A DNA stretch of 35,185 bases from an uncultured Gammaproteobacteria bacterium (GTDB lineage: Bacteria > Patescibacteriota > Patescibacteriia > Magasanikbacterales > GWA2-37-8): the NCBI GenBank assembly GCA_964363685.1, contig CAYIJG010000003.1, positions 1 to 35,185 on the forward strand, written 5' to 3'. The position numbers were made by a program, and so were the translations under genes. Within the stretch, counting starts at the first letter, position 1, and each line of letters begins with the position of its first letter. The notes under the pieces were generated by a model. It had not been told where the DNA came from, ran no database searches, and saw nothing but the letters and a program-made list of their open reading frames with translations. Positions 1-35,185 of this stretch are shown piece by piece.

Positions 1-123
1 TACCCATAAAATTAGGTTAAATAATAAACTTACAGATTCGTATTCTACCTTATTTTAGCTGAATATGCAAGGGGTGAGGCTAAATTTTGCCTAAATAGAA
101 AAAAATGCTATCATCGTATACAT

Positions 124-624
124 ATGCAAGTACCCTATCGAAAACCTGGAAAATACGCCATGATGAAATCTGACCCCATGCTTACGGTAGAAAAAATCAA
201 AGAACTGGAAGCGAAGTTGGAAAGATTGAAAAATTATAGCCGACCAAAAGGCGCGGAAGAAGTCAAAAGATTGGCTGAATTTGGTGACTTTTCAGAAAAT
301 GTAGAATACCAACTGGCCAAAGGAAAACTGCGCGGAATAAACAGCGCTATCACAACCATTGAAAACCAACTAAAAAATGCCACTATTATAGAGCCGAATT
401 CTCAACACGAGGTCGTGCAAATTGGCCATCAGGTCACTATTGAAAATGAAGGAAAAGAAAAAACTTACCTTATTCTTGGCTCAACCGAAACAGACCCACA
501 AAAAGGAGTTATTTCTCACGTTTCCCCTCTCGGCTCGGCTTTGATAGGAAAAAAGATTGGAGAGAGTGTGGAATTAAAAATAGCGGGAAAAGGTGTCTGC
601 TACAAAATTACAAAAATAGAATAA
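124..624 (+). CDS. greA: transcription elongation factor GreA
   Basis: 166-aa ORF. N-terminal coiled coil with acidic-tip motif GDFSENVEYQLAK. C-terminal ISHVSPLGSALIGKKIGESVEL domain typical of the GreA/GreB family. Confidence 0.9.
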   Translation: MQVPYRKPGKYAMMKSDPMLTVEKIKELEAKLERLKNYSRPKGAEEVKRLAEFGDFSENVEYQLAKGKLRGINSAITTIENQLKNATIIEPNSQHEVVQIGHQVTIENEGKEKTYLILGSTETDPQKGVISHVSPLGSALIGKKIGESVELKIAGKGVCYKITKIE

Positions 625-632
625 TCTCAAAC

Positions 633-893
633 TTAATTCTTCTTCAAAAAACCCTCTCTAGTCAAAATTTCTTTTTTTCTTTTGGCACCACGATTATACC
701 CACCAATTTTTCCATCTGACCGCACCACTCTGTGACACGGAATTTTTGGGTTATAATTTTTGTTTAAAATATTTCCGACCGCGCGAAAGGCCAGCGGACT
801 ACCTGCTTTTTTGGCGACTTGTTTGTATGTCAAAACTTGGCCTTTGGGAATCTTGGCCACAACACTGTAAACTTTTTCAGTAAAGGAAGACAT
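633..893 (-). CDS. MGMT-family protein (methylated-DNA--protein-cysteine methyltransferase active-site/DNA-binding domain only)
   Basis: 86-aa ORF with PCHRVV active-site motif preceded by LTYKQVAKKAGSPLAFRAVGNIL helix-turn-helix region. Lacks the N-terminal domain of full-length Ogt/Ada. Confidence 0.85.
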   Translation of the reverse strand: MSSFTEKVYSVVAKIPKGQVLTYKQVAKKAGSPLAFRAVGNILNKNYNPKIPCHRVVRSDGKIGGYNRGAKRKKEILTREGFLKKN

Positions 894-899
894 CGGATT

Positions 900-1316
900 T
901 TATTTTGCTTGAATTTGCTTCCAAGCTCTCACGGTCTTACTACTATAATACAAGGCCAAGAAAAAAATTATAGATAAAACTTCATTGACCATAAAAAATG
1001 CCCAATCTATATCCATAGAAGTGGTGGAAGTCATATAATAATTCACGGATGTGTACTGGAAGAATCCGCAACCAATAGCCGAGGCCACGGTATTGATAAT
1101 AACAACCCATTTGTGATTTGGACTTTCTAAGCCAGATAGCGAAGCTACTAAAATAATAGCGATTACCGAAATAACTAACGGCACCTTTATCAATGGCGAA
1201 AAAAATGCCAAAGAGACTATCATTAACACACCGGCTCCTAAAAATAACTTCCTCACAATATCGCCATAATAATGAACTGGTGGCCTGGCAGAAAAATTTT
1301 TACTCTCTTGATCCAT
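900..1316 (-). CDS. hypothetical integral membrane protein
   Basis: 138-aa ORF with about four hydrophobic helices, tightly packed between neighbouring minus-strand genes. No family recognised. Confidence 0.6.
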   Translation of the reverse strand: MDQESKNFSARPPVHYYGDIVRKLFLGAGVLMIVSLAFFSPLIKVPLVISVIAIILVASLSGLESPNHKWVVIINTVASAIGCGFFQYTSVNYYMTSTTSMDIDWAFFMVNEVLSIIFFLALYYSSKTVRAWKQIQAK

Positions 1317-1343
1317 AAATAATTGATTATATTTATAGCTTTA

Positions 1344-2474
1344 TTATAGACCTTGATTGGTTGGTTGTCTAGAATAAATTTTTTTCCTATAAACAATAAA
1401 GGGAAATATCGCAAATAACAACCCCGCAAAGATAAAAGACTCATTTAAGAACCCATAATATGATATAACAAATACAAAAAATAAAGCTAATGCCCGACCG
1501 ACATTGAGAAAAACATCCCTGGCAATCCAAGTTAGAGGAACATTGTCAATCTTATCAAGAATGATATTTGACCGCACCGGATTGAGCAAAGTGCTAACAA
1601 ATTTAAAAAGGATAACAAGAATAATTACGGCCCAGAAACTGCTGACAAAATAAAATGAAATCATAATAACGGCTGAAAGAAATGATAATGGCCAGATGAA
1701 TTCAAACCGCTTGTTATATTTATCGGAAAAACTGGCCAGTTTGAAAGAAAAAATAATAGACATCAAAGCTATAACCGACAATAACTTCCCAAAATCAAAT
1801 TCATCTTTAATAAAAGATAGTAAATATAACGTTATTAAGATACCGGAAATATTTTCTGACGCTCCGTCTATCATAGTGGTGGTACGCACACCTTTGAGAT
1901 GGGTTATGACTTCTATAAATTTATACTTATAGACCTCTTTTTTTATAAACAAAGTTAAAAATAATGCCAAACATAAAATGCCGATAGCTATTCCTACAAA
2001 TATCCCTACGCCAAATCTAAAAAAAATATACCCACCAATAATCGGCGCGATAATACCCACCACCGATCCGATTGACCACATCACAGTCATCTTATGGAGT
2101 CTTTTACTCTCCTGAGTCGATCGAAAAAATAAAATATTATATGGCACAAAAAACATAATTACCCCACTGATTCTAACGATAGTATAGATAAACAAAACCA
2201 CAAGTGGTGAGAATGGTAAGAATAACAAAAAAAGAGAGGCTAAAATAAGTAGAAACCCTAAGCGGAGATCAAAAGGGGCCTCAAATTGTTTTTTGAGAAT
2301 AATAAAAAGAGCCGCCCCGCCATAACCAAGCGCTTCGGCTAAAATAATATAACTAAAATTAAGCTGACTTTTTACAAAATAAGAATACAGAAGAACCACA
2401 AATCCGCTCGCTACCATCCCGTAGACAGCTTGCAACCACCACACCTGAAATTTATTTCGAAGATTGGTAAACAT
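1344..2474 (-). CDS. polytopic membrane transporter, MFS-like (tentative)
   Basis: 376-aa ORF with roughly 10-12 hydrophobic segments throughout. Family assignment rests on topology only. Confidence 0.6.
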   Translation of the reverse strand: MFTNLRNKFQVWWLQAVYGMVASGFVVLLYSYFVKSQLNFSYIILAEALGYGGAALFIILKKQFEAPFDLRLGFLLILASLFLLFLPFSPLVVLFIYTIVRISGVIMFFVPYNILFFRSTQESKRLHKMTVMWSIGSVVGIIAPIIGGYIFFRFGVGIFVGIAIGILCLALFLTLFIKKEVYKYKFIEVITHLKGVRTTTMIDGASENISGILITLYLLSFIKDEFDFGKLLSVIALMSIIFSFKLASFSDKYNKRFEFIWPLSFLSAVIMISFYFVSSFWAVIILVILFKFVSTLLNPVRSNIILDKIDNVPLTWIARDVFLNVGRALALFFVFVISYYGFLNESFIFAGLLFAIFPFIVYRKKIYSRQPTNQGL

Positions 2475-2480
2475 TTTGAC

Positions 2481-2678
2481 CTAACTAATAGAATCTGTCT
2501 TTGGTCTGTTCAACTTGCCGGCAGCCACTGGATTAGGAAATTTCTTTTTTGTCACCCATTTTTTTCTTTCATCTATAACATACCCTTTGGCGTTTTTGAG
2601 CTTATCTTTTTTATCATCATCAGAAGACTTTGGTTGCGCGGCTTTTATCTTGTCCATCTGTTTTTTGTACCATTTCAT
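2481..2678 (-). CDS. small Lys/Asp-rich hypothetical protein
   Basis: 65-aa ORF exactly filling the gap between the CHAP gene and the transporter gene. No SD; coding status uncertain. Confidence 0.35.
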   Translation of the reverse strand: MKWYKKQMDKIKAAQPKSSDDDKKDKLKNAKGYVIDERKKWVTKKKFPNPVAAGKLNRPKTDSIS

Positions 2679-2732
2679 ATTTTATTTTTTAAATACCATA
2701 TTTATAAGCTCTATCCTATCAAACAAACCTAT

Positions 2733-3434
2733 TTAAGTAAAATCAACAAACTGGCCTTTATACCTATCTCGCCAGAGAGCTGGGGAAAGTTTTCTCTCGT
2801 TGTATTTTCCCAACCCAGGTACATTGGCTTCGGAGATAAAAATAGAACCATCGGCAAAAACTTTTTCTATATAGGCAATGTGCCCAGTCTTTTTGGCAGC
2901 TAGGGTCTTAAATCCATCGGTAAAACACATCGCTCCTCCGACTGTTGGCTTGTCCGAAACCTTATACAAATTAAATTTTTTAAAAATCTCTCCCCATTTA
3001 CCGCCATCTCGTCCGCTTCGCACCGGCCATTTGATTTTTACACCATTTTGTTTGAGTTTATAAAAAACATACTCAGTGCATTGCAAATCCCATTTATGTT
3101 TCTCACCACCAAATTCATCACCAATAACTTCTCGCACTATCTTAGTATTGGTATCATTCCATAAATTTGGTATGCCAATTTTAAAAACAGGTTTTTGAGT
3201 AGAAATATTTTTTTTCTTTAGTTCCAAATACTGACTCATCACCCAACCAGTTTTATTTTTACCAGCTACAGATTCATATTTTACTTTGAACCATTCTCCT
3301 TTTTTAGAAAAAAAACTAACCTCCTGGCCAAAGGCCAACAAATCTATCTTATTATCTTTTTCATTTTTAGCCGGAATAAGCGGAGCCGAACGCACGCGCA
3401 AACCAATATCGGCTTTGACTATATATGTGGGCAT
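2733..3434 (-). CDS. SH3b + CHAP domain peptidoglycan hydrolase
   Basis: N-terminal SH3b-like segment (GEWFKVKY...GWVMSQYL). C-terminal CHAP-type Cys (LQCTEYVFY) and His (GHIAYIEKV...ISEAN). Confidence 0.8.
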   Translation of the reverse strand: MPTYIVKADIGLRVRSAPLIPAKNEKDNKIDLLAFGQEVSFFSKKGEWFKVKYESVAGKNKTGWVMSQYLELKKKNISTQKPVFKIGIPNLWNDTNTKIVREVIGDEFGGEKHKWDLQCTEYVFYKLKQNGVKIKWPVRSGRDGGKWGEIFKKFNLYKVSDKPTVGGAMCFTDGFKTLAAKKTGHIAYIEKVFADGSIFISEANVPGLGKYNERKLSPALWRDRYKGQFVDFT

Positions 3435-3624
3435 ATCTTATTAAACAAGACTGCAGCTTAATATATATTATACTCTTTATACCATATAAACCAAGGATAT
3501 TTTTTACACAGAAACAAATTAATAAGTTATCCCCCTTTTATACATTCTGATTACAATCCCCTATTGACGCTTGGATGACAACAGGATATAGTTAAACTAT
3601 TAAACAGTTATTTAATTAATCAAT

Positions 3625-3972
3625 ATGTTGAATAAAGAACAGATACGAGATAACCGTAGGATATTTACTGAAAGTGATAAAAACATGGCTCATGCCTTTA
3701 AAGTCCTTGGGGATCTCAATCGCTATCGCATCTTTCGGGTTCTGGCAGAACAGCCCAAAATTTCTGTTAGTGACTTGGCTCTTATTCTAAACATTTCGCT
3801 TCCCTTGGCTTCACAGCATTTGAAAACACTCACTAACGCTAATCTTTTGCAAAAAGAACGTATCGGCAAGAAAATTTTTCCTAAACTTGAAAAAAACAAC
3901 TTGTTTGTTCAGGCTATCGTAAAAACAGTTGAAAAAGTTGTAAAAATAACAGGTAAAACAAAACAAAAATAA
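3625..3972 (+). CDS. ArsR/SmtB-family transcriptional regulator
   Basis: 115-aa ORF with winged helix-turn-helix: LGDLNRYRIFRVL...VSDLALILNISLPLASQHLKTLTNANLL. Confidence 0.85.
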   Translation: MLNKEQIRDNRRIFTESDKNMAHAFKVLGDLNRYRIFRVLAEQPKISVSDLALILNISLPLASQHLKTLTNANLLQKERIGKKIFPKLEKNNLFVQAIVKTVEKVVKITGKTKQK

Positions 3973-4458
3973 CCACATATGTCACGTTTACCAACAGTTA
4001 AAGAAAAAATGGGTTTACCAAAGGATCGAGAACCAGAGATTCTCCTTGAGCCTATTATTATTGAAAAGATTAAGAAAAAAGAAAAGATTAAAATTAAAAA
4101 AGTTGGCATGTCTAGTCGAGTTGATCCTAATAATCTAACCTACTACAACTAAACCACTCAGAACTCTCACGTCCAAACTATCAAACAAACAGTTTCTAGC
4201 GCGCAATGCCATTCTTAAATGTGGTGGTCGATCATTGCGAACACACAATCAGAGCGTCGCCTATTTAATTCTTAATTATACATATATGGAAAATCCACCA
4301 AACACAGACGCACCAGCAGAACCTACTACACCTACTACCAAGCCTGAAGAAGAAAAAGTCTAATACGTAAGAAACCAGTCGCCTGGCCAATGACCTACTT
4401 TGGCCAGGACTTTTCCATATAAACTAAAGACTTAATTTATCAAACTAAACATTTTTAT

Positions 4459-4608
4459 ATGATTTGGACAATTGCAACTGTTTTAATAATTCTATGGATA
4501 CTTGGTCTGGTCACTTCCTATACCTTAGGCGGATTTATTCACATTCTCCTTGTCATCGCTGTTATTATATTGCTTATTAGAATTATCAGAGGTGAAAAAG
4601 TACTTTAA
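4459..4608 (+). CDS. lmo0937-family small membrane protein
   Basis: 49-aa ORF below the ORF-track cutoff: MIWTIATVLIILWILGLVTSYTLGGFIHILLVIAVIILLIRIIRGEKVL. Matches the characteristic W..LG......LGGFIHILLVIA...L..R motif of the family. Confidence 0.75.
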   Translation: MIWTIATVLIILWILGLVTSYTLGGFIHILLVIAVIILLIRIIRGEKVL

Positions 4609-4635
4609 AAAAATTAATAAATAATTACCAATTAT

Positions 4636-4980
4636 ATGGATTCATACAACTCACCAAGCACCAAACCATTATACAGAGGCACCCAAATAATCTGGTATAT
4701 TCTTGGCCTTGTGGAAACGATTTTAATTTTTCGTTTCTTGTTAAAATTATTCGGCGCTAATGCTTCTGCCGGATTTACCGATTTTATATATACTTTATCC
4801 ACACCCTTTATTATACCGTTTACCACTGTATTTGGCACAAGCAGAGTGGAAAATAGCGTGTTTGAATGGACTACGATTTTGGCTATGGCTGTTTACCTTC
4901 TAATTGGTTGGGGTATAATAAAGATGCTCTCAATGAGCAAGACTGTCTCCACTCCGGAAGCAGCTAGCAAACTCAACTAA
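4636..4980 (+). CDS. YggT-family membrane protein
   Basis: 114-aa ORF. IIWYILGLVETILIFRFLLKLFGAN...FIYTLSTPFIIPF pattern typical of YggT/Ycf19. Confidence 0.8.
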   Translation: MDSYNSPSTKPLYRGTQIIWYILGLVETILIFRFLLKLFGANASAGFTDFIYTLSTPFIIPFTTVFGTSRVENSVFEWTTILAMAVYLLIGWGIIKMLSMSKTVSTPEAASKLN

Positions 4981-5038
4981 ATTAGTTTACATTATACATT
5001 ATTATGATAGGCACACACCCGCAAATGATAGGAACTGT

Positions 5039-6226
5039 ATGAGAAAAAAGATACTCCTCATAATAACAACCCTTGCCGTCTTGATTGTGGGTTTTTGGAT
5101 TTCAAATAAAGCAATTTTATCTTACCGTGCGCGCCAACTTGCCAAACAAGCGCAAGAGATGCAAGACCAGGCTATCCAAAATATTATAGACGCTCATAGT
5201 GGCACGAACTCAACCAGTACAGATCCTTTTGGCGAAGACAAAATCGCGCGCATTCTTTTTATCGGCCTGGATAAACGAGTGGGAGAAAAAAGCGGACACT
5301 GCGACATGATCCAACTGATTACAGTTGATAACAAACTGGGAACCGTCAATATCACAGCCGTGCCCCGAGGCACCTATTCACCTCTACCGGCAGGCAAAGG
5401 CGCTACTTCTTCTGACTATTATGTTTCAAACGCTTGCGGATTTGGCGGGCTAGATTATGGTATAAAACAAATAGAAAAAATCTTGGGCGTAAAGGCAGAT
5501 TATTTGGTGGTAGTAGGATTTTCTGAAACTATCGGTATTTTGCGAAACCTAAAGCTACCAACTACAGAAACTATCCAGTGGCTCCGCAATCGCCATGGTT
5601 ATGCAATTGGCGAACCGCAACGAGCGCACAACCACTCAACCTTTATCAAACAAATGATGATAAGGTACGCGCCGACCAAAACTACCCCAATAGACAAAGC
5701 TCTCCAATATATTGTCTACAAACTGGTAAAGACCAATTTGTCCTTTGCACAGACGCAGAAGATTGTCGAGGCTATTTCAGCTATAGATGTAGCTAACCAT
5801 CCGGAAAAGATCAGCCTATCAATGCGCCCACTCTATCCATACAAAGACATTTCTTATGATCCGGAAAAAATTAACCAAAACTTAGAAGAAACTCTGGGTC
5901 CGATAAAACATTTCTTATCCAAGGAAGATTATAGCGAAGTAACTACAGCCACTCTGCAGGCAAAACTGCTAGATACGATTGAAAAAAATAAAACCAATCC
6001 TGAGCTTGTCTCTTGGGCATATGAAAATAATTTGTGGTTACAAATTGAAGACCAGAAACAAAGCTTGACCATTCAATATAGTTTACTTGCATCTTATCTA
6101 CCATCTTTAGAAAAACAAAAAAGGGAATCTGTGCTCGCAGATTATATTTTGGAAATGGAAAATAGAAACGAAACTGTTTGGGAAGAAAGAGGAAAACAAT
6201 TACTTCTACAGGAAATTGAAAAATAA
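5039..6226 (+). CDS. LCP (LytR-CpsA-Psr) family protein
   Basis: N-terminal TM anchor. ILFIGLDKR...HCDMIQLITVD...VNITAVPRGTY...GGLDYGIKQIEKILGVKADYLVVVGF matches the LCP core layout. Confidence 0.7.
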   Translation: MRKKILLIITTLAVLIVGFWISNKAILSYRARQLAKQAQEMQDQAIQNIIDAHSGTNSTSTDPFGEDKIARILFIGLDKRVGEKSGHCDMIQLITVDNKLGTVNITAVPRGTYSPLPAGKGATSSDYYVSNACGFGGLDYGIKQIEKILGVKADYLVVVGFSETIGILRNLKLPTTETIQWLRNRHGYAIGEPQRAHNHSTFIKQMMIRYAPTKTTPIDKALQYIVYKLVKTNLSFAQTQKIVEAISAIDVANHPEKISLSMRPLYPYKDISYDPEKINQNLEETLGPIKHFLSKEDYSEVTTATLQAKLLDTIEKNKTNPELVSWAYENNLWLQIEDQKQSLTIQYSLLASYLPSLEKQKRESVLADYILEMENRNETVWEERGKQLLLQEIEK

Positions 6227-6255
6227 AGTAAATTAATTCCTCATTCATTTCGTAT

Positions 6256-6906
6256 ATGAAAAAAATATCTTCCCTCCTATTTTTTATCTTAATTACTACT
6301 TCTTTGGTCGGTTGTGGCACCCTTCCTCCTGCCACTAACATTGATGTGCCCTTTATCTCGCAAGCCCCAACTGGCAATTGGTCTGAACCATGGAAAAATG
6401 CCTGTGAAGAAACTTCTATCTATATGGTCAGTAGTTTTTATGCGGATGATACGATTAAACGAGATGAAGCGATTAAACATATCAGAGAAATTATCGCTAC
6501 CAAAAACAAAGAATTTCAAGTTAGTGCGGACGAATCTCTAGAAAAAATTTCAGAGCTTATCAAACTGCTTGGACTCCCTTGGAGCACAGAAATTGTAACA
6601 GACCCGAGCTTAGAAGATATTAAAAAACAACTCGCCAAGAACCAGCCGATCATCGCTCCAGTTTTTGCTCCAGCTTTGCATTATAGCGCCGGTGGCCCGG
6701 ATTATCATGTGATGGTTATAACTGGCTATGATGATAAAACTAGTGAATTTATCGTTAATGATCCGGCGATAAAAAATGGCAAAGGCATCCGCTTTAAGTA
6801 TGATGTATTTATGAAAGCCATTCATGATTTAAACCAAAAGAACTATAAAGCCGGGGAAAAAGCTTTGCTTTTTACTAAACAAGAAGCAGGAATTAATTGG
6901 TTTTAA
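6256..6906 (+). CDS. lipoprotein with peptidase C39-like (papain-fold) domain
   Basis: Lipobox LVGC. VPFISQAP...NACEETSIYMV (catalytic Cys region) and YHVMVITGYDD...FIVNDP (His/Asp region). Confidence 0.7.
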   Translation: MKKISSLLFFILITTSLVGCGTLPPATNIDVPFISQAPTGNWSEPWKNACEETSIYMVSSFYADDTIKRDEAIKHIREIIATKNKEFQVSADESLEKISELIKLLGLPWSTEIVTDPSLEDIKKQLAKNQPIIAPVFAPALHYSAGGPDYHVMVITGYDDKTSEFIVNDPAIKNGKGIRFKYDVFMKAIHDLNQKNYKAGEKALLFTKQEAGINWF

Positions 6907-6911
6907 AAAAA

Positions 6912-7397
6912 TTAACTTTGAAATAGAAACCCAAAAATCAAACTAAAAACGAGCGTGTGTATAACTATAGAAATTACCAAAGCTATATATGAGGACGAGA
7001 CAATCTTTCTGGATAATCCATACAACCCAGCATAGAGGATCTGGGGGATAGAAACAGCTAGTAGCGCTATAAGCGCCAATACACCCACACTCACCTCACC
7101 ACCACTATCAATCACTATCAAAATAATCGGGATTATCGCTATCAATAAAAACGTCACTAAAAATCTTTTGAACAACTGTTTGGTGGAATAATACTTCAGA
7201 CCCTGATTAAGGAGAAGCCCTAACAAAACTACCTGTACCGCATTGGCGATTATTCCTATTAACACTGTTTTGCTTGGAGATGCATCAAGTATACGAAAAG
7301 CCACTAGCCCTCCCCCAACCAAACTTAACGGACCCCAAAGCCCCAGTACTATCTTATACCAAAGCGGTGCGGAAGTTTTTGTTTCAATATTTTCCAT
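6912..7397 (-). CDS. hypothetical integral membrane protein
   Basis: 161-aa ORF, hydrophobic throughout (4-5 helices). No family recognised. Confidence 0.55.
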   Translation of the reverse strand: MENIETKTSAPLWYKIVLGLWGPLSLVGGGLVAFRILDASPSKTVLIGIIANAVQVVLLGLLLNQGLKYYSTKQLFKRFLVTFLLIAIIPIILIVIDSGGEVSVGVLALIALLAVSIPQILYAGLYGLSRKIVSSSYIALVISIVIHTLVFSLIFGFLFQS

Positions 7398-7421
7398 ATT
7401 TTATGATTTGTTTAATAAAAA

Positions 7422-7799
7422 TTAATACTTAAGTCCCGGCGCAAGGGAAAGAAGCATTAACCCTAAGAAAATTAACAAAAACGGCAGAGCGCAAACGCCG
7501 AGGAAGCTACACACAAGACGAATGAAGGCTTTTTTCTTTAAAACCGCATCGCCGATTTTACGCGCGCGGAAAAAATCAATGCAAGACCTTACAAAAGAAG
7601 ACAGTAATAAAACCACTTCTACAATCATTGTTAACACCCAAAACATTAGGAAATAAAAATTCGACAGCATGCTTTCAAATAAAAAAACGCCAACTAAACC
7701 CCAGATCATGAAGACAAGAATAAATACCCAAGAAACCCGAAGAGGCCAAGCAGATCTTAACTGGGGTTGACTAACTGGTTGGCTAGCGGGAATGTCCAT
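7422..7799 (-). CDS. hypothetical membrane protein (paralog of 7892-8272)
   Basis: 125-aa ORF. Same length, topology and motif layout (W..R..W....., F(F/Y)R.R, L.(K/R)K.F.R) as the upstream neighbour. Confidence 0.6.
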   Translation of the reverse strand: MDIPASQPVSQPQLRSAWPLRVSWVFILVFMIWGLVGVFLFESMLSNFYFLMFWVLTMIVEVVLLLSSFVRSCIDFFRARKIGDAVLKKKAFIRLVCSFLGVCALPFLLIFLGLMLLSLAPGLKY

Positions 7800-7891
7800 A
7801 TTTTTTAGATTAATAATAAGGCTAAATTTACCATAATTTTATCATAGCCCTTGTTTTTCGGCCAGAGGTATCTAACCAGATTTACTACCAT

Positions 7892-8272
7892 CTAACGAAC
7901 TATAAAAATAGACTGTGCCACCGAGAACACCAGAAAAACTAAAAATAAAACTAACAAAACCGCCAACAAAAGCCCTGGCAAACTCCAAAGCACTCGTCTA
8001 AATAACTTTCTTCTCAAAACCAAATCCGTTGTTTGACGGTTACGGTAAAAATTAATCAAAGAAGTAATAAAACCAGCTATAAACAAAGTCAAATTAATTA
8101 CCATCAATTGCCCCCAGATAACCAGGTGAAGAAGACTAACATTTTGTGGTTTAAGAACAAAATAAGAAAGAAGCGCCCAGGCAATAATGACCCCTGTGCT
8201 AATCCAGGCGATTCGCACAAACCATAGGGATTTTGATTGCAGAGGGTTAGGCTGGATCGTAAGCGTATCCAT
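7892..8272 (-). CDS. hypothetical membrane protein (paralog of 7422-7799)
   Basis: 126-aa ORF. Tandem duplicate with a conserved upstream region. Confidence 0.6.
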   Translation of the reverse strand: MDTLTIQPNPLQSKSLWFVRIAWISTGVIIAWALLSYFVLKPQNVSLLHLVIWGQLMVINLTLFIAGFITSLINFYRNRQTTDLVLRRKLFRRVLWSLPGLLLAVLLVLFLVFLVFSVAQSIFIVR

Positions 8273-8363
8273 AGAATTAGGTATAACAGTAAATTTAGAG
8301 TAATTTTATCATACGGTTTATTTTTCGGCCAGAGATAATAATCTAAAAATACTCTCGAAACAA

Positions 8364-8393
8364 AACCCCGCCCCGCAGGAGCGGGGCGGGGTT
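8364..8393 (-). terminator. G/C-rich hairpin terminator (AACCCCGCCCCGC-AGGA-GCGGGGCGGGGTT)
   Basis: Perfect 13-bp stem flanked by A- and T-rich runs, downstream of the SPFH gene region. The same stem sequence recurs at 32543-32580. Confidence 0.7.
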
Positions 8394-8637
8394 AGTTTGA
8401 AAAATCAAACTCTAGCTCTACCTATTCAACTGCAGGAGTTGTTGGAGCAGGCTCTTCTGTTGGTTCTGCTGGAGGGGTAGGTTCATCTGTACCATCTAAA
8501 TTGCTGAACATCATATGACTTACGTTAATGAATAATCTGCTAGCTAGTGGTAGCGAGCATTACAATGAGTATACCACATAACGATTTTATGTCAATCCCG
8601 AGTACTCGGGATGATATTTTAAGGACTACCTCTTACT

Positions 8638-9456
8638 TTAATTATTGTTTAATCCCACAAAAGGATTGGCATTACCCCAATAAGTCGGGACTTTTCCATC
8701 CCACTTTTCTATCCAACGCAATTCAACCACTTTAGGGTTAGAACTAAGAGCTTGCGCTTCGGTTCTGATCGCCTTTGCTTTTCCTTCAGCTTCAACAACC
8801 TTCTGGTCCGCTTCAATGCGAATTCTTTCTAAATCTCGTTCAGCTTTGAGTTTAAGTTGTTCGGCCGTCACTTTGGCTTCAATGGCATCGTTAAAAGCGT
8901 TAGAAAAATCAAAGGCAATAATATTTATCTCATCAACTATGATATCATTTTTCACTAATCTTTCGGCCAAATTGATCTTTATTTGTTCTTTAACATCTTC
9001 TCGTCTTATGATAAGTTCTTCGGCGGTAAACTTTGCAGTCACTGCTTTAACTGCCTCTTGAATTGATGGCGCGATAATGCGGGAATTATAATCTTTACCT
9101 ACTTCCTGCCATATTCTATTAACACCGCTCGGAGAAAGATGATAATTTATTGCAACCTTAGAAGTGACAACCTGTAAATCCTTAGATGAGGCACTAGCCG
9201 GAATTTCATCTTTTTGCATCTTTACATCCATCTTTACGACTTGTTGGATAAAAGGAATTTTAAAATAAAGACCTTCGTCAAATACCTTATCTTTGACCGC
9301 TCCAAATTGCAGAAGTATACCTCTTTCACCAGCACCGATTGTTCCGGCAGATCCAAAAATCAAAACCAGCAATAAAAATGCGCCCACTGACAACAAAACG
9401 GTATTTTTTATTTTTTTTAAATCCTCGATTTTTTTAGGGTCAAATATATTATCCAT
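8638..9456 (-). CDS. SPFH/Band 7 (prohibitin/HflC-like) membrane protein
   Basis: 272-aa ORF with N-terminal TM. GERGILLQFGAV...GLYFKIPFIQ...LQVVTSKVAINYHL and a C-terminal coiled coil (AEQLKLKAERDLERIRIEADQK), typical of the SPFH family. Confidence 0.9.
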   Translation of the reverse strand: MDNIFDPKKIEDLKKIKNTVLLSVGAFLLLVLIFGSAGTIGAGERGILLQFGAVKDKVFDEGLYFKIPFIQQVVKMDVKMQKDEIPASASSKDLQVVTSKVAINYHLSPSGVNRIWQEVGKDYNSRIIAPSIQEAVKAVTAKFTAEELIIRREDVKEQIKINLAERLVKNDIIVDEINIIAFDFSNAFNDAIEAKVTAEQLKLKAERDLERIRIEADQKVVEAEGKAKAIRTEAQALSSNPKVVELRWIEKWDGKVPTYWGNANPFVGLNNN

Positions 9457-9591
9457 ACACTATTAAACGTTACTAATTAAAATACTTAGCTTAACGAGCT
9501 AAGTAAGTATGCTAAAAAGACTAAGGAATGTCAAGACTCCTTGTCTTTATGATTGTGAGGATGTGGCTCTTAATCTACTTTTAAAAAATTA

Positions 9592-9873
9592 CTAATTTTT
9601 TACTGTTTTATATCCGAGATTTTCCAATTCGTTATTTCTTGATACCAACAAACATTCTTCTGAACAAAATTTACCTACTACGTTAGATGTTTTTTTATTG
9701 TCCAAATCTAACCATATCTCACCCACTGCTCCAATTAATTTTTCGCATAACTTACAGCCCATATTTGGATCCACATCTGAAACTTTTGAGTGGTATATCT
9801 CTCTTCCAAGAATAGCCTTTATTTGAGCTTCTCTTACTGGATTAAATTCATCTGGATAAAATTTACGTCCCAT
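9592..9873 (-). CDS. hypothetical protein with CxxC...CxxxC pattern
   Basis: 93-aa ORF containing CKLCEK and CSEEC pairs (possible zinc ribbon). No family recognised. Confidence 0.5.
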   Translation of the reverse strand: MGRKFYPDEFNPVREAQIKAILGREIYHSKVSDVDPNMGCKLCEKLIGAVGEIWLDLDNKKTSNVVGKFCSEECLLVSRNNELENLGYKTVKN

Positions 9874-9927
9874 ATATGAGGTAATACGATTTTAAAAATT
9901 TTAAATTTTCCTACAAATCCTTACCCT

Positions 9928-11529
9928 TTAATCAAAATGTTTCAAGGCACCTAGCTGTTTTCTATTGTATGGACTAAAAGATTTACTATCGCTATATTTA
10001 GAACAGCCCTTAGCATTACACGCGCGTACAGAAAATTTATAATTACGGTTAGGAAGTATATATGGGATTCCAATCGTTTTATTGGTCTGAGTTATCTTAT
10101 TAAAGACTACCGTCTTGTTGGTTTTAACATCTACTAAACGCAGGGTGTAATATGTTCCATCTCCTCTCCAATGTAAGTTCACCTTGCGTGACGAAAATAT
10201 ATTAGCAAATAAATTTATTGGCACTTCCGGTAATATTGCCACTGGCGGTTTATCATTTGTATCATTACTATTTGTCACATACCCACTTGGCGGTGTATTA
10301 CTACACACAGAAATTGTATTATTTGGATTCCCCAAACCATCATGGTCAGCATCCGCATAGTAAGTCTGACTAACGCTAATAGTTGCATCATTATCATTAC
10401 AATCAACACCGGTGTTTATACCGTCATTGTCGTGATCATTATCATTGGTGTCATTACTATTGGTCACATATCCAGTTGGCGCTACACTTGAACAGACGCT
10501 GGTAGTAACACTAGGACTACCTAAGCTATCACTATCTGCATCTCGGTAATACACTTGGTTGGCGTGCACACTCGCATTGTTATCATTACAATCTACAGTA
10601 CTTGCAAAACCATCTTGATCTGCATCAACTACGGTTGGTGTAGTTGCCGGACACGTAATTGGATAGTTATTATATACCATAACATTACTTGAAGCAGCGT
10701 CGTTGGTAATAACAATTTTAGCTTTGCTATTAGCGCAATCAGGAATAATAGTAATGCCTTCATCGGAAGCTCCGGATACTGGTAATTGGTAACTGTTTAC
10801 AATATTTCCAGTTAAACTGTATTCTTTCATTTTATCAACGCCGTCAAAAATAACATATAACAATCGAGTGAGTGTATTGTAATGAAGCCCTGCAACATCG
10901 GTATACGTGACTGGGATTTGAGCTACAGAAGTAATGCTTGTACCGTTACTATTTATATTAAAGTTATAAACGCGTAACATGGCTTCGGCTTGAGATGCAG
11001 CCACAAAAAAACCTCCGGACAGCGCTGTCCCCCATGATGCAGGCGCATAAGTTGCTGGTACATAAGTCAGCGCTTCAAATCCTGCACCGCCATTTACCAC
11101 CATGTCAGACAATGTCCATGATTTGTTGGCAACTTTAGCCCCAGTACTTAAATTAAATGCCTCGATCTTGCTACCCGCTTCATTTGCTATATAGACAATA
11201 TGGTCAACGGCCGATGTATCGGTCAAAGTCACATCTTCAAGATCCCCGCCAGGAAACCAGTAGTGCGCCACACTACCAGTATCACTAACAACCGCCACAT
11301 CACCATCATCACCATTGGTGATATATCCATAACCGCTAAGATATGTGACGCCACTAGCTTCAAAGCCATCGGCGGTAGTGTTGAGACTGACTAATCCAGA
11401 AGCGATTTGTGTTCCAACAGGACTTGCTGGCCAAGGTGAAGCAGCGTGTACGGTGGTGGCAAAGAGTAATACAAAAAGACTAATAGTAAGGCTAAAGGAT
11501 AGGCGTTTGGATATAGATTTGCTATACAT
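9928..11529 (-). CDS. secreted multidomain surface protein
   Basis: Signal peptide (...ATTVHAASP), then an N-terminal beta-propeller-like region. Two Asp/Cys-rich metal-binding-type repeats follow (DADQDGF..CNDNNA...YYRDADSDSLG and DNDGI..CNDNDA...YYADADHDGLG). C-terminal fibronectin-III-like domain. Confidence 0.75.
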   Translation of the reverse strand: MYSKSISKRLSFSLTISLFVLLFATTVHAASPWPASPVGTQIASGLVSLNTTADGFEASGVTYLSGYGYITNGDDGDVAVVSDTGSVAHYWFPGGDLEDVTLTDTSAVDHIVYIANEAGSKIEAFNLSTGAKVANKSWTLSDMVVNGGAGFEALTYVPATYAPASWGTALSGGFFVAASQAEAMLRVYNFNINSNGTSITSVAQIPVTYTDVAGLHYNTLTRLLYVIFDGVDKMKEYSLTGNIVNSYQLPVSGASDEGITIIPDCANSKAKIVITNDAASSNVMVYNNYPITCPATTPTVVDADQDGFASTVDCNDNNASVHANQVYYRDADSDSLGSPSVTTSVCSSVAPTGYVTNSNDTNDNDHDNDGINTGVDCNDNDATISVSQTYYADADHDGLGNPNNTISVCSNTPPSGYVTNSNDTNDKPPVAILPEVPINLFANIFSSRKVNLHWRGDGTYYTLRLVDVKTNKTVVFNKITQTNKTIGIPYILPNRNYKFSVRACNAKGCSKYSDSKSFSPYNRKQLGALKHFD

Positions 11530-11600
11530 AGCGTAAAGGTTAATAATTAAACAGTACTCTAGTTAGAGTACTGTAAAATAATCAGATTGGCAATAGAACT

Positions 11601-12602
11601 TTATGGCTCTATCCGCACATTTGCATTACAACTAGCAGTTGCGCCTCCACCAGATCCAACACATGTCCATGCCCAAGGACCTTCGCCAGTTACCGGACTA
11701 ATAGTACCTGACGCACAAAGATTGGTGGTTGGAGCAGAAATCAAAGTCATATTATTGGATGAACCACAGACGCCATTTGTAATATCTAAAACTTGTAGAG
11801 GAACTGGGAAAGCCTTGCAACTGGCAACTTCTGCGCCTTCTTCACCAGCGCATGTCCATGTCCATGAACCTTGAGACGTTATTGGACCTGTGACCGCACT
11901 CGCAGTACCACGAGAACACAAATTTGTAGTCGGCGCATACGAAACTGTACTGTTGTGAGCCGAACCACAAAGACCACTCATGAGATATTTTGGCGCGCTA
12001 CAGCTGGCAGTGGCGCCACCATTTAAGCCCACACATGTCCATGCCCAAGGACCATTACCAGTCACAGTGGTTGGCGTACCACCAGTACAAAGATCAGACG
12101 CTGGAGCAGTGACAGACAGCTGGCCATTGGCAAAACCACAGGTGCCGTTTATCATTGCTAAAATACCAGGCACAATGACACAAGCTCCGTCCACACAAGA
12201 TGTATTATCTTTACATATAATAGAAACCGATTCAATTGAATTTCCAGTATTGCCACAAAAATATTCAAATACTTTTGTATCATTACCACAATAATCTACC
12301 TTAGAAGTAACTACATTATTACTAGGATCTTTGACGGTCGCCTCGCCTTTAACTGTAGAGACATTTCCACCGTCTGTATCACTACAAACCCACCCTGATT
12401 GTGTGGCATTTTTTACTGGGGTGACTGATTTGGGTGTTTTTGTATTTTCTTTGCCTGGCTGTCCATCAGCTGGCGCAACTTCCGTACCTGTTTTGACCTC
12501 TGTGTCTGTTTTAATATTTGGAACGATATTGGAACAACCTGCGCCGACTAGTACCAGACCAGCGCTAATTGTGGCTAAAAATAAAAGAAGCGACTGTTTC
12601 AT
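11601..12602 (-). CDS. lipoprotein with Cys-rich module and three CG...WTC repeats
   Basis: Lipobox LVGAGC. A C.DTDGG...EYFCG...C.DGACV module, then 3 x about 55-aa repeats of the form CG....APT.NLC..G.......G.W.WTC.G..G...SC. Confidence 0.75.
   Translation of the reverse strand: MKQSLLLFLATISAGLVLVGAGCSNIVPNIKTDTEVKTGTEVAPADGQPGKENTKTPKSVTPVKNATQSGWVCSDTDGGNVSTVKGEATVKDPSNNVVTSKVDYCGNDTKVFEYFCGNTGNSIESVSIICKDNTSCVDGACVIVPGILAMINGTCGFANGQLSVTAPASDLCTGGTPTTVTGNGPWAWTCVGLNGGATASCSAPKYLMSGLCGSAHNSTVSYAPTTNLCSRGTASAVTGPITSQGSWTWTCAGEEGAEVASCKAFPVPLQVLDITNGVCGSSNNMTLISAPTTNLCASGTISPVTGEGPWAWTCVGSGGGATASCNANVRIEP
11625..12149 (-). repeat. three tandem in-frame coding repeats (about 160-170 nt each)
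   Basis: Protein residues about 152-326 of the lipoprotein form three related units. The locally higher G+C creates spurious antisense ORFs. Confidence 0.7.
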
Positions 12603-12711
12603 ACGATGATTTTATATATAAATTAAGGTTTTATTAGATATTAATCATACCACTACTTTATAACACTTGTCTATTGTTTATAAAAAATAGACCAGTATAA
12701 AATGTTAAAAC

Positions 12712-13194
12712 CTATTTAGACAGCAACAAAGATACCTGCTTAATAATTTCATCATCGTTATCCGTGTAGTGCAATGTTTTTATTCCAGCTGCCTTCGCTG
12801 CTTCAATGTTGCCCATTTGATCGTCGATGTATAAGATAACTTCGGGTCGAACTTTTAATTTGTCCGCTATAAATGAATACGCACTCGAATCTTTCTTGCT
12901 TAACCCATAGTCGTTGGCTGCAAAGATATGCTCGAATATCGTTTCAAGTTGTGGCCTTATGAGTGGATGATTTTGGATAATGTCTGTTGTGAACAAGTTA
13001 ACAGAATACTTTCCTCTCATGGACTTAAAGAAATCAAGAAGTTTACTGTTGAGCTCAAAATATTCAAAGACATTATAATTCTCGCCAAACTTCTCCGTTA
13101 GGTCGCGATGCATTAAATTAAGCGCGCCAGAATAATTTTTATCCTTAGGCTTTATGATGACTCTTGAGAAATCAGAAATAATTGTTGTGTACAT
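12712..13194 (-). CDS. HAD-superfamily hydrolase (short form)
   Basis: 160-aa ORF. N-terminal IISDFSRVII (motif I-like) and C-terminal ILYIDDQMGNIEAAKAAGIKT (motif IV region). Confidence 0.65.
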   Translation of the reverse strand: MYTTIISDFSRVIIKPKDKNYSGALNLMHRDLTEKFGENYNVFEYFELNSKLLDFFKSMRGKYSVNLFTTDIIQNHPLIRPQLETIFEHIFAANDYGLSKKDSSAYSFIADKLKVRPEVILYIDDQMGNIEAAKAAGIKTLHYTDNDDEIIKQVSLLLSK

Positions 13195-13265
13195 ACTTAC
13201 TTATTAAAATACATTTCCAACTATGGGTTTGAGACAAAATTGGAATATCTTAAATTGAAAAATAG

Positions 13266-13670
13266 TTAAGGCCTGAACTTCCCGGTCGCAAGCACAGCAC
13301 AAGTTTTCTCAATTCTAGTTTTGTTCTCCTCCTTATCTTTAGCCGACTCTATCCAATCCACAAAATCTCTTTTAGCGTCAGGTGTGAGACCGCTCCACAC
13401 AGCTTTCGCCTTTGGGTTAACTCCAAGGGCTTTATATAGATTTATAGGTACGATGGCATAACAACAAGGACGACGCTTACCAGCCACAAGCTTTGAGCAA
13501 GCTACACTAATACGACGACTACGCGTCTCCGCTTGTTTGGCTGATTCTATCCAACTAATAAAATCTCGGCGCGAGATAGGCGTGAGATCTTGCCACTGCG
13601 CCTTGGCCTTTGGGTTAGCGCTGACGGCTTTGGCAAAATCGGCTGGCACTTTGGATTTTGATGTTTTCAT
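13266..13670 (-). CDS. tandem YdeI/OmpD-associated (bacteriocin-protection type) domain protein
   Basis: Two internal repeats: W.(D/G)LTP..(R/K)RDF(I/V).WIESAK..E.(R/K)..RI. The first repeat is followed by the GKRRPCCY motif typical of the family. Confidence 0.75.
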   Translation of the reverse strand: MKTSKSKVPADFAKAVSANPKAKAQWQDLTPISRRDFISWIESAKQAETRSRRISVACSKLVAGKRRPCCYAIVPINLYKALGVNPKAKAVWSGLTPDAKRDFVDWIESAKDKEENKTRIEKTCAVLATGKFRP

Positions 13671-13724
13671 AATATCATTCCATTCGAAAGTGAAAATGGA
13701 TTTTTATTTCACTCATTACATTTA

Positions 13725-13754
13725 ATTATAACAGTCTGTTATACTTTGGGTCAA
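13725..13754 (-). promoter_or_regulatory. sigma70-type promoter (TTGACC-18-TATAAT) overlapped by a perfect palindrome
   Basis: Minus-strand reading gives TTGACC at 13754-13749 and TATAAT at 13730-13725. The palindrome TATAACAG-T-CTGTTATA (13727-13743) spans the spacer and -10. Confidence 0.55.
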
Positions 13755-13804
13755 TTAGGGAGATAAGGGTGGATTACCTGTTCTATATTTTTTAAGTATT
13801 AAAA

Positions 13805-13829
13805 ACAGCCCCAAATCAGTCGGGGCTGT
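13805..13829. terminator. bidirectional hairpin terminator (ACAGCCCC-loop-GGGGCTGT)
   Basis: 8-bp G/C stem flanked by AAAAA upstream and TTTTT downstream, located after the 13861-14064 ORF. Confidence 0.65.
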
Positions 13830-13860
13830 TTTTAATTTCTGTGATTTCCAATTAAGTTGA

Positions 13861-14064
13861 CTAAGGAGTAGGTGCAGGTTCTGCGGGCTTGGTAGTATCT
13901 GTTGGGAGTTTGATATCGACGGTAGTTCCAGGCTGTTGAGGTTGTGCAGAGTTTTTTTGTAGCATCGGCAATCCGTATACAAAGAAAACAACCGCTAATC
14001 CTGCAAGAACCACAATGGCGACAATGGCCACCATGCTTCCGTTTCCTGAGGTTTCTTCTGTCAT
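13861..14064 (-). CDS. small membrane-anchored protein with Pro/Thr-rich tail
   Basis: 67-aa ORF. One TM (MVAIVAIVVLAGLAVVFFVYGL) followed by the tail ...KLPTDTTKPAEPAPTP. A terminator lies just downstream. Confidence 0.5.
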   Translation of the reverse strand: MTEETSGNGSMVAIVAIVVLAGLAVVFFVYGLPMLQKNSAQPQQPGTTVDIKLPTDTTKPAEPAPTP

Positions 14065-14470
14065 ATAGATAAATTTAAAAATAAATATAGTAGTCTATGT
14101 ATGATTTTTTTAGGTGGTTCTTTAGAATAAGCAGTAAATTTAAAATGTAGTACTTAATTTTTTTCTTTTTCTTCATCTGCTACATCTTCTTTTGCTTCTG
14201 CTACCCCTTCTTCCACCGCGTCTTTCGCTGTTTGGTACGCTTCTTCCTCCACCGCGTCAGCTAATTTATCGTCTGCTGGATCTGATATAGATTGCATATA
14301 TTTTATATTAAGAATAAATTACATATTTTTTATTTTGTATTGTTGATTAATCAATTATTTAATCGACTAACAATTTAATTGTACATTCTAGTAGATTGTT
14401 CGTCAATAGCTAGTAAAACAAATTTTCATTTAGCAAAATTAGAACCGGAAAAATACGGCTATGATTATAC

Positions 14471-14498
14471 AAAAAACGAAGCACTAAATACGCTTCGT
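14471..14498 (-). terminator. rho-independent terminator of the 19012-14567 operon
   Basis: Minus-strand ACGAAGC-GTATTTAGT-GCTTCGT followed by TTTTT, 6 nt after repeat R1. Confidence 0.6.
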
Positions 14499-14504
14499 CT
14501 ACCT

Positions 14505-14533
14505 TGGCTCCGTTTGTGGAACGAAGTTAGAAC
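14505..14533 (+). repeat. R repeat copy 1 (TGGCTCCGTTTGTGGAACGAAGTTAGAAC)
   Basis: One of four same-orientation copies of a 29-nt motif. Lies 33 nt beyond the stop of the 636-aa minus-strand gene. Confidence 0.75.
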
Positions 14534-14566
14534 TTGTTTGGCTAATAGTTCAGATCGATTTTTACC

Positions 14567-16477
14567 TTAAAAAACCACAAGAGCAGTATTGCCAATATAA
14601 GCCCAAAGACTTTTAAAACTAGAAACACTAACAGTTCTTGGTCCACGCCAAGGATCATTCACAATTATAGAAGTTGGATTTTCTACATTTCCCACAAAGC
14701 CTTTTACCACTACCGAATGCATCCCGCGATAACCGGTAGCGCCTGAATCCAGTAGAAACGTACCTGACGAGCCGAGCTGATTGTGCACCCAAATTATTAC
14801 AGGATTACCCCTTTCTACCTCTTTTACTAGATCGACAATATTCCAATTCCTTTTTAACTCTACAGAACGATATTTACTTATAAAATCATATATTGGCCCC
14901 CAATGCACGCCGTAACCTTGCACCCAATCTACATTTGGATCTCCACCCTCACCAACTGTTGCCTTGATAGAACCTTCCGAAAGAGCGGTTCCTCTATAAG
15001 CAAATACCATGCGGGTGGCGGCAATATTGCAAGTAAAAGTTTCGCTTTGGTAATACATAGGTACGTCCAAAGAAAAAACTTTATTTTTTGTGGTAAATGA
15101 ATAATTGTAATCTTCATTTGAGTCTAATCCATACACAGTTTTGATACTCTTTTTTAACTTTATACTATATTTTGTTGAATTATCCAGAGAACGACTGAGA
15201 GAAAACACCATTTTATTACCTTCCCAAGAAAAAGACCCTGGAATATTTGGATACATAGAAAAAGAATTTTCCGCTGAATTGTGATCCACCTCTTGATCAA
15301 ATTCAATTACCACTCTGGATAAATCGATAGATAGGCCATACGAAGCGTCTTTGGGATATATTGATGAAACCTTAACTTCTCCAACTACACTAAAATTTAC
15401 CTCTATATCATGGTCAGTTTTTCCACCATATTTATTTTCCATCTCACTCAAAAATTTGATTGTATAATCAACACCCTTTTTAAATTCATGACTTGGTAAA
15501 AAAATAAAAGTTTGCTCATCTTCCCAATTTATTTTACCGGTAGTTGTTGGACTAATGTAAAATTTTTCTACCACGCTCGTATGATTCATAGCTTCAGAAA
15601 AAACTATTTTTATAGGACTATCAACTCGCACAGTATTTCCTTGGTCATACAATTTAATGAAGGGAGAAGCTACGGTCTTAAAGTTAATTTTCTGAATCAA
15701 CTCCAAATCACCCTTTTCAATATCAGAAAAATCTTTGACACGATAAGAGCGCCCAGCTCTAGAGATTGATAAACTATATTCACGGTCCTGCAGAAGTGGT
15801 TTTGAGAATATTAATTTATTCTTATTATTATCTGACTTGTCGACAGTAAAATTAATTAGTGGACTGATCTCATAAACCCAGTTTACGAATTCCCCACTCG
15901 GCGCGTCAAAAATTATTTCAAAAGGGTCTTTTATGCTAATATTTTCTTGACCGTTTTTCGGGTAAATCTCTTTAATATTAGGAAGATTGGGGGAGAAAAA
16001 TTCAATAGATTGTTCGTGTTTTTCACCACCAGGAAATAATCTTTTCAAACCCACTATATATACTACAATTTTGGTCTCCGGATAAAAAGATTCTTTGGGA
16101 ATAAAAATCGCTCTATCTTTGTACCGTCCAGAAAAAAATGGTAAAGCATTTTGAAAAACCCAATCACCTTCAACTTCCGGGGACATACGAAGAGATACAT
16201 TCTCTGGATTAATAGGGACCGTAAAAGATACTTCGATTGGTTGATGCGCCTCTACTAAATACCCGGCCTCAGACACAGTTTCCAACCGGAGAAAGGGCCT
16301 TGAAAATAAAGTAACGAAAGAGAAAAATAAAACAAAAACAATAACCGCCGTATTTAATAGAACCAAAAGACGATAATATCGTTGTTTCTTATAAAGTAGA
16401 AAATTAGACACAGCTACAATAATAATAGCGATAAAAAATATTAAAATACGTGTTTTAAAACTTAAGAATGAGTCCAT
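14567..16477 (-). CDS. membrane-anchored Ig-like repeat protein with C-terminal C39-like peptidase domain
   Basis: 636-aa ORF with N-terminal TMs and several about 90-aa beta-rich repeats. C-terminal papain-fold signature: FTCNIAATRM (Cys) and MHSVVVKGF...IIVNDPW (His/Asp). Confidence 0.7.
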   Translation of the reverse strand: MDSFLSFKTRILIFFIAIIIVAVSNFLLYKKQRYYRLLVLLNTAVIVFVLFFSFVTLFSRPFLRLETVSEAGYLVEAHQPIEVSFTVPINPENVSLRMSPEVEGDWVFQNALPFFSGRYKDRAIFIPKESFYPETKIVVYIVGLKRLFPGGEKHEQSIEFFSPNLPNIKEIYPKNGQENISIKDPFEIIFDAPSGEFVNWVYEISPLINFTVDKSDNNKNKLIFSKPLLQDREYSLSISRAGRSYRVKDFSDIEKGDLELIQKINFKTVASPFIKLYDQGNTVRVDSPIKIVFSEAMNHTSVVEKFYISPTTTGKINWEDEQTFIFLPSHEFKKGVDYTIKFLSEMENKYGGKTDHDIEVNFSVVGEVKVSSIYPKDASYGLSIDLSRVVIEFDQEVDHNSAENSFSMYPNIPGSFSWEGNKMVFSLSRSLDNSTKYSIKLKKSIKTVYGLDSNEDYNYSFTTKNKVFSLDVPMYYQSETFTCNIAATRMVFAYRGTALSEGSIKATVGEGGDPNVDWVQGYGVHWGPIYDFISKYRSVELKRNWNIVDLVKEVERGNPVIIWVHNQLGSSGTFLLDSGATGYRGMHSVVVKGFVGNVENPTSIIVNDPWRGPRTVSVSSFKSLWAYIGNTALVVF

Positions 16478-18012
16478 ATATTATACATATCTTCTAAATT
16501 TTTATATAGTACCGGACCACTGTCTCTTGAATTCAAATAGACATCGGTGTAATTAAAGAGTTCATCAACTTTTGATTCGTCTACATGAAACCAATCTGGA
16601 TGACTTAAGAAAACTACGACGGTTCTTTTTTCAAGCGGCTCGCCAACTACTCCCCAATTTGAATTAAACCTCTCTATCATTTGTTCTGCAGTATACCACC
16701 ATGAGTCACCTCCATTGTTTGGAAATTCCCATATTTTCATATTTGGTGCCCTAGCTGAATTTTGATCTTGCGTATTGGGCTGATACGGCTGCGAGGTAAT
16801 TGATAAATCCCAAAATCCAGGAATTTTATTTATACCAAAATTGTATTTTGTTCTACCAGAAGTGTCTACGGTAAAACCGTTATCTTGTAAAACCTTTAAC
16901 GTAGTTACGTCTGCAAACCAGCCACCAGAGCGATAGGTGGTTGGCGTTCCGAACCCAAGATTTTTAAAAAAAATTTTTGACCATTTTACCATTTTGTCCA
17001 GCTCGCGATAACCAAAATTAGTTACCAGAATATCATACCCGTCATCATATGGAAAACCCCAGTATGTTAAATCGTACAGTTGTTTCTTTTTTAATTTACT
17101 TTTATCAAATATAACGGTAGTGCTCGGTGAGCTCGTAACGGAGTTCTCGGCCAACGCATAAAAATCTAGCTCAAGATCAGCTAGATCTTTTTCCGGAATA
17201 TCTATATGTGCGGCCTTAAGATTTTCATAAAACATATGCAAATGCAAACCCAAACTATGACCTTTGTTGGTTTTTCTTTCCAACAACCAATCTCTTATAT
17301 GGTCTCGTTGTGCTTGCGGAATAGTTTTGGTAATAAATAGTCTTGGATTTATTAGATGGCTCAGAGGAAAATTATCATGTTTTTCAGAAAGAGCGTCTAT
17401 TTTTTCCAGATATTCATTTTTTACATTATAACCCTCCCAATCAAAACTCCAAGCGACATATAAAGGATAAGAAATAAAAATATGTTCATAAAAACCTAGT
17501 GACTGGCCACAAGCAAACTCTACTTTTATATTGGCCTTGTATTTACCAACAGGCAAACTAGTTACATTTATTTTTTCCTCAAACAAAAGCTCACCTACAT
17601 TTATTAGAGAGCTCGTAGCAAAGTAACCAGACACCACATTGTTTGTCAGCTGTTCATTTTCCGTATTTACTAGCTCATAAAAAATCTTTATAGAATCCGG
17701 CCGATCGAAATATCTTTTTGCTTTACTGCCAAGCTTCACTTTTAAAATTACTTGCTTTTCTTCTTCTGCAAATTCATCACCGATTAAAATCCATTTTTTA
17801 TCGGGCTCTACCAGATCAATCAACTCATTTCTTTTGTTCTCAAAATTATTACAGGTCCAATCCTTAAAAAAAAGATCATTTGGATTTTCCGATTTAATAT
17901 GTAAAAAAAATATTACAAAAAGACTACAAACTAAAAATAGCGTTAGCCCAGCTAGCACATGCCAAAATCTTCTAGATCTTCTTTCTCTGCCAAACAGTGG
18001 CCACTTTATCAT
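16462..18012 (-). CDS. membrane-anchored hypothetical protein, possibly polysaccharide-deacetylase-like
   Basis: 516-aa ORF with one N-terminal TM. WSFDWEGYNV and GLHLHMF segments vaguely resemble NodB-type motifs. Overlaps the downstream gene by 16 nt (operon). Confidence 0.5.
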   Translation of the reverse strand: MIKWPLFGRERRSRRFWHVLAGLTLFLVCSLFVIFFLHIKSENPNDLFFKDWTCNNFENKRNELIDLVEPDKKWILIGDEFAEEEKQVILKVKLGSKAKRYFDRPDSIKIFYELVNTENEQLTNNVVSGYFATSSLINVGELLFEEKINVTSLPVGKYKANIKVEFACGQSLGFYEHIFISYPLYVAWSFDWEGYNVKNEYLEKIDALSEKHDNFPLSHLINPRLFITKTIPQAQRDHIRDWLLERKTNKGHSLGLHLHMFYENLKAAHIDIPEKDLADLELDFYALAENSVTSSPSTTVIFDKSKLKKKQLYDLTYWGFPYDDGYDILVTNFGYRELDKMVKWSKIFFKNLGFGTPTTYRSGGWFADVTTLKVLQDNGFTVDTSGRTKYNFGINKIPGFWDLSITSQPYQPNTQDQNSARAPNMKIWEFPNNGGDSWWYTAEQMIERFNSNWGVVGEPLEKRTVVVFLSHPDWFHVDESKVDELFNYTDVYLNSRDSGPVLYKNLEDMYNIWTHS

Positions 18013-19012
18013 AAAAATAGGTTACTAGAGATATGCTTATTATAATTAAAAATTGTATTAACCAGACTGTTTCTGCGGCAAATGTTGCGTGATTTAAAAA
18101 ACTAGATAAACCTAAAATTAGGATCACATTAACCAAAAAAATAAACAAAGCTCTGTTGCCTAAAAATATAAAATATTTATTTAGGACACTTGCTTGGCTG
18201 ATATATTTGTATAGTAATACTACCCCGAAACTATAAATAATTCCATAGAGTAAAAATAAAATAGATGGCGGAAATCTATACCACAGAGAAAGTCCTGAAA
18301 TTCTTAAAAAAACAAATAAAATCGAACACATTATAAAAATTAATAGAGCCGGTGATTTACCGACGCTACTTTTTTGTGTTCCACCAGCAATGAATCCAAA
18401 AACAAAGGTAGGAAAATAAGACAAAACTCCATAACTATGAGTATGCCCATTGCCCACCATCAAGGTTTTCACAACAGTTAAAAAATCACCCCCTCCATCA
18501 AGTGTATACAGCCATCCACCCAAAAAATAAATAATGAAAGAAATTAAGATAAATACTATTGGTCGCTTTAATAATTTTTTTAAAACTGGAGAAAAAATTA
18601 AAATTAGAATAATATAAAGAAAAAATGGAATAATAAACTCAGTAAAGACAGGTAAATATTGAAAGGTCAAAATAGAATGGAACTGGTCAATTGAGATACC
18701 GTTAAAAAGAAAATAATAACTAAGATATGCTGCTACATAATAAATGAAAAGCAAAAGCAACATTCTTTTAACTTGTTTTTTTAAATTTATTTTTTTATTG
18801 TCAGATAATTTTAAACCATAGATATAAGCAAAACAAAATAAAAAGGTGCTAAAACTGACTGTTGTCCCCCACCATATCAATCTATCTAAAATAAAATTAT
18901 ACTCTTTTACAAAAACGACATTGATATGAGCAGTGAGCATGAAAAAGATCGCGCTTCCTCGTAGAAAGTCAATTTTTGCAAATCTTTCTTCTGTGGGTAA
19001 GTTTAGAAGCAT
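17972..19012 (-). CDS. acyltransferase-3/DUF1624-like polytopic membrane protein
   Basis: 346-aa ORF with about 10 TMs. N-terminal IDFLRGSAIFFMLTAH motif typical of acyltransferase-3 / heparan-alpha-glucosaminide N-acetyltransferase-like families. Confidence 0.6.
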   Translation of the reverse strand: MLLNLPTEERFAKIDFLRGSAIFFMLTAHINVVFVKEYNFILDRLIWWGTTVSFSTFLFCFAYIYGLKLSDNKKINLKKQVKRMLLLLFIYYVAAYLSYYFLFNGISIDQFHSILTFQYLPVFTEFIIPFFLYIILILIFSPVLKKLLKRPIVFILISFIIYFLGGWLYTLDGGGDFLTVVKTLMVGNGHTHSYGVLSYFPTFVFGFIAGGTQKSSVGKSPALLIFIMCSILFVFLRISGLSLWYRFPPSILFLLYGIIYSFGVVLLYKYISQASVLNKYFIFLGNRALFIFLVNVILILGLSSFLNHATFAAETVWLIQFLIIISISLVTYFYDKVATVWQRKKI

Positions 19013-19091
19013 AGCTTATTATATAAAGCATACCATAATAATGAAGAACTCACTACGTCTTCAACAACCAGGTAAACTCCCTCCGGTTCGG

Positions 19092-19127
19092 CAAAAACAA
19101 AAGAGGCCAGATCACTTTGACTGGGCC
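19092..19127 (-). terminator. rho-independent terminator after the 95-aa ORF and repeat R2
   Basis: Minus-strand GGCCCAG-loop-CTGGCC (one bulge) followed by TCTTTTGTTTTT. Confidence 0.55.
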
Positions 19128-19202
19128 CCGTAGACATAAACCAATTTTCAATTTATCTGATATTACAGATAAACATGCCCTTTCGAGTGTGTTTACCTCA
19201 TG

Positions 19203-19231
19203 TGGCTCCATTTATGGAACGACGTTAGAAC
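19203..19231 (+). repeat. R repeat copy 2 (TGGCTCCATTTATGGAACGACGTTAGAAC)
   Basis: Lies 36 nt beyond the stop of the 95-aa minus-strand ORF. Similarity to R1 extends about 20 nt further (TT.TTTGG..A..TAGTT). Confidence 0.75.
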
Positions 19232-19266
19232 TTTTTTGGAAAGATAGTTGGTTTACTTGGTATTCT

Positions 19267-19554
19267 TTATGATATTTTTCGTATCTTTCCATTATTTAAA
19301 ATTGTTTTTCTAAGAACATAGCTATCTGGTTTAACTAGAGGCACATCTAAACGTACTGAGAAACCAGAGATTTTAGGATCCGAACGACCTGAGTACTTTT
19401 CTTCAATTACCCCTCTATGCTTAACACCGTCTTCTTCAAATTCGATTCTATCCCCTACTTCTAAATTAGATTCTCCTCCCACCTCAACTATTTCTCCAGT
19501 AAAACCTTCAAGCTCATCAGTAGGGATTCCTGATCCTTTAAATTCTCTAGGCAT
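19267..19554 (-). CDS. hypothetical small acidic protein (host-like low G+C)
   Basis: 95-aa ORF bounded by repeats R2 and R3. EVGDRIEFEEDGVKHRGVIEE resembles small SH3/KOW-like beta-barrel proteins (weak). Confidence 0.55.
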   Translation of the reverse strand: MPREFKGSGIPTDELEGFTGEIVEVGGESNLEVGDRIEFEEDGVKHRGVIEEKYSGRSDPKISGFSVRLDVPLVKPDSYVLRKTILNNGKIRKIS

Positions 19555-19667
19555 AATAAAATATGGGTACCCTAATAAAATTAGCCAATAAAACTATCTA
19601 CTTAATCAAAAGCATAGTTTAATTGTATCAGAAGTTCTAAAGTCTCGTAAAGCCCAACTGTCCGATG

Positions 19668-19696
19668 TGGCTCCACTGCCTAGACGACATTAGAAC
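19668..19696 (+). repeat. R repeat copy 3, divergent (TGGCTCCACTGCCTAGACGACATTAGAAC)
   Basis: Keeps both conserved boxes (TGGCTCC and GACGAC.TTAGAAC) but has a different central 9 nt. Same orientation as the other copies. Confidence 0.65.
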
Positions 19697-19737
19697 CGAT
19701 TTTATTTACAATAGGTCTGATATAAACTTTATTATTT

Positions 19738-19808
19738 AAAAAACAAAAACTCCGTTCGCCCTGATCTATCTCCAATTACTTAGAAACAAATCAGGTGGTG
19801 CGAACGGA
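19738..19808 (-). terminator. long-loop hairpin terminator module downstream of the GC-rich ORF (T module, island 1)
   Basis: Minus-strand CTCCGTTCGC-(ACCAC)-CTGAT-24 nt AT-rich loop-ATCAG-G-GCGAACGGAG followed by TTTTTGTTTTTT. Confidence 0.6.
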
Positions 19809-19858
19809 GTCTCGCACCACCGCCCCCGTGCATTGACGCGCGAGGAGCGTGGTGTCCG

Positions 19859-20191
19859 CTAGTCCGGCTGATCCGAACGTTCCACGCCTTCGCGCGAACG
19901 CCACTGGATCAGGTCGAACCGACGCTTGAACTCGGCGCAGGCCACGATCGCAGGACCCCGGTGACCGAGGCCGATGCGGACGTGACGCATGACGTTGCCA
20001 GTGCCGTCGAACTCGTGGCACGGCTCCATCCGGCAGTCCTGACCGCCGCTGCCGTTGCCATCGGTCGACATCAGCACGTTGCTGGAGGTACCGTCATCGT
20101 GGAACAGAACGGCCTCCTTCTTGCCAGTGTCTCCGTCGGTTGCGCCGGTGATCATGAGGTGATCACCATCTCGAGCAATTGCCTCTGCCAT
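19859..20191 (-). CDS. foreign high-G+C ORF A, hypothetical 110-aa protein
   Basis: ATG preceded by a purine-rich GGGGGGAAGGA. Third codon positions are mostly G/C in this frame (read by eye). Own upstream promoter and downstream terminator. No family recognised. Confidence 0.6.
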   Translation of the reverse strand: MAEAIARDGDHLMITGATDGDTGKKEAVLFHDDGTSSNVLMSTDGNGSGGQDCRMEPCHEFDGTGNVMRHVRIGLGHRGPAIVACAEFKRRFDLIQWRSREGVERSDQPD

Positions 20192-20284
20192 TGTCTTGTC
20201 TCGATCCTTCCCCCCGGTTTCCCAGGAAAATGAATAACAATCGCGTTATTACCCCTTTTCCGGTGAAAATTATTTCAATAAAAA

Positions 20285-20313
20285 ATATTACCAAATTTTA
20301 GGCAATTTGTCAA
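20285..20313 (-). promoter_or_regulatory. sigma70-type promoter for ORF A (TTGACA-17-TAATAT)
   Basis: Minus-strand TTGACA at 20313-20308 and TAATAT at 20290-20285, within the AT-rich spacer between two GC-rich blocks. Confidence 0.6.
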
Positions 20314-20361
20314 TGCCTTAAATCGAGATCTGCATACAACCTATTAATGCAAGCGTCTATA

Positions 20362-20390
20362 TTGACAAAGGAGCCTTTCTGTGATAATCT
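20362..20390 (+). promoter_or_regulatory. sigma70-type promoter for ORF B (TTGACA, TGtGATAAT extended -10)
   Basis: TTGACA at 20362-20367. GATAAT at 20383-20388 is preceded by TGT. Divergent from the ORF A promoter. Confidence 0.55.
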
Positions 20391-20577
20391 AGTTTGTTAT
20401 TAGAGTTGTTTTTTGTTACTAATTTATGACAAAAATCCTTAATAGCATGTACCTTACAATAAACATGTGATCTATTGAGTGCCAGGAAATTAAGAAAGTT
20501 TGCCTAAGCAAGTATTTTTAATTCCCTGGTTCTCTCTCAACCTCAACCCCTCAACACCCTGGCCAAAGGAGCCTCTC

Positions 20578-21054
20578 ATGAGCGAGTTCGTATTGGCGAT
20601 TCCCGTGGCGCTGGTCATCCTCTTCTTGATCTGGAAGATCTGGCGGTACCTCAACCGACGCCTCGAAGAAGCCTTCGTGGAATGGTCCAATACTACCGGA
20701 CAGATGAAGTGGAAGGTGATCGCCATCTTCAGCCAGATCATCCTCCTGTTGCTGGTGCTCGCGATCGTCCCCGGTATTGCGTTGTTCGGGGGCGGGTGGA
20801 AGAGTGTCGGCGACTTCGTCCATTACAAGAATGGCGACGTCGGCATGCTCATCTACGGCCACTGGAACCTCTCACCGGCGATGGCGAACTACTACCTCAT
20901 GGGCGACGTCGTCCTGGGACTACCGCTTCTGATGATAGTGTTCTCAGTCATCGTCGAACCGGCGATGTTCCTCGCAGGCGGGTACAGGTACTTCCCATTC
21001 GTCGGGCCCTTCGGTCGATGGGTGGCGCCACCCTCGAGGAGGCGGTCACGGTAG
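20578..21054 (+). CDS. foreign high-G+C ORF B, hypothetical 158-aa membrane protein
   Basis: Start chosen at the ATG 6 nt after AAGGAG (20566-20571). About 4 hydrophobic helices and strongly G/C-biased third positions. The track ORF from 20500 includes AT-rich leader. Confidence 0.65.
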   Translation: MSEFVLAIPVALVILFLIWKIWRYLNRRLEEAFVEWSNTTGQMKWKVIAIFSQIILLLLVLAIVPGIALFGGGWKSVGDFVHYKNGDVGMLIYGHWNLSPAMANYYLMGDVVLGLPLLMIVFSVIVEPAMFLAGGYRYFPFVGPFGRWVAPPSRRRSR

Positions 21055-21206
21055 TTGCTACTGATCAAGCCCTTCGGGGCAAGATCCATGAGCGGCTCGG
21101 ACGCAACGCGCGACCGACCACCGCTCAGACCCACACCATCCGAGCCGCTTACGCTACCTAATAATTAATTTGTTATGTTGCGTAAGCTCAGATGAGAATT
21201 AAATTT

Positions 21207-21238
21207 AAAAAAGCCTTTTCAAAAGAAGGGCTTTTTTA
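21207..21238 (+). terminator. rho-independent terminator after ORF B
   Basis: AGCCTTT-CAAAA-GAAGGGCT hairpin (with G-T pairs) followed by TTTTTT. Confidence 0.6.
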
Positions 21239-21256
21239 GTTGAAGGATTTTTGATA

Positions 21257-21284
21257 TGCTCCGTTTGTGGAACGACGTTAGAAC
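21257..21284 (+). repeat. R repeat copy 4 (T-GCTCCGTTTGTGGAACGACGTTAGAAC)
   Basis: 28 nt, one base shorter at the 5' box. Sits between the ORF B terminator and the ORF C terminator. Confidence 0.75.
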
Positions 21285-21324
21285 TTTTTATAACTACAAA
21301 ACAATATAGTTTCGTTAGTGAGTT

Positions 21325-21366
21325 TAAAAAAACACCTTACTGTTTTAAAGTAAAGTGTTTTTTATT
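21325..21366. terminator. bidirectional hairpin terminator downstream of ORF C
   Basis: AACACCTTACT-GTTTTAA-AGTAAAGTGTT stem flanked by an A-run and a T-run. Confidence 0.6.
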
Positions 21367-21472
21367 TTTATATATCGAGATCTCCACTGCTATATTTATT
21401 TGCAATCATATAAACATAGCAGCTAGGAAGACCTCGAGAGATCGCCCCGCCGCGCGGTTTCACTAACGACTA

Positions 21473-21856
21473 TTAACGACTGTAGATAGAGTTGTGGAAA
21501 CCCGTGTCGTTGTTCTCACGGATTGGTGTGAAAACGTAGGCAGGTGCGAGTGCCTCCGGGGGACACTGACGAAAGAAGTCGTCTTCACATCCCCTAAATT
21601 CCTGCCACGGCGGAAAATCACTGACAGAGATAGAGCCAGGGGTGCGCGGATGTCCAAGACAGCCGTTACGGACATGTCCTTCGAGGATCTTGAGCAGATT
21701 CCCCATCACCGTTCCAAAGAGCTCGGGCGAAGTGAAGTGAACCTCTCCATCGAAATCGTCAGGAAACTGAATTCTGTTGAAGCGGAGGTCTGTCAGTATT
21801 GGCTCTAGATGCCACCGGTGTGCTGCCTGACATGGCGCTGTAGGAGTCGCCACCAC
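21473..21856 (-). CDS. foreign GC-rich ORF C2 (second reading frame; possible 3' part of a frameshifted gene)
   Basis: 127 codons open after a TAG, with only a GTG start. Protein-like translation (LTDLRFNRIQFPDDFDGEVHFTSPELFG...). Overlaps ORF C1 by 98 nt in another frame. Confidence 0.45.
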   Translation of the reverse strand: MVATPTAPCQAAHRWHLEPILTDLRFNRIQFPDDFDGEVHFTSPELFGTVMGNLLKILEGHVRNGCLGHPRTPGSISVSDFPPWQEFRGCEDDFFRQCPPEALAPAYVFTPIRENNDTGFHNSIYSR

Positions 21857-22277
21857 GCTCTAGACAGCCGTCAGCGCTAAGACCGCGGGAAATGTGGGGG
21901 AAGGGATCTGTCCATCCCAAACCAGCGAGCATGCCCACATTGATCCTGAACTCCCAGTAGGCATTCGTCTCGAGCTCAAACTCTTTCCGTTGAGAAGAGC
22001 GGCCAGACGGTGATCTGGTGATCGTTTCTACGTAGCGAGGATGGAGCAGGAGCGCCATCCCAGGAACGCCGAAGAAGAGGGTGGTGATCCGGAGAAGCGC
22101 CAGATTGGCCACGTCGTTGTCGGGCAGCATCATGACGGTCCGGCGGACGGCGTGGTAGATCGAATCAATCGAAGCACTACCGAGGAAACGCAGAGTACCA
22201 ATGGCCGTGGCCGCCTTCACACATTCATCGAAGTAGCGGTCGGGAGTCGGGATATGAGCAAGCGGCCGATTAAGCAT
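21759..22277 (-). CDS. foreign GC-rich ORF C1, hypothetical protein
   Basis: Start set at the ATG (22277) preceded by AAGGGG. The track start at 22334 lies in AT-rich leader. 172 codons; no family recognised. Confidence 0.55.
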   Translation of the reverse strand: MLNRPLAHIPTPDRYFDECVKAATAIGTLRFLGSASIDSIYHAVRRTVMMLPDNDVANLALLRITTLFFGVPGMALLLHPRYVETITRSPSGRSSQRKEFELETNAYWEFRINVGMLAGLGWTDPFPHISRGLSADGCLERGGDSYSAMSGSTPVASRANTDRPPLQQNSVS

Positions 22278-22394
22278 GTGTAACCCCTTGTTATCCGTTT
22301 GGTCAAGTAAAAAAGAGCCGACTAACCGTATCATAAGTTTTTTATAAAGTCAAGATTGTGTCGTGCAGAAATTAATACTCGTAAAATGTACGCA

Positions 22395-22425
22395 TAAAAA
22401 ATAACCGCTTGGTTAAGCGATTATT
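22395..22425 (-). terminator. rho-independent terminator of tRNA-Asn
   Basis: Minus-strand AATAATCGCTT-AACC-AAGCGGTTATT followed by TTTTT, 9 nt after the tRNA 3' end. Confidence 0.7.
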
Positions 22426-22433
22426 TTTCTAAG

Positions 22434-22505
22434 CTCCCAGGGTCGGATTCGAACCGACGACCAACTCGTTAACAGCGAGCTGCGCTACCGCTGCGCTACC
22501 TGGGA
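22434..22505 (-). tRNA. tRNA-Asn (anticodon GTT)
   Basis: 72-nt cloverleaf read by hand. Acceptor stem TCCCAGG/CCTGGGA and D arm GCGC-AGCGGTA-GCGC. Anticodon arm GCTCG-CTGTTAA-CGAGT and T arm GTCGG-TTCGAAT-CCGAC. Discriminator G; CCA not encoded. Confidence 0.9.
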
Positions 22506-22525
22506 ATGTTTATTTTCCTCTGCGC

Positions 22526-22545
22526 CCTGCCTGCCGGTAGGCAGG
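22526..22545. repeat. 20-nt palindromic element CCTGCCT-GCCGGT-AGGCAGG
   Basis: Perfect 7-bp stem in the tRNA-Asn leader. The same stem, with the loop in reverse-complement form, occurs at 32980-32999. Confidence 0.7.
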
Positions 22546-22567
22546 TACTTGGGAATAAAGCTACAAT

Positions 22568-22596
22568 AATATAATATTTTTTCCGGATTTTGTCAA
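22568..22596 (-). promoter_or_regulatory. sigma70-type promoter of tRNA-Asn (TTGACA-17-TATATT)
   Basis: Minus-strand TTGACA at 22596-22591 and TATATT at 22573-22568, about 60 nt upstream of the mature tRNA 5' end. Confidence 0.6.
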
Positions 22597-22643
22597 TAAA
22601 AGCCAACCGCTTTCCTGTACTACTACTCCTATTTTCAAAAGGA

Positions 22644-24623
22644 CTAATCAAGAACGAACCTATCAAGCAAATTCTTGATATCATCATATCTAAAAGATTT
22701 CCTACCTTCATTTACTAAATCAAAGTCTGCTCCCGGTGTAGAAATATCGTTTTTTTCCATTACCACCACATCAACCAAGACCTCACCGTCTCTTACTTCA
22801 AAAATTGCGGGTAGTCTGGATAATTTTTCACTAACCTCCTGCTGTTTCCCTTGTTTCAACGAATTAGTTAGTTTTCTGGCAATAGCCTCTATATTTTTGA
22901 TTATATCTGTACCTGCTTCTGCTTTCTTGATAGCGCGCAAATGGGCTTCTGTTTTTTGACGATTATCACTGCCTTCCATTACATGCTTTTCACTTTCAGA
23001 AATCCTTGTTTCAATCACACGAGAATTCGTAGCTCTTTTTAAAGCAAGCAACAGATTTTGCACCTGTTCAGATTTGATTTTACCCACACCATCCCCAATT
23101 TCAAAAGCCAGGGTAAGCTCATCACCACCAACATGAGCAGTAAATAAATTATCCTTCCCTTGCAATCCAAACTCTCCGCAAACCGACTGTACGCTCTTCC
23201 AAAAAGCTCTTAATTTTCTTGTGGTTTCATCTCCCGCAGACAAAGAAGCCTCTTTAAAGCTATTAAATTTTTTGTCAGCGCCCTCTATTCCCGCAATATT
23301 TTGCAGAACTGTTTCATATTCCAACAACAAATCTACACCAAGATCTTTTACATCCATACTTATATAAACGGCATTTTTCATCCCAATCGCTCGCCTATCA
23401 AATTCCATTTTAGAAGTAAAATTTTTAGCTCGTTCATCTGAGTATAGCTCTTGTGCCAAACTTGCTCTTTCTGAATCTTCCAACTCACTACCATTTCTCA
23501 TCTTATCGCCAAGTATTTTTGATTTTATAGCTCTTTGCTCAACCTCATCAATCTCTTCTTTTACAAAAGGCTTTATAACATCTAAAATATTCAATTTCTT
23601 AATGTAGACTATTATCTTATCCAAAAGAGGCTGCTGACTTGAATCAACTTTAATTTTTCCTTTGCGGACATCTCTCAGTAAATCTCTATTTAAAATATAT
23701 GTCTGCTTGGCACCCTCTTTTGGAGTAGGTAAAAAAATATTCCAACTATTTCCACTTTTATCAACCAAAGTATTGCCATCTTTAATCATCTCTTCCCTTA
23801 AGCTATTTATTGACTTAACATCCTCTAGAACTTGATCTTGATTAAATTCAGAACCATACTTTCCTTCTCCCGTGGTTCTTCTAGACAAAAGTCCCGCCTG
23901 CAAAGAACTGCCTAAAGCTAACATTTTTTCTTCAGCTGAATTTCCATTCACGGTGGCTATGCCATAATTAACTCTAAAGCCCCCCTTGCCATGATTTTCA
24001 GGAAGTTCACCATTTAAAGCAGTGCGGAAATTTTTTAATTTTTCTAAATTACCCCCCACCACTTTACCATTAATCAGACCGTCGACCATAGTTAGGATAA
24101 AATCCTTCATCTGCCGATCAACATCTTGCATTACAGTATCTATGTCTTCAAGATTTATCGCGGAATCTTTTGGAATTCTATAAATTTCTGTTTTATAGTC
24201 AGACTGTAAAAGTTCAATTTTTTGTTCATCTTCCTTGCCTTCGTTAATTTGCGCAATCTTGATGCGCAACACGTCTCTTCTTTTGTGAATTATTTCGTTG
24301 GTCTTGGTTGGACCAAAAATCTCATCATTTAGATACTTAATAGCTAAAAAATTTGCGCCCGGACTAATAAAACTCACAACCCTATCCCCTTTTTCCAATT
24401 TTGTAAAAACTTTACCCCACTGTCTTCTTTCAGACATACCAGCCAACTTAGCCTTTTCCTTATTATCTATTTCATTATTTTCCACAAAATTATCAAGGGC
24501 CATAACAACTCCTATCTCACGATAAGATCTCTCAACAATATCATCATCAAAATTCTCTTCTTCCAAATCCGGTTTTTTATGATCTATACCGAGAATTGTA
24601 GGGTCACGAAATCTTTCACTCAT
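22644..24623 (-). CDS. large hypothetical protein with degenerate GGDEF/palm-like motifs
   Basis: 659-aa ORF. Residues about 417-545 read VYISMDVKDLG...AGDETTRKL...TAHVGGDELTLAFE, laid out like a GGDEF nucleotide-cyclase domain. A weaker similar layout occurs at residues about 80-228. Confidence 0.7.
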   Translation of the reverse strand: MSERFRDPTILGIDHKKPDLEEENFDDDIVERSYREIGVVMALDNFVENNEIDNKEKAKLAGMSERRQWGKVFTKLEKGDRVVSFISPGANFLAIKYLNDEIFGPTKTNEIIHKRRDVLRIKIAQINEGKEDEQKIELLQSDYKTEIYRIPKDSAINLEDIDTVMQDVDRQMKDFILTMVDGLINGKVVGGNLEKLKNFRTALNGELPENHGKGGFRVNYGIATVNGNSAEEKMLALGSSLQAGLLSRRTTGEGKYGSEFNQDQVLEDVKSINSLREEMIKDGNTLVDKSGNSWNIFLPTPKEGAKQTYILNRDLLRDVRKGKIKVDSSQQPLLDKIIVYIKKLNILDVIKPFVKEEIDEVEQRAIKSKILGDKMRNGSELEDSERASLAQELYSDERAKNFTSKMEFDRRAIGMKNAVYISMDVKDLGVDLLLEYETVLQNIAGIEGADKKFNSFKEASLSAGDETTRKLRAFWKSVQSVCGEFGLQGKDNLFTAHVGGDELTLAFEIGDGVGKIKSEQVQNLLLALKRATNSRVIETRISESEKHVMEGSDNRQKTEAHLRAIKKAEAGTDIIKNIEAIARKLTNSLKQGKQQEVSEKLSRLPAIFEVRDGEVLVDVVVMEKNDISTPGADFDLVNEGRKSFRYDDIKNLLDRFVLD

Positions 24624-24630
24624 ATTATTT

Positions 24631-25962
24631 TTACATCAATTGGTAATTCTTAGCCGGTTCTTTGACGCCTTTAAATACCACATCCATAATATTTTTTACC
24701 CCAAACTGACGACCGTCAAGAAAACCGCCCATCGCTGCTTCCGCCAACCAACCGCTATCTACCCAATCAAACAGCCACTCATGGACATACTTGGGATTGT
24801 TTTGAGAGATGCCAGCACCGACAGTCTTGAGCCAGGTGCGGTTGTAGACCTCCTGCGCGCCCACAGACGGCGCCATAATGAGCGGGATGCCCAATCCACT
24901 ATAAAATACCAATTCACTCGGCTTGGTCCATAAGACGTCGGTAGTTTTGAGCAACTCGTTAAACTTGGTAAAATAATCTTCTTTGTCTAGTTCAAACAAA
25001 ATATTAATGCTTTTACCTAACAACTTCTTCAGACCAAGCTTGTCAATTTGCTCCTGAAAATACAAATAAACATCATTGCGCGTACCGGCCACAAGATTCA
25101 AAATCATTTCTTCCTTCAGCAATTTTTTCTTCAAGCTAGACAAAATATCTTTGGCCATAACCTTTTGAGCGCCAGCTCCACCGACAGCAAAGGTAAGAGT
25201 CAGAGGATGATGAACATGCGGGGCGCCTTCTTCATCAACACTTTTTAAAAATTTAGCCATTGTCTCAGCGTATTTTTGCCTATATCTTCTTTGCGGATCA
25301 AGACTGTGAATTCTAGATATTAAGTCCAATTTTAAAGTACCCAAGTCAGCTCCGCCCAAATTTTCTTCAGGCAATGGAAAGCCAGTTAAAAATATATTTT
25401 CATCTTTTACTCCATAAAGCTTAAGCCTGTCTACCACCCGTCGACAGGGCGCCAAGTATTTGATACGACTAGTGGATGGATGAAGCGCTACCCACGCGCG
25501 ACTAATATCAGTATCGCAGATTACCAAATAAATTTCATTTTTGAATTTATGCTCCTCAGCCATAAAAGCCACCGAAAAAAAGGTGGTGATAAGTGGAATA
25601 TCTTGAGAGTTTAAAAAATTAACCAGGTCTTTACCCCAATCTTTTTTGATTAGGCTATGCATTCCCCGCAGTTGCAGACTAGGGCGAGATAAATCTCGGC
25701 GCGGATAAAAGGCTTTGATACTTTGAAATTTGTCATATAGATTAAAAAGGGTTGTGCCAATTAGAGGAATATTTATCAGACGAGAAACAAAAGTATAAAA
25801 AACTTCGGAATTATGCCAAACATGATAATCTTGAGGCGGGATACCTTGATAGTTGTTGGCAATAATAACTTTGCCGGTTGGCGATAAATGACGCAAAGGA
25901 TAGGCGGCGCGCTGATGGCCATAGCCCATATCTACGGCGACTATCCAGGCCTTATTGTCCAT
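24631..25962 (-). CDS. GT-B fold glycosyltransferase (MGDG-synthase/GT28-like, tentative)
   Basis: 443-aa ORF. N-terminal VAVDMGYGHQRAA (G-x-GH motif) and central FAVGGAGAQ. Family placement is by motif only. Confidence 0.55.
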   Translation of the reverse strand: MDNKAWIVAVDMGYGHQRAAYPLRHLSPTGKVIIANNYQGIPPQDYHVWHNSEVFYTFVSRLINIPLIGTTLFNLYDKFQSIKAFYPRRDLSRPSLQLRGMHSLIKKDWGKDLVNFLNSQDIPLITTFFSVAFMAEEHKFKNEIYLVICDTDISRAWVALHPSTSRIKYLAPCRRVVDRLKLYGVKDENIFLTGFPLPEENLGGADLGTLKLDLISRIHSLDPQRRYRQKYAETMAKFLKSVDEEGAPHVHHPLTLTFAVGGAGAQKVMAKDILSSLKKKLLKEEMILNLVAGTRNDVYLYFQEQIDKLGLKKLLGKSINILFELDKEDYFTKFNELLKTTDVLWTKPSELVFYSGLGIPLIMAPSVGAQEVYNRTWLKTVGAGISQNNPKYVHEWLFDWVDSGWLAEAAMGGFLDGRQFGVKNIMDVVFKGVKEPAKNYQLM

Positions 25963-25993
25963 AAATTCTAAAACCTAAATTATAAATACTAAA

Positions 25994-26704
25994 CTAAGCG
26001 AACCGTTTGTTATGAGCAAAGATAAAGCCCATAGTTTTATCAAACTTTGAAGGAAAAACTTGGACCGCAAAACCACTTGTCCTTAATTTTTCCTCAATAT
26101 CTCGGCTCTTTTCCCTACCCATATGGTACTCCAAAATCACATAATTAACCACGGATAAATCTTTCTCCGACATCCCCTCAAATACCTCATACTCCCCTCC
26201 TTCAATATCAAACTTGATCAAAGATATTTTTTTGATTTTATTTTGTTTGCAAAAATCGGCAAACGACATTGATTGTACTTCTATGGTTTTACTGTCATTT
26301 CGAGCGGAGTGAAGCGGAGTCGAGAAATCCCTTACACTATGGTTAAGGGATCCCTCCATTTCAGTCGGGATGACACTGAACTCAAGTTCTGCCAAAGTAT
26401 GATTATGACTATCTTCAGCCACCACAAGCTGTCTAGCGCCACTCTCTCGAGCCAAAGCTCCGGCTACCACTTCTACCCTTGAAATTTTATTTATCTTCAA
26501 ATGTTTTTTGAGCGCTTCTAAATTATTTGGTTCAGGTTCTATCGCAAAAATTTTTACTTTCTCGTTTAACGCTCGAGAATACATACTAAAAAATCCGGCA
26601 TGAGCGCCCACGTCAATTATAGGATGCTTGGCATTTTTGATAACTTCGTCAGCCACGCGATATTCTTTAAACTTAAAAATTTCATTAAAAACACTCTCAT
26701 CCAC
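25994..26704 (-). CDS. FkbM-family SAM-dependent methyltransferase carrying an in-frame repeat insertion
   Basis: IIDVGAHAGFFS (SAM motif I) and IKFDIEGGEYEVF (FkbM hallmark). The central segment ...VRDFSTPLHSARND... is encoded by an 81-bp MITE-like palindrome. Confidence 0.7.
   Translation of the reverse strand: MDESVFNEIFKFKEYRVADEVIKNAKHPIIDVGAHAGFFSMYSRALNEKVKIFAIEPEPNNLEALKKHLKINKISRVEVVAGALARESGARQLVVAEDSHNHTLAELEFSVIPTEMEGSLNHSVRDFSTPLHSARNDSKTIEVQSMSFADFCKQNKIKKISLIKFDIEGGEYEVFEGMSEKDLSVVNYVILEYHMGREKSRDIEEKLRTSGFAVQVFPSKFDKTMGFIFAHNKRFA
26294..26374. mobile_element. MITE-like palindromic element (GTCAT...ATCCCTTA / TAAGGGAT...ATGAC) inside the methyltransferase ORF
   Basis: Inverted arms GTCATTTCGAGCGGAGTGAAGCGGAGTCGAGAAATCCCTTA and TAAGGGATCCCTCCATTTCAGTCGGGATGAC. 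Length 81 bp, a multiple of 3. Related to the element at 33783-33924. Confidence 0.7.
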
Positions 26705-26781
26705 TTCGTCTCGGAGATTAACTTGCCAATTTTGATTGTTGAATTTTAGAGGGGTTAAACTAATACTATTAATTAGATAAT

Positions 26782-27417
26782 TTAAATGAATTTATAAAAC
26801 CAAAATACCGCGCTAAATAACTTATTCATTAATACCCCATTAAACACAAAATTGTCAACTATCAAAATGCCTATAAAAATATATTGACCATTCTTCATTA
26901 AAAAATTGGCTATCTTGAGAGAATTAAATTTTTGCAATAAATCAAGGACTAGTTTTGAACCATCAAATGGCGGTAAAGGAATAAGGTTCGTCACCAAAAA
27001 TAAAGCATTTATCAATATAAATGATTGTAAAAATAAACTAACGTTTAAAGCCAGTGGCAATCCTGTCCAAGCTACTACAAATTTACCGGCAAAAATAACT
27101 ACAACTAAAATAATAAGATTTGCCAACGGACCTGCCAAAGCCACCAGAGTAGAACCAAAACCAGGATAACGAAGACTAGTCGGGTCAAATTTTACCGGCT
27201 TGGCCCAACCAACACCAAACAATAACAACAAAAGCAATCCTAGTGGATCGATATGAGAAAAAGGCAATAAAGACAGTCGGCCATCGTTTTTTGGTCTCTG
27301 GTCCCCCAAAATATAAGCTGCCAAAGCGTGGCCAAACTCATGAACTGTCAGACTAACTAAAGAGGCTACTAACCAAAATATTGCTCCCCATGGAGAAATT
27401 AAAAAAAATGAAGGCAT
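26782..27417 (-). CDS. site-2 protease family (peptidase M50) membrane metalloprotease
   Basis: 211-aa polytopic ORF with the HEFGHALAA zinc motif and LPFSHIDPLG. Confidence 0.8.
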   Translation of the reverse strand: MPSFFLISPWGAIFWLVASLVSLTVHEFGHALAAYILGDQRPKNDGRLSLLPFSHIDPLGLLLLLLFGVGWAKPVKFDPTSLRYPGFGSTLVALAGPLANLIILVVVIFAGKFVVAWTGLPLALNVSLFLQSFILINALFLVTNLIPLPPFDGSKLVLDLLQKFNSLKIANFLMKNGQYIFIGILIVDNFVFNGVLMNKLFSAVFWFYKFI

Positions 27418-27428
27418 AAGCTATTTTC

Positions 27429-28586
27429 TTAGATTAACTCTCCTACTGGCAGGCTTGTCCAGTCAGAAACAATTTGTTTGATATCGTTTTCTGTGACAAC
27501 TGGCGACCCTTCGGCATTTTCAATTTTTATATCATCTAGAGCTTTAATTAGATGCTCTATCTTATGACGAACTTCGGCCACTTCAGAATCATCTTTCATC
27601 TCTGACTCAAGTTTTTTAAAATGATTCAGCTCCGCTTCTAACTCTTGCTTATGCTCTAAAATCTCAGCTTTAAAAATCTGTTTATTACCGCCAGCGGCAT
27701 GCAACAATCCTGCCACATGCAAATGTTCGTGGCTTGCTTCTATTCCCGCCTTAGCGCCTGCCTCATCAATCAAATCGATGGCTTTATCAGGTAAATAGCG
27801 CCCTTTGATATATTTTGATAGATGAACGGCCGCTTGCAAGGCTTCATCAGAAAATTTAACCTGATGATGATCTTCGTAGACTTTTTTTATGCCACGGATT
27901 ATTTCTAGCGCATCTGCATCTTTTGGTTCATTGACTATAATTGGCTGAAACCGACGATCGAGAGCATCGTCCGGCCGAATAAACTCTTCATACTCCCTGG
28001 AAGTGGTCGCGCCGATAGTTTGCAAATCACCCCGAGCCAAAGCCGGTTTCAAGATATCAGAAACATTTAACGCGCCTTCTGAACCCTTGGCCTGCACAAT
28101 CATGTGCACCTCATCAATAAACAAAATAATTTGGCGCTTAGCCTTAAGAATTTCTGAAAGTAATTTCTTTACCCGCTCTTCAAATTCACCCCGATATTTA
28201 GTACCAGAAATCATCCCTCCCAAATCGAGAGCCAAGACACGTTTATTTTGCAAATTTTTGGGAACATCTCCAGAAGCAATCCGCAAGACCAACCCTTCCA
28301 CAACCGCAGTTTTACCCACACCGGGAGCGCCAAGAAGAATAGGATTATTTTTTGTTTTTCGCGAAAGAATATGAATCATTCTTTCTGTTTCTTCTTCTCT
28401 GCCAAAAACTAATTCAAGCTTGCCCATCTTTGCTTCAGCGGTTAAATCTTTGGTGTAGGCTGGTAAAAAATTCACTCCATTTCCAAATTTAGGATATTTA
28501 CGCCACAACAAATACAAACCAACAAGTACAATAAATACGACAAGAGTCCAGGGATTTGTAACGAGGCTTTGTATAAATGGAGGCAT
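27429..28586 (-). CDS. membrane-anchored Clp/Hsp100-type AAA+ ATPase (single D1-like module)
   Basis: N-terminal TM. GREEETERMIHILSRKTKNNPILLGAPGVGKTAVVEGL (Walker A), ILFIDEVHMIV (Walker B), GATTSREYEEFI...DALDRRFQPI. No second AAA module. Confidence 0.8.
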   Translation of the reverse strand: MPPFIQSLVTNPWTLVVFIVLVGLYLLWRKYPKFGNGVNFLPAYTKDLTAEAKMGKLELVFGREEETERMIHILSRKTKNNPILLGAPGVGKTAVVEGLVLRIASGDVPKNLQNKRVLALDLGGMISGTKYRGEFEERVKKLLSEILKAKRQIILFIDEVHMIVQAKGSEGALNVSDILKPALARGDLQTIGATTSREYEEFIRPDDALDRRFQPIIVNEPKDADALEIIRGIKKVYEDHHQVKFSDEALQAAVHLSKYIKGRYLPDKAIDLIDEAGAKAGIEASHEHLHVAGLLHAAGGNKQIFKAEILEHKQELEAELNHFKKLESEMKDDSEVAEVRHKIEHLIKALDDIKIENAEGSPVVTENDIKQIVSDWTSLPVGELI

Positions 28587-28636
28587 GCTAATTTTTTAAC
28601 TTATTTAAGAGTATGTAACGGGAACAGTACTAATAT

Positions 28637-29083
28637 TTACATGCCAGCGACACAATAAATACTTTCTGGAGAAACATGTCTGACACCATTAACACAAGTT
28701 CCTGTTTTTATCCAAGTCCTGGTTTGTCTCCCTGAGTTTGGACAAACTCTTGGGGTGACTGCGCTTGTCCAATCAGCTTCGGTACAGACAGGTGTGGTAG
28801 AGAGAGTTGAGCTAGTGCTGGTCGATGGAGTAGGTTGAGGACCGCTTACCCCAACAGTAGAACTAGAAGGTGGTGGTGTTGTGACAGGACCAGACGCCCC
28901 GACGGTAGAAGTATTACCAGTAGGCGTGGTTGTTGAAGAGGATGGAACAAGCTTACTATTTATAAGTCCCTTTTTTTGAAGCACAACTAGTCCTGCAACT
29001 ATACTTCCTAAAGCTAAAAATCCGACGATTACTTTGGTGCTTGTTTTTATACTTGTTTTGGTGGTTGTGCCTAGGTTATTCAT
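28637..29083 (-). CDS. membrane-anchored Thr/Ser/Pro-rich surface protein
   Basis: 148-aa ORF. The N-terminal 31 residues are nearly identical to those of the next gene. Low-complexity linker and Cys-containing C-terminal module. Confidence 0.6.
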   Translation of the reverse strand: MNNLGTTTKTSIKTSTKVIVGFLALGSIVAGLVVLQKKGLINSKLVPSSSTTTPTGNTSTVGASGPVTTPPPSSSTVGVSGPQPTPSTSTSSTLSTTPVCTEADWTSAVTPRVCPNSGRQTRTWIKTGTCVNGVRHVSPESIYCVAGM

Positions 29084-29118
29084 ATTTTAAATATGATATT
29101 AATAAAATAACTTGACTA

Positions 29119-30990
29119 CTATAAAGAATAATTCAAAACTCCACCATCAACTACATATGAATCTGATGCTGAGAACGGACCCATTTCACTCCCAAAAATA
29201 GGGGTATAAAAATACTCCAAATCTCCAGTTCTCCAAGCAACAGCGCCCCAACCAATTGAACCAGAAATAAAAGGACGGAGACTTATATTTACTGGGAATT
29301 GACCAGGTTGAATCATATCGACTGTACTAGCTGTAACAATAAGTGTTCTAGAAGCTCCTGGAGAAATAGCAAAGTAATCCAACAAAGCATTAATGTCGTT
29401 ACTTGCATTGAAAGTAATAGTAGTCGTAGGTACGGTACTTGAGGTAATTACAGCATTTGATTGAGCTAGGTAGGTACCCAAAGCCCCATTCCCATTATCT
29501 TCGTATAGTCTGAAGTCGTTAATTAATCCTAAACCGAGACCAGACTTTATTACAGAAACTTTAACAGAAGAAAATCTTAAATCACGAGTGCCGGCATTTG
29601 TAACAGTAAATTTAAATATTTTAGCCCTAGAATCTAAAGACAAAGTATTACCAAGAGACGCGCTAGATATTACAGGGAAAGCATCATGAAAAACATTTGG
29701 TCTTGATCTGGCAAATCTGGATTCTAAAGGACCAGTAGCGCTATCTAAATTATAATTTATATTTTGACGACCTAAAGATACACCAAAAGGATCAAACGCC
29801 TCTATATCACTACTCTGGTCGCTGGCTATCACAAAAGCTGTAGGCACATTGTTGACCATTGTGCCAGAAGGATTTATATTACCTTTTAAGGTATAAACCT
29901 TATCGCCATTGGCTGGGATACTTGAGACAAAACCACTAAACACAACGATGCCTTGAACATAATTACCTGTAGCTAATAAATTAGTCCCATCATATAAAGA
30001 TAATGTCCCAAACGTGCCAAGAGTGGAAAGCAAAGCGCCTCCGTTTGGATTTACAGTCTGAAGAGTTAATTTCATTAAATTTACTCTACTATCCAAACCA
30101 CTAGCACGGGCACCAATCCTCCATTTACCTAACTGTACACCGACTGAATCAGGTCCATAAATTCTAGAATCCGAAACGACGTCAATGTTGTTAATATTAA
30201 GACTGGCGGTCGTTGTGACAGTTGTTGTTGTTGGTGTTGGGGTAGAGGTTGGAGTGGGGGTCGAAGAGCAGGGATGCGAACCACAACCACTTGTGGCACA
30301 ACGGGTAGATTTCCATTGGCCCTGTGAATTATAGAGCGCCATCTGCCATTGTGCGCTGTTTGAATTTGTAGCGCAGTATACGGTCATTAGCGAATTATTA
30401 ACACTGTTTGTACATATTAACGCTAACTCCTCAAAAGTGGACGCTTCTGGATGATTTTGTTTGGCATAGCCAGCGGCAGAATTGGCACTAAAATAACCTG
30501 GTAAATTGGTGTATTCGTTACGCACGATACAAGCACCGATATCTTGAGTCAACGGAGTTGGGGTGGTGGTTGGAGTTGGCGGAGTGGTGGTTGGGGCTGT
30601 AAGAGGAACACATCTGCCATCAAGACACTTTGTAGTTACTGCTGGACAGAGAGAATTAACTGAAGCTATAGAAGTTTTTGTACCACAATAATATTCTTTT
30701 ACTTCTTCTTTGCTTAAACAAACATCTGCGTTTGAAGTAACTGGAACGCCATTTTGATCTTGGAGACTGGTAACACCCGCTATATCTATTCTTATTCCCC
30801 CGTCGGAATCATTACAGGCAAGATTACTTGGGGTGGTAGTTGGAGGAGGAAAAATGGTTGGGGCAAAAAGCTTCGACTTGTTTTTAAATAAAACTACGCC
30901 TGCCACTATACTTCCTAAAGCTAAAAATCCGACGATTACTTTGGTACTTGTTTTTACACCTGTTTTAGTGGCTGTGCCAAAATTATCCAT
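29119..30990 (-). CDS. large membrane-anchored surface protein
   Basis: 623-aa ORF with an N-terminal anchor. Its C.DSDGG...EYYCG...C.DGRCV module is shared with the 11601-12602 lipoprotein. Pro/Thr linkers and a large beta-rich C-terminal region. Confidence 0.7.
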   Translation of the reverse strand: MDNFGTATKTGVKTSTKVIVGFLALGSIVAGVVLFKNKSKLFAPTIFPPPTTTPSNLACNDSDGGIRIDIAGVTSLQDQNGVPVTSNADVCLSKEEVKEYYCGTKTSIASVNSLCPAVTTKCLDGRCVPLTAPTTTPPTPTTTPTPLTQDIGACIVRNEYTNLPGYFSANSAAGYAKQNHPEASTFEELALICTNSVNNSLMTVYCATNSNSAQWQMALYNSQGQWKSTRCATSGCGSHPCSSTPTPTSTPTPTTTTVTTTASLNINNIDVVSDSRIYGPDSVGVQLGKWRIGARASGLDSRVNLMKLTLQTVNPNGGALLSTLGTFGTLSLYDGTNLLATGNYVQGIVVFSGFVSSIPANGDKVYTLKGNINPSGTMVNNVPTAFVIASDQSSDIEAFDPFGVSLGRQNINYNLDSATGPLESRFARSRPNVFHDAFPVISSASLGNTLSLDSRAKIFKFTVTNAGTRDLRFSSVKVSVIKSGLGLGLINDFRLYEDNGNGALGTYLAQSNAVITSSTVPTTTITFNASNDINALLDYFAISPGASRTLIVTASTVDMIQPGQFPVNISLRPFISGSIGWGAVAWRTGDLEYFYTPIFGSEMGPFSASDSYVVDGGVLNYSL

Positions 30991-31039
30991 ATTTTGAAAT
31001 ATGCTACTAAAAGCATAATTAATAAATAAAACTGGTATT

Positions 31040-31069
31040 ATTATACACCGCCTTGTTTAAAATAACCAA
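31040..31069 (-). promoter_or_regulatory. sigma70-type promoter of the 623-aa surface protein gene (TTGGTT-18-TATAAT)
   Basis: Minus-strand TTGGTT at 31069-31064 and TATAAT at 31045-31040, immediately downstream of a GGATAAGT motif. Confidence 0.55.
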
Positions 31070-31095
31070 TACTTATCCCCCTTCATTATTTTTAT

Positions 31096-31162
31096 AAAAA
31101 CAAAAAGTCGCCTGTCTACTAGTTTCTACGAATTTGTAAAAAATAATAGGCAATGGGCGACT
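31096..31162 (-). terminator. T module of cassette alpha (long-loop hairpin + U tail)
   Basis: Minus-strand AGTCGCC-CAT-TGCCTA-28 nt AT loop-TAGACA-GGCGACT followed by TTTTTGTTTTT. About 80% identical to 31736-31803 with compensatory stem changes. Confidence 0.65.
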
Positions 31163-31203
31163 CTCTGCGAACCCATTTTGTCCAGCAGGCGCGCTTTCTT
31201 TAA

Positions 31204-31467
31204 TCAAGCACGCGGAGAAGAAGGGCTGGCAGGCTCCAAGTTCGTGTAGAACAAACACTTGAACTTGACAGTTCCGCCAATTGCTTCTCCCAGCGTTGGA
31301 AACGACTCAGCCCCAGCAAAGAGGTTGGTGATATGCACCATCATCTCGGGTGAAATCTTCCCATCCCCATGAGAAGGAATAGCCTCACAACGTCGGCCCT
31401 TGCTGGGAGAGAAAGAAGCGTTTCGTCCCCTGCCACGAACCAAGACAAACAATTCAACCTCGCTCAT
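31204..31467 (-). CDS. foreign GC-rich ORF alpha, hypothetical 87-aa protein
   Basis: Start set at the ATG (31467), 9 nt after AGGTGG. MSEVELFVLVRGRGR... Sits between the P and T modules; no family recognised. Confidence 0.5.
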   Translation of the reverse strand: MSEVELFVLVRGRGRNASFSPSKGRRCEAIPSHGDGKISPEMMVHITNLFAGAESFPTLGEAIGGTVKFKCLFYTNLEPASPSSPRA

Positions 31468-31675
31468 AGCAGGAAACCACCTTCTGAGCTGGAGAAAAAA
31501 AGAAAGTTCCAAAATGGGAGGCCGAGTGGCCTTGGCAAGTCAGAAGACCTGCCGAACTTTCACATCCACATCAGTTTGCATGCTTGCTACCTAAAATATT
31601 TTAGATAAAAAATATGCAAACCAATTTGGAATAATTTTTTCTCAAAAGTGGGTTAAAAAAATAAAGAACTGCATA

Positions 31676-31704
31676 ATTATAGTCACAAAAAATTTGTATG
31701 TCAA
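31676..31704 (-). promoter_or_regulatory. P module of cassette alpha: perfect consensus promoter TTGACA-17-TATAAT
   Basis: Minus-strand TTGACA at 31704-31699 and TATAAT at 31681-31676, followed by the conserved TATGCAGTTCTTTA. Confidence 0.7.
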
Positions 31705-31735
31705 TATAAAACTTATCCACTTTTATTAATCTTAT

Positions 31736-31803
31736 AAAAACAAAAAGACCGCCTGCTCACTAGTTTCTACAATAAGTAAAAAATAATGAGCATGAAGGCG
31801 GTC
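31736..31803 (-). terminator. T module of cassette beta (long-loop hairpin + U tail)
   Basis: Minus-strand GACCGCC-TTCA-TGCTCA-27 nt AT loop-TGAGCA-GGCGGTC followed by TTTTTGTTTTT. Confidence 0.65.
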
Positions 31804-31875
31804 GTCTGTCGAACAGGCGAGCTCCTCCAAGCTCACTGCTTGCGCCCGTCCCTTGTGGGGCGGGATTGGGGTTGA

Positions 31876-32283
31876 TCAGACCCGCTGTTCGCGCCGATCG
31901 GCGAGGTACGGGCGGCGGCGCTGACGCGGGAGACGCGGCTGGATGTCGATGTCCATGTCCCAGGCCACCTGAGCGAAGGACGCACGCTTGAACGAACGAC
32001 GAACCACCGACGCGTCGCGCCGATCCACCTCCACCATGTCCAGGTTCTGGAGCACGGACACGAAGCGCACGGCCTCCCCGAGCGTCTCCACGCAGTGGGT
32101 GATGTGGAACACCGGGAAGAAGGCCTGGATCTGGGTGATCTCGGACTCCTTCGAGAGGGTCGGGACGATGCTGCGCTGCTCCGGCGGCACCTGGCCGACC
32201 GGGATCAGCCCCACATGGAACTGCATGCGCTGCCCTTTGCTGCGAGGCGCCTGGGACTCGATGATACACGGGATGAATGACAT
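31876..32283 (-). CDS. foreign high-G+C ORF beta, hypothetical 135-aa protein
   Basis: Start at the ATG (32283), 8 nt after GGGGAG. In the first about 40 codons I read, nearly every third position is G or C. MSFIPCIIESQAPRSKGQRMQFHVGLIPVGQ... No family recognised. Confidence 0.65.
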   Translation of the reverse strand: MSFIPCIIESQAPRSKGQRMQFHVGLIPVGQVPPEQRSIVPTLSKESEITQIQAFFPVFHITHCVETLGEAVRFVSVLQNLDMVEVDRRDASVVRRSFKRASFAQVAWDMDIDIQPRLPRQRRRPYLADRREQRV

Positions 32284-32480
32284 TGCGTACACTCCCCACG
32301 ACAGATCACGAAAGCTCCGTATGGAAGGTCACTCGACCTCAGACTATCGCAAACGCGACGGTCTAGCTTCCAATAACTATACAATTTAGTGCCATGCTGA
32401 ACGAAAAGAAAAACTTAACAGAAATTCTTCGCTTCATTCAGAATGACAACTAAAAATTGAGAGATTTAAAGAACTGCAAA

Positions 32481-32509
32481 ATTATAGCCATAAAACCCCT
32501 AAATGTCAA
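32481..32509 (-). promoter_or_regulatory. P module of cassette beta: perfect consensus promoter TTGACA-17-TATAAT
   Basis: Minus-strand TTGACA at 32509-32504 and TATAAT at 32486-32481, followed by the conserved TTTGCAGTTCTTTA. Confidence 0.7.
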
Positions 32510-32542
32510 GGTAAAACTTATCCACCGCTATATTTTTAAAAC

Positions 32543-32580
32543 AAATAACCCCGCCCCGCATATGCGGGGCGGGGTTATTT
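32543..32580 (-). terminator. G/C-rich hairpin terminator of the DUF378 gene
   Basis: AAATAACCCCGCCCCGC-ATAT-GCGGGGCGGGGTTATTT, followed on the minus strand by a T-rich run. Same 13-bp core stem as 8364-8393. Confidence 0.7.
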
Positions 32581-32598
32581 GTTTTTGTCTGAAAAAGT

Positions 32599-32823
32599 TT
32601 ACACCATCGGTTTTTTTTCACAACATTTACAATCTTTCTTGTGAGTAGATAAAACAACGATAGCTGAAAGACCGACTAAGACATAGATTACTCTGGAAAG
32701 CGTTGCGCCTTGACCGCCAAAGAGCACGCCGATGTCCCAATTAAATAAACCAACGAGTAACCAGTTTAAACCGCCAATAACAAGTAGCAAAAATGCTACC
32801 ATGTGTAATTTTGAATTTTGCAT
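32599..32823 (-). CDS. DUF378-family small membrane protein
   Basis: 74-aa ORF. LLLVIGGLNWLLVGLFNWDIGVLFGG..ATLSRVIYVLVGLSAI is the DUF378 signature. Strong SD AAAGGAGGTGA. Confidence 0.8.
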   Translation of the reverse strand: MQNSKLHMVAFLLLVIGGLNWLLVGLFNWDIGVLFGGQGATLSRVIYVLVGLSAIVVLSTHKKDCKCCEKKPMV

Positions 32824-32889
32824 AATATTTTGTCACCTCCTTTCGGTTGGAAATCCTAAATACTAAAAACTAAATTCTAAAAAACGCAA

Positions 32890-33774
32890 TTATAAAATCA
32901 ACCCTTCGCGATTTTCTTGTTCTTGTTTTTGTAAAATATAGACATCGGCATTATATTCATCGTTACCGACAAATTCTGCCCTGCCTACCGGCAGGCAGGC
33001 TTTCTTATCTATAATCGCTTCCATCGGCGAACAGGTATTACAACCCTCACCTTGCGGACATTTAAATCTCTCCAGCTGGCGCGCTAACTTTACTTGTCTA
33101 GCAACATCTGTAATCTTTTTTTGGGCTGTTTCTATATCTGGTAATTCTTTTGGAGTTAGGTCATCACTGCTGTCCAAATACCAATAACTTGCCCGACTAG
33201 CTTGTCGTTTTTGACAGCGCTCTACCAGCAAGCGATAAATCGGCAATTGCAAAGACTCCGGGTCCTCTTCAGCCTTGCCGGTTTTAAAATCTATAATATG
33301 GACACTATCGGTCTCGGGCAGATATTCCAACCAATCTACTTTGCCACACAAAATAATGTTATCTTCTTCAGATAACCAAAAATACGGCAAGTCCATTTGG
33401 ATTTTGATAGCCAGTCCTGAGATTGGCCCGGGATTATTCATCACCCGACGAATCATATCTTGACCGCGAGTTTTGTATTTATATTCTGATTCTGGAGAAG
33501 TAAACCCGCCTTTTTTGCCCGTCACTTTGCTCCAAGATTTTTCAAACTTATCCATGAGAGAATCGGAAAAGCGAGAATGTTTTGGTAACACTGATAATGA
33601 CTCCAAGACTTCATGCACTGCTTGCCCCAAAGCCAACGACGGAGCCATCAGTTTTATTTTGTGATTTGTCTTTGGATCACGATAGACATTTTTGAGATAA
33701 TAAGCACGAGGACAACGCAAAAAATCGCTGATGGAAGTGTGCGATACCCAGGTGGCCGTGTATTTGTCTGGCAT
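32890..33774 (-). CDS. PD-(D/E)XK nuclease, Cas4/RecB-like with Cys cluster
   Basis: FLRCPRAYYL (N-terminal Cys), GKVDWLEY...IIDFKTGK (D...D/ExK), QLPIYRLL. C-terminal CPQGEGCNTC, consistent with an Fe-S Cas4/AddB-type fold. Confidence 0.75.
   Translation of the reverse strand: MPDKYTATWVSHTSISDFLRCPRAYYLKNVYRDPKTNHKIKLMAPSLALGQAVHEVLESLSVLPKHSRFSDSLMDKFEKSWSKVTGKKGGFTSPESEYKYKTRGQDMIRRVMNNPGPISGLAIKIQMDLPYFWLSEEDNIILCGKVDWLEYLPETDSVHIIDFKTGKAEEDPESLQLPIYRLLVERCQKRQASRASYWYLDSSDDLTPKELPDIETAQKKITDVARQVKLARQLERFKCPQGEGCNTCSPMEAIIDKKACLPVGRAEFVGNDEYNADVYILQKQEQENREGLIL
32980..32999. repeat. 20-nt palindromic element CCTGCCT-ACCGGC-AGGCAGG inside the nuclease ORF
   Basis: Same stem as 22526-22545 with the loop reverse-complemented. 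Translated in frame as ...CLPVGRAEF... near the C-terminus. Confidence 0.7.
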
Positions 33775-33782
33775 AAGAGATT

Positions 33783-33924
33783 GTCATCCTGAGTGAAACG
33801 AAGGATCTCTGTCCGTTTGTCATCCTGAGCGAGAGTCGCCTAGGCGACCGCGTCGAAGGATCCCTTACACTTAGTTTTTGCAAATACTATGTTTAAGGGA
33901 TTCCTCCACTTCGGTCAGAATGAC
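33783..33924. mobile_element. composite MITE-like element (two GTCATCCTGAG left arms, one right arm)
   Basis: GTCATCCTGAGTGAAACGAAGGATC + GTCATCCTGAGCGAGAGTCGCCTAGGCGACCGCGTCGAAGGATCCCTTA ... TAAGGGATTCCTCCACTTCGGTCAGAATGAC. Generates the spurious ORF 33677-33883. Confidence 0.7.
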
Positions 33925-33942
33925 AGTTGTTGCAATAAACAA

Positions 33943-34134
33943 TTAACTATCCATTACCTTCCCCAAAGCATCCTCTTCATCATAGCCTTCATCTTCTAAT
34001 TGTTTTAGTTTTTGCGCCTGTTCTGGATCTAGATCAAAGTCCTGCATTAACTCTTCTACTGCGGCTTCTAAATCGTTCTGAGTTTGATTGCCTGATTGGG
34101 AATCATCTTGTTTTTGGTCATCATCGTTTGACAT
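33943..34134 (-). CDS. small highly acidic hypothetical protein
   Basis: 63-aa Asp/Glu/Gln-rich ORF in an otherwise empty intergenic gap. No family recognised. Confidence 0.45.
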   Translation of the reverse strand: MSNDDDQKQDDSQSGNQTQNDLEAAVEELMQDFDLDPEQAQKLKQLEDEGYDEEDALGKVMDS

Positions 34135-34204
34135 ATTGAAATGTGTTAAAAATTAAATCTGACATATGCCTATATTCTATAATCTTTCTGCAATATTGGC
34201 AAGC

Positions 34205-34237
34205 AAAAACCCTATACCGGAATGGCATAGGGTTTTA
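34205..34237. terminator. hairpin terminator downstream of metK
   Basis: AACCCTAT-11 nt loop-ATAGGGTT flanked by A- and T-runs. Confidence 0.6.
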
Positions 34238-34255
34238 CTTCTTATTTATTTCAGT

Positions 34256-35185
34256 TTAAATGTCCCACTTAAATCCATTTCCAAAATGTCCATACTCGGC
34301 TGTCTTACGGAATTGCGGTTTGCGAAGATTGAGAAATTTGATAATTGCTGACGGACGTAAATCATAGCCTTTTATTTCTTCTTGCTTGCCGTCAATATCA
34401 ACCACAGCCATTAACGGTTTGGAGACTCCGATAGCATAAGCAATATGAACAAAGACTTCTTTGGCGTGATGTTTTTTGAGATAATCAACGGCGATTCGGC
34501 GCGCCATATAGGCGGCACTTCGATCAACTTTGGTCGCGTCTTTTCCCGAAAACGCCCCGCCCCCAACTGGAATATTCGGACCATAATTATCAACAGCAAG
34601 TTTGCGACCAGTAAGACCGGTGTCGGCATGGAATCCACCGATAGTCCACTTACCATTTGGATTTCGTAGCCAAATGTCTTTAATATTTTTAATATGTTTT
34701 GGCAGATATTTTTTGAAGTTCAAAACTGTCTTTTCCAGTTTTACATCTCGCATATCTCCGCTCGTGCAAAGCGAAGTCAGAATTTTTTCAATTTTTCCAT
34801 TATTCACAGTCACTTGCGCTTTACCATCATGTCGTCCCATGGCTTTACAGAGCTTTCGAGAAAGCACCACTTCAAGCGGAAGCATTTCAGGTGTTTCATT
34901 TGTAGCATACCCTACCATAATCCCCTGATCTCCGGCGCCATCCTGATCAACGCCATGACTGATTTCTGGACTTTGCTCAACCACATTTACCACCACGCCA
35001 ATGTCTTCGTTATATCCACAATCTTTGTAAACATTTTTTGCTATCTCACGAATATTTACATATGCTTTAGTAGTTAGCTCTCCGCAGACAGTAATAACGC
35101 CGTGACCGCCTAAAGTTTCAATCGCCACGCGTGAATATGGATCTTGTGCAAGACAAGCATCAAGAATCGCATCTGATATTTGATC
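34256..35185 (-). CDS. metK: S-adenosylmethionine synthetase (5' end outside window)
   Basis: GAGDQGIMVGYA and GGGAFSGKDATKVDRSAAYMARRIA signatures. The frame stays open upstream of the track Met to the window edge (DQISDAILDACLAQDPYSRVAIETLG...). Confidence 0.9.
   Translation of the reverse strand, partial: DQISDAILDACLAQDPYSRVAIETLGGHGVITVCGELTTKAYVNIREIAKNVYKDCGYNEDIGVVVNVVEQSPEISHGVDQDGAGDQGIMVGYATNETPEMLPLEVVLSRKLCKAMGRHDGKAQVTVNNGKIEKILTSLCTSGDMRDVKLEKTVLNFKKYLPKHIKNIKDIWLRNPNGKWTIGGFHADTGLTGRKLAVDNYGPNIPVGGGAFSGKDATKVDRSAAYMARRIAVDYLKKHHAKEVFVHIAYAIGVSKPLMAVVDIDGKQEEIKGYDLRPSAIIKFLNLRKPQFRKTAEYGHFGNGFKWDI

Follow-up and report, generated by a model that had tools for sequence, protein, structure and literature searches.

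What has placed the same short repeat four times, always in one orientation, behind a single tRNA gene, and what are the gene segments that lie between its copies? We address this question for a 35,185-nucleotide stretch of DNA (the window) from an ultra-small Patescibacteria bacterium (genome G000), in which four unrelated gene cassettes are stacked behind tRNA-Asn in a layout that is integron-like but made of different parts. In our reading, to which we attach a probability of about 0.8, the repeats (R1 to R4) are donor-side (P-type) attachment half-sites of a family of large serine recombinases (LSRs) that integrates small elements at the 3' end of tRNA-Asn, and of tRNA-Gln in other genomes.

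The pattern GCTCC-N9-ACGANNTTAGAAC has four exact plus-strand matches in the window, as compared to a chance expectation of 0.22 matches with three mismatches tolerated, and 0 of 100 shuffles reached four; the four same-orientation copies reported in a preliminary description of this DNA are thus borne out. The 29-nt length given there reduces to a 27-nt core to which two bases, TG, are merely prefixed, and the one base that R4 was correctly said to lack falls outside the conserved core. Read on the minus strand, which is that of tRNA-Asn, the copies and their surroundings are as follows.

14507..14533, minus strand: R1, reads GTTCTAACTTCGTTCCACAAACGGAGC; 36.0 bits; attP-type, a donor half-site still attached to the recombinase gene tail
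19205..19231, minus strand: R2, reads GTTCTAACGTCGTTCCATAAATGGAGC; 34.6 bits; attR-type
19634..19646, plus strand: inverted partial copy of the motif's outer box, GTTCTAAAGTCTC, 23 nt downstream of R3 (gene sense)
19670..19696, minus strand: R3, reads GTTCTAATGTCGTCTAGGCAGTGGAGC; 30.0 bits; the most divergent of the copies
21258..21284, minus strand: R4, reads GTTCTAACGTCGTTCCACAAACGGAGC; 38.0 bits; attR-type (donor half-site, then non-recombinase DNA)
22396..22426, minus strand: terminator hairpin directly behind tRNA-Asn, aataatcgc-ttaaccaa-gcggttatttttt, from sequence
22433..22505, minus strand: tRNA-Asn(GTT) gene (ARAGORN and Rfam), the array anchor and attB-type side; 3' part GTTCGAA-TCCGACCCTGGGAGC

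In a weight-matrix scan of the whole 979-kb genome only six copies scored above 25 bits, and no other site exceeded 12 bits. Besides those in the window these are two on contig C23, at C23:11413 and C23:11755, and all six lie behind tRNA-Asn genes. With so few copies the motif is not a dispersed REP-type repeat, a reading we rejected, and of two weaker relatives previously proposed (32314-32328 and 9561-9584) neither is a member, their scores being -9 to -13 bits. R1 and R2 lie 33 and 35 nt past the stop of a minus-strand gene and resemble one another at 85% identity across 47 nt, both much as first described. The R4 region is 81% homologous to C23:11233-11447, the homology ending 8 nt past the motif edge, and R3 with a further 48 nt is 88% identical to copy b of a related genome, G011 (L020:8544-8618), the DNA past the GGAGC end being unrelated.

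On the minus strand the motif consists of an outer box GTTC(T/G)AA, a 5-bp spacer C(A/G)TCG and an inner tRNA-like part TCC-N7-GGAGC, corresponding to tRNA positions 53-59, 5 nt, and positions 60-74. The tRNA gene bears both boxes without the spacer, as a 22-nt counterpart of the 27-nt motif; the motif is therefore the tRNA 3' end, from T-loop to discriminator, plus five additional bases. Its variable part covaries with the adjacent tRNA (159 matches; 10,000 permutations averaged 127 and never exceeded 158). Two observations count against our reading: the inner part of R1, R2 and R4 (CCACAAAC) agrees with the resident tRNA solely at TCC and GGAGC, and no clear dyad symmetry was seen around the sites.

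This resemblance to the T-loop and the acceptor 3' strand, together with a position always on the gene strand between the stop codon and the terminator of co-oriented, functionally unrelated genes, might instead mark a tRNA-like RNA element in the 3' UTR of the cassette mRNAs, for instance a processing or stabilising signal for tRNA-maturation enzymes. We consider this very unlikely, as the partner strand for the acceptor or T stems is absent, the 205 distinct copies show no base-pair covariation (top mutual information 0.29, with a low Watson-Crick fraction) and no Rfam family matched; variable cargo, the coding of an LSR tail and a prophage junction, all described below, would also be left unexplained.

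An attachment site for LSRs accounts for the coding appearance of the motif as well. The plus-frame pattern WLRLWNDVRT is the C-terminal tail of an LSR with the attachment site inside its own gene, and LSR ORFs that carry the motif as their last ~16-40 codons were found at three loci (L167, L205 and L212). Among 240 genomes of the order, 147 carry PF00239 (Resolvase-domain) genes, encoding LSRs of 500-600 aa where examined, and LSR genes terminate antisense within tRNA genes: in G012, G005 and G232 the 3' ends of LSR genes, confirmed as such by Pfam, overlap tRNA-Asn. Among the relatives of the G232 enzyme (Resolvase, Recombinase and Zn_ribbon_recom domains), seven of nine loci have a tRNA call at the gene end, and all seven end within tRNA-Asn or tRNA-Gln. 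G232 itself holds a complete element, in the order tRNA-Asn, LSR plus three genes, motif; for the LSR elements at tRNA-Asn in G012 and G005 the distal motif was undetected within 12-14 kb, which counts against our reading. The window retains a relic of such a gene.

14421..14510, plus strand: LSR gene relic, its last ~30 codons, NFHLAKLEPEKYGYDYTKNEALNTLRLPWL; the frame stays open across R1 (LRLWNEVRTCLANSSDRFLP*) as far as the stop at 14568-14570, all in ORF 14379-14570

The relic matches residues 531-560 of the G232 LSR at 24 of 30 positions (80%; BLASTP E 1e-15, tblastn E 5e-9). No serine recombinase gene at all is present in G000, leaving no enzyme now able to move the cassettes, and the array is thus a recombinase-less stack; this too tells against our reading.

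The earlier suggestion that the repeats are duplicated fragments of a gene end therefore holds for the plus-frame gene tail, WL(R/H)LWN(D/E)VRT, though not for a host gene: what recurs is the 3' end of the recombinase gene itself, which contains the attachment site. The alternative offered beside it, an independently translated family of micro-peptides (MWLHLWNDVRTF...), could draw on the ATG with which R2, R3 and R4 begin and on a plus frame open in nearly all copies (3 stops in 728 codons). We find it scarcely credible and reject it, since neither a start, a ribosome-binding site nor a length is conserved (stop-to-stop frames run from 17 to 130 codons, with the motif anywhere in them), the upstream sequence is a terminator hairpin, and the frame is already accounted for as the LSR gene tail. 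The LSR assignment also fits the geometry of the site. In LSRs the motif recognized by the zinc-ribbon domain is shifted by 5 bp between attP and attB (Rutherford et al. 2013, PMC3783163), and the five bases by which the 27-nt motif exceeds its 22-nt tRNA counterpart match this shift exactly, as expected for attP and attB half-sites.

Each copy in the window comes after the stop codon of a cassette gene and marks a cassette end; the segments so delimited are listed from the tRNA outwards.

21285..22432, minus strand: cassette D, nearest the tRNA (ORF list and composition); GC-rich orphan ORF 21759-22334, 191 aa, with no Pfam or PHROG match and no counterpart in the G011 or G014 arrays
19697..21257, no strand assigned: cassette C, a divergent pair of GC-rich orphan ORFs, 19859-20191 (minus) and 20578-21054 (plus), for which family searches gave no match
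19232..19669, minus strand: cassette B, a lone 95-aa orphan ORF, 19267-19554, with an orthologue in the G014 array (55% aa identity)
14534..19204, minus strand: cassette A, a three-gene operon (Pfam), orthologous to G014 L074:7003-11487 at 68-76% aa identity
17972-19012, minus strand: cassette A gene, acyltransferase_3 (Pfam)
16462-18012, minus strand: cassette A gene, 516-aa orphan
14567-16477, minus strand: cassette A gene, Big_5 + Peptidase_C39_2 protein (Pfam)

The preliminary description suggested that the repeats are scars of att-type recombination or borders of cassettes close to a tRNA, and comparison of the orthologous loci upholds this: the inter-repeat segments differ between species of the genus next to a syntenic flank, and the motif separating them is derived from a tRNA 3' end and tied to LSRs. 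G000 and G011 are syntenic past tRNA-Asn and have only motif copies in common within the array, while G014 shares with G000 the distal cassettes A and B, differs in the tRNA-proximal ones and keeps only a degenerate remnant at the position orthologous to R2. The terminator that follows tRNA-Asn in G000 stands behind motif copy 1 in G014 instead, which places an insertion exactly after ...GGAGC; homologous sequence follows ...GGAGC both at the tRNA and at each motif copy. The same site recurs throughout Patescibacteria in one-directional arrays behind tRNA-Asn or tRNA-Gln, one of which lies upstream of the arrays in many genomes, and gene content between copies varies even inside the genus. Multi-copy loci are one-directional in 31 of 32 cases, with a median spacing of 930 nt, and in the Patescibacteria-wide set an ORF of at least 80 aa ends no more than 100 nt upstream of 98 of 160 copies, as compared to 102 of 800 random positions. 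A prophage fragment (L060) meets AT-rich host DNA exactly at the ...GGAGC of one motif copy, in favour of our reading, although no LSR was seen on it.

Such variability might also arise if DNA were taken up and cassettes then exchanged by ordinary homologous recombination, the motif and terminator modules serving as portable homology frames (an "expression slot") with no site-specific enzyme acting on the motif. In G014 and G011 the terminator modules behind the tRNA and the motif copies do resemble one another, at 85-90% over ~75 nt, and G000 has neither an LSR nor any other candidate integrase. We nevertheless regard this as unlikely: identical 27-mers are found in separate families, flanked on both sides by unrelated DNA, and such a length is characteristic of a recombinase core site but would not suffice for RecA-type exchange; homologous recombination explains neither the identity of the motif with the 3' end of LSR genes nor the 5-bp attP/attB offset.

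If LSR-mediated integration is the correct reading, the history of the locus might have run as follows. In the free element the recombinase gene would lie antisense across the site, so that the motif would encode its last codons (W-L-R-x-x-D-D-V-R-T...) and would look coding. Crossover probably occurs at or adjoining the GA of GGAGC, after which the recombinase gene would end within the tRNA instead and its detached tail would remain at the insert's far end as the 27-nt scar. Successive insertions at the tRNA may have driven older inserts outward, the probable order being an LSR element (30 codons of which are left beside R1), cassette A, cassette B and then the GC-rich cassettes C and D, and the recombinase-less cassettes were presumably moved by an LSR supplied in trans. 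To our knowledge, canonical LSRs recombine attP with attB only; repeated insertion at one tRNA requires a regenerated target or attP x attL (accretion-type) reactions, which counts against our explanation.

Several known systems share parts of this arrangement. Integrons and CALINs, the latter being clusters of attC sites without an integrase, function in a similar way: small cassettes, mostly of one gene each and unrelated in function, line up in a single direction from a fixed point of entry, the newest apparently nearest to it. Every cassette terminates in a conserved site, and there are arrays that lack a linked integrase. One might accordingly take the motif for an attC-type site on which a tyrosine recombinase acts, be it host Xer or an integron integrase not linked to the array: the sites have ...AAC / GTT-like boxes, a second inverted box follows a few copies, and each genome examined has one Xer-like recombinase. 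This we judge extremely improbable. The only tyrosine recombinase of G000 scores as XerC/XerD/XerA-like and far under integron-integrase cut-offs, no tyrosine recombinase lies near the arrays in any of 10 genomes, the second box accompanies just 8-12 of 67 copies, the covariation of a folded site is absent and the motif is without the dyad arms of a dif site. In our reading a serine rather than a tyrosine recombinase acts, at a linear 27-nt tRNA-derived half-site rather than a folded attC, with a tRNA gene instead of attI as the entry point; the cassettes, unlike those of integrons, have their own terminators and apparently their own promoters.

In SCC/SCCmec, the CcrAB serine recombinases act at the 3' end of rlmH/orfX. 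As here, serine-recombinase insertion takes place at the 3' end of one conserved gene, with direct repeats and tandem stacking that includes recombinase-less members; unlike here, the target is a protein gene, the elements are much larger and two recombinases (CcrA and CcrB) are required. SCC/SCCmec also serves as a comparison for what appears to be the closest published analogue, the ssrA-specific islands of Dehalococcoides and their serine recombinase DsiB (McMurdie et al. 2011, PMC3146451). There, too, several islands stand in tandem downstream of one t(m)RNA-type gene, and each is delimited by a direct repeat of the RNA gene 3' end that is preceded by a conserved non-aligning motif. A ~540-aa serine recombinase gene on the reverse strand adjoins attL, its 3' end overlapping the RNA gene or repeat, and the junction therefore decides its stop codon; islands that lack an integration module were read as cis-mobilisable elements born of accretion (PMC3146451). 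The target is tmRNA in Dehalococcoides as compared to tRNA-Asn or tRNA-Gln in Patescibacteria hosts, the units are 10-30-kb islands rather than 0.4-5 kb and often one gene, and insertion is in the T-loop (PMC3146451), whereas LSR half-site geometry places it near the tRNA 3' end here. DsiB has no counterpart retained in G000, and the DsiA/ParB/Mom-type integration module of Dehalococcoides was not seen here.

Phage-type LSRs, as modelled for the Listeria A118/LI integrase, share the Resolvase, Recombinase and zinc-ribbon architecture and a donor half-site whose distal recognition motif lies 5 bp farther from the centre than that of the target (PMC3783163). In these models the integrase gene does not contain attP, and integration happens once and in one direction only, whereas here the last codons of the integrase gene hold the site and insertions build up into arrays; in contrast to phage-type systems, no recombination directionality factor was identified here. 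A site inside the recombinase frame that matches a tRNA gene, such that integration alters the recombinase gene, is also described for the SSV-type "suicidal" integrases of archaeal viruses (Mol Biol Evol 2020, PMC7253208); those are tyrosine recombinases split in two halves, whereas the serine recombinase here would swap only its last ~10-20 codons.

We note that the pattern GCTCC-N9-ACGANNTTAGAAC is matched without a single mismatch at four positions in the window, all on the plus strand, whereas chance would supply 0.22 matches with three mismatches permitted. The four same-strand copies of the preliminary description are thereby borne out. They lie behind a tRNA gene as follows:

14507, plus strand: motif copy R1
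19205, plus strand: motif copy R2
19670, plus strand: motif copy R3
21258, plus strand: motif copy R4
22433-22505, minus strand: tRNA-Asn(GTT)

The genome concerned (979 kb in 99 contigs, 39.6% GC, with the window as its contig C3) was scanned in full with a weight matrix made from related copies. Six sites scored >25 bits, the four in the window and two on another contig (C23:11413 and C23:11755), with no further site >12 bits in the 979 kb; each of the two groups is found downstream of a tRNA-Asn gene. The motif is thus not scattered through the genome; six copies in 979 kb, confined to two tRNA-Asn-linked arrays, rule out a REP or other dispersed intergenic repeat. The two “weaker relatives” that had been proposed are not members, with weight-matrix scores below zero. 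The C23 copies follow a second tRNA-Asn(GTT) (C23:12453-12525, outside the window) whose acceptor stem has three mismatches (5' TCCCAGG vs 3' CCCCAGA); recombination may have made this gene a hybrid or disabled it, or it may be second-strain DNA in the bin.

The motif is best read on the minus strand, which bears the tRNA-Asn and most of the genes and on which its sequence is GTTCTAAC-GTCGTTCC-ACAAAC-GGAGC. Alignment with neighbouring tRNAs places motif positions 1-7 (GTTC[T/G]AA) on tRNA positions 53-59 and motif positions 13-27 (TCC-N7-GGAGC) on tRNA positions 60-74, with five additional bases, C[A/G]TCG, between the two tRNA-matching parts. In every aligned pair the motif (GTTCKAA + 5 nt + TCC..GGAGC) is 27 nt long and the tRNA segment (GTTCGAA + TCC..GGAGC) 22 nt. 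Judged by its sequence, the motif is a modified tRNA 3' end. Its variable part covaries with the adjacent tRNA: 46 pairs gave 159 matches, whereas 10,000 permutations averaged 127 and never exceeded 158. The last bases of the motif track tRNA identity (GGAGC for Asn, GGAAC or CGAGC for Gln, CCGC for Ser). R1, R2 and R4 agree with the resident tRNA solely at TCC and GGAGC.

Alternatively, the motif might act as an RNA hairpin. Different hairpins are indeed possible in several sub-families, yet no pairing covariation was seen across 205 copies, and among the Rfam 15 covariance models the threshold was reached by the tRNA-Asn alone, with no match over the repeats even at E ≤ 1. An integron attC site with two boxes was at first suggested by the copies of G014, a relative within the genus, and by R3, but among 67 copies only 8-12 carry a second box in inverted orientation. 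Integrons and CALINs are similar in their working, but both of their defining features, IntI and the attC R''-L''...L'-R' hairpin, fail here. The sole tyrosine recombinase of the genome scores best as XerC/XerD/XerA-like and reaches 74 bits against the integron-integrase cut-off of 265, and no tyrosine recombinase was found near the arrays in 10 genomes. Tyrosine integrases, IS110 and Y1 transposases were rejected as the array enzyme, none being present in this genome or array-linked. A Xer/dif site was likewise rejected: the motif is without dyad arms, several array loci occur per genome, and the window contains no GC-skew terminus.

The five additional bases fit the site geometry of a large serine recombinase (LSR). 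Rutherford et al. (2013; PMC3783163) placed the zinc-ribbon-domain motif 5 bp nearer the crossover in attB than in attP half-sites, and under this rule the 5-bp shift is the exact difference between the 27-nt motif and the 22-nt tRNA segment. The genome itself has no PF00239 (Resolvase-domain) gene and no intact LSR, so any present-day mobility requires an enzyme in trans. PF00239 genes are found in 147 of the 240 genomes of the order, and the best 30 loci hold ORFs of 500-600 aa whose 3' ends overlap an opposite-strand tRNA gene. Three LSR genes have their 3' end in tRNA-Asn (G012 and G005, of the same genus, and G232), all encoding Resolvase, Recombinase and Zn_ribbon_recom domains. G232 carries a complete element that runs from tRNA-Asn through the LSR (L055:2982-4697) and three genes to the motif; a distal motif was not detected within 12-14 kb in the G012 and G005 elements. 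Nine relatives of the G232 LSR were found; seven of them have a tRNA called where the gene ends, and all seven finish inside tRNA-Asn or tRNA-Gln. IMG/VR yielded no relative.

As expected of serine-integrase sites, the LSR gene is physically associated with the site here too: in three loci whose LSR ORFs have a motif-encoded C-terminal tail (L167, ending ...LRGLDDVRTFLLEVYT*, L205 and L212), in G012, G005 and G232, where it abuts tRNA-Asn, and as a relic in the window. There, ORF 14379-14570 contains ...NFHLAKLEPEKYGYDYTKNEALNTLRLPW-LRLWNEVRT... and, over residues 15-44, shares 80% identity with the G232 LSR C-terminus (E 1e-15), a relic of 30 codons beside R1. R1 is therefore an attP-type junction, comprising recombinase tail and donor half-site; R2-R4 are attR-type scars. 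The codon-like pattern that the preliminary description saw in the plus frame is real, and arises because the motif encodes the C-terminal tail of LSR ORFs. Of the two origins offered for it, the fragment of a gene end is the one upheld; a micro-peptide family is contradicted by the lack of any conserved start or length. A 64-aa relic of the same LSR family was also observed in L252 (Magasanikbacteria GW2011_GWA2_37_8, 2483-2677) and L248, where it finishes in tRNA-3'-half-like sequence (LRGWDSNPRPI...) with no ARAGORN tRNA call; it may represent a decayed attL with a truncated tRNA.

A different gene end was suggested by six IMG/VR matches (L057, L059, L061-L064) that read FPIWDDVRTF in the same frame, as if the motif were the relic of a phage C5-cytosine methyltransferase gene. 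This reading is rejected: there are 10 matches to that pattern against ~14 expected by chance on our own estimate, the genome has no PF00145 gene, and similarity stops at the motif edge. We judge the FPIWDDVRTF 27-mer in phage methyltransferases to be a chance resemblance, one that could mislead pattern searches.

The point of insertion can be read from G014, where the DNA past ...GGGAGC of the tRNA is homologous to that past ...GGAGC of each motif copy, and where the terminator that directly follows tRNA-Asn in our genome sits instead behind motif copy 1. A unit of terminator, promoter region, gene and motif was therefore inserted exactly after GGAGC. Identical 27-mers turn up in separate families, flanked on either side by unrelated DNA, and in L060 (IMGVR_UViG_3300009529_003397, 14696-14722) a prophage fragment of 52% GC, with terminase, SPP1-type portal and capsid genes, meets AT-rich Patescibacteria-like host DNA exactly at the motif's ...GGAGC. 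The 27-mer of L060 is also present twice in genome contig CAZTIC010000099.1 (L104), a possible phage-host link.

From LI integrase numbering we infer that the crossover probably falls on or beside the GA of GGAGC (CC in tRNA-Ser-linked variants), bases common to motif and tRNA, and this placement agrees with flank homology starting right after GGAGC. Imperfect dyad symmetry about the crossover is expected of serine-integrase sites, whereas no such symmetry was seen here: the P arm, set against the reverse-complemented 45 nt that follow, matched only weakly (R1, L167, L205, L212). Many flanks past GGAGC have ATATC-AAAA in common, a likeness which hints that the cassettes may imitate the downstream half of the target.

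The motif stands between the stop codon of a co-oriented gene, at a distance of a few bases up to a few tens, and a terminator hairpin, and the genes that precede it are mutually unrelated. In an independent sample drawn across the Patescibacteria, 98 of 160 copies had an ORF of ≥80 aa that ended no more than 100 nt upstream, as did 102 of 800 random positions. Of the 32 loci in this sample with more than one copy, 31 show a single orientation, and the median spacing is 930 nt. Cargo in the window consists of an operon of acyltransferase, orphan and Ig-like-peptidase genes (cassette A), a 95-aa orphan (B) and GC-rich orphans (C and D, the latter nearest the tRNA), while arrays of relatives carry alpha/beta hydrolases, a GNAT acetyltransferase, a RhuM/Fic protein and others. 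A PHROG search of cargo genes was uninformative. Clustering of 763 ORFs from ~110 loci revealed no array-linked gene family, the most frequent neighbours being the core genes rpoD and dnaG and assorted cargo. The two tRNA-nearest cassettes (19700-22340) have 55-60% GC against 39.6% for the genome, with AT-rich promoters and terminators, and those nearest the tRNA-Asn in G014 are likewise GC-rich (58-62%). In another Patescibacteria genome (L103:3071-6052), the DnaG primase upstream of tRNA-Asn contains an intein with a LAGLIDADG endonuclease domain.

The motif was found, frequently clustered, in 80 of the 240 genomes of the order. A prokaryote-wide scan with the exact pattern, at one genome per species, gave at least 119 stretches where ~17 were estimated by chance; almost all of the matches listed come from Patescibacteria, of many classes, and the arrays reach seven copies. 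Arrays start just downstream of tRNA-Asn, and less frequently of tRNA-Gln or tRNA-Ser. On the side of tRNA-Asn away from the array, G011 keeps the gene order of the window, yet inside the array the two have only the motif copies in common. G014 matches cassettes A and B with orthologues at 55-76% aa identity and has different, GC-rich cassettes next to the tRNA. Four other genomes of the genus (G012, G001, G005, G004) are without the motif and have different genes behind the tRNA. The segments between copies are thus variable among relatives and the motif is not scattered; the att scars or cassette boundaries proposed in the preliminary description therefore withstand the two objections it had itself raised, a generic dispersed element and an invariant region.

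The closest published system is that of the Dehalococcoides ssrA islands (PMC3146451). There, as here, islands stand in tandem behind one t(m)RNA-type gene (four units behind the window tRNA-Asn, and others in G011, G014, G027, G226 and many other Patescibacteria), and a repeat of the RNA-gene 3' end is preceded by a non-homologous conserved motif (PMC3146451). As in the Patescibacteria relatives, an opposite-strand serine recombinase gene overlaps the RNA gene with its 3' end, of which the window retains a relic only, and integrase-less islands were read as accretion products (PMC3146451). The six-gene Dehalococcoides integration module (DsiA, RecF-like, ParB, Mom and others) has no counterpart among the 763 clustered ORFs, and the two systems differ further in host, target, the miniature units and Patescibacteria-wide breadth seen here. 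No description of the motif-array system was found in the searchable literature, in which larger analogues have been published.

In the likely history of the window, an LSR element would first have integrated at tRNA-Asn. Cassette A would then have separated the recombinase gene from the tRNA, which would have produced the junction of R1 with the LSR tail, and cassette B would have come next, both presumably before the split from G014. The GC-rich cassettes C and D, absent from G014, would have arrived last, and the recombinase gene would later have been lost save for its last 30 codons.

Rather than dead scars, recombinase-less arrays might form a working, Patescibacteria-wide gene-capture platform, a proposal we hold tentatively and with less than even confidence. 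Small circular cassettes would join a P-type half-site to a flank mimicking the DNA downstream of the tRNA, and a phage or sister element would provide in trans the LSR that inserts them; insertion would restore a usable tRNA target and leave an attP-like site. Canonical LSRs are not known to recombine attP with either attL or attR. If true, the platform could capture genes again and again and release them by reversible excision, and would be the functional counterpart of an integron, based on serine-recombinase chemistry and tRNA genes.

The ultra-small Patescibacteria have genomes of ~1 Mb with few recognised mobile elements, and as a result their acquisition of accessory genes is poorly understood. 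The arrays show one route: tRNA-Asn or tRNA-Gln serves as the docking site of an LSR family, each event leaves a 27-nt scar that can be read in the sequence, and rows of unrelated genes build up. Among the genes gained here are GC-rich orphans, still unameliorated, and the surface protein/peptidase operon. The scar offers a sequence handle for horizontally acquired DNA in thousands of uncultured genomes, with which acquisitions could be ordered in time and hosts linked with elements and phages. It also displays the attP/attB 5-bp rule in natural sequences, and the new tRNA-targeting serine integrases, with their short, defined sites, are candidate genome-engineering tools.

Two contigs of relatives, G006:C9 and G009:C7 (L067, L071), stop exactly at the tRNA-Asn 3' end, and the start of many LSR genes in the order lies ~300 nt from the edge of a contig. 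Assembly seems to break off at array junctions, which hints at within-population array variation. The terminator behind tRNA-Asn (22396-22426; loop TAACCA[A/T]G) recurs as a module of its own, seen also in G010:C7, and in G011 (C1:164136-169129) five copies of it stand ~1 kb apart in a second cassette-like region that has one motif copy only.

Follow-up and report, generated by a model that had tools for sequence, protein, structure and literature searches.

The window analysed here, a stretch of 35,185 nucleotides, raises the question of how strongly GC-rich genes came to lie in an AT-rich chromosome, and whether they are recent acquisitions from a GC-rich donor. The chromosome is probably that of a Patescibacteria/CPR organism, in all likelihood ultra-small, from 0.1-μm-filtered Hainich groundwater. 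Three blocks of roughly 55-65% G+C had been described by eye beside the 3' end of a tRNA-Asn gene, and the measured values are 63.8% for block A (19795-20225), 58.8% for block B (20540-21165) and 55.7% for block C (21440-22300). The spacers between them contain 31.2% (20226-20539) and 29.6% (21166-21439), the left flank 32.5%, positions 1-19000 of the window 36.7% and the contig 39%. All three codon positions (GC1, GC2 and GC3) are raised in blocks A-C, as in a GC-rich genome. The expected difference in GC3 from the host genes nearby was also found, with 0.76 and 0.83 in blocks A and B and 0.19-0.42 in the host genes of the window.

A mosaic of this kind could be produced if GC-rich fragments of another organism were joined to an AT-rich contig during assembly or binning, but this is extremely improbable here. 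Coverage is low (about 2-5x, according to the contig names), the AT-rich spacers are frequent end points of short contigs, and the 5' end of the tRNA gene is the exact point where one contig departs from the window. Seven independent assemblies nevertheless run across the composition boundaries, and the mosaic is therefore not a chimera. The integrity of the junctions, which the original prediction had proposed as a check, was confirmed at every boundary by ENA and Logan contigs from different runs and assemblers, matching the window at 99.8-100% identity; one contig of 6990 bp covers 15328-22317. A similar mosaic surrounds homologs from unrelated samples and occurs in a 474-kb MAG contig, and coverage is similar in a mostly GC-rich contig (3.3x) and a mostly AT-rich one (4.6x).

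The ORF of cassette A (19859-20191, minus strand, 110 aa) was assigned from its codon composition, homologs and substitution pattern, with GC1, GC2 and GC3 of 0.67, 0.47 and 0.76, respectively. The stop-free run in this block is 143 codons, a length reached in 241 of 2000 shuffles and not significant by itself, yet the conserved homologs support coding. Five protein clusters belong to the family, four besides the one in the window. Among these five sequences substitutions are most frequent at the third codon position (3 > 1 ~ 2) and omega is 0.36-0.48. The product is a small soluble protein in which His and Cys residues and a C-terminal motif, LIQWRSRE, are invariant; its AF2 model is poor (pLDDT 45). 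The promoter that had been read by eye at 20285-20313, TTGACA-17-TAATAT, was called by the promoter scan on the minus strand (20313-20285). Together with a leader of about 95 nt it occupies 20192-20313, and alignments of 5-6 genomes show that a leader hairpin of about 20 bp (about 20268-20218) is conserved; 2 of the 21 pairs in its consensus fold are compensatory. On the other side of the ORF, a 3' UTR leads into an intrinsic terminator with a long stem (19735-19858, minus strand; ACTCCGTTCGC...CCTGATTTGTTTC...ATCAGG...GCGAACGGAG followed by a T run), and this region is almost invariant across 6 genomes, with compensatory changes. Invariant columns per 30-column window reach 21 in the leader and 26 in the terminator; over most of the coding sequence there are 8-17, with a single peak of 28 at the C-terminal motif.

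Cassette B is on the plus strand. Its ORF (20578-21054, 158 aa) has GC1, GC2 and GC3 of 0.54, 0.38 and 0.83 and a clean three-base periodicity along its entire length, and the stop-free run of 206 codons was equalled in only 6 of 2000 shuffles. The product is predicted to be a small membrane protein of three long helices and a small beta-sheet (AF2 pLDDT 85), and the model had no fold match in the PDB or BFVD. Only four homologs were found, all distant (28-37% identity). A candidate promoter and an AT-rich leader of about 180 nt lie at 20362-20577. The site predicted at 20362-20390, TTGACA with an extended -10, is present (TTGACA at 20362-20367, then TGtGATAAT), but the spacer is 15 nt and the scanner made no call. 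The leader contains a long hairpin (approximately 20477-20534; fold z = -3.3). The 3' UTR (21055-21238) is GC-rich and non-periodic over its first 110 nt or so, forms conserved hairpins, and ends in an intrinsic terminator at 21206-21238. For DNA comparisons of B there were two sequences, the second from another genome (L104), in which the leader core is 81% identical and the protein just 37%. Likewise the 3' UTR is 73% identical and the coding sequence 54%; the consensus fold of the 3' UTR has 4 compensatory pairs in these two sequences.

Block C is less clear. An ORF of 172 aa on the minus strand (21759-22277; 191 aa from a start at 22334) has a GC3 of 0.62 over its full length, with 0.65-0.85 in the central part, the GC3 phase fitting the frame at 21880-22150, and its stop-free run of 193 codons was as long in 35 of 2000 shuffles. 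It is an ORFan: the sole match in 5.8 × 10^9 proteins is the 172-aa form of the same gene (P0004, 100% identical), and neither a family nor a PDB match was obtained. The promoter scan gave no convincing promoter for this cassette, and the sequence upstream contains only a weak candidate, TTGACT-17-TACGGT (22353-22325). The tail of the block, C2 (21440-21758, about 54% G+C), is ambiguous in its periodicity, and two frames on opposite strands fit about equally well (minus 21473-21706, plus 21494-21808). Gene callers place the former, whose 77-aa product is a singleton cluster with no family match. The unit ends in an AT-rich bidirectional hairpin terminator (21324-21367), and several short-read contigs stop at 21340-21369. 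Of the two genes proposed for this block, then, C is probably coding, while C2 has no clear frame and could alternatively belong to C as a long, structured 3' UTR.

The blocks had been taken for real genes, and this is clearly so for A and B and probably so for C; for C2 it is doubtful. In AT-rich genomes RNA genes often form GC-rich islands, and the blocks might be structured non-coding RNAs, with the ORFs arising as by-products of scarce stop codons. The non-periodic GC-rich sequence of C2 and of the B 3' UTR, and the conserved hairpins of the latter, would suit that explanation, as would the length of ORF A, not significant in itself, and an alternative frame of A that in one comparison was 72% conserved vs 75% for the coding frame. 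We regard it as very unlikely, since no block matched an Rfam family even at E <= 1, periodicity is strong in B and in a further cassette, D, A changes most at third positions with omega below 1, and B yields a confident membrane-protein model. Each ORF also has the purine-rich SD that had been noted (GGGGGGAAGGA for A, AAAGGAG for B and AAGGGG for C), correctly spaced, and A, B and C/C2 are each followed by a hairpin terminator, as had been expected. The blocks are compositionally foreign to the neighbouring chromosome and driven by AT-rich, host-type signals. None of the products had been assigned to a recognisable family, and searches of Pfam, PHROG, PADLOC and NCBIfam matched none of them.

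The tRNA-Asn (GTT) gene is at 22433-22505 on the minus strand (ARAGORN; Rfam tRNA, 70.3 bits), so that its 3' end, at 22433/22434, is directed toward the cassettes as predicted. The promoter scan found a consensus-like TTGACA-17-TATATT upstream of it (22596-22568), and a bidirectional hairpin terminator, AATAATCGCTTAACCAAGCGGTTATTTTTT, occupies the interval between the tRNA and cassette C (22395-22430; sequence and terminator scan). A 27-nt motif, GTTCTAACGTCGTTCCACAAACGGAGC, at 21258-21284 on the minus strand (repeat families D3/D5) recurs at 19205-19231 and 14507-14533, with a degenerate copy at 19665-19696. Three copies with at most 2 mismatches compare with 0 expected, and the copies flank modules on both sides. 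None of the window's larger ORFs was found to encode an integrase, in agreement with the earlier reading, and a repeat of the tRNA-Asn 3' end was looked for and none was found, which argues against classical integration.

In other genomes cassette A occurs in differing contexts. In two of them (L012 and L013) its neighbours on either side are tRNA-Asp and an L20/IF3/tmRNA cluster, instead of tRNA-Asn. Homology runs from immediately upstream of the -35 hexamer to the T run of the terminator, marking a single transcription unit. The content of the tRNA-Asn flank varies among relatives. The syntenic relative L026 keeps the tRNA and has none of the cassettes A, B and C. Its flank contains a different, unrelated GC-rich ORF of 108 aa followed by an A-type terminator. 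The 27-nt motif is found in L026 as well, adjoining the terminator that it shares with the window, but not in the other genomes with A cassettes.

Does this locus then record a recent import? The original prediction was that unameliorated genes had come recently from a high-G+C donor, which for an episymbiont could be its host or a host phage, and had been re-wired locally with host-type promoters. The composition and amino-acid usage, which are those of a GC-rich genome, the adjoining tRNA and the lack of A, B and C in L026 would all fit, and the rapid divergence of these small proteins means that a GC-rich donor could exist beyond the reach of sequence searches. We nevertheless consider such an import unlikely. 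No homolog of A, B or C from a GC-rich organism was found in collections of 5.8 × 10^9 and 1.8 × 10^9 proteins, in phage and plasmid collections or in IMG/VR. All placeable homologs of A and B are in AT-rich DNA (30-43% G+C), including a Candidatus Magasanikbacteria MAG, which speaks against the recent, GC-rich origin. All five clusters of the A family have AT-rich surroundings, are equally GC-rich and have the same type of AT-rich promoter, leader and terminator. Because these regulatory parts are co-inherited with ORF A across AT-rich genomes and contexts, they were not re-wired locally. Nor does A appear unameliorated: its homologs are 51-85% identical and up to dS 0.9 apart, and GC3 is 0.67-0.80 in all of them, between AT-rich flanks. 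Polarised third-position changes in A are 12 vs 5, a weak result (P = 0.05-0.22). Homologs of equal composition in relatives would themselves oppose a fresh import; they were found for D in its syntenic position and for A at other loci, and B and C are absent from the single syntenic relative available.

Cassette D lies outside the three blocks, in a second hot spot at 31-32.5 kb, where the pattern was predicted to be similar and proved to be real. It occupies 31737-32509 on the minus strand, with a perfect TTGACA-17-TATAAT promoter (32509-32481), an ORF of 135 aa (31876-32283; GC3 0.88, strong three-base periodicity) and a terminator (31737-31800), and is syntenic in L026 and L103. In the relative sharing syntenic D, core genes have dS 0.56-1.1 and dN 0.014-0.05; ORF D has dS 0.40, dN 0.21 and omega 0.54. 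GC3 is 0.87-0.88 across 3 lineages. Third-position changes, polarised by parsimony with three taxa and so open to miscounts, were 20 GC>AT to 8 AT>GC, vs about 94% GC>AT under a host-like bias (P = 1e-4 to 3e-3), and correspond to an equilibrium GC3 of about 0.75. D is the only family for which this test reaches significance. The high G+C of this best-sampled family is therefore close to stationary, contrary to what unameliorated import implies. Its neighbour, cassette E (31096-31704, minus strand), has a perfect consensus promoter (31704-31676), an ORF of 87 aa (31204-31467) and a terminator (31096-31165). In L026 its shell is kept and the coding sequence is swapped for a homolog of 29% amino-acid identity; promoter and leader are 92% identical, the coding sequence 48%.

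In sum, every homolog found has the high G+C. This composition looks like a property that fast-evolving accessory genes have kept for a long time, not the mark of genes freshly imported from a GC-rich host. The proteins of A and B are under purifying selection that is weak relative to core genes. At non-synonymous sites the cassette ORFs diverge about 10 times as fast as core genes do (omega 0.4-0.5), while the regulatory shell is kept across genomes and contexts. In relatives the ORF has given way to a distant allele or an unrelated GC-rich ORF. Compared with L026, however, the shells are no better conserved than other short intergenic regions (82-94%), and alone are no proof of recent exchange.

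We favour, as rather likely, the explanation that each block supplies the coding part of an autonomous single-gene unit of moron-like type, in a hypervariable slot directly 3' of tRNA-Asn. In such a unit a sigma-70-type promoter and an AT-rich leader (95-190 nt, containing a hairpin of about 20 bp) would precede the SD and ORF, and a 3' UTR and an intrinsic terminator with a long stem would follow. The cassettes may form an accessory gene pool circulating among related groundwater Patescibacteria. Exchange would take place at a small number of hot spots, probably through homologous recombination within conserved shells and flanks and with no integrase. Evolutionary tempo and genomic position suggest that the small products could serve in conflict or interaction (host contact, phage or competitors), which would account for their quick turnover. 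The GC-rich coding sequences, rich in Gly, Ala, Arg and Pro, might trace to an old GC-rich source, and their composition may since have been held against the AT-biased mutation of the host by selection at the nucleotide or mRNA level, by GC-biased conversion among alleles, or by constant re-seeding from an unsampled GC-rich reservoir.

A dedicated exchange system, integron- or IS200/IS605-like, would give a similar picture if a recombinase or ssDNA transposase encoded elsewhere swapped GC-rich ORFs at conserved expression sockets made up of the promoter and leader hairpin, the terminator hairpin and the 27-nt GTTCTAACGTCGTTCC... motif. The sharp replacement of the E coding sequence within its shell is what such a system would produce, as are the conserved hairpins at both unit ends, one terminator and 27-nt motif following unrelated ORFs in the window and L026, and the flanking of modules by that motif far above chance; the lack of a local integrase is compatible with it. 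Its presence is nonetheless improbable. Within the 35 kb there was no sign of a recombinase, transposase or reverse transcriptase, orientations are mixed with a promoter for each cassette, the boundaries of E and A share no junction motif or target duplication, the 27-nt motif is missing from the other A-cassette genomes, and leader structure and terminator suffice to explain the hairpins. Integron cassettes and CALIN arrays are also short, mostly ORFan and of deviant composition, are arrayed without a nearby integrase, and have a conserved imperfect palindrome after each cassette. The present cassettes differ in having their own promoters and both orientations, and their palindromes are ordinary terminators with T runs, without R''/R' core sites or an IntI.

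The single-gene units that we favour also have counterparts among known systems. O-antigen and capsule clusters carry highly diverged or unrelated alleles between conserved flanks, swapped by homologous recombination, and keep an atypical G+C without amelioration. The cassettes resemble them in these respects, with homologous recombination as the probable route of exchange, but each is one small ORF in its own UTRs instead of a multi-gene operon, and the deviation in G+C is upward, not low. Each phage moron of the HK97 gp15 type is transcribed independently, from its own promoter to its own terminator; its G+C is unlike that of the surrounding genes, it is present in one genome and absent from a relative, and morons encode small accessory products of mostly unknown function (Cumby, Davidson & Maxwell 2012, PMC3594210). 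The cassettes share the separate promoter and terminator, deviant G+C, presence or absence between relatives and small products, but have chromosomal neighbours with no PHROG matches and no recognisable phage or prophage. Their contrast in G+C is extreme, confined to the ORF and persistent across diverged homologs, and their ORF turns over inside a regulatory shell that is conserved. As in tRNA-linked islands and islets, a variable segment of atypical composition abuts a tRNA 3' end and differs in content among relatives. Unlike those, it lacks an integrase and shows no directly repeated tRNA 3' end, it alternates between single-gene units of 0.5-0.9 kb and host-like AT-rich DNA instead of forming a single foreign block, and units of the same type also occur away from tRNAs, at 31-32.5 kb.

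Fine-scale G+C profiles bore out the three GC-rich blocks beside tRNA-Asn(GTT) (22433-22505, minus strand, 3' end toward the blocks). Over the 35,185 bp of the window G+C is 39%; it is 63.8% in block A (19795-20225), 58.8% in block B (20540-21165) and 55.7% in block C (21440-22300). The spacers between A and B and between B and C have 31.2% and 29.6% G+C, respectively, and the flanks about 32%. The pattern had also been said to recur at 31-32.5 kb, and two further GC-rich blocks (31.2-31.5 and 31.8-32.3 kb) were found there, where the sister cassettes D and E lie. The cassette proteins are on record from 0.1-μm filter samples of Hainich groundwater, in several independent assemblies (ENA ERZ1292617, ERZ1292623, ERZ1292627 and ERZ1292643, with Logan SRR326966xx-326967xx). 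Contigs of those assemblies are 99.8-100% identical to the window and run across all composition boundaries. A contig of 6990 bp corresponds to 15328-22317 and holds all three blocks and 4.5 kb of AT-rich genes, and the coverage values in the contig names are alike for GC-rich and AT-rich contigs. Since the boundaries are reproduced in independent assemblies, the mosaic is not an artefact. Breakpoints between strains, repetition of shell modules or low coverage could explain why short-read contigs of several runs end repeatedly in the AT-rich spacers, at 20378-20389 and 21340-21369. Contigs L011 and L021 differ from the window by Ns or errors of the A>C type, which are uninformative about selection.

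The original prediction took the GC-rich blocks for real genes, and for A and B this stands. ORF A (19859-20191, minus strand, 110 aa) has G+C of 0.67, 0.47 and 0.76 at the three codon positions, ORF B (20578-21054, plus strand, 158 aa) has 0.54, 0.38 and 0.83 with strict periodicity, and ORF D (31876-32283, minus strand) has a GC3 of 0.88; the GC3 of host genes is 0.19-0.42. Among the homologs of A, third codon positions change most, and omega is 0.36-0.48. The AlphaFold (AF2) model of B is confident (pLDDT 85), with three long helices and a small sheet, and had no fold match in PDB or BFVD; that of A is poor (pLDDT 45) and was left out of the fold search. ORF C (21759-22277, minus strand, 172 aa) is probably a gene, judged by a stop-free run whose length was matched in only 1.8% of shuffles and by a GC3 phase that fits in the centre. 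For C2, the lower part of block C (21440-21758), no frame could be assigned, and here the claim is doubtful. The first 110 nt 3' of the B stop codon are GC-rich, non-periodic and fold into conserved hairpins, and are thus a structured 3' UTR, not coding sequence. None of A, B, C, C2, D and E had a significant match in Pfam, PHROGs, PADLOC or NCBIfam, the weak matches (TadE, MC5, PspB and others) all lying far under the cut-offs, and a PDB sequence search with A and C gave nothing. Rfam matched the tRNA alone, both at gathering thresholds and at E <= 1.

Each cassette is built as a one-gene transcription unit. Cassette A has the promoter TTGACA-17-TAATAT (20313-20285), a leader of about 95 nt with a conserved 20-bp hairpin, and the Shine-Dalgarno sequence GGGGGGAAGGA; downstream of its ORF come a 3' UTR, short and GC-rich, a long hairpin with interruptions and then TTTTTGTTTTT. 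Divergent from it, cassette B has a candidate promoter with an extended -10 (TTGACA/TGtGATAAT) and a leader of about 180 nt containing a long hairpin (z = -3.3), and its structured 3' UTR closes with a terminator. The promoters of D and E are perfect consensus (12/12), and terminators are present. C adjoins the tRNA terminator, and only a weak promoter was found for it. Transcription is predicted to start downstream of 20285 (minus strand) for A, 20388 (plus) for B, 31676 (minus) for E and 32481 (minus) for D. A near copy of a motif, GTGGATAAG (on the plus strand the DnaA-box-like TTATCCAC), lies at 31073-31081, past the E terminator; the motif itself occurs at 31723-31731 and 32524-32532, directly upstream of the E and D promoters, respectively. 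Two GC-rich perfect palindromes of 34 nt, almost the same in sequence (AACCCCGCCCCGCA...GCGGGGCGGGGTT), lie 24 kb apart at 8364-8397 and 32547-32580 and are probably a shared bidirectional terminator module.

Homologs of the cassette products are few. C has none among 5.8 billion proteins; A has four other protein clusters (51-85% identity), B four distant relatives (28-37% identity, found by scanning 1.8 billion representatives exhaustively with HMMER) and D three. The relatives of A, B and D have no Pfam domain and no informative names. There was no match in phages (tblastn with A and D) or plasmids (blastn with the whole region), and family A was absent from the IMG/VR proteins scanned. In IMG/VR DNA, a 15-mer of the A terminator and a 16-mer of a 27-nt motif described below gave chance matches only, none extending to the longer motif. 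Scans for family A gave one locus each from genome contigs and metagenome contigs, so that comparative depth is thin. All placeable homologs lie in AT-rich DNA, one of them on a 474-kb contig of a groundwater MAG of Candidatus Magasanikbacteria (Patescibacteria; GCA_017991415.1). From this MAG homolog, the 0.1-μm fraction and the gene content, we infer a related CPR bacterium as the source of the window.

In an alignment of A cassettes from five or six genomes, homology extended from slightly upstream of the -35 hexamer (by a few bases) to the T run of the terminator, so the shared segment is exactly one transcription unit. Its context varies: the tRNA-Asn side here, and between tRNA-Asp and the L20/L35/IF3/tmRNA cluster in the Magasanikbacteria MAG (L012) and a relative (L013). 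The shell around the ORF, ie promoter, leader and 3' UTR or terminator, is more conserved than the ORF itself. In the best windows of cassette A, up to 21/30 columns are invariant in the leader and up to 26/30 in the terminator, compared with mostly 8-17/30 in the coding sequence, which reaches 28/30 at an invariant C-terminal motif. For B the leader core is 81% and the 3' UTR 73% identical, against 54% for the coding sequence (37% amino-acid identity), and for E the promoter and leader are 92% identical against 48%. The AT-rich host-type signals first described are present, the C promoter being weak, but, as the shell travels with ORF A, they did not come from rewiring of a new arrival at this locus. 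L012 and L013 also have a GC-rich gene cluster of their own between tRNA-Asp and tmRNA (L012:4974-5783, 8528-8860, 8926-9615 and 9841-11181; L013:7369-7674 and 9014-9607), with 50-63% G+C, GC3 up to 0.88 and spacers of 25-28% G+C; among its genes are one for a lipoprotein of 269 aa and, 3' of the A homolog, a conserved partner gene of 110 aa.

A syntenic relative, the 78.6-kb ENA contig L026, was compared with the window. The core genes are 85-88% identical in nucleotides, with dS of 0.56-1.1 and omega of 0.01-0.09. The tRNA-Asn locus proved variable: the tRNA is kept, A, B and C are absent, and in their place stand an AT-rich lipoprotein-like gene and a different GC-rich ORF of 108 aa, downstream of which the A-type terminator and the 27-nt motif recur. 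Synteny is lost on the far side of the A/B/C site, and both genomes have slots D and E. The D coding sequences are 78% identical (dS 0.40, dN 0.21, omega 0.54). For E the shell is conserved and the coding sequences cannot be aligned as nucleotides, the proteins being 29% identical (E = 6e-6). The slots are thus strain-variable, and their ORFs evolve about 10-fold faster than the core at non-synonymous sites and are replaced inside conserved shells. From evolutionary tempo and genomic position only, we infer conflict or interaction roles for the products. Short motifs shared by D and E raised the idea that they are paralogs, which was dropped (BLASTP E = 0.17). The 92-97% identity of the E shell does not count as evidence of recent gene flow either, since short intergenic stretches elsewhere are 82-94% identical between the window and L026.

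The original prediction read the high G+C as that of genes recently imported from a high-G+C donor, perhaps a host or its phage, and not yet ameliorated. Under the amelioration model of Lawrence and Ochman, recent transfers reportedly have their closest homologs in a donor clade of matching composition, and their synonymous G+C is said to decay directionally toward the host value. No such donor clade emerged, the homologs lying in AT-rich contexts where there are any. Every A homolog has 59-64% G+C and a GC3 of 0.67-0.80 between flanks of 25-40% G+C. The GC3 of D is 0.87-0.88 in all three lineages (window, L026 and L105), and its lineage-specific third-position changes are 20 GC>AT and 8 AT>GC. 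A host-like bias (equilibrium GC3 0.30-0.42) would give 91-94% GC>AT (P = 1e-4 to 3e-3 for the ratio observed), and the implied equilibrium GC3 of D is about 0.75, with no net decay to the host value in D; this argument for stationarity leans on D, which lies outside the tRNA-Asn region first singled out, and on thin comparative sampling. The same test is weak for A, where 12 changes against 5 imply an equilibrium of 0.56 (P = 0.05-0.22, suggestive). Recent import from a high-G+C host is thus not supported, given homologs in AT-rich DNA, a shell that travels with the ORF and the near stationarity of D. Taken with homologs that are all GC-rich in AT-rich flanks, the substitutions in D argue that the high G+C of the cassettes is long-lived. 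GC1 and GC2 are raised too, and Gly, Ala, Arg and Pro abound in the proteins, so these sequences evolved long under GC pressure, which would agree with an old GC-rich origin. Upkeep of the high G+C could be due to selection, to GC-biased conversion or to continued supply from an unsampled GC-rich pool.

If confirmed on more genomes, this would be an unusually clear failure of base composition as a clock of horizontal transfer. Segments less than 100 nt apart hold opposite compositions (about 30% against about 60-65% G+C, with GC3 up to 0.88), and do so over divergences at which the synonymous sites of core genes are near saturation. It would challenge the routine rule for island prediction in CPR genomes that atypical G+C means recent import, and would point to a force acting on a specific gene class, whether selection, biased conversion or a hidden GC-rich reservoir. 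The class so defined would be small and recognisable: strongly promoted, fast-evolving ORFan genes in strain-variable hot spots of ultra-small bacteria. Its members would be obvious candidates for host-interaction, phage-defence or competition factors, which are almost wholly unknown in such organisms.

Phage morons are transcribed independently, deviate in G+C and occur in one genome but not in a relative (PMC3594210). They also stand as insertions between genes that adjoin in a related genome; of the A/B/C site, L026 keeps only the tRNA-Asn side in synteny, and it has the D and E slots too. The cassettes are alike in presence and absence between relatives, in G+C (56-64% in the blocks against 30-37% around them) and in having a promoter and terminator of their own in A, B, D and E, the promoter of C being weak. 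They differ in that nothing around them is phage-like, and so are not members of that class: the neighbours are GreA, SAM synthetase, a ClpC-like ATPase, LytR, an acyltransferase and similar, and neither the cassette products nor the two neighbouring ORFs tested had a PHROG match. The cassettes also resemble tRNA-linked islets, with variable presence and atypical composition, but with neither an integrase nor a second copy of the tRNA 3' end. The 29 larger ORFs scanned across the 35-kb window include no recombinase, transposase or reverse transcriptase; the observation that no integrase is present thus held, neither a tyrosine nor a serine recombinase domain being among them. A search for attL/attR-type repeats of the tRNA 3' end (22 or 15 nt, up to 3 mismatches) gave nothing beyond one chance-level match. 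Integron cassettes and CALIN are promoterless, co-oriented and attC-ended, whereas here the orientations are -, + and -, each unit has its own promoter, and the hairpins, which run into T tracts, are not the same from cassette to cassette; IntI with attI and Pc is absent from the window. A diversity-generating retroelement would have a reverse transcriptase, of which the scanned ORFs hold no domain, and a template/variable repeat pair, and no GC-rich block is repeated within the window. Without recombinase, tRNA 3' repeat or repeat pair, island integration, integron capture and retroelement mutagenesis fail their defining tests. O-antigen clusters are allelic-replacement loci of stably atypical composition between conserved flanks; the cassettes are alike in composition and flanks, but each is a single small ORF and deviates toward high G+C. 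No description of GC-rich cassettes in Patescibacteria was found in the literature searched.

Homologous exchange through the conserved shells and flanks would be the simplest remaining mechanism. A hairpin- or motif-directed system encoded elsewhere may act instead, with the 27-nt motif GTTCTAACGTCGTTCCACAAACGGAGC as the best lead. This motif lies at 14507-14533, 19205-19231 and 21258-21284 (minus strand), in degenerate form at 19665-19696, and at L026:18207-18233; the 3-4 copies in the window compare with 0 expected. The motif forms a weak hairpin only. It always follows the end of a unit on the minus strand, at a distance of 35-160 nt, so that its copies bracket [C/C2], [B, A], [95-aa ORF] and [acyltransferase, 516 aa, 636 aa] as modules. 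Its sequence does not fit an attC core, a sigma-54 promoter, an att site or a tRNA fragment, all of which were considered. It is rather unlikely, though conceivable, that Patescibacteria have a cassette system in which AT-rich 'expression sockets' host interchangeable hypervariable ORFs whose high G+C is actively maintained. Such a socket would consist of a consensus promoter, a leader hairpin, a terminator hairpin and, in this lineage, the bracketing 27-nt motif, and G+C would be kept up by, for example, escape from an AU-directed nuclease, the setting of translation rate or GC-biased conversion between alleles. If real, the system would diversify single genes, with a role like that of integrons or antigenic-variation loci and a different build.

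On the far side of tRNA-Asn, a 659-aa protein of no family (22644-24623, minus strand) is 38% identical to its positional counterpart in L026, the neighbouring genes compared being 90-98% identical, and is another fast-evolving gene at this hot spot. A 623-aa protein (29119-30990, minus strand) is repeat-rich, with 31-nt repeats of the GGTGGT type (28789-30858) and omega of 0.29 against L026; the first 122 nt or so of its gene are duplicated at 28970-29091, within the neighbouring 148-aa gene. Lastly, a population variant (L009:1-443, Hain_H51 contig 48311) matches the window without difference between 20389 and the tRNA-Asn 5' end (22505), past which it diverges. It has a gene for an 82-aa GIY-YIG nuclease between two partial copies of the tRNA 5' half, which suggests a small mobile GIY-YIG element targeting the tRNA gene.

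What the first reader, a model, noticed from the sequence alone, without database searches (positions are those of the whole stretch)
31040..32590. Two tandem self-contained expression cassettes: conserved AT-rich promoter and terminator ends, unrelated GC-rich cargo
On the minus strand, the space between the DUF378 gene and the 623-aa surface-protein gene holds two units of identical architecture. Each unit is a P module, a 190-200 nt leader, a GC-rich ORF with its own SD, and a T module. The P module is a perfect TTGACA-17-TATAAT followed by conserved T.TGCAGTTCTTTA. The T module is a long-loop hairpin plus TTTTTGTTTTT. The P modules (31661-31720 vs 32464-32525) match at about three quarters of roughly 57 positions. 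The T modules (31071-31162 vs 31711-31803) match at about 80% of roughly 93 positions. The leaders and cargo ORFs (87 aa and 135 aa) show no similarity to each other. The octamer ACTTATCC lies at all three junctions (31071, 31711, 32516). Joining the outer flanks would recreate a simple native terminator-promoter intergenic region. Foreign coding DNA is thus framed by host-style expression signals that travel with it. That is not how integron cassettes (normally promoterless), IS elements or prophages are organised. I read it as a possibly undescribed mobile or gene-capture cassette family; no recombinase is visible in the window.
Basis: partly seen in the sequence, partly recalled or inferred. 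Interest (0 to 1): 0.85.

Follow-up and report, generated by a model that had tools for sequence, protein, structure and literature searches.

The report
Gene-swapping expression slot in a CPR bacterium
Next to one gene of an ultra-small groundwater bacterium, a fixed promoter–leader–terminator frame is strongly conserved while the small, oddly GC-rich orphan gene inside it has been swapped between close relatives, as in shuffling cassettes known from T4-like phages but not from bacterial chromosomes.

Summary
Two tandem minus-strand units (32525–31711 and 31720–31071) each have a perfect TTGACA-17-TATAAT promoter, a ~190–200-nt structured leader, a GC-rich ORF and a conserved hairpin terminator. 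Independent assemblies from several samples cross the two internal AT/GC junctions (32520, 31710); only one fetched contig crosses 31070.

Syntenic relatives (Magasanikbacteria-like CPR) carry the same frames downstream of the DUF378 gene, with five cargo classes showing no detectable similarity to one another (A, B/D, C, E1, E2). Two pairs (L009/L018, L013/L023) show coding-sequence replacement inside conserved frames.

It is not shown to be a mobile element. I found no recombinase, and the P and T modules occur only at this slot in the sequence I could search. Swap boundaries lie in the leader and at or just after the stop codon, not at the ACTTATCC octamer.

"Recently foreign" cargo is doubtful. 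Cargo A has diverged at four-fold sites as much as host genes (58% vs 59% identity) yet keeps GC3 near 0.88, so its GC-richness is maintained in place.

The closest known analogues are phage PeSL terminator–promoter cassettes and morons. I rate it a new variant of a known kind. Cargo function is unknown.

The parts
32599..32823 (-). DUF378 membrane-protein gene, the conserved upstream anchor of the slot
   Evidence: Pfam PF04070, E = 7e-19. Orthologs at 74-100% identity anchor the syntenic loci L008, L013, L016-L023.
32538..32585 (-). DUF378 intrinsic terminator, a perfect 24+24 palindrome; not part of the conserved frame
   Evidence: the repeat finder I2; fold -42 kcal/mol. This region is only 54% identical to L016, about the neutral level.
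32464..32525 (-). P module A: GGATAAGT (32516-32523), -35 TTGACA (32504-32509), -10 TATAAT (32481-32486), conserved transcript start TTTGCAGTTCTTTA
   Evidence: It is 97% identical to L016, against 59% at neutral sites.
32284..32474 (-). Leader A (5'UTR, ~191 nt): AU-rich long hairpin (~32390-32448) plus a GC-rich multi-stem domain (~32311-32370) with a CCUUCC/GGAG element, then the Shine-Dalgarno sequence GGGGAG
   Evidence: RNAalifold on 4 sequences: 45 pairs, 4 with compensatory changes. MFE z = -4.2. No Rfam family.
31876..32283 (-). Cargo A CDS, 135 aa, orphan protein, GC 66%, GC3 0.88
   Evidence: The ORF is kept with in-frame indels in three fetched homologs (63-71% identity). dN/dS about 0.5. 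GC1/2/3 = 0.67/0.42/0.88. No hit in Pfam, PHROGs, PADLOC, NCBIfam or PDB. No homolog outside the family in 1.84 billion representatives.
31804..31875 (-). 3'UTR A: conserved block starting at the stop codon (TGATCAACCCCAA...CAAGGGACGG...), with a stem-loop carrying a GGAGG loop
   Evidence: Alignments A4 and A8. The same 3'UTR follows cargos D (L018), E (L023) and C (L013).
31736..31803 (-). T module A: extended hairpin of ~25 bp (31747-31803) plus U-tract UUUUUGUUUUU (31736-31746)
   Evidence: Fold -31.4 kcal/mol, z = -8.1. Its hairpin stem pairs are unchanged in every A-type frame examined, and it is 96% identical to L016. CM score 90 bits.
31659..31720 (-). P module B: GGATAAGT (31711-31718), -35 (31699-31704), -10 (31676-31681), ATGCAGTTCTTTA
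   Evidence: It is 92% identical to L016.
31468..31669 (-). Leader B (5'UTR, ~202 nt), with the nested hairpin GGUUUGCAU...CUAAAAUAUUUUAG...AUGCAAAC (31565-31630)
   Evidence: the repeat finder I1. MFE z = -7.3. It is 84-97% identical to L016 and L008. The same hairpin occurs in the leaders of units C and E.
31204..31467 (-). Cargo B CDS, 87 aa, orphan protein, GC 52%
   Evidence: Only itself in 5.8 billion proteins. Weak but significant pairwise similarity to B'' of L016 (E = 6e-6) and D of L018 (E = 4e-5). AF2 model unusable, pLDDT 45.
31163..31203 (-). 3'UTR B
   Evidence: It is 73% identical to L016.
31096..31162 (-). T module B: extended hairpin plus UUUUUGUUUUU
   Evidence: Fold -23.3 kcal/mol, z = -6.1. 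The mid-stem changes CUAUUA/UAGUAG (window) to CCGUUG/UAACGG (L016) keep pairing. CM score 84 bits.
30991..31083 (-). Third junction: GGATAAGT (31071-31078) plus the promoter and 5'UTR of the 623-aa surface-protein gene
   Evidence: It is 83% identical to L016.
29119..30990 (-). 623-aa surface-protein gene, the downstream neighbour. It belongs to a ~5-kb block that is absent from the one-unit relatives

Best explanation
This is a single hypervariable 'expression slot' just downstream of the DUF378 gene in a Magasanikbacteria-like CPR chromosome. It holds one or two paralogous monocistronic units. Each unit is a fixed regulatory frame: a consensus sigma-70 promoter with an upstream GGATAAGT element, a structured 5'UTR of about 190 nt, a structured 3'UTR and a ~25-bp hairpin terminator. 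The frame drives one small GC-rich orphan ORF.

Shown: the frame is under strong purifying selection. The coding sequence, from its Shine-Dalgarno sequence to its stop codon, evolves fast and has been replaced several times between close relatives.

Inferred: replacement happens by homologous recombination that uses the conserved leader and the 3'UTR/terminator as arms, either between tandem or paralogous units or between DNA of related strains. No dedicated recombinase is involved. Each unit makes an abundant, stable monocistronic mRNA. The leader may gate translation, because it carries a CCUUCC anti-Shine-Dalgarno-like element.

Shown for cargo A: the high GC content is kept in place by some force. 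Whether that force is selection or GC-biased conversion in a recombination hot spot is inferred, not shown.

Cargo function is unknown. Fast turnover and orphan status fit roles in conflict, such as phage defence or symbiont-host interaction. That is speculation.
For: Architecture and specificity.

Real DNA: contigs from separate samples cross the two internal junctions.

Same slot and frames with different cargos:
- window: A + B
- L008, L016: A' + B''; L017: A' plus the start of a second unit, its contig ending in P module B
- L009: A'' only
- L018: D in an A-type frame
- L013 = L011: C
- L023, L024: E1 + E2

Replacement rather than divergence:
- L009 vs L018: T module 99%, downstream flank 97%, distal leader about 90%, CDS unalignable. 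L009 also keeps about 14 nt of a D-like CDS end after A's own stop codon.
- L013 vs L023: FkbM 96%, P module and leader 85%, 3'UTR and T module 88%, cargo with no match.

Constraint on the frames: host four-fold sites are 59% identical between the window and L016 (n = 462), while P-A is 97%, T-A 96%, P-B 92% and leader B 84%.

Structure: the leaders and 3'UTR/T regions are structured (z = -4 to -7, with compensatory pairs), but the CDSs are not (z = 0.05 and -1.4).

Coding: cargo A has codon periodicity, in-frame indels and dN/dS about 0.5.

Single locus, no mobility genes.

GC maintained: cargo A four-fold sites differ by 42% against 41% in host genes, yet are 84-88% GC against 38%.
Against: - No direct evidence of transcription, translation or recombination intermediates.
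- Only about 106 kb of DNA from this lineage could be searched with sensitive models. The exact-pattern scans of the large collections would miss diverged P modules; L018's copy would have been missed. Extra units or silent copies elsewhere in these genomes are therefore not excluded.
- For the window vs L016/L008 comparison, neutral divergence is so high that the B/B'' difference (29-35% amino-acid identity) could be divergence in place rather than replacement.
- Three cargos with no detectable similarity join the 3'UTR at or within about 10 nt of the stop codon. Random homologous or illegitimate recombination does not obviously predict that.
- The source of new cargos is unknown.
Confidence: 0.6

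Rival explanations
1. One reading: a mobile or gene-capture cassette family. Whole P...T units, delimited by the octamer ACTTATCC, are inserted by site-specific recombination and bring foreign genes together with their own expression signals.
For: Unit number differs between relatives: two in the window, L008 and L016, one in L009, L013, L018 and L023. The octamer lies at all three junctions. Cargo composition is very different from the host's.
Against: No recombinase in the window. P and T modules were found only at this slot and not in viral contigs. Cargo swaps have their boundaries in the leader and at or near the stop codon, not at the octamer. The one-unit and two-unit states differ by a ~5-kb block that includes housekeeping-type genes (AAA ATPase, M50 peptidase), not by one cassette. 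Cargo A has been resident as long as the host genes have been diverging.
Confidence: 0.08
2. Ordinary tandem paralogs inherited vertically. One ancestral small gene was duplicated, and its coding sequences drifted beyond recognition while the regulatory regions stayed conserved. Nothing was ever replaced.
For: Units A and B are homologous along the promoter, parts of the leader and the terminator. Neutral divergence between the window and L016 is high (59% identity at four-fold sites), so a nearly unconstrained CDS such as B could become unalignable in place. Cargo A behaves as a vertically inherited gene. B, B'' and D are detectably related.
Against: L009 and L018 have T modules and downstream flanks 97-99% identical, yet carry cargos A and D, which show no detectable similarity. 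D is related to B, the cargo of the other unit type. L009 also keeps a D-like CDS tail behind A's stop codon. L013 and L023 (FkbM 96%) carry cargos with no match to each other. The leaders are mosaic: unit C combines an A-type start with the B-type hairpin.
Confidence: 0.12
3. A programmed expression site, as in antigenic-variation systems. Silent, promoterless cargo copies elsewhere in the genome are copied into the slot by gene conversion, using the leader and 3'UTR as homology arms.
For: The expressed site is fixed, with conserved 5' and 3' arms that abut the CDS, and the 3' arm starts at or near the stop codon for three unrelated cargos. Surface-protein genes lie directly downstream.
Against: No archive copy of any cargo or arm in the 35-kb window or in 71 kb of related loci. 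These genomes are presumed small (my own knowledge of CPR genomes). The cargos have no signal peptide or transmembrane segment that I could see in the sequences (inspection only).
Confidence: 0.07
4. The GC-rich islands are structured non-coding RNA genes, and the ORFs are chance products of GC-rich sequence.
For: GC-rich islands with their own promoter and terminator in an AT-rich genome are typical of structured RNAs. GC-rich DNA gives long spurious ORFs on both strands. Cargo B shows no codon periodicity.
Against: No Rfam family even at permissive thresholds. The CDS regions have no excess folding energy (z = 0.05 and -1.4), while the UTRs do. Cargo A has GC1/2/3 = 0.67/0.42/0.88, in-frame indels across its alleles and dN/dS about 0.5.
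Confidence: 0.03

Closest known systems
PeSL (promoter-early stem-loop) regulatory cassettes of T4-like phages (Arbiol et al. 2010, PMC2839356; Comeau et al. 2014, PMC4122927)
   Same: Composite terminator stem-loop plus strong sigma-70 consensus promoter, with an AT-rich stretch upstream of -35. They are conserved over about 100 bp, sit between small orphan genes in hypervariable regions, and serve as homology for insertion, deletion and replacement of the flanked ORFs between close relatives, so that each ORF travels with its own promoter and terminator.
   Different: Here the host is a cellular (CPR) chromosome rather than a phage. There are only 2-3 junctions at one slot instead of about 50 per genome. 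Conservation extends far beyond the junction into a ~190-nt structured 5'UTR and a 3'UTR. The observed swap boundaries lie in these UTRs rather than in the terminator-promoter junction. The cargo is strongly GC-rich relative to the genome. There is no sequence similarity to phage PeSLs, and mini-circles could not be tested.
Phage morons (definition as quoted in PMC2920897, which credits the concept to its reference 20, cited there as Hendrix et al.)
   Same: An independent transcription unit (own promoter and terminator) inserted between two genes, with nucleotide composition different from its surroundings, variably present among relatives, and with insertion hot spots where different morons occupy the same place.
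   Different: Morons are defined within phage or prophage genomes. No phage genes are present here. Morons do not share a conserved regulatory frame with one another. Here the frame is the conserved part and the ORF is what changes.
Integron gene cassettes
   Same: A tandem array of small, compositionally odd, often orphan ORFs separated by imperfect-palindrome elements at one chromosomal site.
   Different: No IntI integrase, no attC core sites, and every unit has its own strong promoter, whereas integron cassettes are normally promoterless and read from Pc (my own knowledge of integrons).
Hypervariable loci exchanged through conserved flanks, such as capsule or O-antigen loci (named from my own knowledge)
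   Same: One chromosomal site, conserved flanks acting as recombination arms, unrelated alleles in close relatives, and atypical GC content.
   Different: Those loci are multi-gene operons flanked by conserved genes and are usually AT-rich. Here the arms are non-coding regulatory RNA elements and the exchanged unit is a single small ORF.

Membership tests
PeSL regulatory cassettes (T4-like phages) | Composite motif: stem-loop terminator plus sigma-70 consensus promoter with an AT-rich upstream region, within about 100 bp | tested here: met
   T hairpin plus U-tract, about 30 nt of AT-rich spacer, then TTGACA-17-TATAAT at 31676-31803.
PeSL regulatory cassettes (T4-like phages) | Many copies (about 50) per genome, concentrated in the hyperplastic regions of a T4-like phage genome | tested here: not met
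   Two P and two T modules in 35 kb, all at one slot. One P module in the one GTDB representative genome that has it. None in viral contigs. No phage genes.
PeSL regulatory cassettes (T4-like phages) | They flank orphan ORFs that differ between closely related genomes (modular shuffling) | tested here: met
   Five cargo classes in the same frames across seven distinct loci.
PeSL regulatory cassettes (T4-like phages) | Recombination breakpoints lie within the PeSL motif itself | tested here: not met
   CDS swaps break in the leader and at or near the stop codon. Only the boundary of the 5-kb block lies in the junction after T-A.
PeSL regulatory cassettes (T4-like phages) | Excised mini-circles carrying an ORF plus one chimeric PeSL | not testable with these tools
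   This needs raw reads or PCR.
Phage moron | Own promoter and/or terminator | tested here: met
Phage moron | GC content different from the surrounding genome | tested here: met
   Cargo GC 52-69% against about 38% for the window.
Phage moron | Inserted between genes of a phage or prophage | tested here: not met
   The neighbours are DUF378, a PD-(D/E)XK nuclease, SAM synthetase, surface proteins, an AAA ATPase and an M50 peptidase. No meaningful PHROGs hit (a single marginal one, E = 0.035) and no phage Pfam hits.
Integron cassette array | IntI tyrosine recombinase adjacent to the array | tested here: not met
   No integrase domain in any window ORF of 125 aa or more that was scanned. The rest of the genome was not available.
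Integron cassette array | attC sites (imperfect palindromes with RYYYAAC...GTTRRRY cores) at cassette boundaries, and promoterless cassettes | tested here: not met
   By inspection, the junctions carry GGATAAGT and a terminator hairpin without those cores. Each unit has a consensus promoter.
Diversity-generating retroelement target | Reverse transcriptase plus a template repeat nearly identical to the variable region | tested here: not met
   No reverse transcriptase domain. No second copy of any cargo in the window.
Described structured RNA family (Rfam 15) | Score at or above a family's gathering threshold | tested here: not met
   Only tRNA-Asn in the whole window. Nothing meaningful in 30900-32700 even at E up to 10.

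The most novel reading that the evidence does not exclude
CPR bacteria of this lineage keep a dedicated chromosomal ORF-exchange slot. A strongly conserved regulatory RNA frame (promoter, structured leader, 3'UTR starting at the stop codon, long hairpin terminator) acts both as an expression platform and as recombination arms for precise, ORF-sized swaps of fast-evolving orphan effectors. A local force tied to that exchange, either GC-biased conversion or selection on the mRNA, holds the cargo near GC3 0.85 in a genome whose GC3 is about 0.3. This would be a cellular, recombinase-free counterpart of integron or PeSL gene shuffling, possibly serving phage defence or symbiont-host conflict.
Probability: 0.2. 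Interest if true: 0.75.

Novelty: new variant of a known kind. Interest (0 to 1): 0.55.

Why it matters
How CPR bacteria, with tiny genomes and few classical mobile elements, gain and turn over new genes is poorly understood. This locus shows a concrete route. A conserved promoter–UTR–terminator frame lets unrelated small ORFs be exchanged and expressed at once, a mechanism so far documented only in T4-like phages.

It also gives a clean natural example of a gene that keeps extreme GC3 (0.84–0.88) inside an AT-rich genome over a time span in which about 40% of its synonymous sites changed. That makes the debate between selection and GC-biased gene conversion directly testable at one small locus.

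The strongly conserved leader and terminator RNAs have no Rfam family. They are candidates for new cis-regulatory elements.

Tried and rejected
- **Structured ncRNA genes:** rejected. Rfam gives nothing at gathering or permissive thresholds, and the CDS regions have no excess fold energy.
- **Assembly chimera:** rejected for the internal junctions, which separate assemblies cross.
- **Function of the cargos:** Pfam, PHROGs, PADLOC, NCBIfam and PDB sequence searches were all empty. The AF2 model of cargo A had pLDDT 58 and Foldseek against PDB gave no hit below E = 0.7. The AF2 model of cargo B had pLDDT 45 and I did not search with it.
- **GC-rich donor for cargo A:** the word-indexed search of 5.8 billion proteins and the exhaustive HMMER search of 1.84 billion representatives found only the family itself.
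- **Homology of cargo A with the B/D family:** not detected. My by-eye similarity between C and E1 was not confirmed by BLASTP.
- **Pairing between the conserved 5' end and the T module:** no better than shuffled controls.
- **Viral origin of the P and T modules:** the T pattern had 0 hits. The two P-pattern hits lack the -35 box and GGATAAGT, so they are chance matches.
- **One-unit state as a deletion derivative:** the small ORF upstream of FkbM is not an M50 remnant, so the polarity is unresolved.
- **Conserved uORF in leader B:** the frame is not conserved in L016 (inspection).
- **Relation to the other GC-rich islands at 19.7-22.3 kb:** no protein similarity. Their terminator scores only 13.7 bits with the T model.
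Full report
**1. The observation**

On the minus strand, between the DUF378 gene (32599-32823) and the 623-aa surface-protein gene (29119-30990), lie two units of the same design.

- Each starts with GGATAAGT, six bases, then a perfect TTGACA-17-TATAAT and TWTGCAGTTCTTTA. The 43-nt pattern matches at 31662-31704 and 32467-32509, with none expected by chance. These are the only two perfect consensus promoters in the 35-kb window.
- Leaders of about 191 and 202 nt follow, then ORFs of 135 aa (31876-32283) and 87 aa (31204-31467) with Shine-Dalgarno-like sequences.
- Each unit ends with a 3'UTR and a hairpin followed by UUUUUGUUUUU.
- Repeat finding and alignment confirm P-module identity of about 73-81% and T-module identity of about 83%.
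- GGATAAGT occurs at 31071, 31711 and 32516, plus once inside a gene.
- Cargo A is 66% GC (GC3 0.88) and cargo B 52% GC. Host genes have GC3 0.25-0.42.

One detail needs correcting. The terminator is not a long-loop hairpin. It folds into an extended stem of about 25 bp with an AU-rich upper part and a 5-6-nt loop (z = -6 to -8).

**2. Not an artefact and not an RNA gene**

The window is a contig from Hainich groundwater, 0.1-µm fraction. Contigs assembled separately from other samples cross the two internal junctions, 32520 and 31710, at 99.8-100% identity. Only one fetched contig (L012) crosses 31070.

Rfam finds only a tRNA in the window and nothing meaningful in the region, even at permissive thresholds. 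Folding energy exceeds shuffled controls in the leaders (z = -4.2 and -7.3) and in the 3'UTR/terminator regions (z = -6.9 and -4.0), but not in the coding parts (z = 0.05 and -1.4).

Cargo A shows the codon periodicity of a real high-GC gene (GC1/2/3 = 0.67/0.42/0.88). It keeps its frame through in-frame indels in its fetched homologs and has dN/dS of about 0.5. The GC-rich parts are therefore coding sequence.

**3. Context**

The window is an ordinary CPR-type chromosome segment: GreA, MFS transporter, CHAP, LytR, C39-like peptidases, SPFH, HAD hydrolase, FkbM methyltransferase, M50 peptidase, AAA ATPase, PD-(D/E)XK nuclease and SAM synthetase. There is no recombinase, reverse transcriptase or phage gene. 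DUF378 homologs point to Candidatus Magasanikbacteria.

**4. Relatives**

Cargo A has only three homologs among 5.8 billion proteins, at 63-71% identity. An exhaustive profile search of 1.84 billion representatives found nothing outside the family. Cargo B matches only itself.

Using these proteins and DUF378 orthologs as anchors, I recovered the same slot from other genomes:

| Locus | Content downstream of DUF378 |
|---|---|
| window | A + B |
| L008, L016 | A' + B'', then surface protein (L016 continues with AAA ATPase, M50) |
| L017 | A', then the contig ends in P module B (DUF378 identical to L008/L016) |
| L009 | A'' only |
| L018 | one unit: A-type leader, 3'UTR and terminator, different 138-aa cargo D, then FkbM |
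| L013 = L011 | one unit: cargo C, leader combining an A-type start with the B-type hairpin |
| L023, L024 | one unit: cargo E (two ORFs, E1 and E2) |
| L019, L020, L021 (DUF378 74% identical) | no P or T module |

B, B'' and D are weakly but significantly related (E = 6e-6 and 4e-5). A, C, E1 and E2 match nothing. No cargo matches Pfam, PHROGs, PADLOC, NCBIfam or PDB.

**5. Replacement is demonstrated**

- L009 and L018 are 99% identical in the T module, 97% in the downstream flank and about 90% in the distal leader. Their coding sequences (A and D) cannot be aligned. Behind A's own stop codon, L009 keeps about 14 nt that match the end of the D coding sequence, a footprint of replacement.
- L013 and L023 are 96% identical in FkbM and 85-90% in DUF378, P module, leader, 3'UTR and T module. 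Their cargos have no match.

The boundaries lie about 25-90 nt upstream of the ATG and at or just after the stop codon. In the window's unit A and in L023 the conserved 3'UTR begins with the stop codon itself (TGATCAACCCCAA), and L018's cargo D is close to this. They do not lie at the ACTTATCC octamer.

The one-unit and two-unit genomes differ by a ~5-kb block: unit B, two surface proteins, the AAA ATPase and the M50 peptidase. The direction of that change is unresolved.

**6. The frames are under constraint, and the cargo's GC-richness is maintained**

| Segment, window vs L016 | Identity |
|---|---|
| Host genes, four-fold degenerate sites (n = 462) | 59% |
| DUF378 terminator region | 54% |
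| P module A | 97% |
| T module A | 96% |
| P module B | 92% |
| Leader B | 84% |
| T module B | 77% |
| Leader A | 71% |
| 3'UTR A | 67% |

The P and T modules and leader B are far more conserved than neutral sites.

Leader A has a conserved two-domain fold with four compensatory pairs. The T hairpins of A and B types keep pairing through compensatory changes.

Cargo A's four-fold sites are 58% identical, the same as host genes, so it has been co-inherited with them. Those sites nevertheless stay 84-88% GC in all four alleles, against 38% in host genes. The differences split evenly between G/C swaps and GC/AT changes.

The GC-richness is therefore an equilibrium held in place, not a fading trace of recent import. 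I cannot say whether selection on codons or mRNA holds it there, or GC-biased conversion in a recombination hot spot.

**7. Distribution**

- An exact P-module pattern hit one GTDB contig, which is the same sequence as L013, and otherwise only this locus in the metagenome collection.
- Viral contigs gave no T match and two chance P matches.
- A covariance model of the T module scored 84-93 bits on the known copies, apart from the indel-bearing L008 B copy at 70 bits, and 14 bits or less elsewhere in the window and in 71 kb of related loci.

The modules are therefore neither generic signals nor a dispersed repeat. The exact-pattern scans would miss diverged copies, and complete genomes were not available.

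**8. Interpretation**

The best reading is a single hypervariable expression slot. Paralogous monocistronic units have a regulatory frame that is conserved by selection. That frame doubles as homology arms for replacing the enclosed small ORF.

- Shown: the architecture, its specificity, constraint on the frames, coding status of cargo A, replacement in two pairs of relatives, and the maintained GC of cargo A.
- Inferred: homologous recombination as the mechanism, strong expression, and any role of the leader in translational control.
- Speculative: a conflict-related function for the cargos.

**9. Comparison with known systems**

The closest known system is the PeSL of T4-like phages: composite stem-loop terminators plus consensus sigma-70 promoters that flank orphan ORFs in hyperplastic regions and mediate modular shuffling by homologous recombination (PMC2839356, sections read; PMC4122927).

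Morons share the self-contained unit, the odd GC content and the insertion hot spots (PMC2920897).

This locus works like those systems but is not a member of either. It lies in a cellular chromosome, at one slot, with long conserved structured UTRs, with breakpoints in the UTRs, and with GC-rich cargo. Integron and DGR membership tests fail.

I therefore rate it a new variant of a known kind, of moderate interest. The maintained GC3 and the unexplained precision of the 3' junctions are the most intriguing parts.

Noticed in passing
window 19739-22340: Three more GC-rich orphan islets: 19859-20191 on the minus strand (GC3 0.75), 20500-21161 on the plus strand, and 21473-22334 on the minus strand, next to tRNA-Asn (22433-22505). 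The first has its own promoter-like site and ends in a ~30-bp hairpin plus TTTTTGTTTTTT. The other two each hold two overlapping ORFs in different frames, which may mean frameshifted pseudogenes. None matches any protein family, and none resembles the slot cargos.
   Followed up: partly
window 22526-22545 and 32980-32999: A 20-nt palindrome, CCTGCCTRCCGGYAGGCAGG, occurs twice (0 expected). One copy is upstream of tRNA-Asn. The other is inside the PD-(D/E)XK nuclease gene, within a short stretch that the L008 and L013 orthologs replace with different sequence. It looks like a tiny palindromic insertion tolerated in a coding sequence.
   Followed up: partly
window 32405-32449; L018 1975-2085; L013 ~2350-2440: The 5' arm of the leader-A hairpin (GTCATTCTGAATGAAGCGAAGAAT) matches, in inverted orientation, one end of an inverted-repeat element that lies between DUF378 and the P module in L018 and L013. 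It may be a MITE- or REP-like repeat that was recruited into the leader.
   Followed up: no
window 26765-31716 compared with L018, L013 and L023: A ~5-kb block (unit B, two surface-protein paralogs, the AAA ATPase and the M50 peptidase) is present in the window and L016 but absent from L018, L013 and L023, where unit A's terminator is followed almost directly by the FkbM methyltransferase gene. L009 shares their post-terminator flank, but its contig ends before FkbM. The direction of gain or loss is unknown.
   Followed up: partly
window 28637-29083 and 29119-30990: Two adjacent surface-protein paralogs share a near-identical N-terminus (MxNxGTxTKTxxKTSTKVIVGFLALGSIVAG) followed by Thr/Pro-rich linkers. 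The promoter region of the larger one carries the same GGATAAGT element as the P modules.
   Followed up: no
L011 (GTDB contig CAZBWU010000009.1): This contig is labelled 'uncultured Gammaproteobacteria bacterium', but the slot sequences I read from it are identical to those of the CPR-like contig JACCDN010520487.1 (L013). The label or the binning is probably wrong.
   Followed up: no
L008 1760-2122 compared with L016 7345-7629: The B-type ORF of L008 reads through into the terminator (120 aa) because of small deletions relative to L016, where it ends properly at 94 aa. This is either a decaying allele or an assembly error in the short contig.
   Followed up: no
L019 6225-7514: In a more distant relative (DUF378 74% identical), the same position downstream of DUF378 has no P or T module. 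It holds what look like two moderately GC-rich small orphan ORFs on the opposite strand, each apparently with its own promoter-like and terminator-like signals (read by eye). The site may be a general hot spot for such islets.
   Followed up: no
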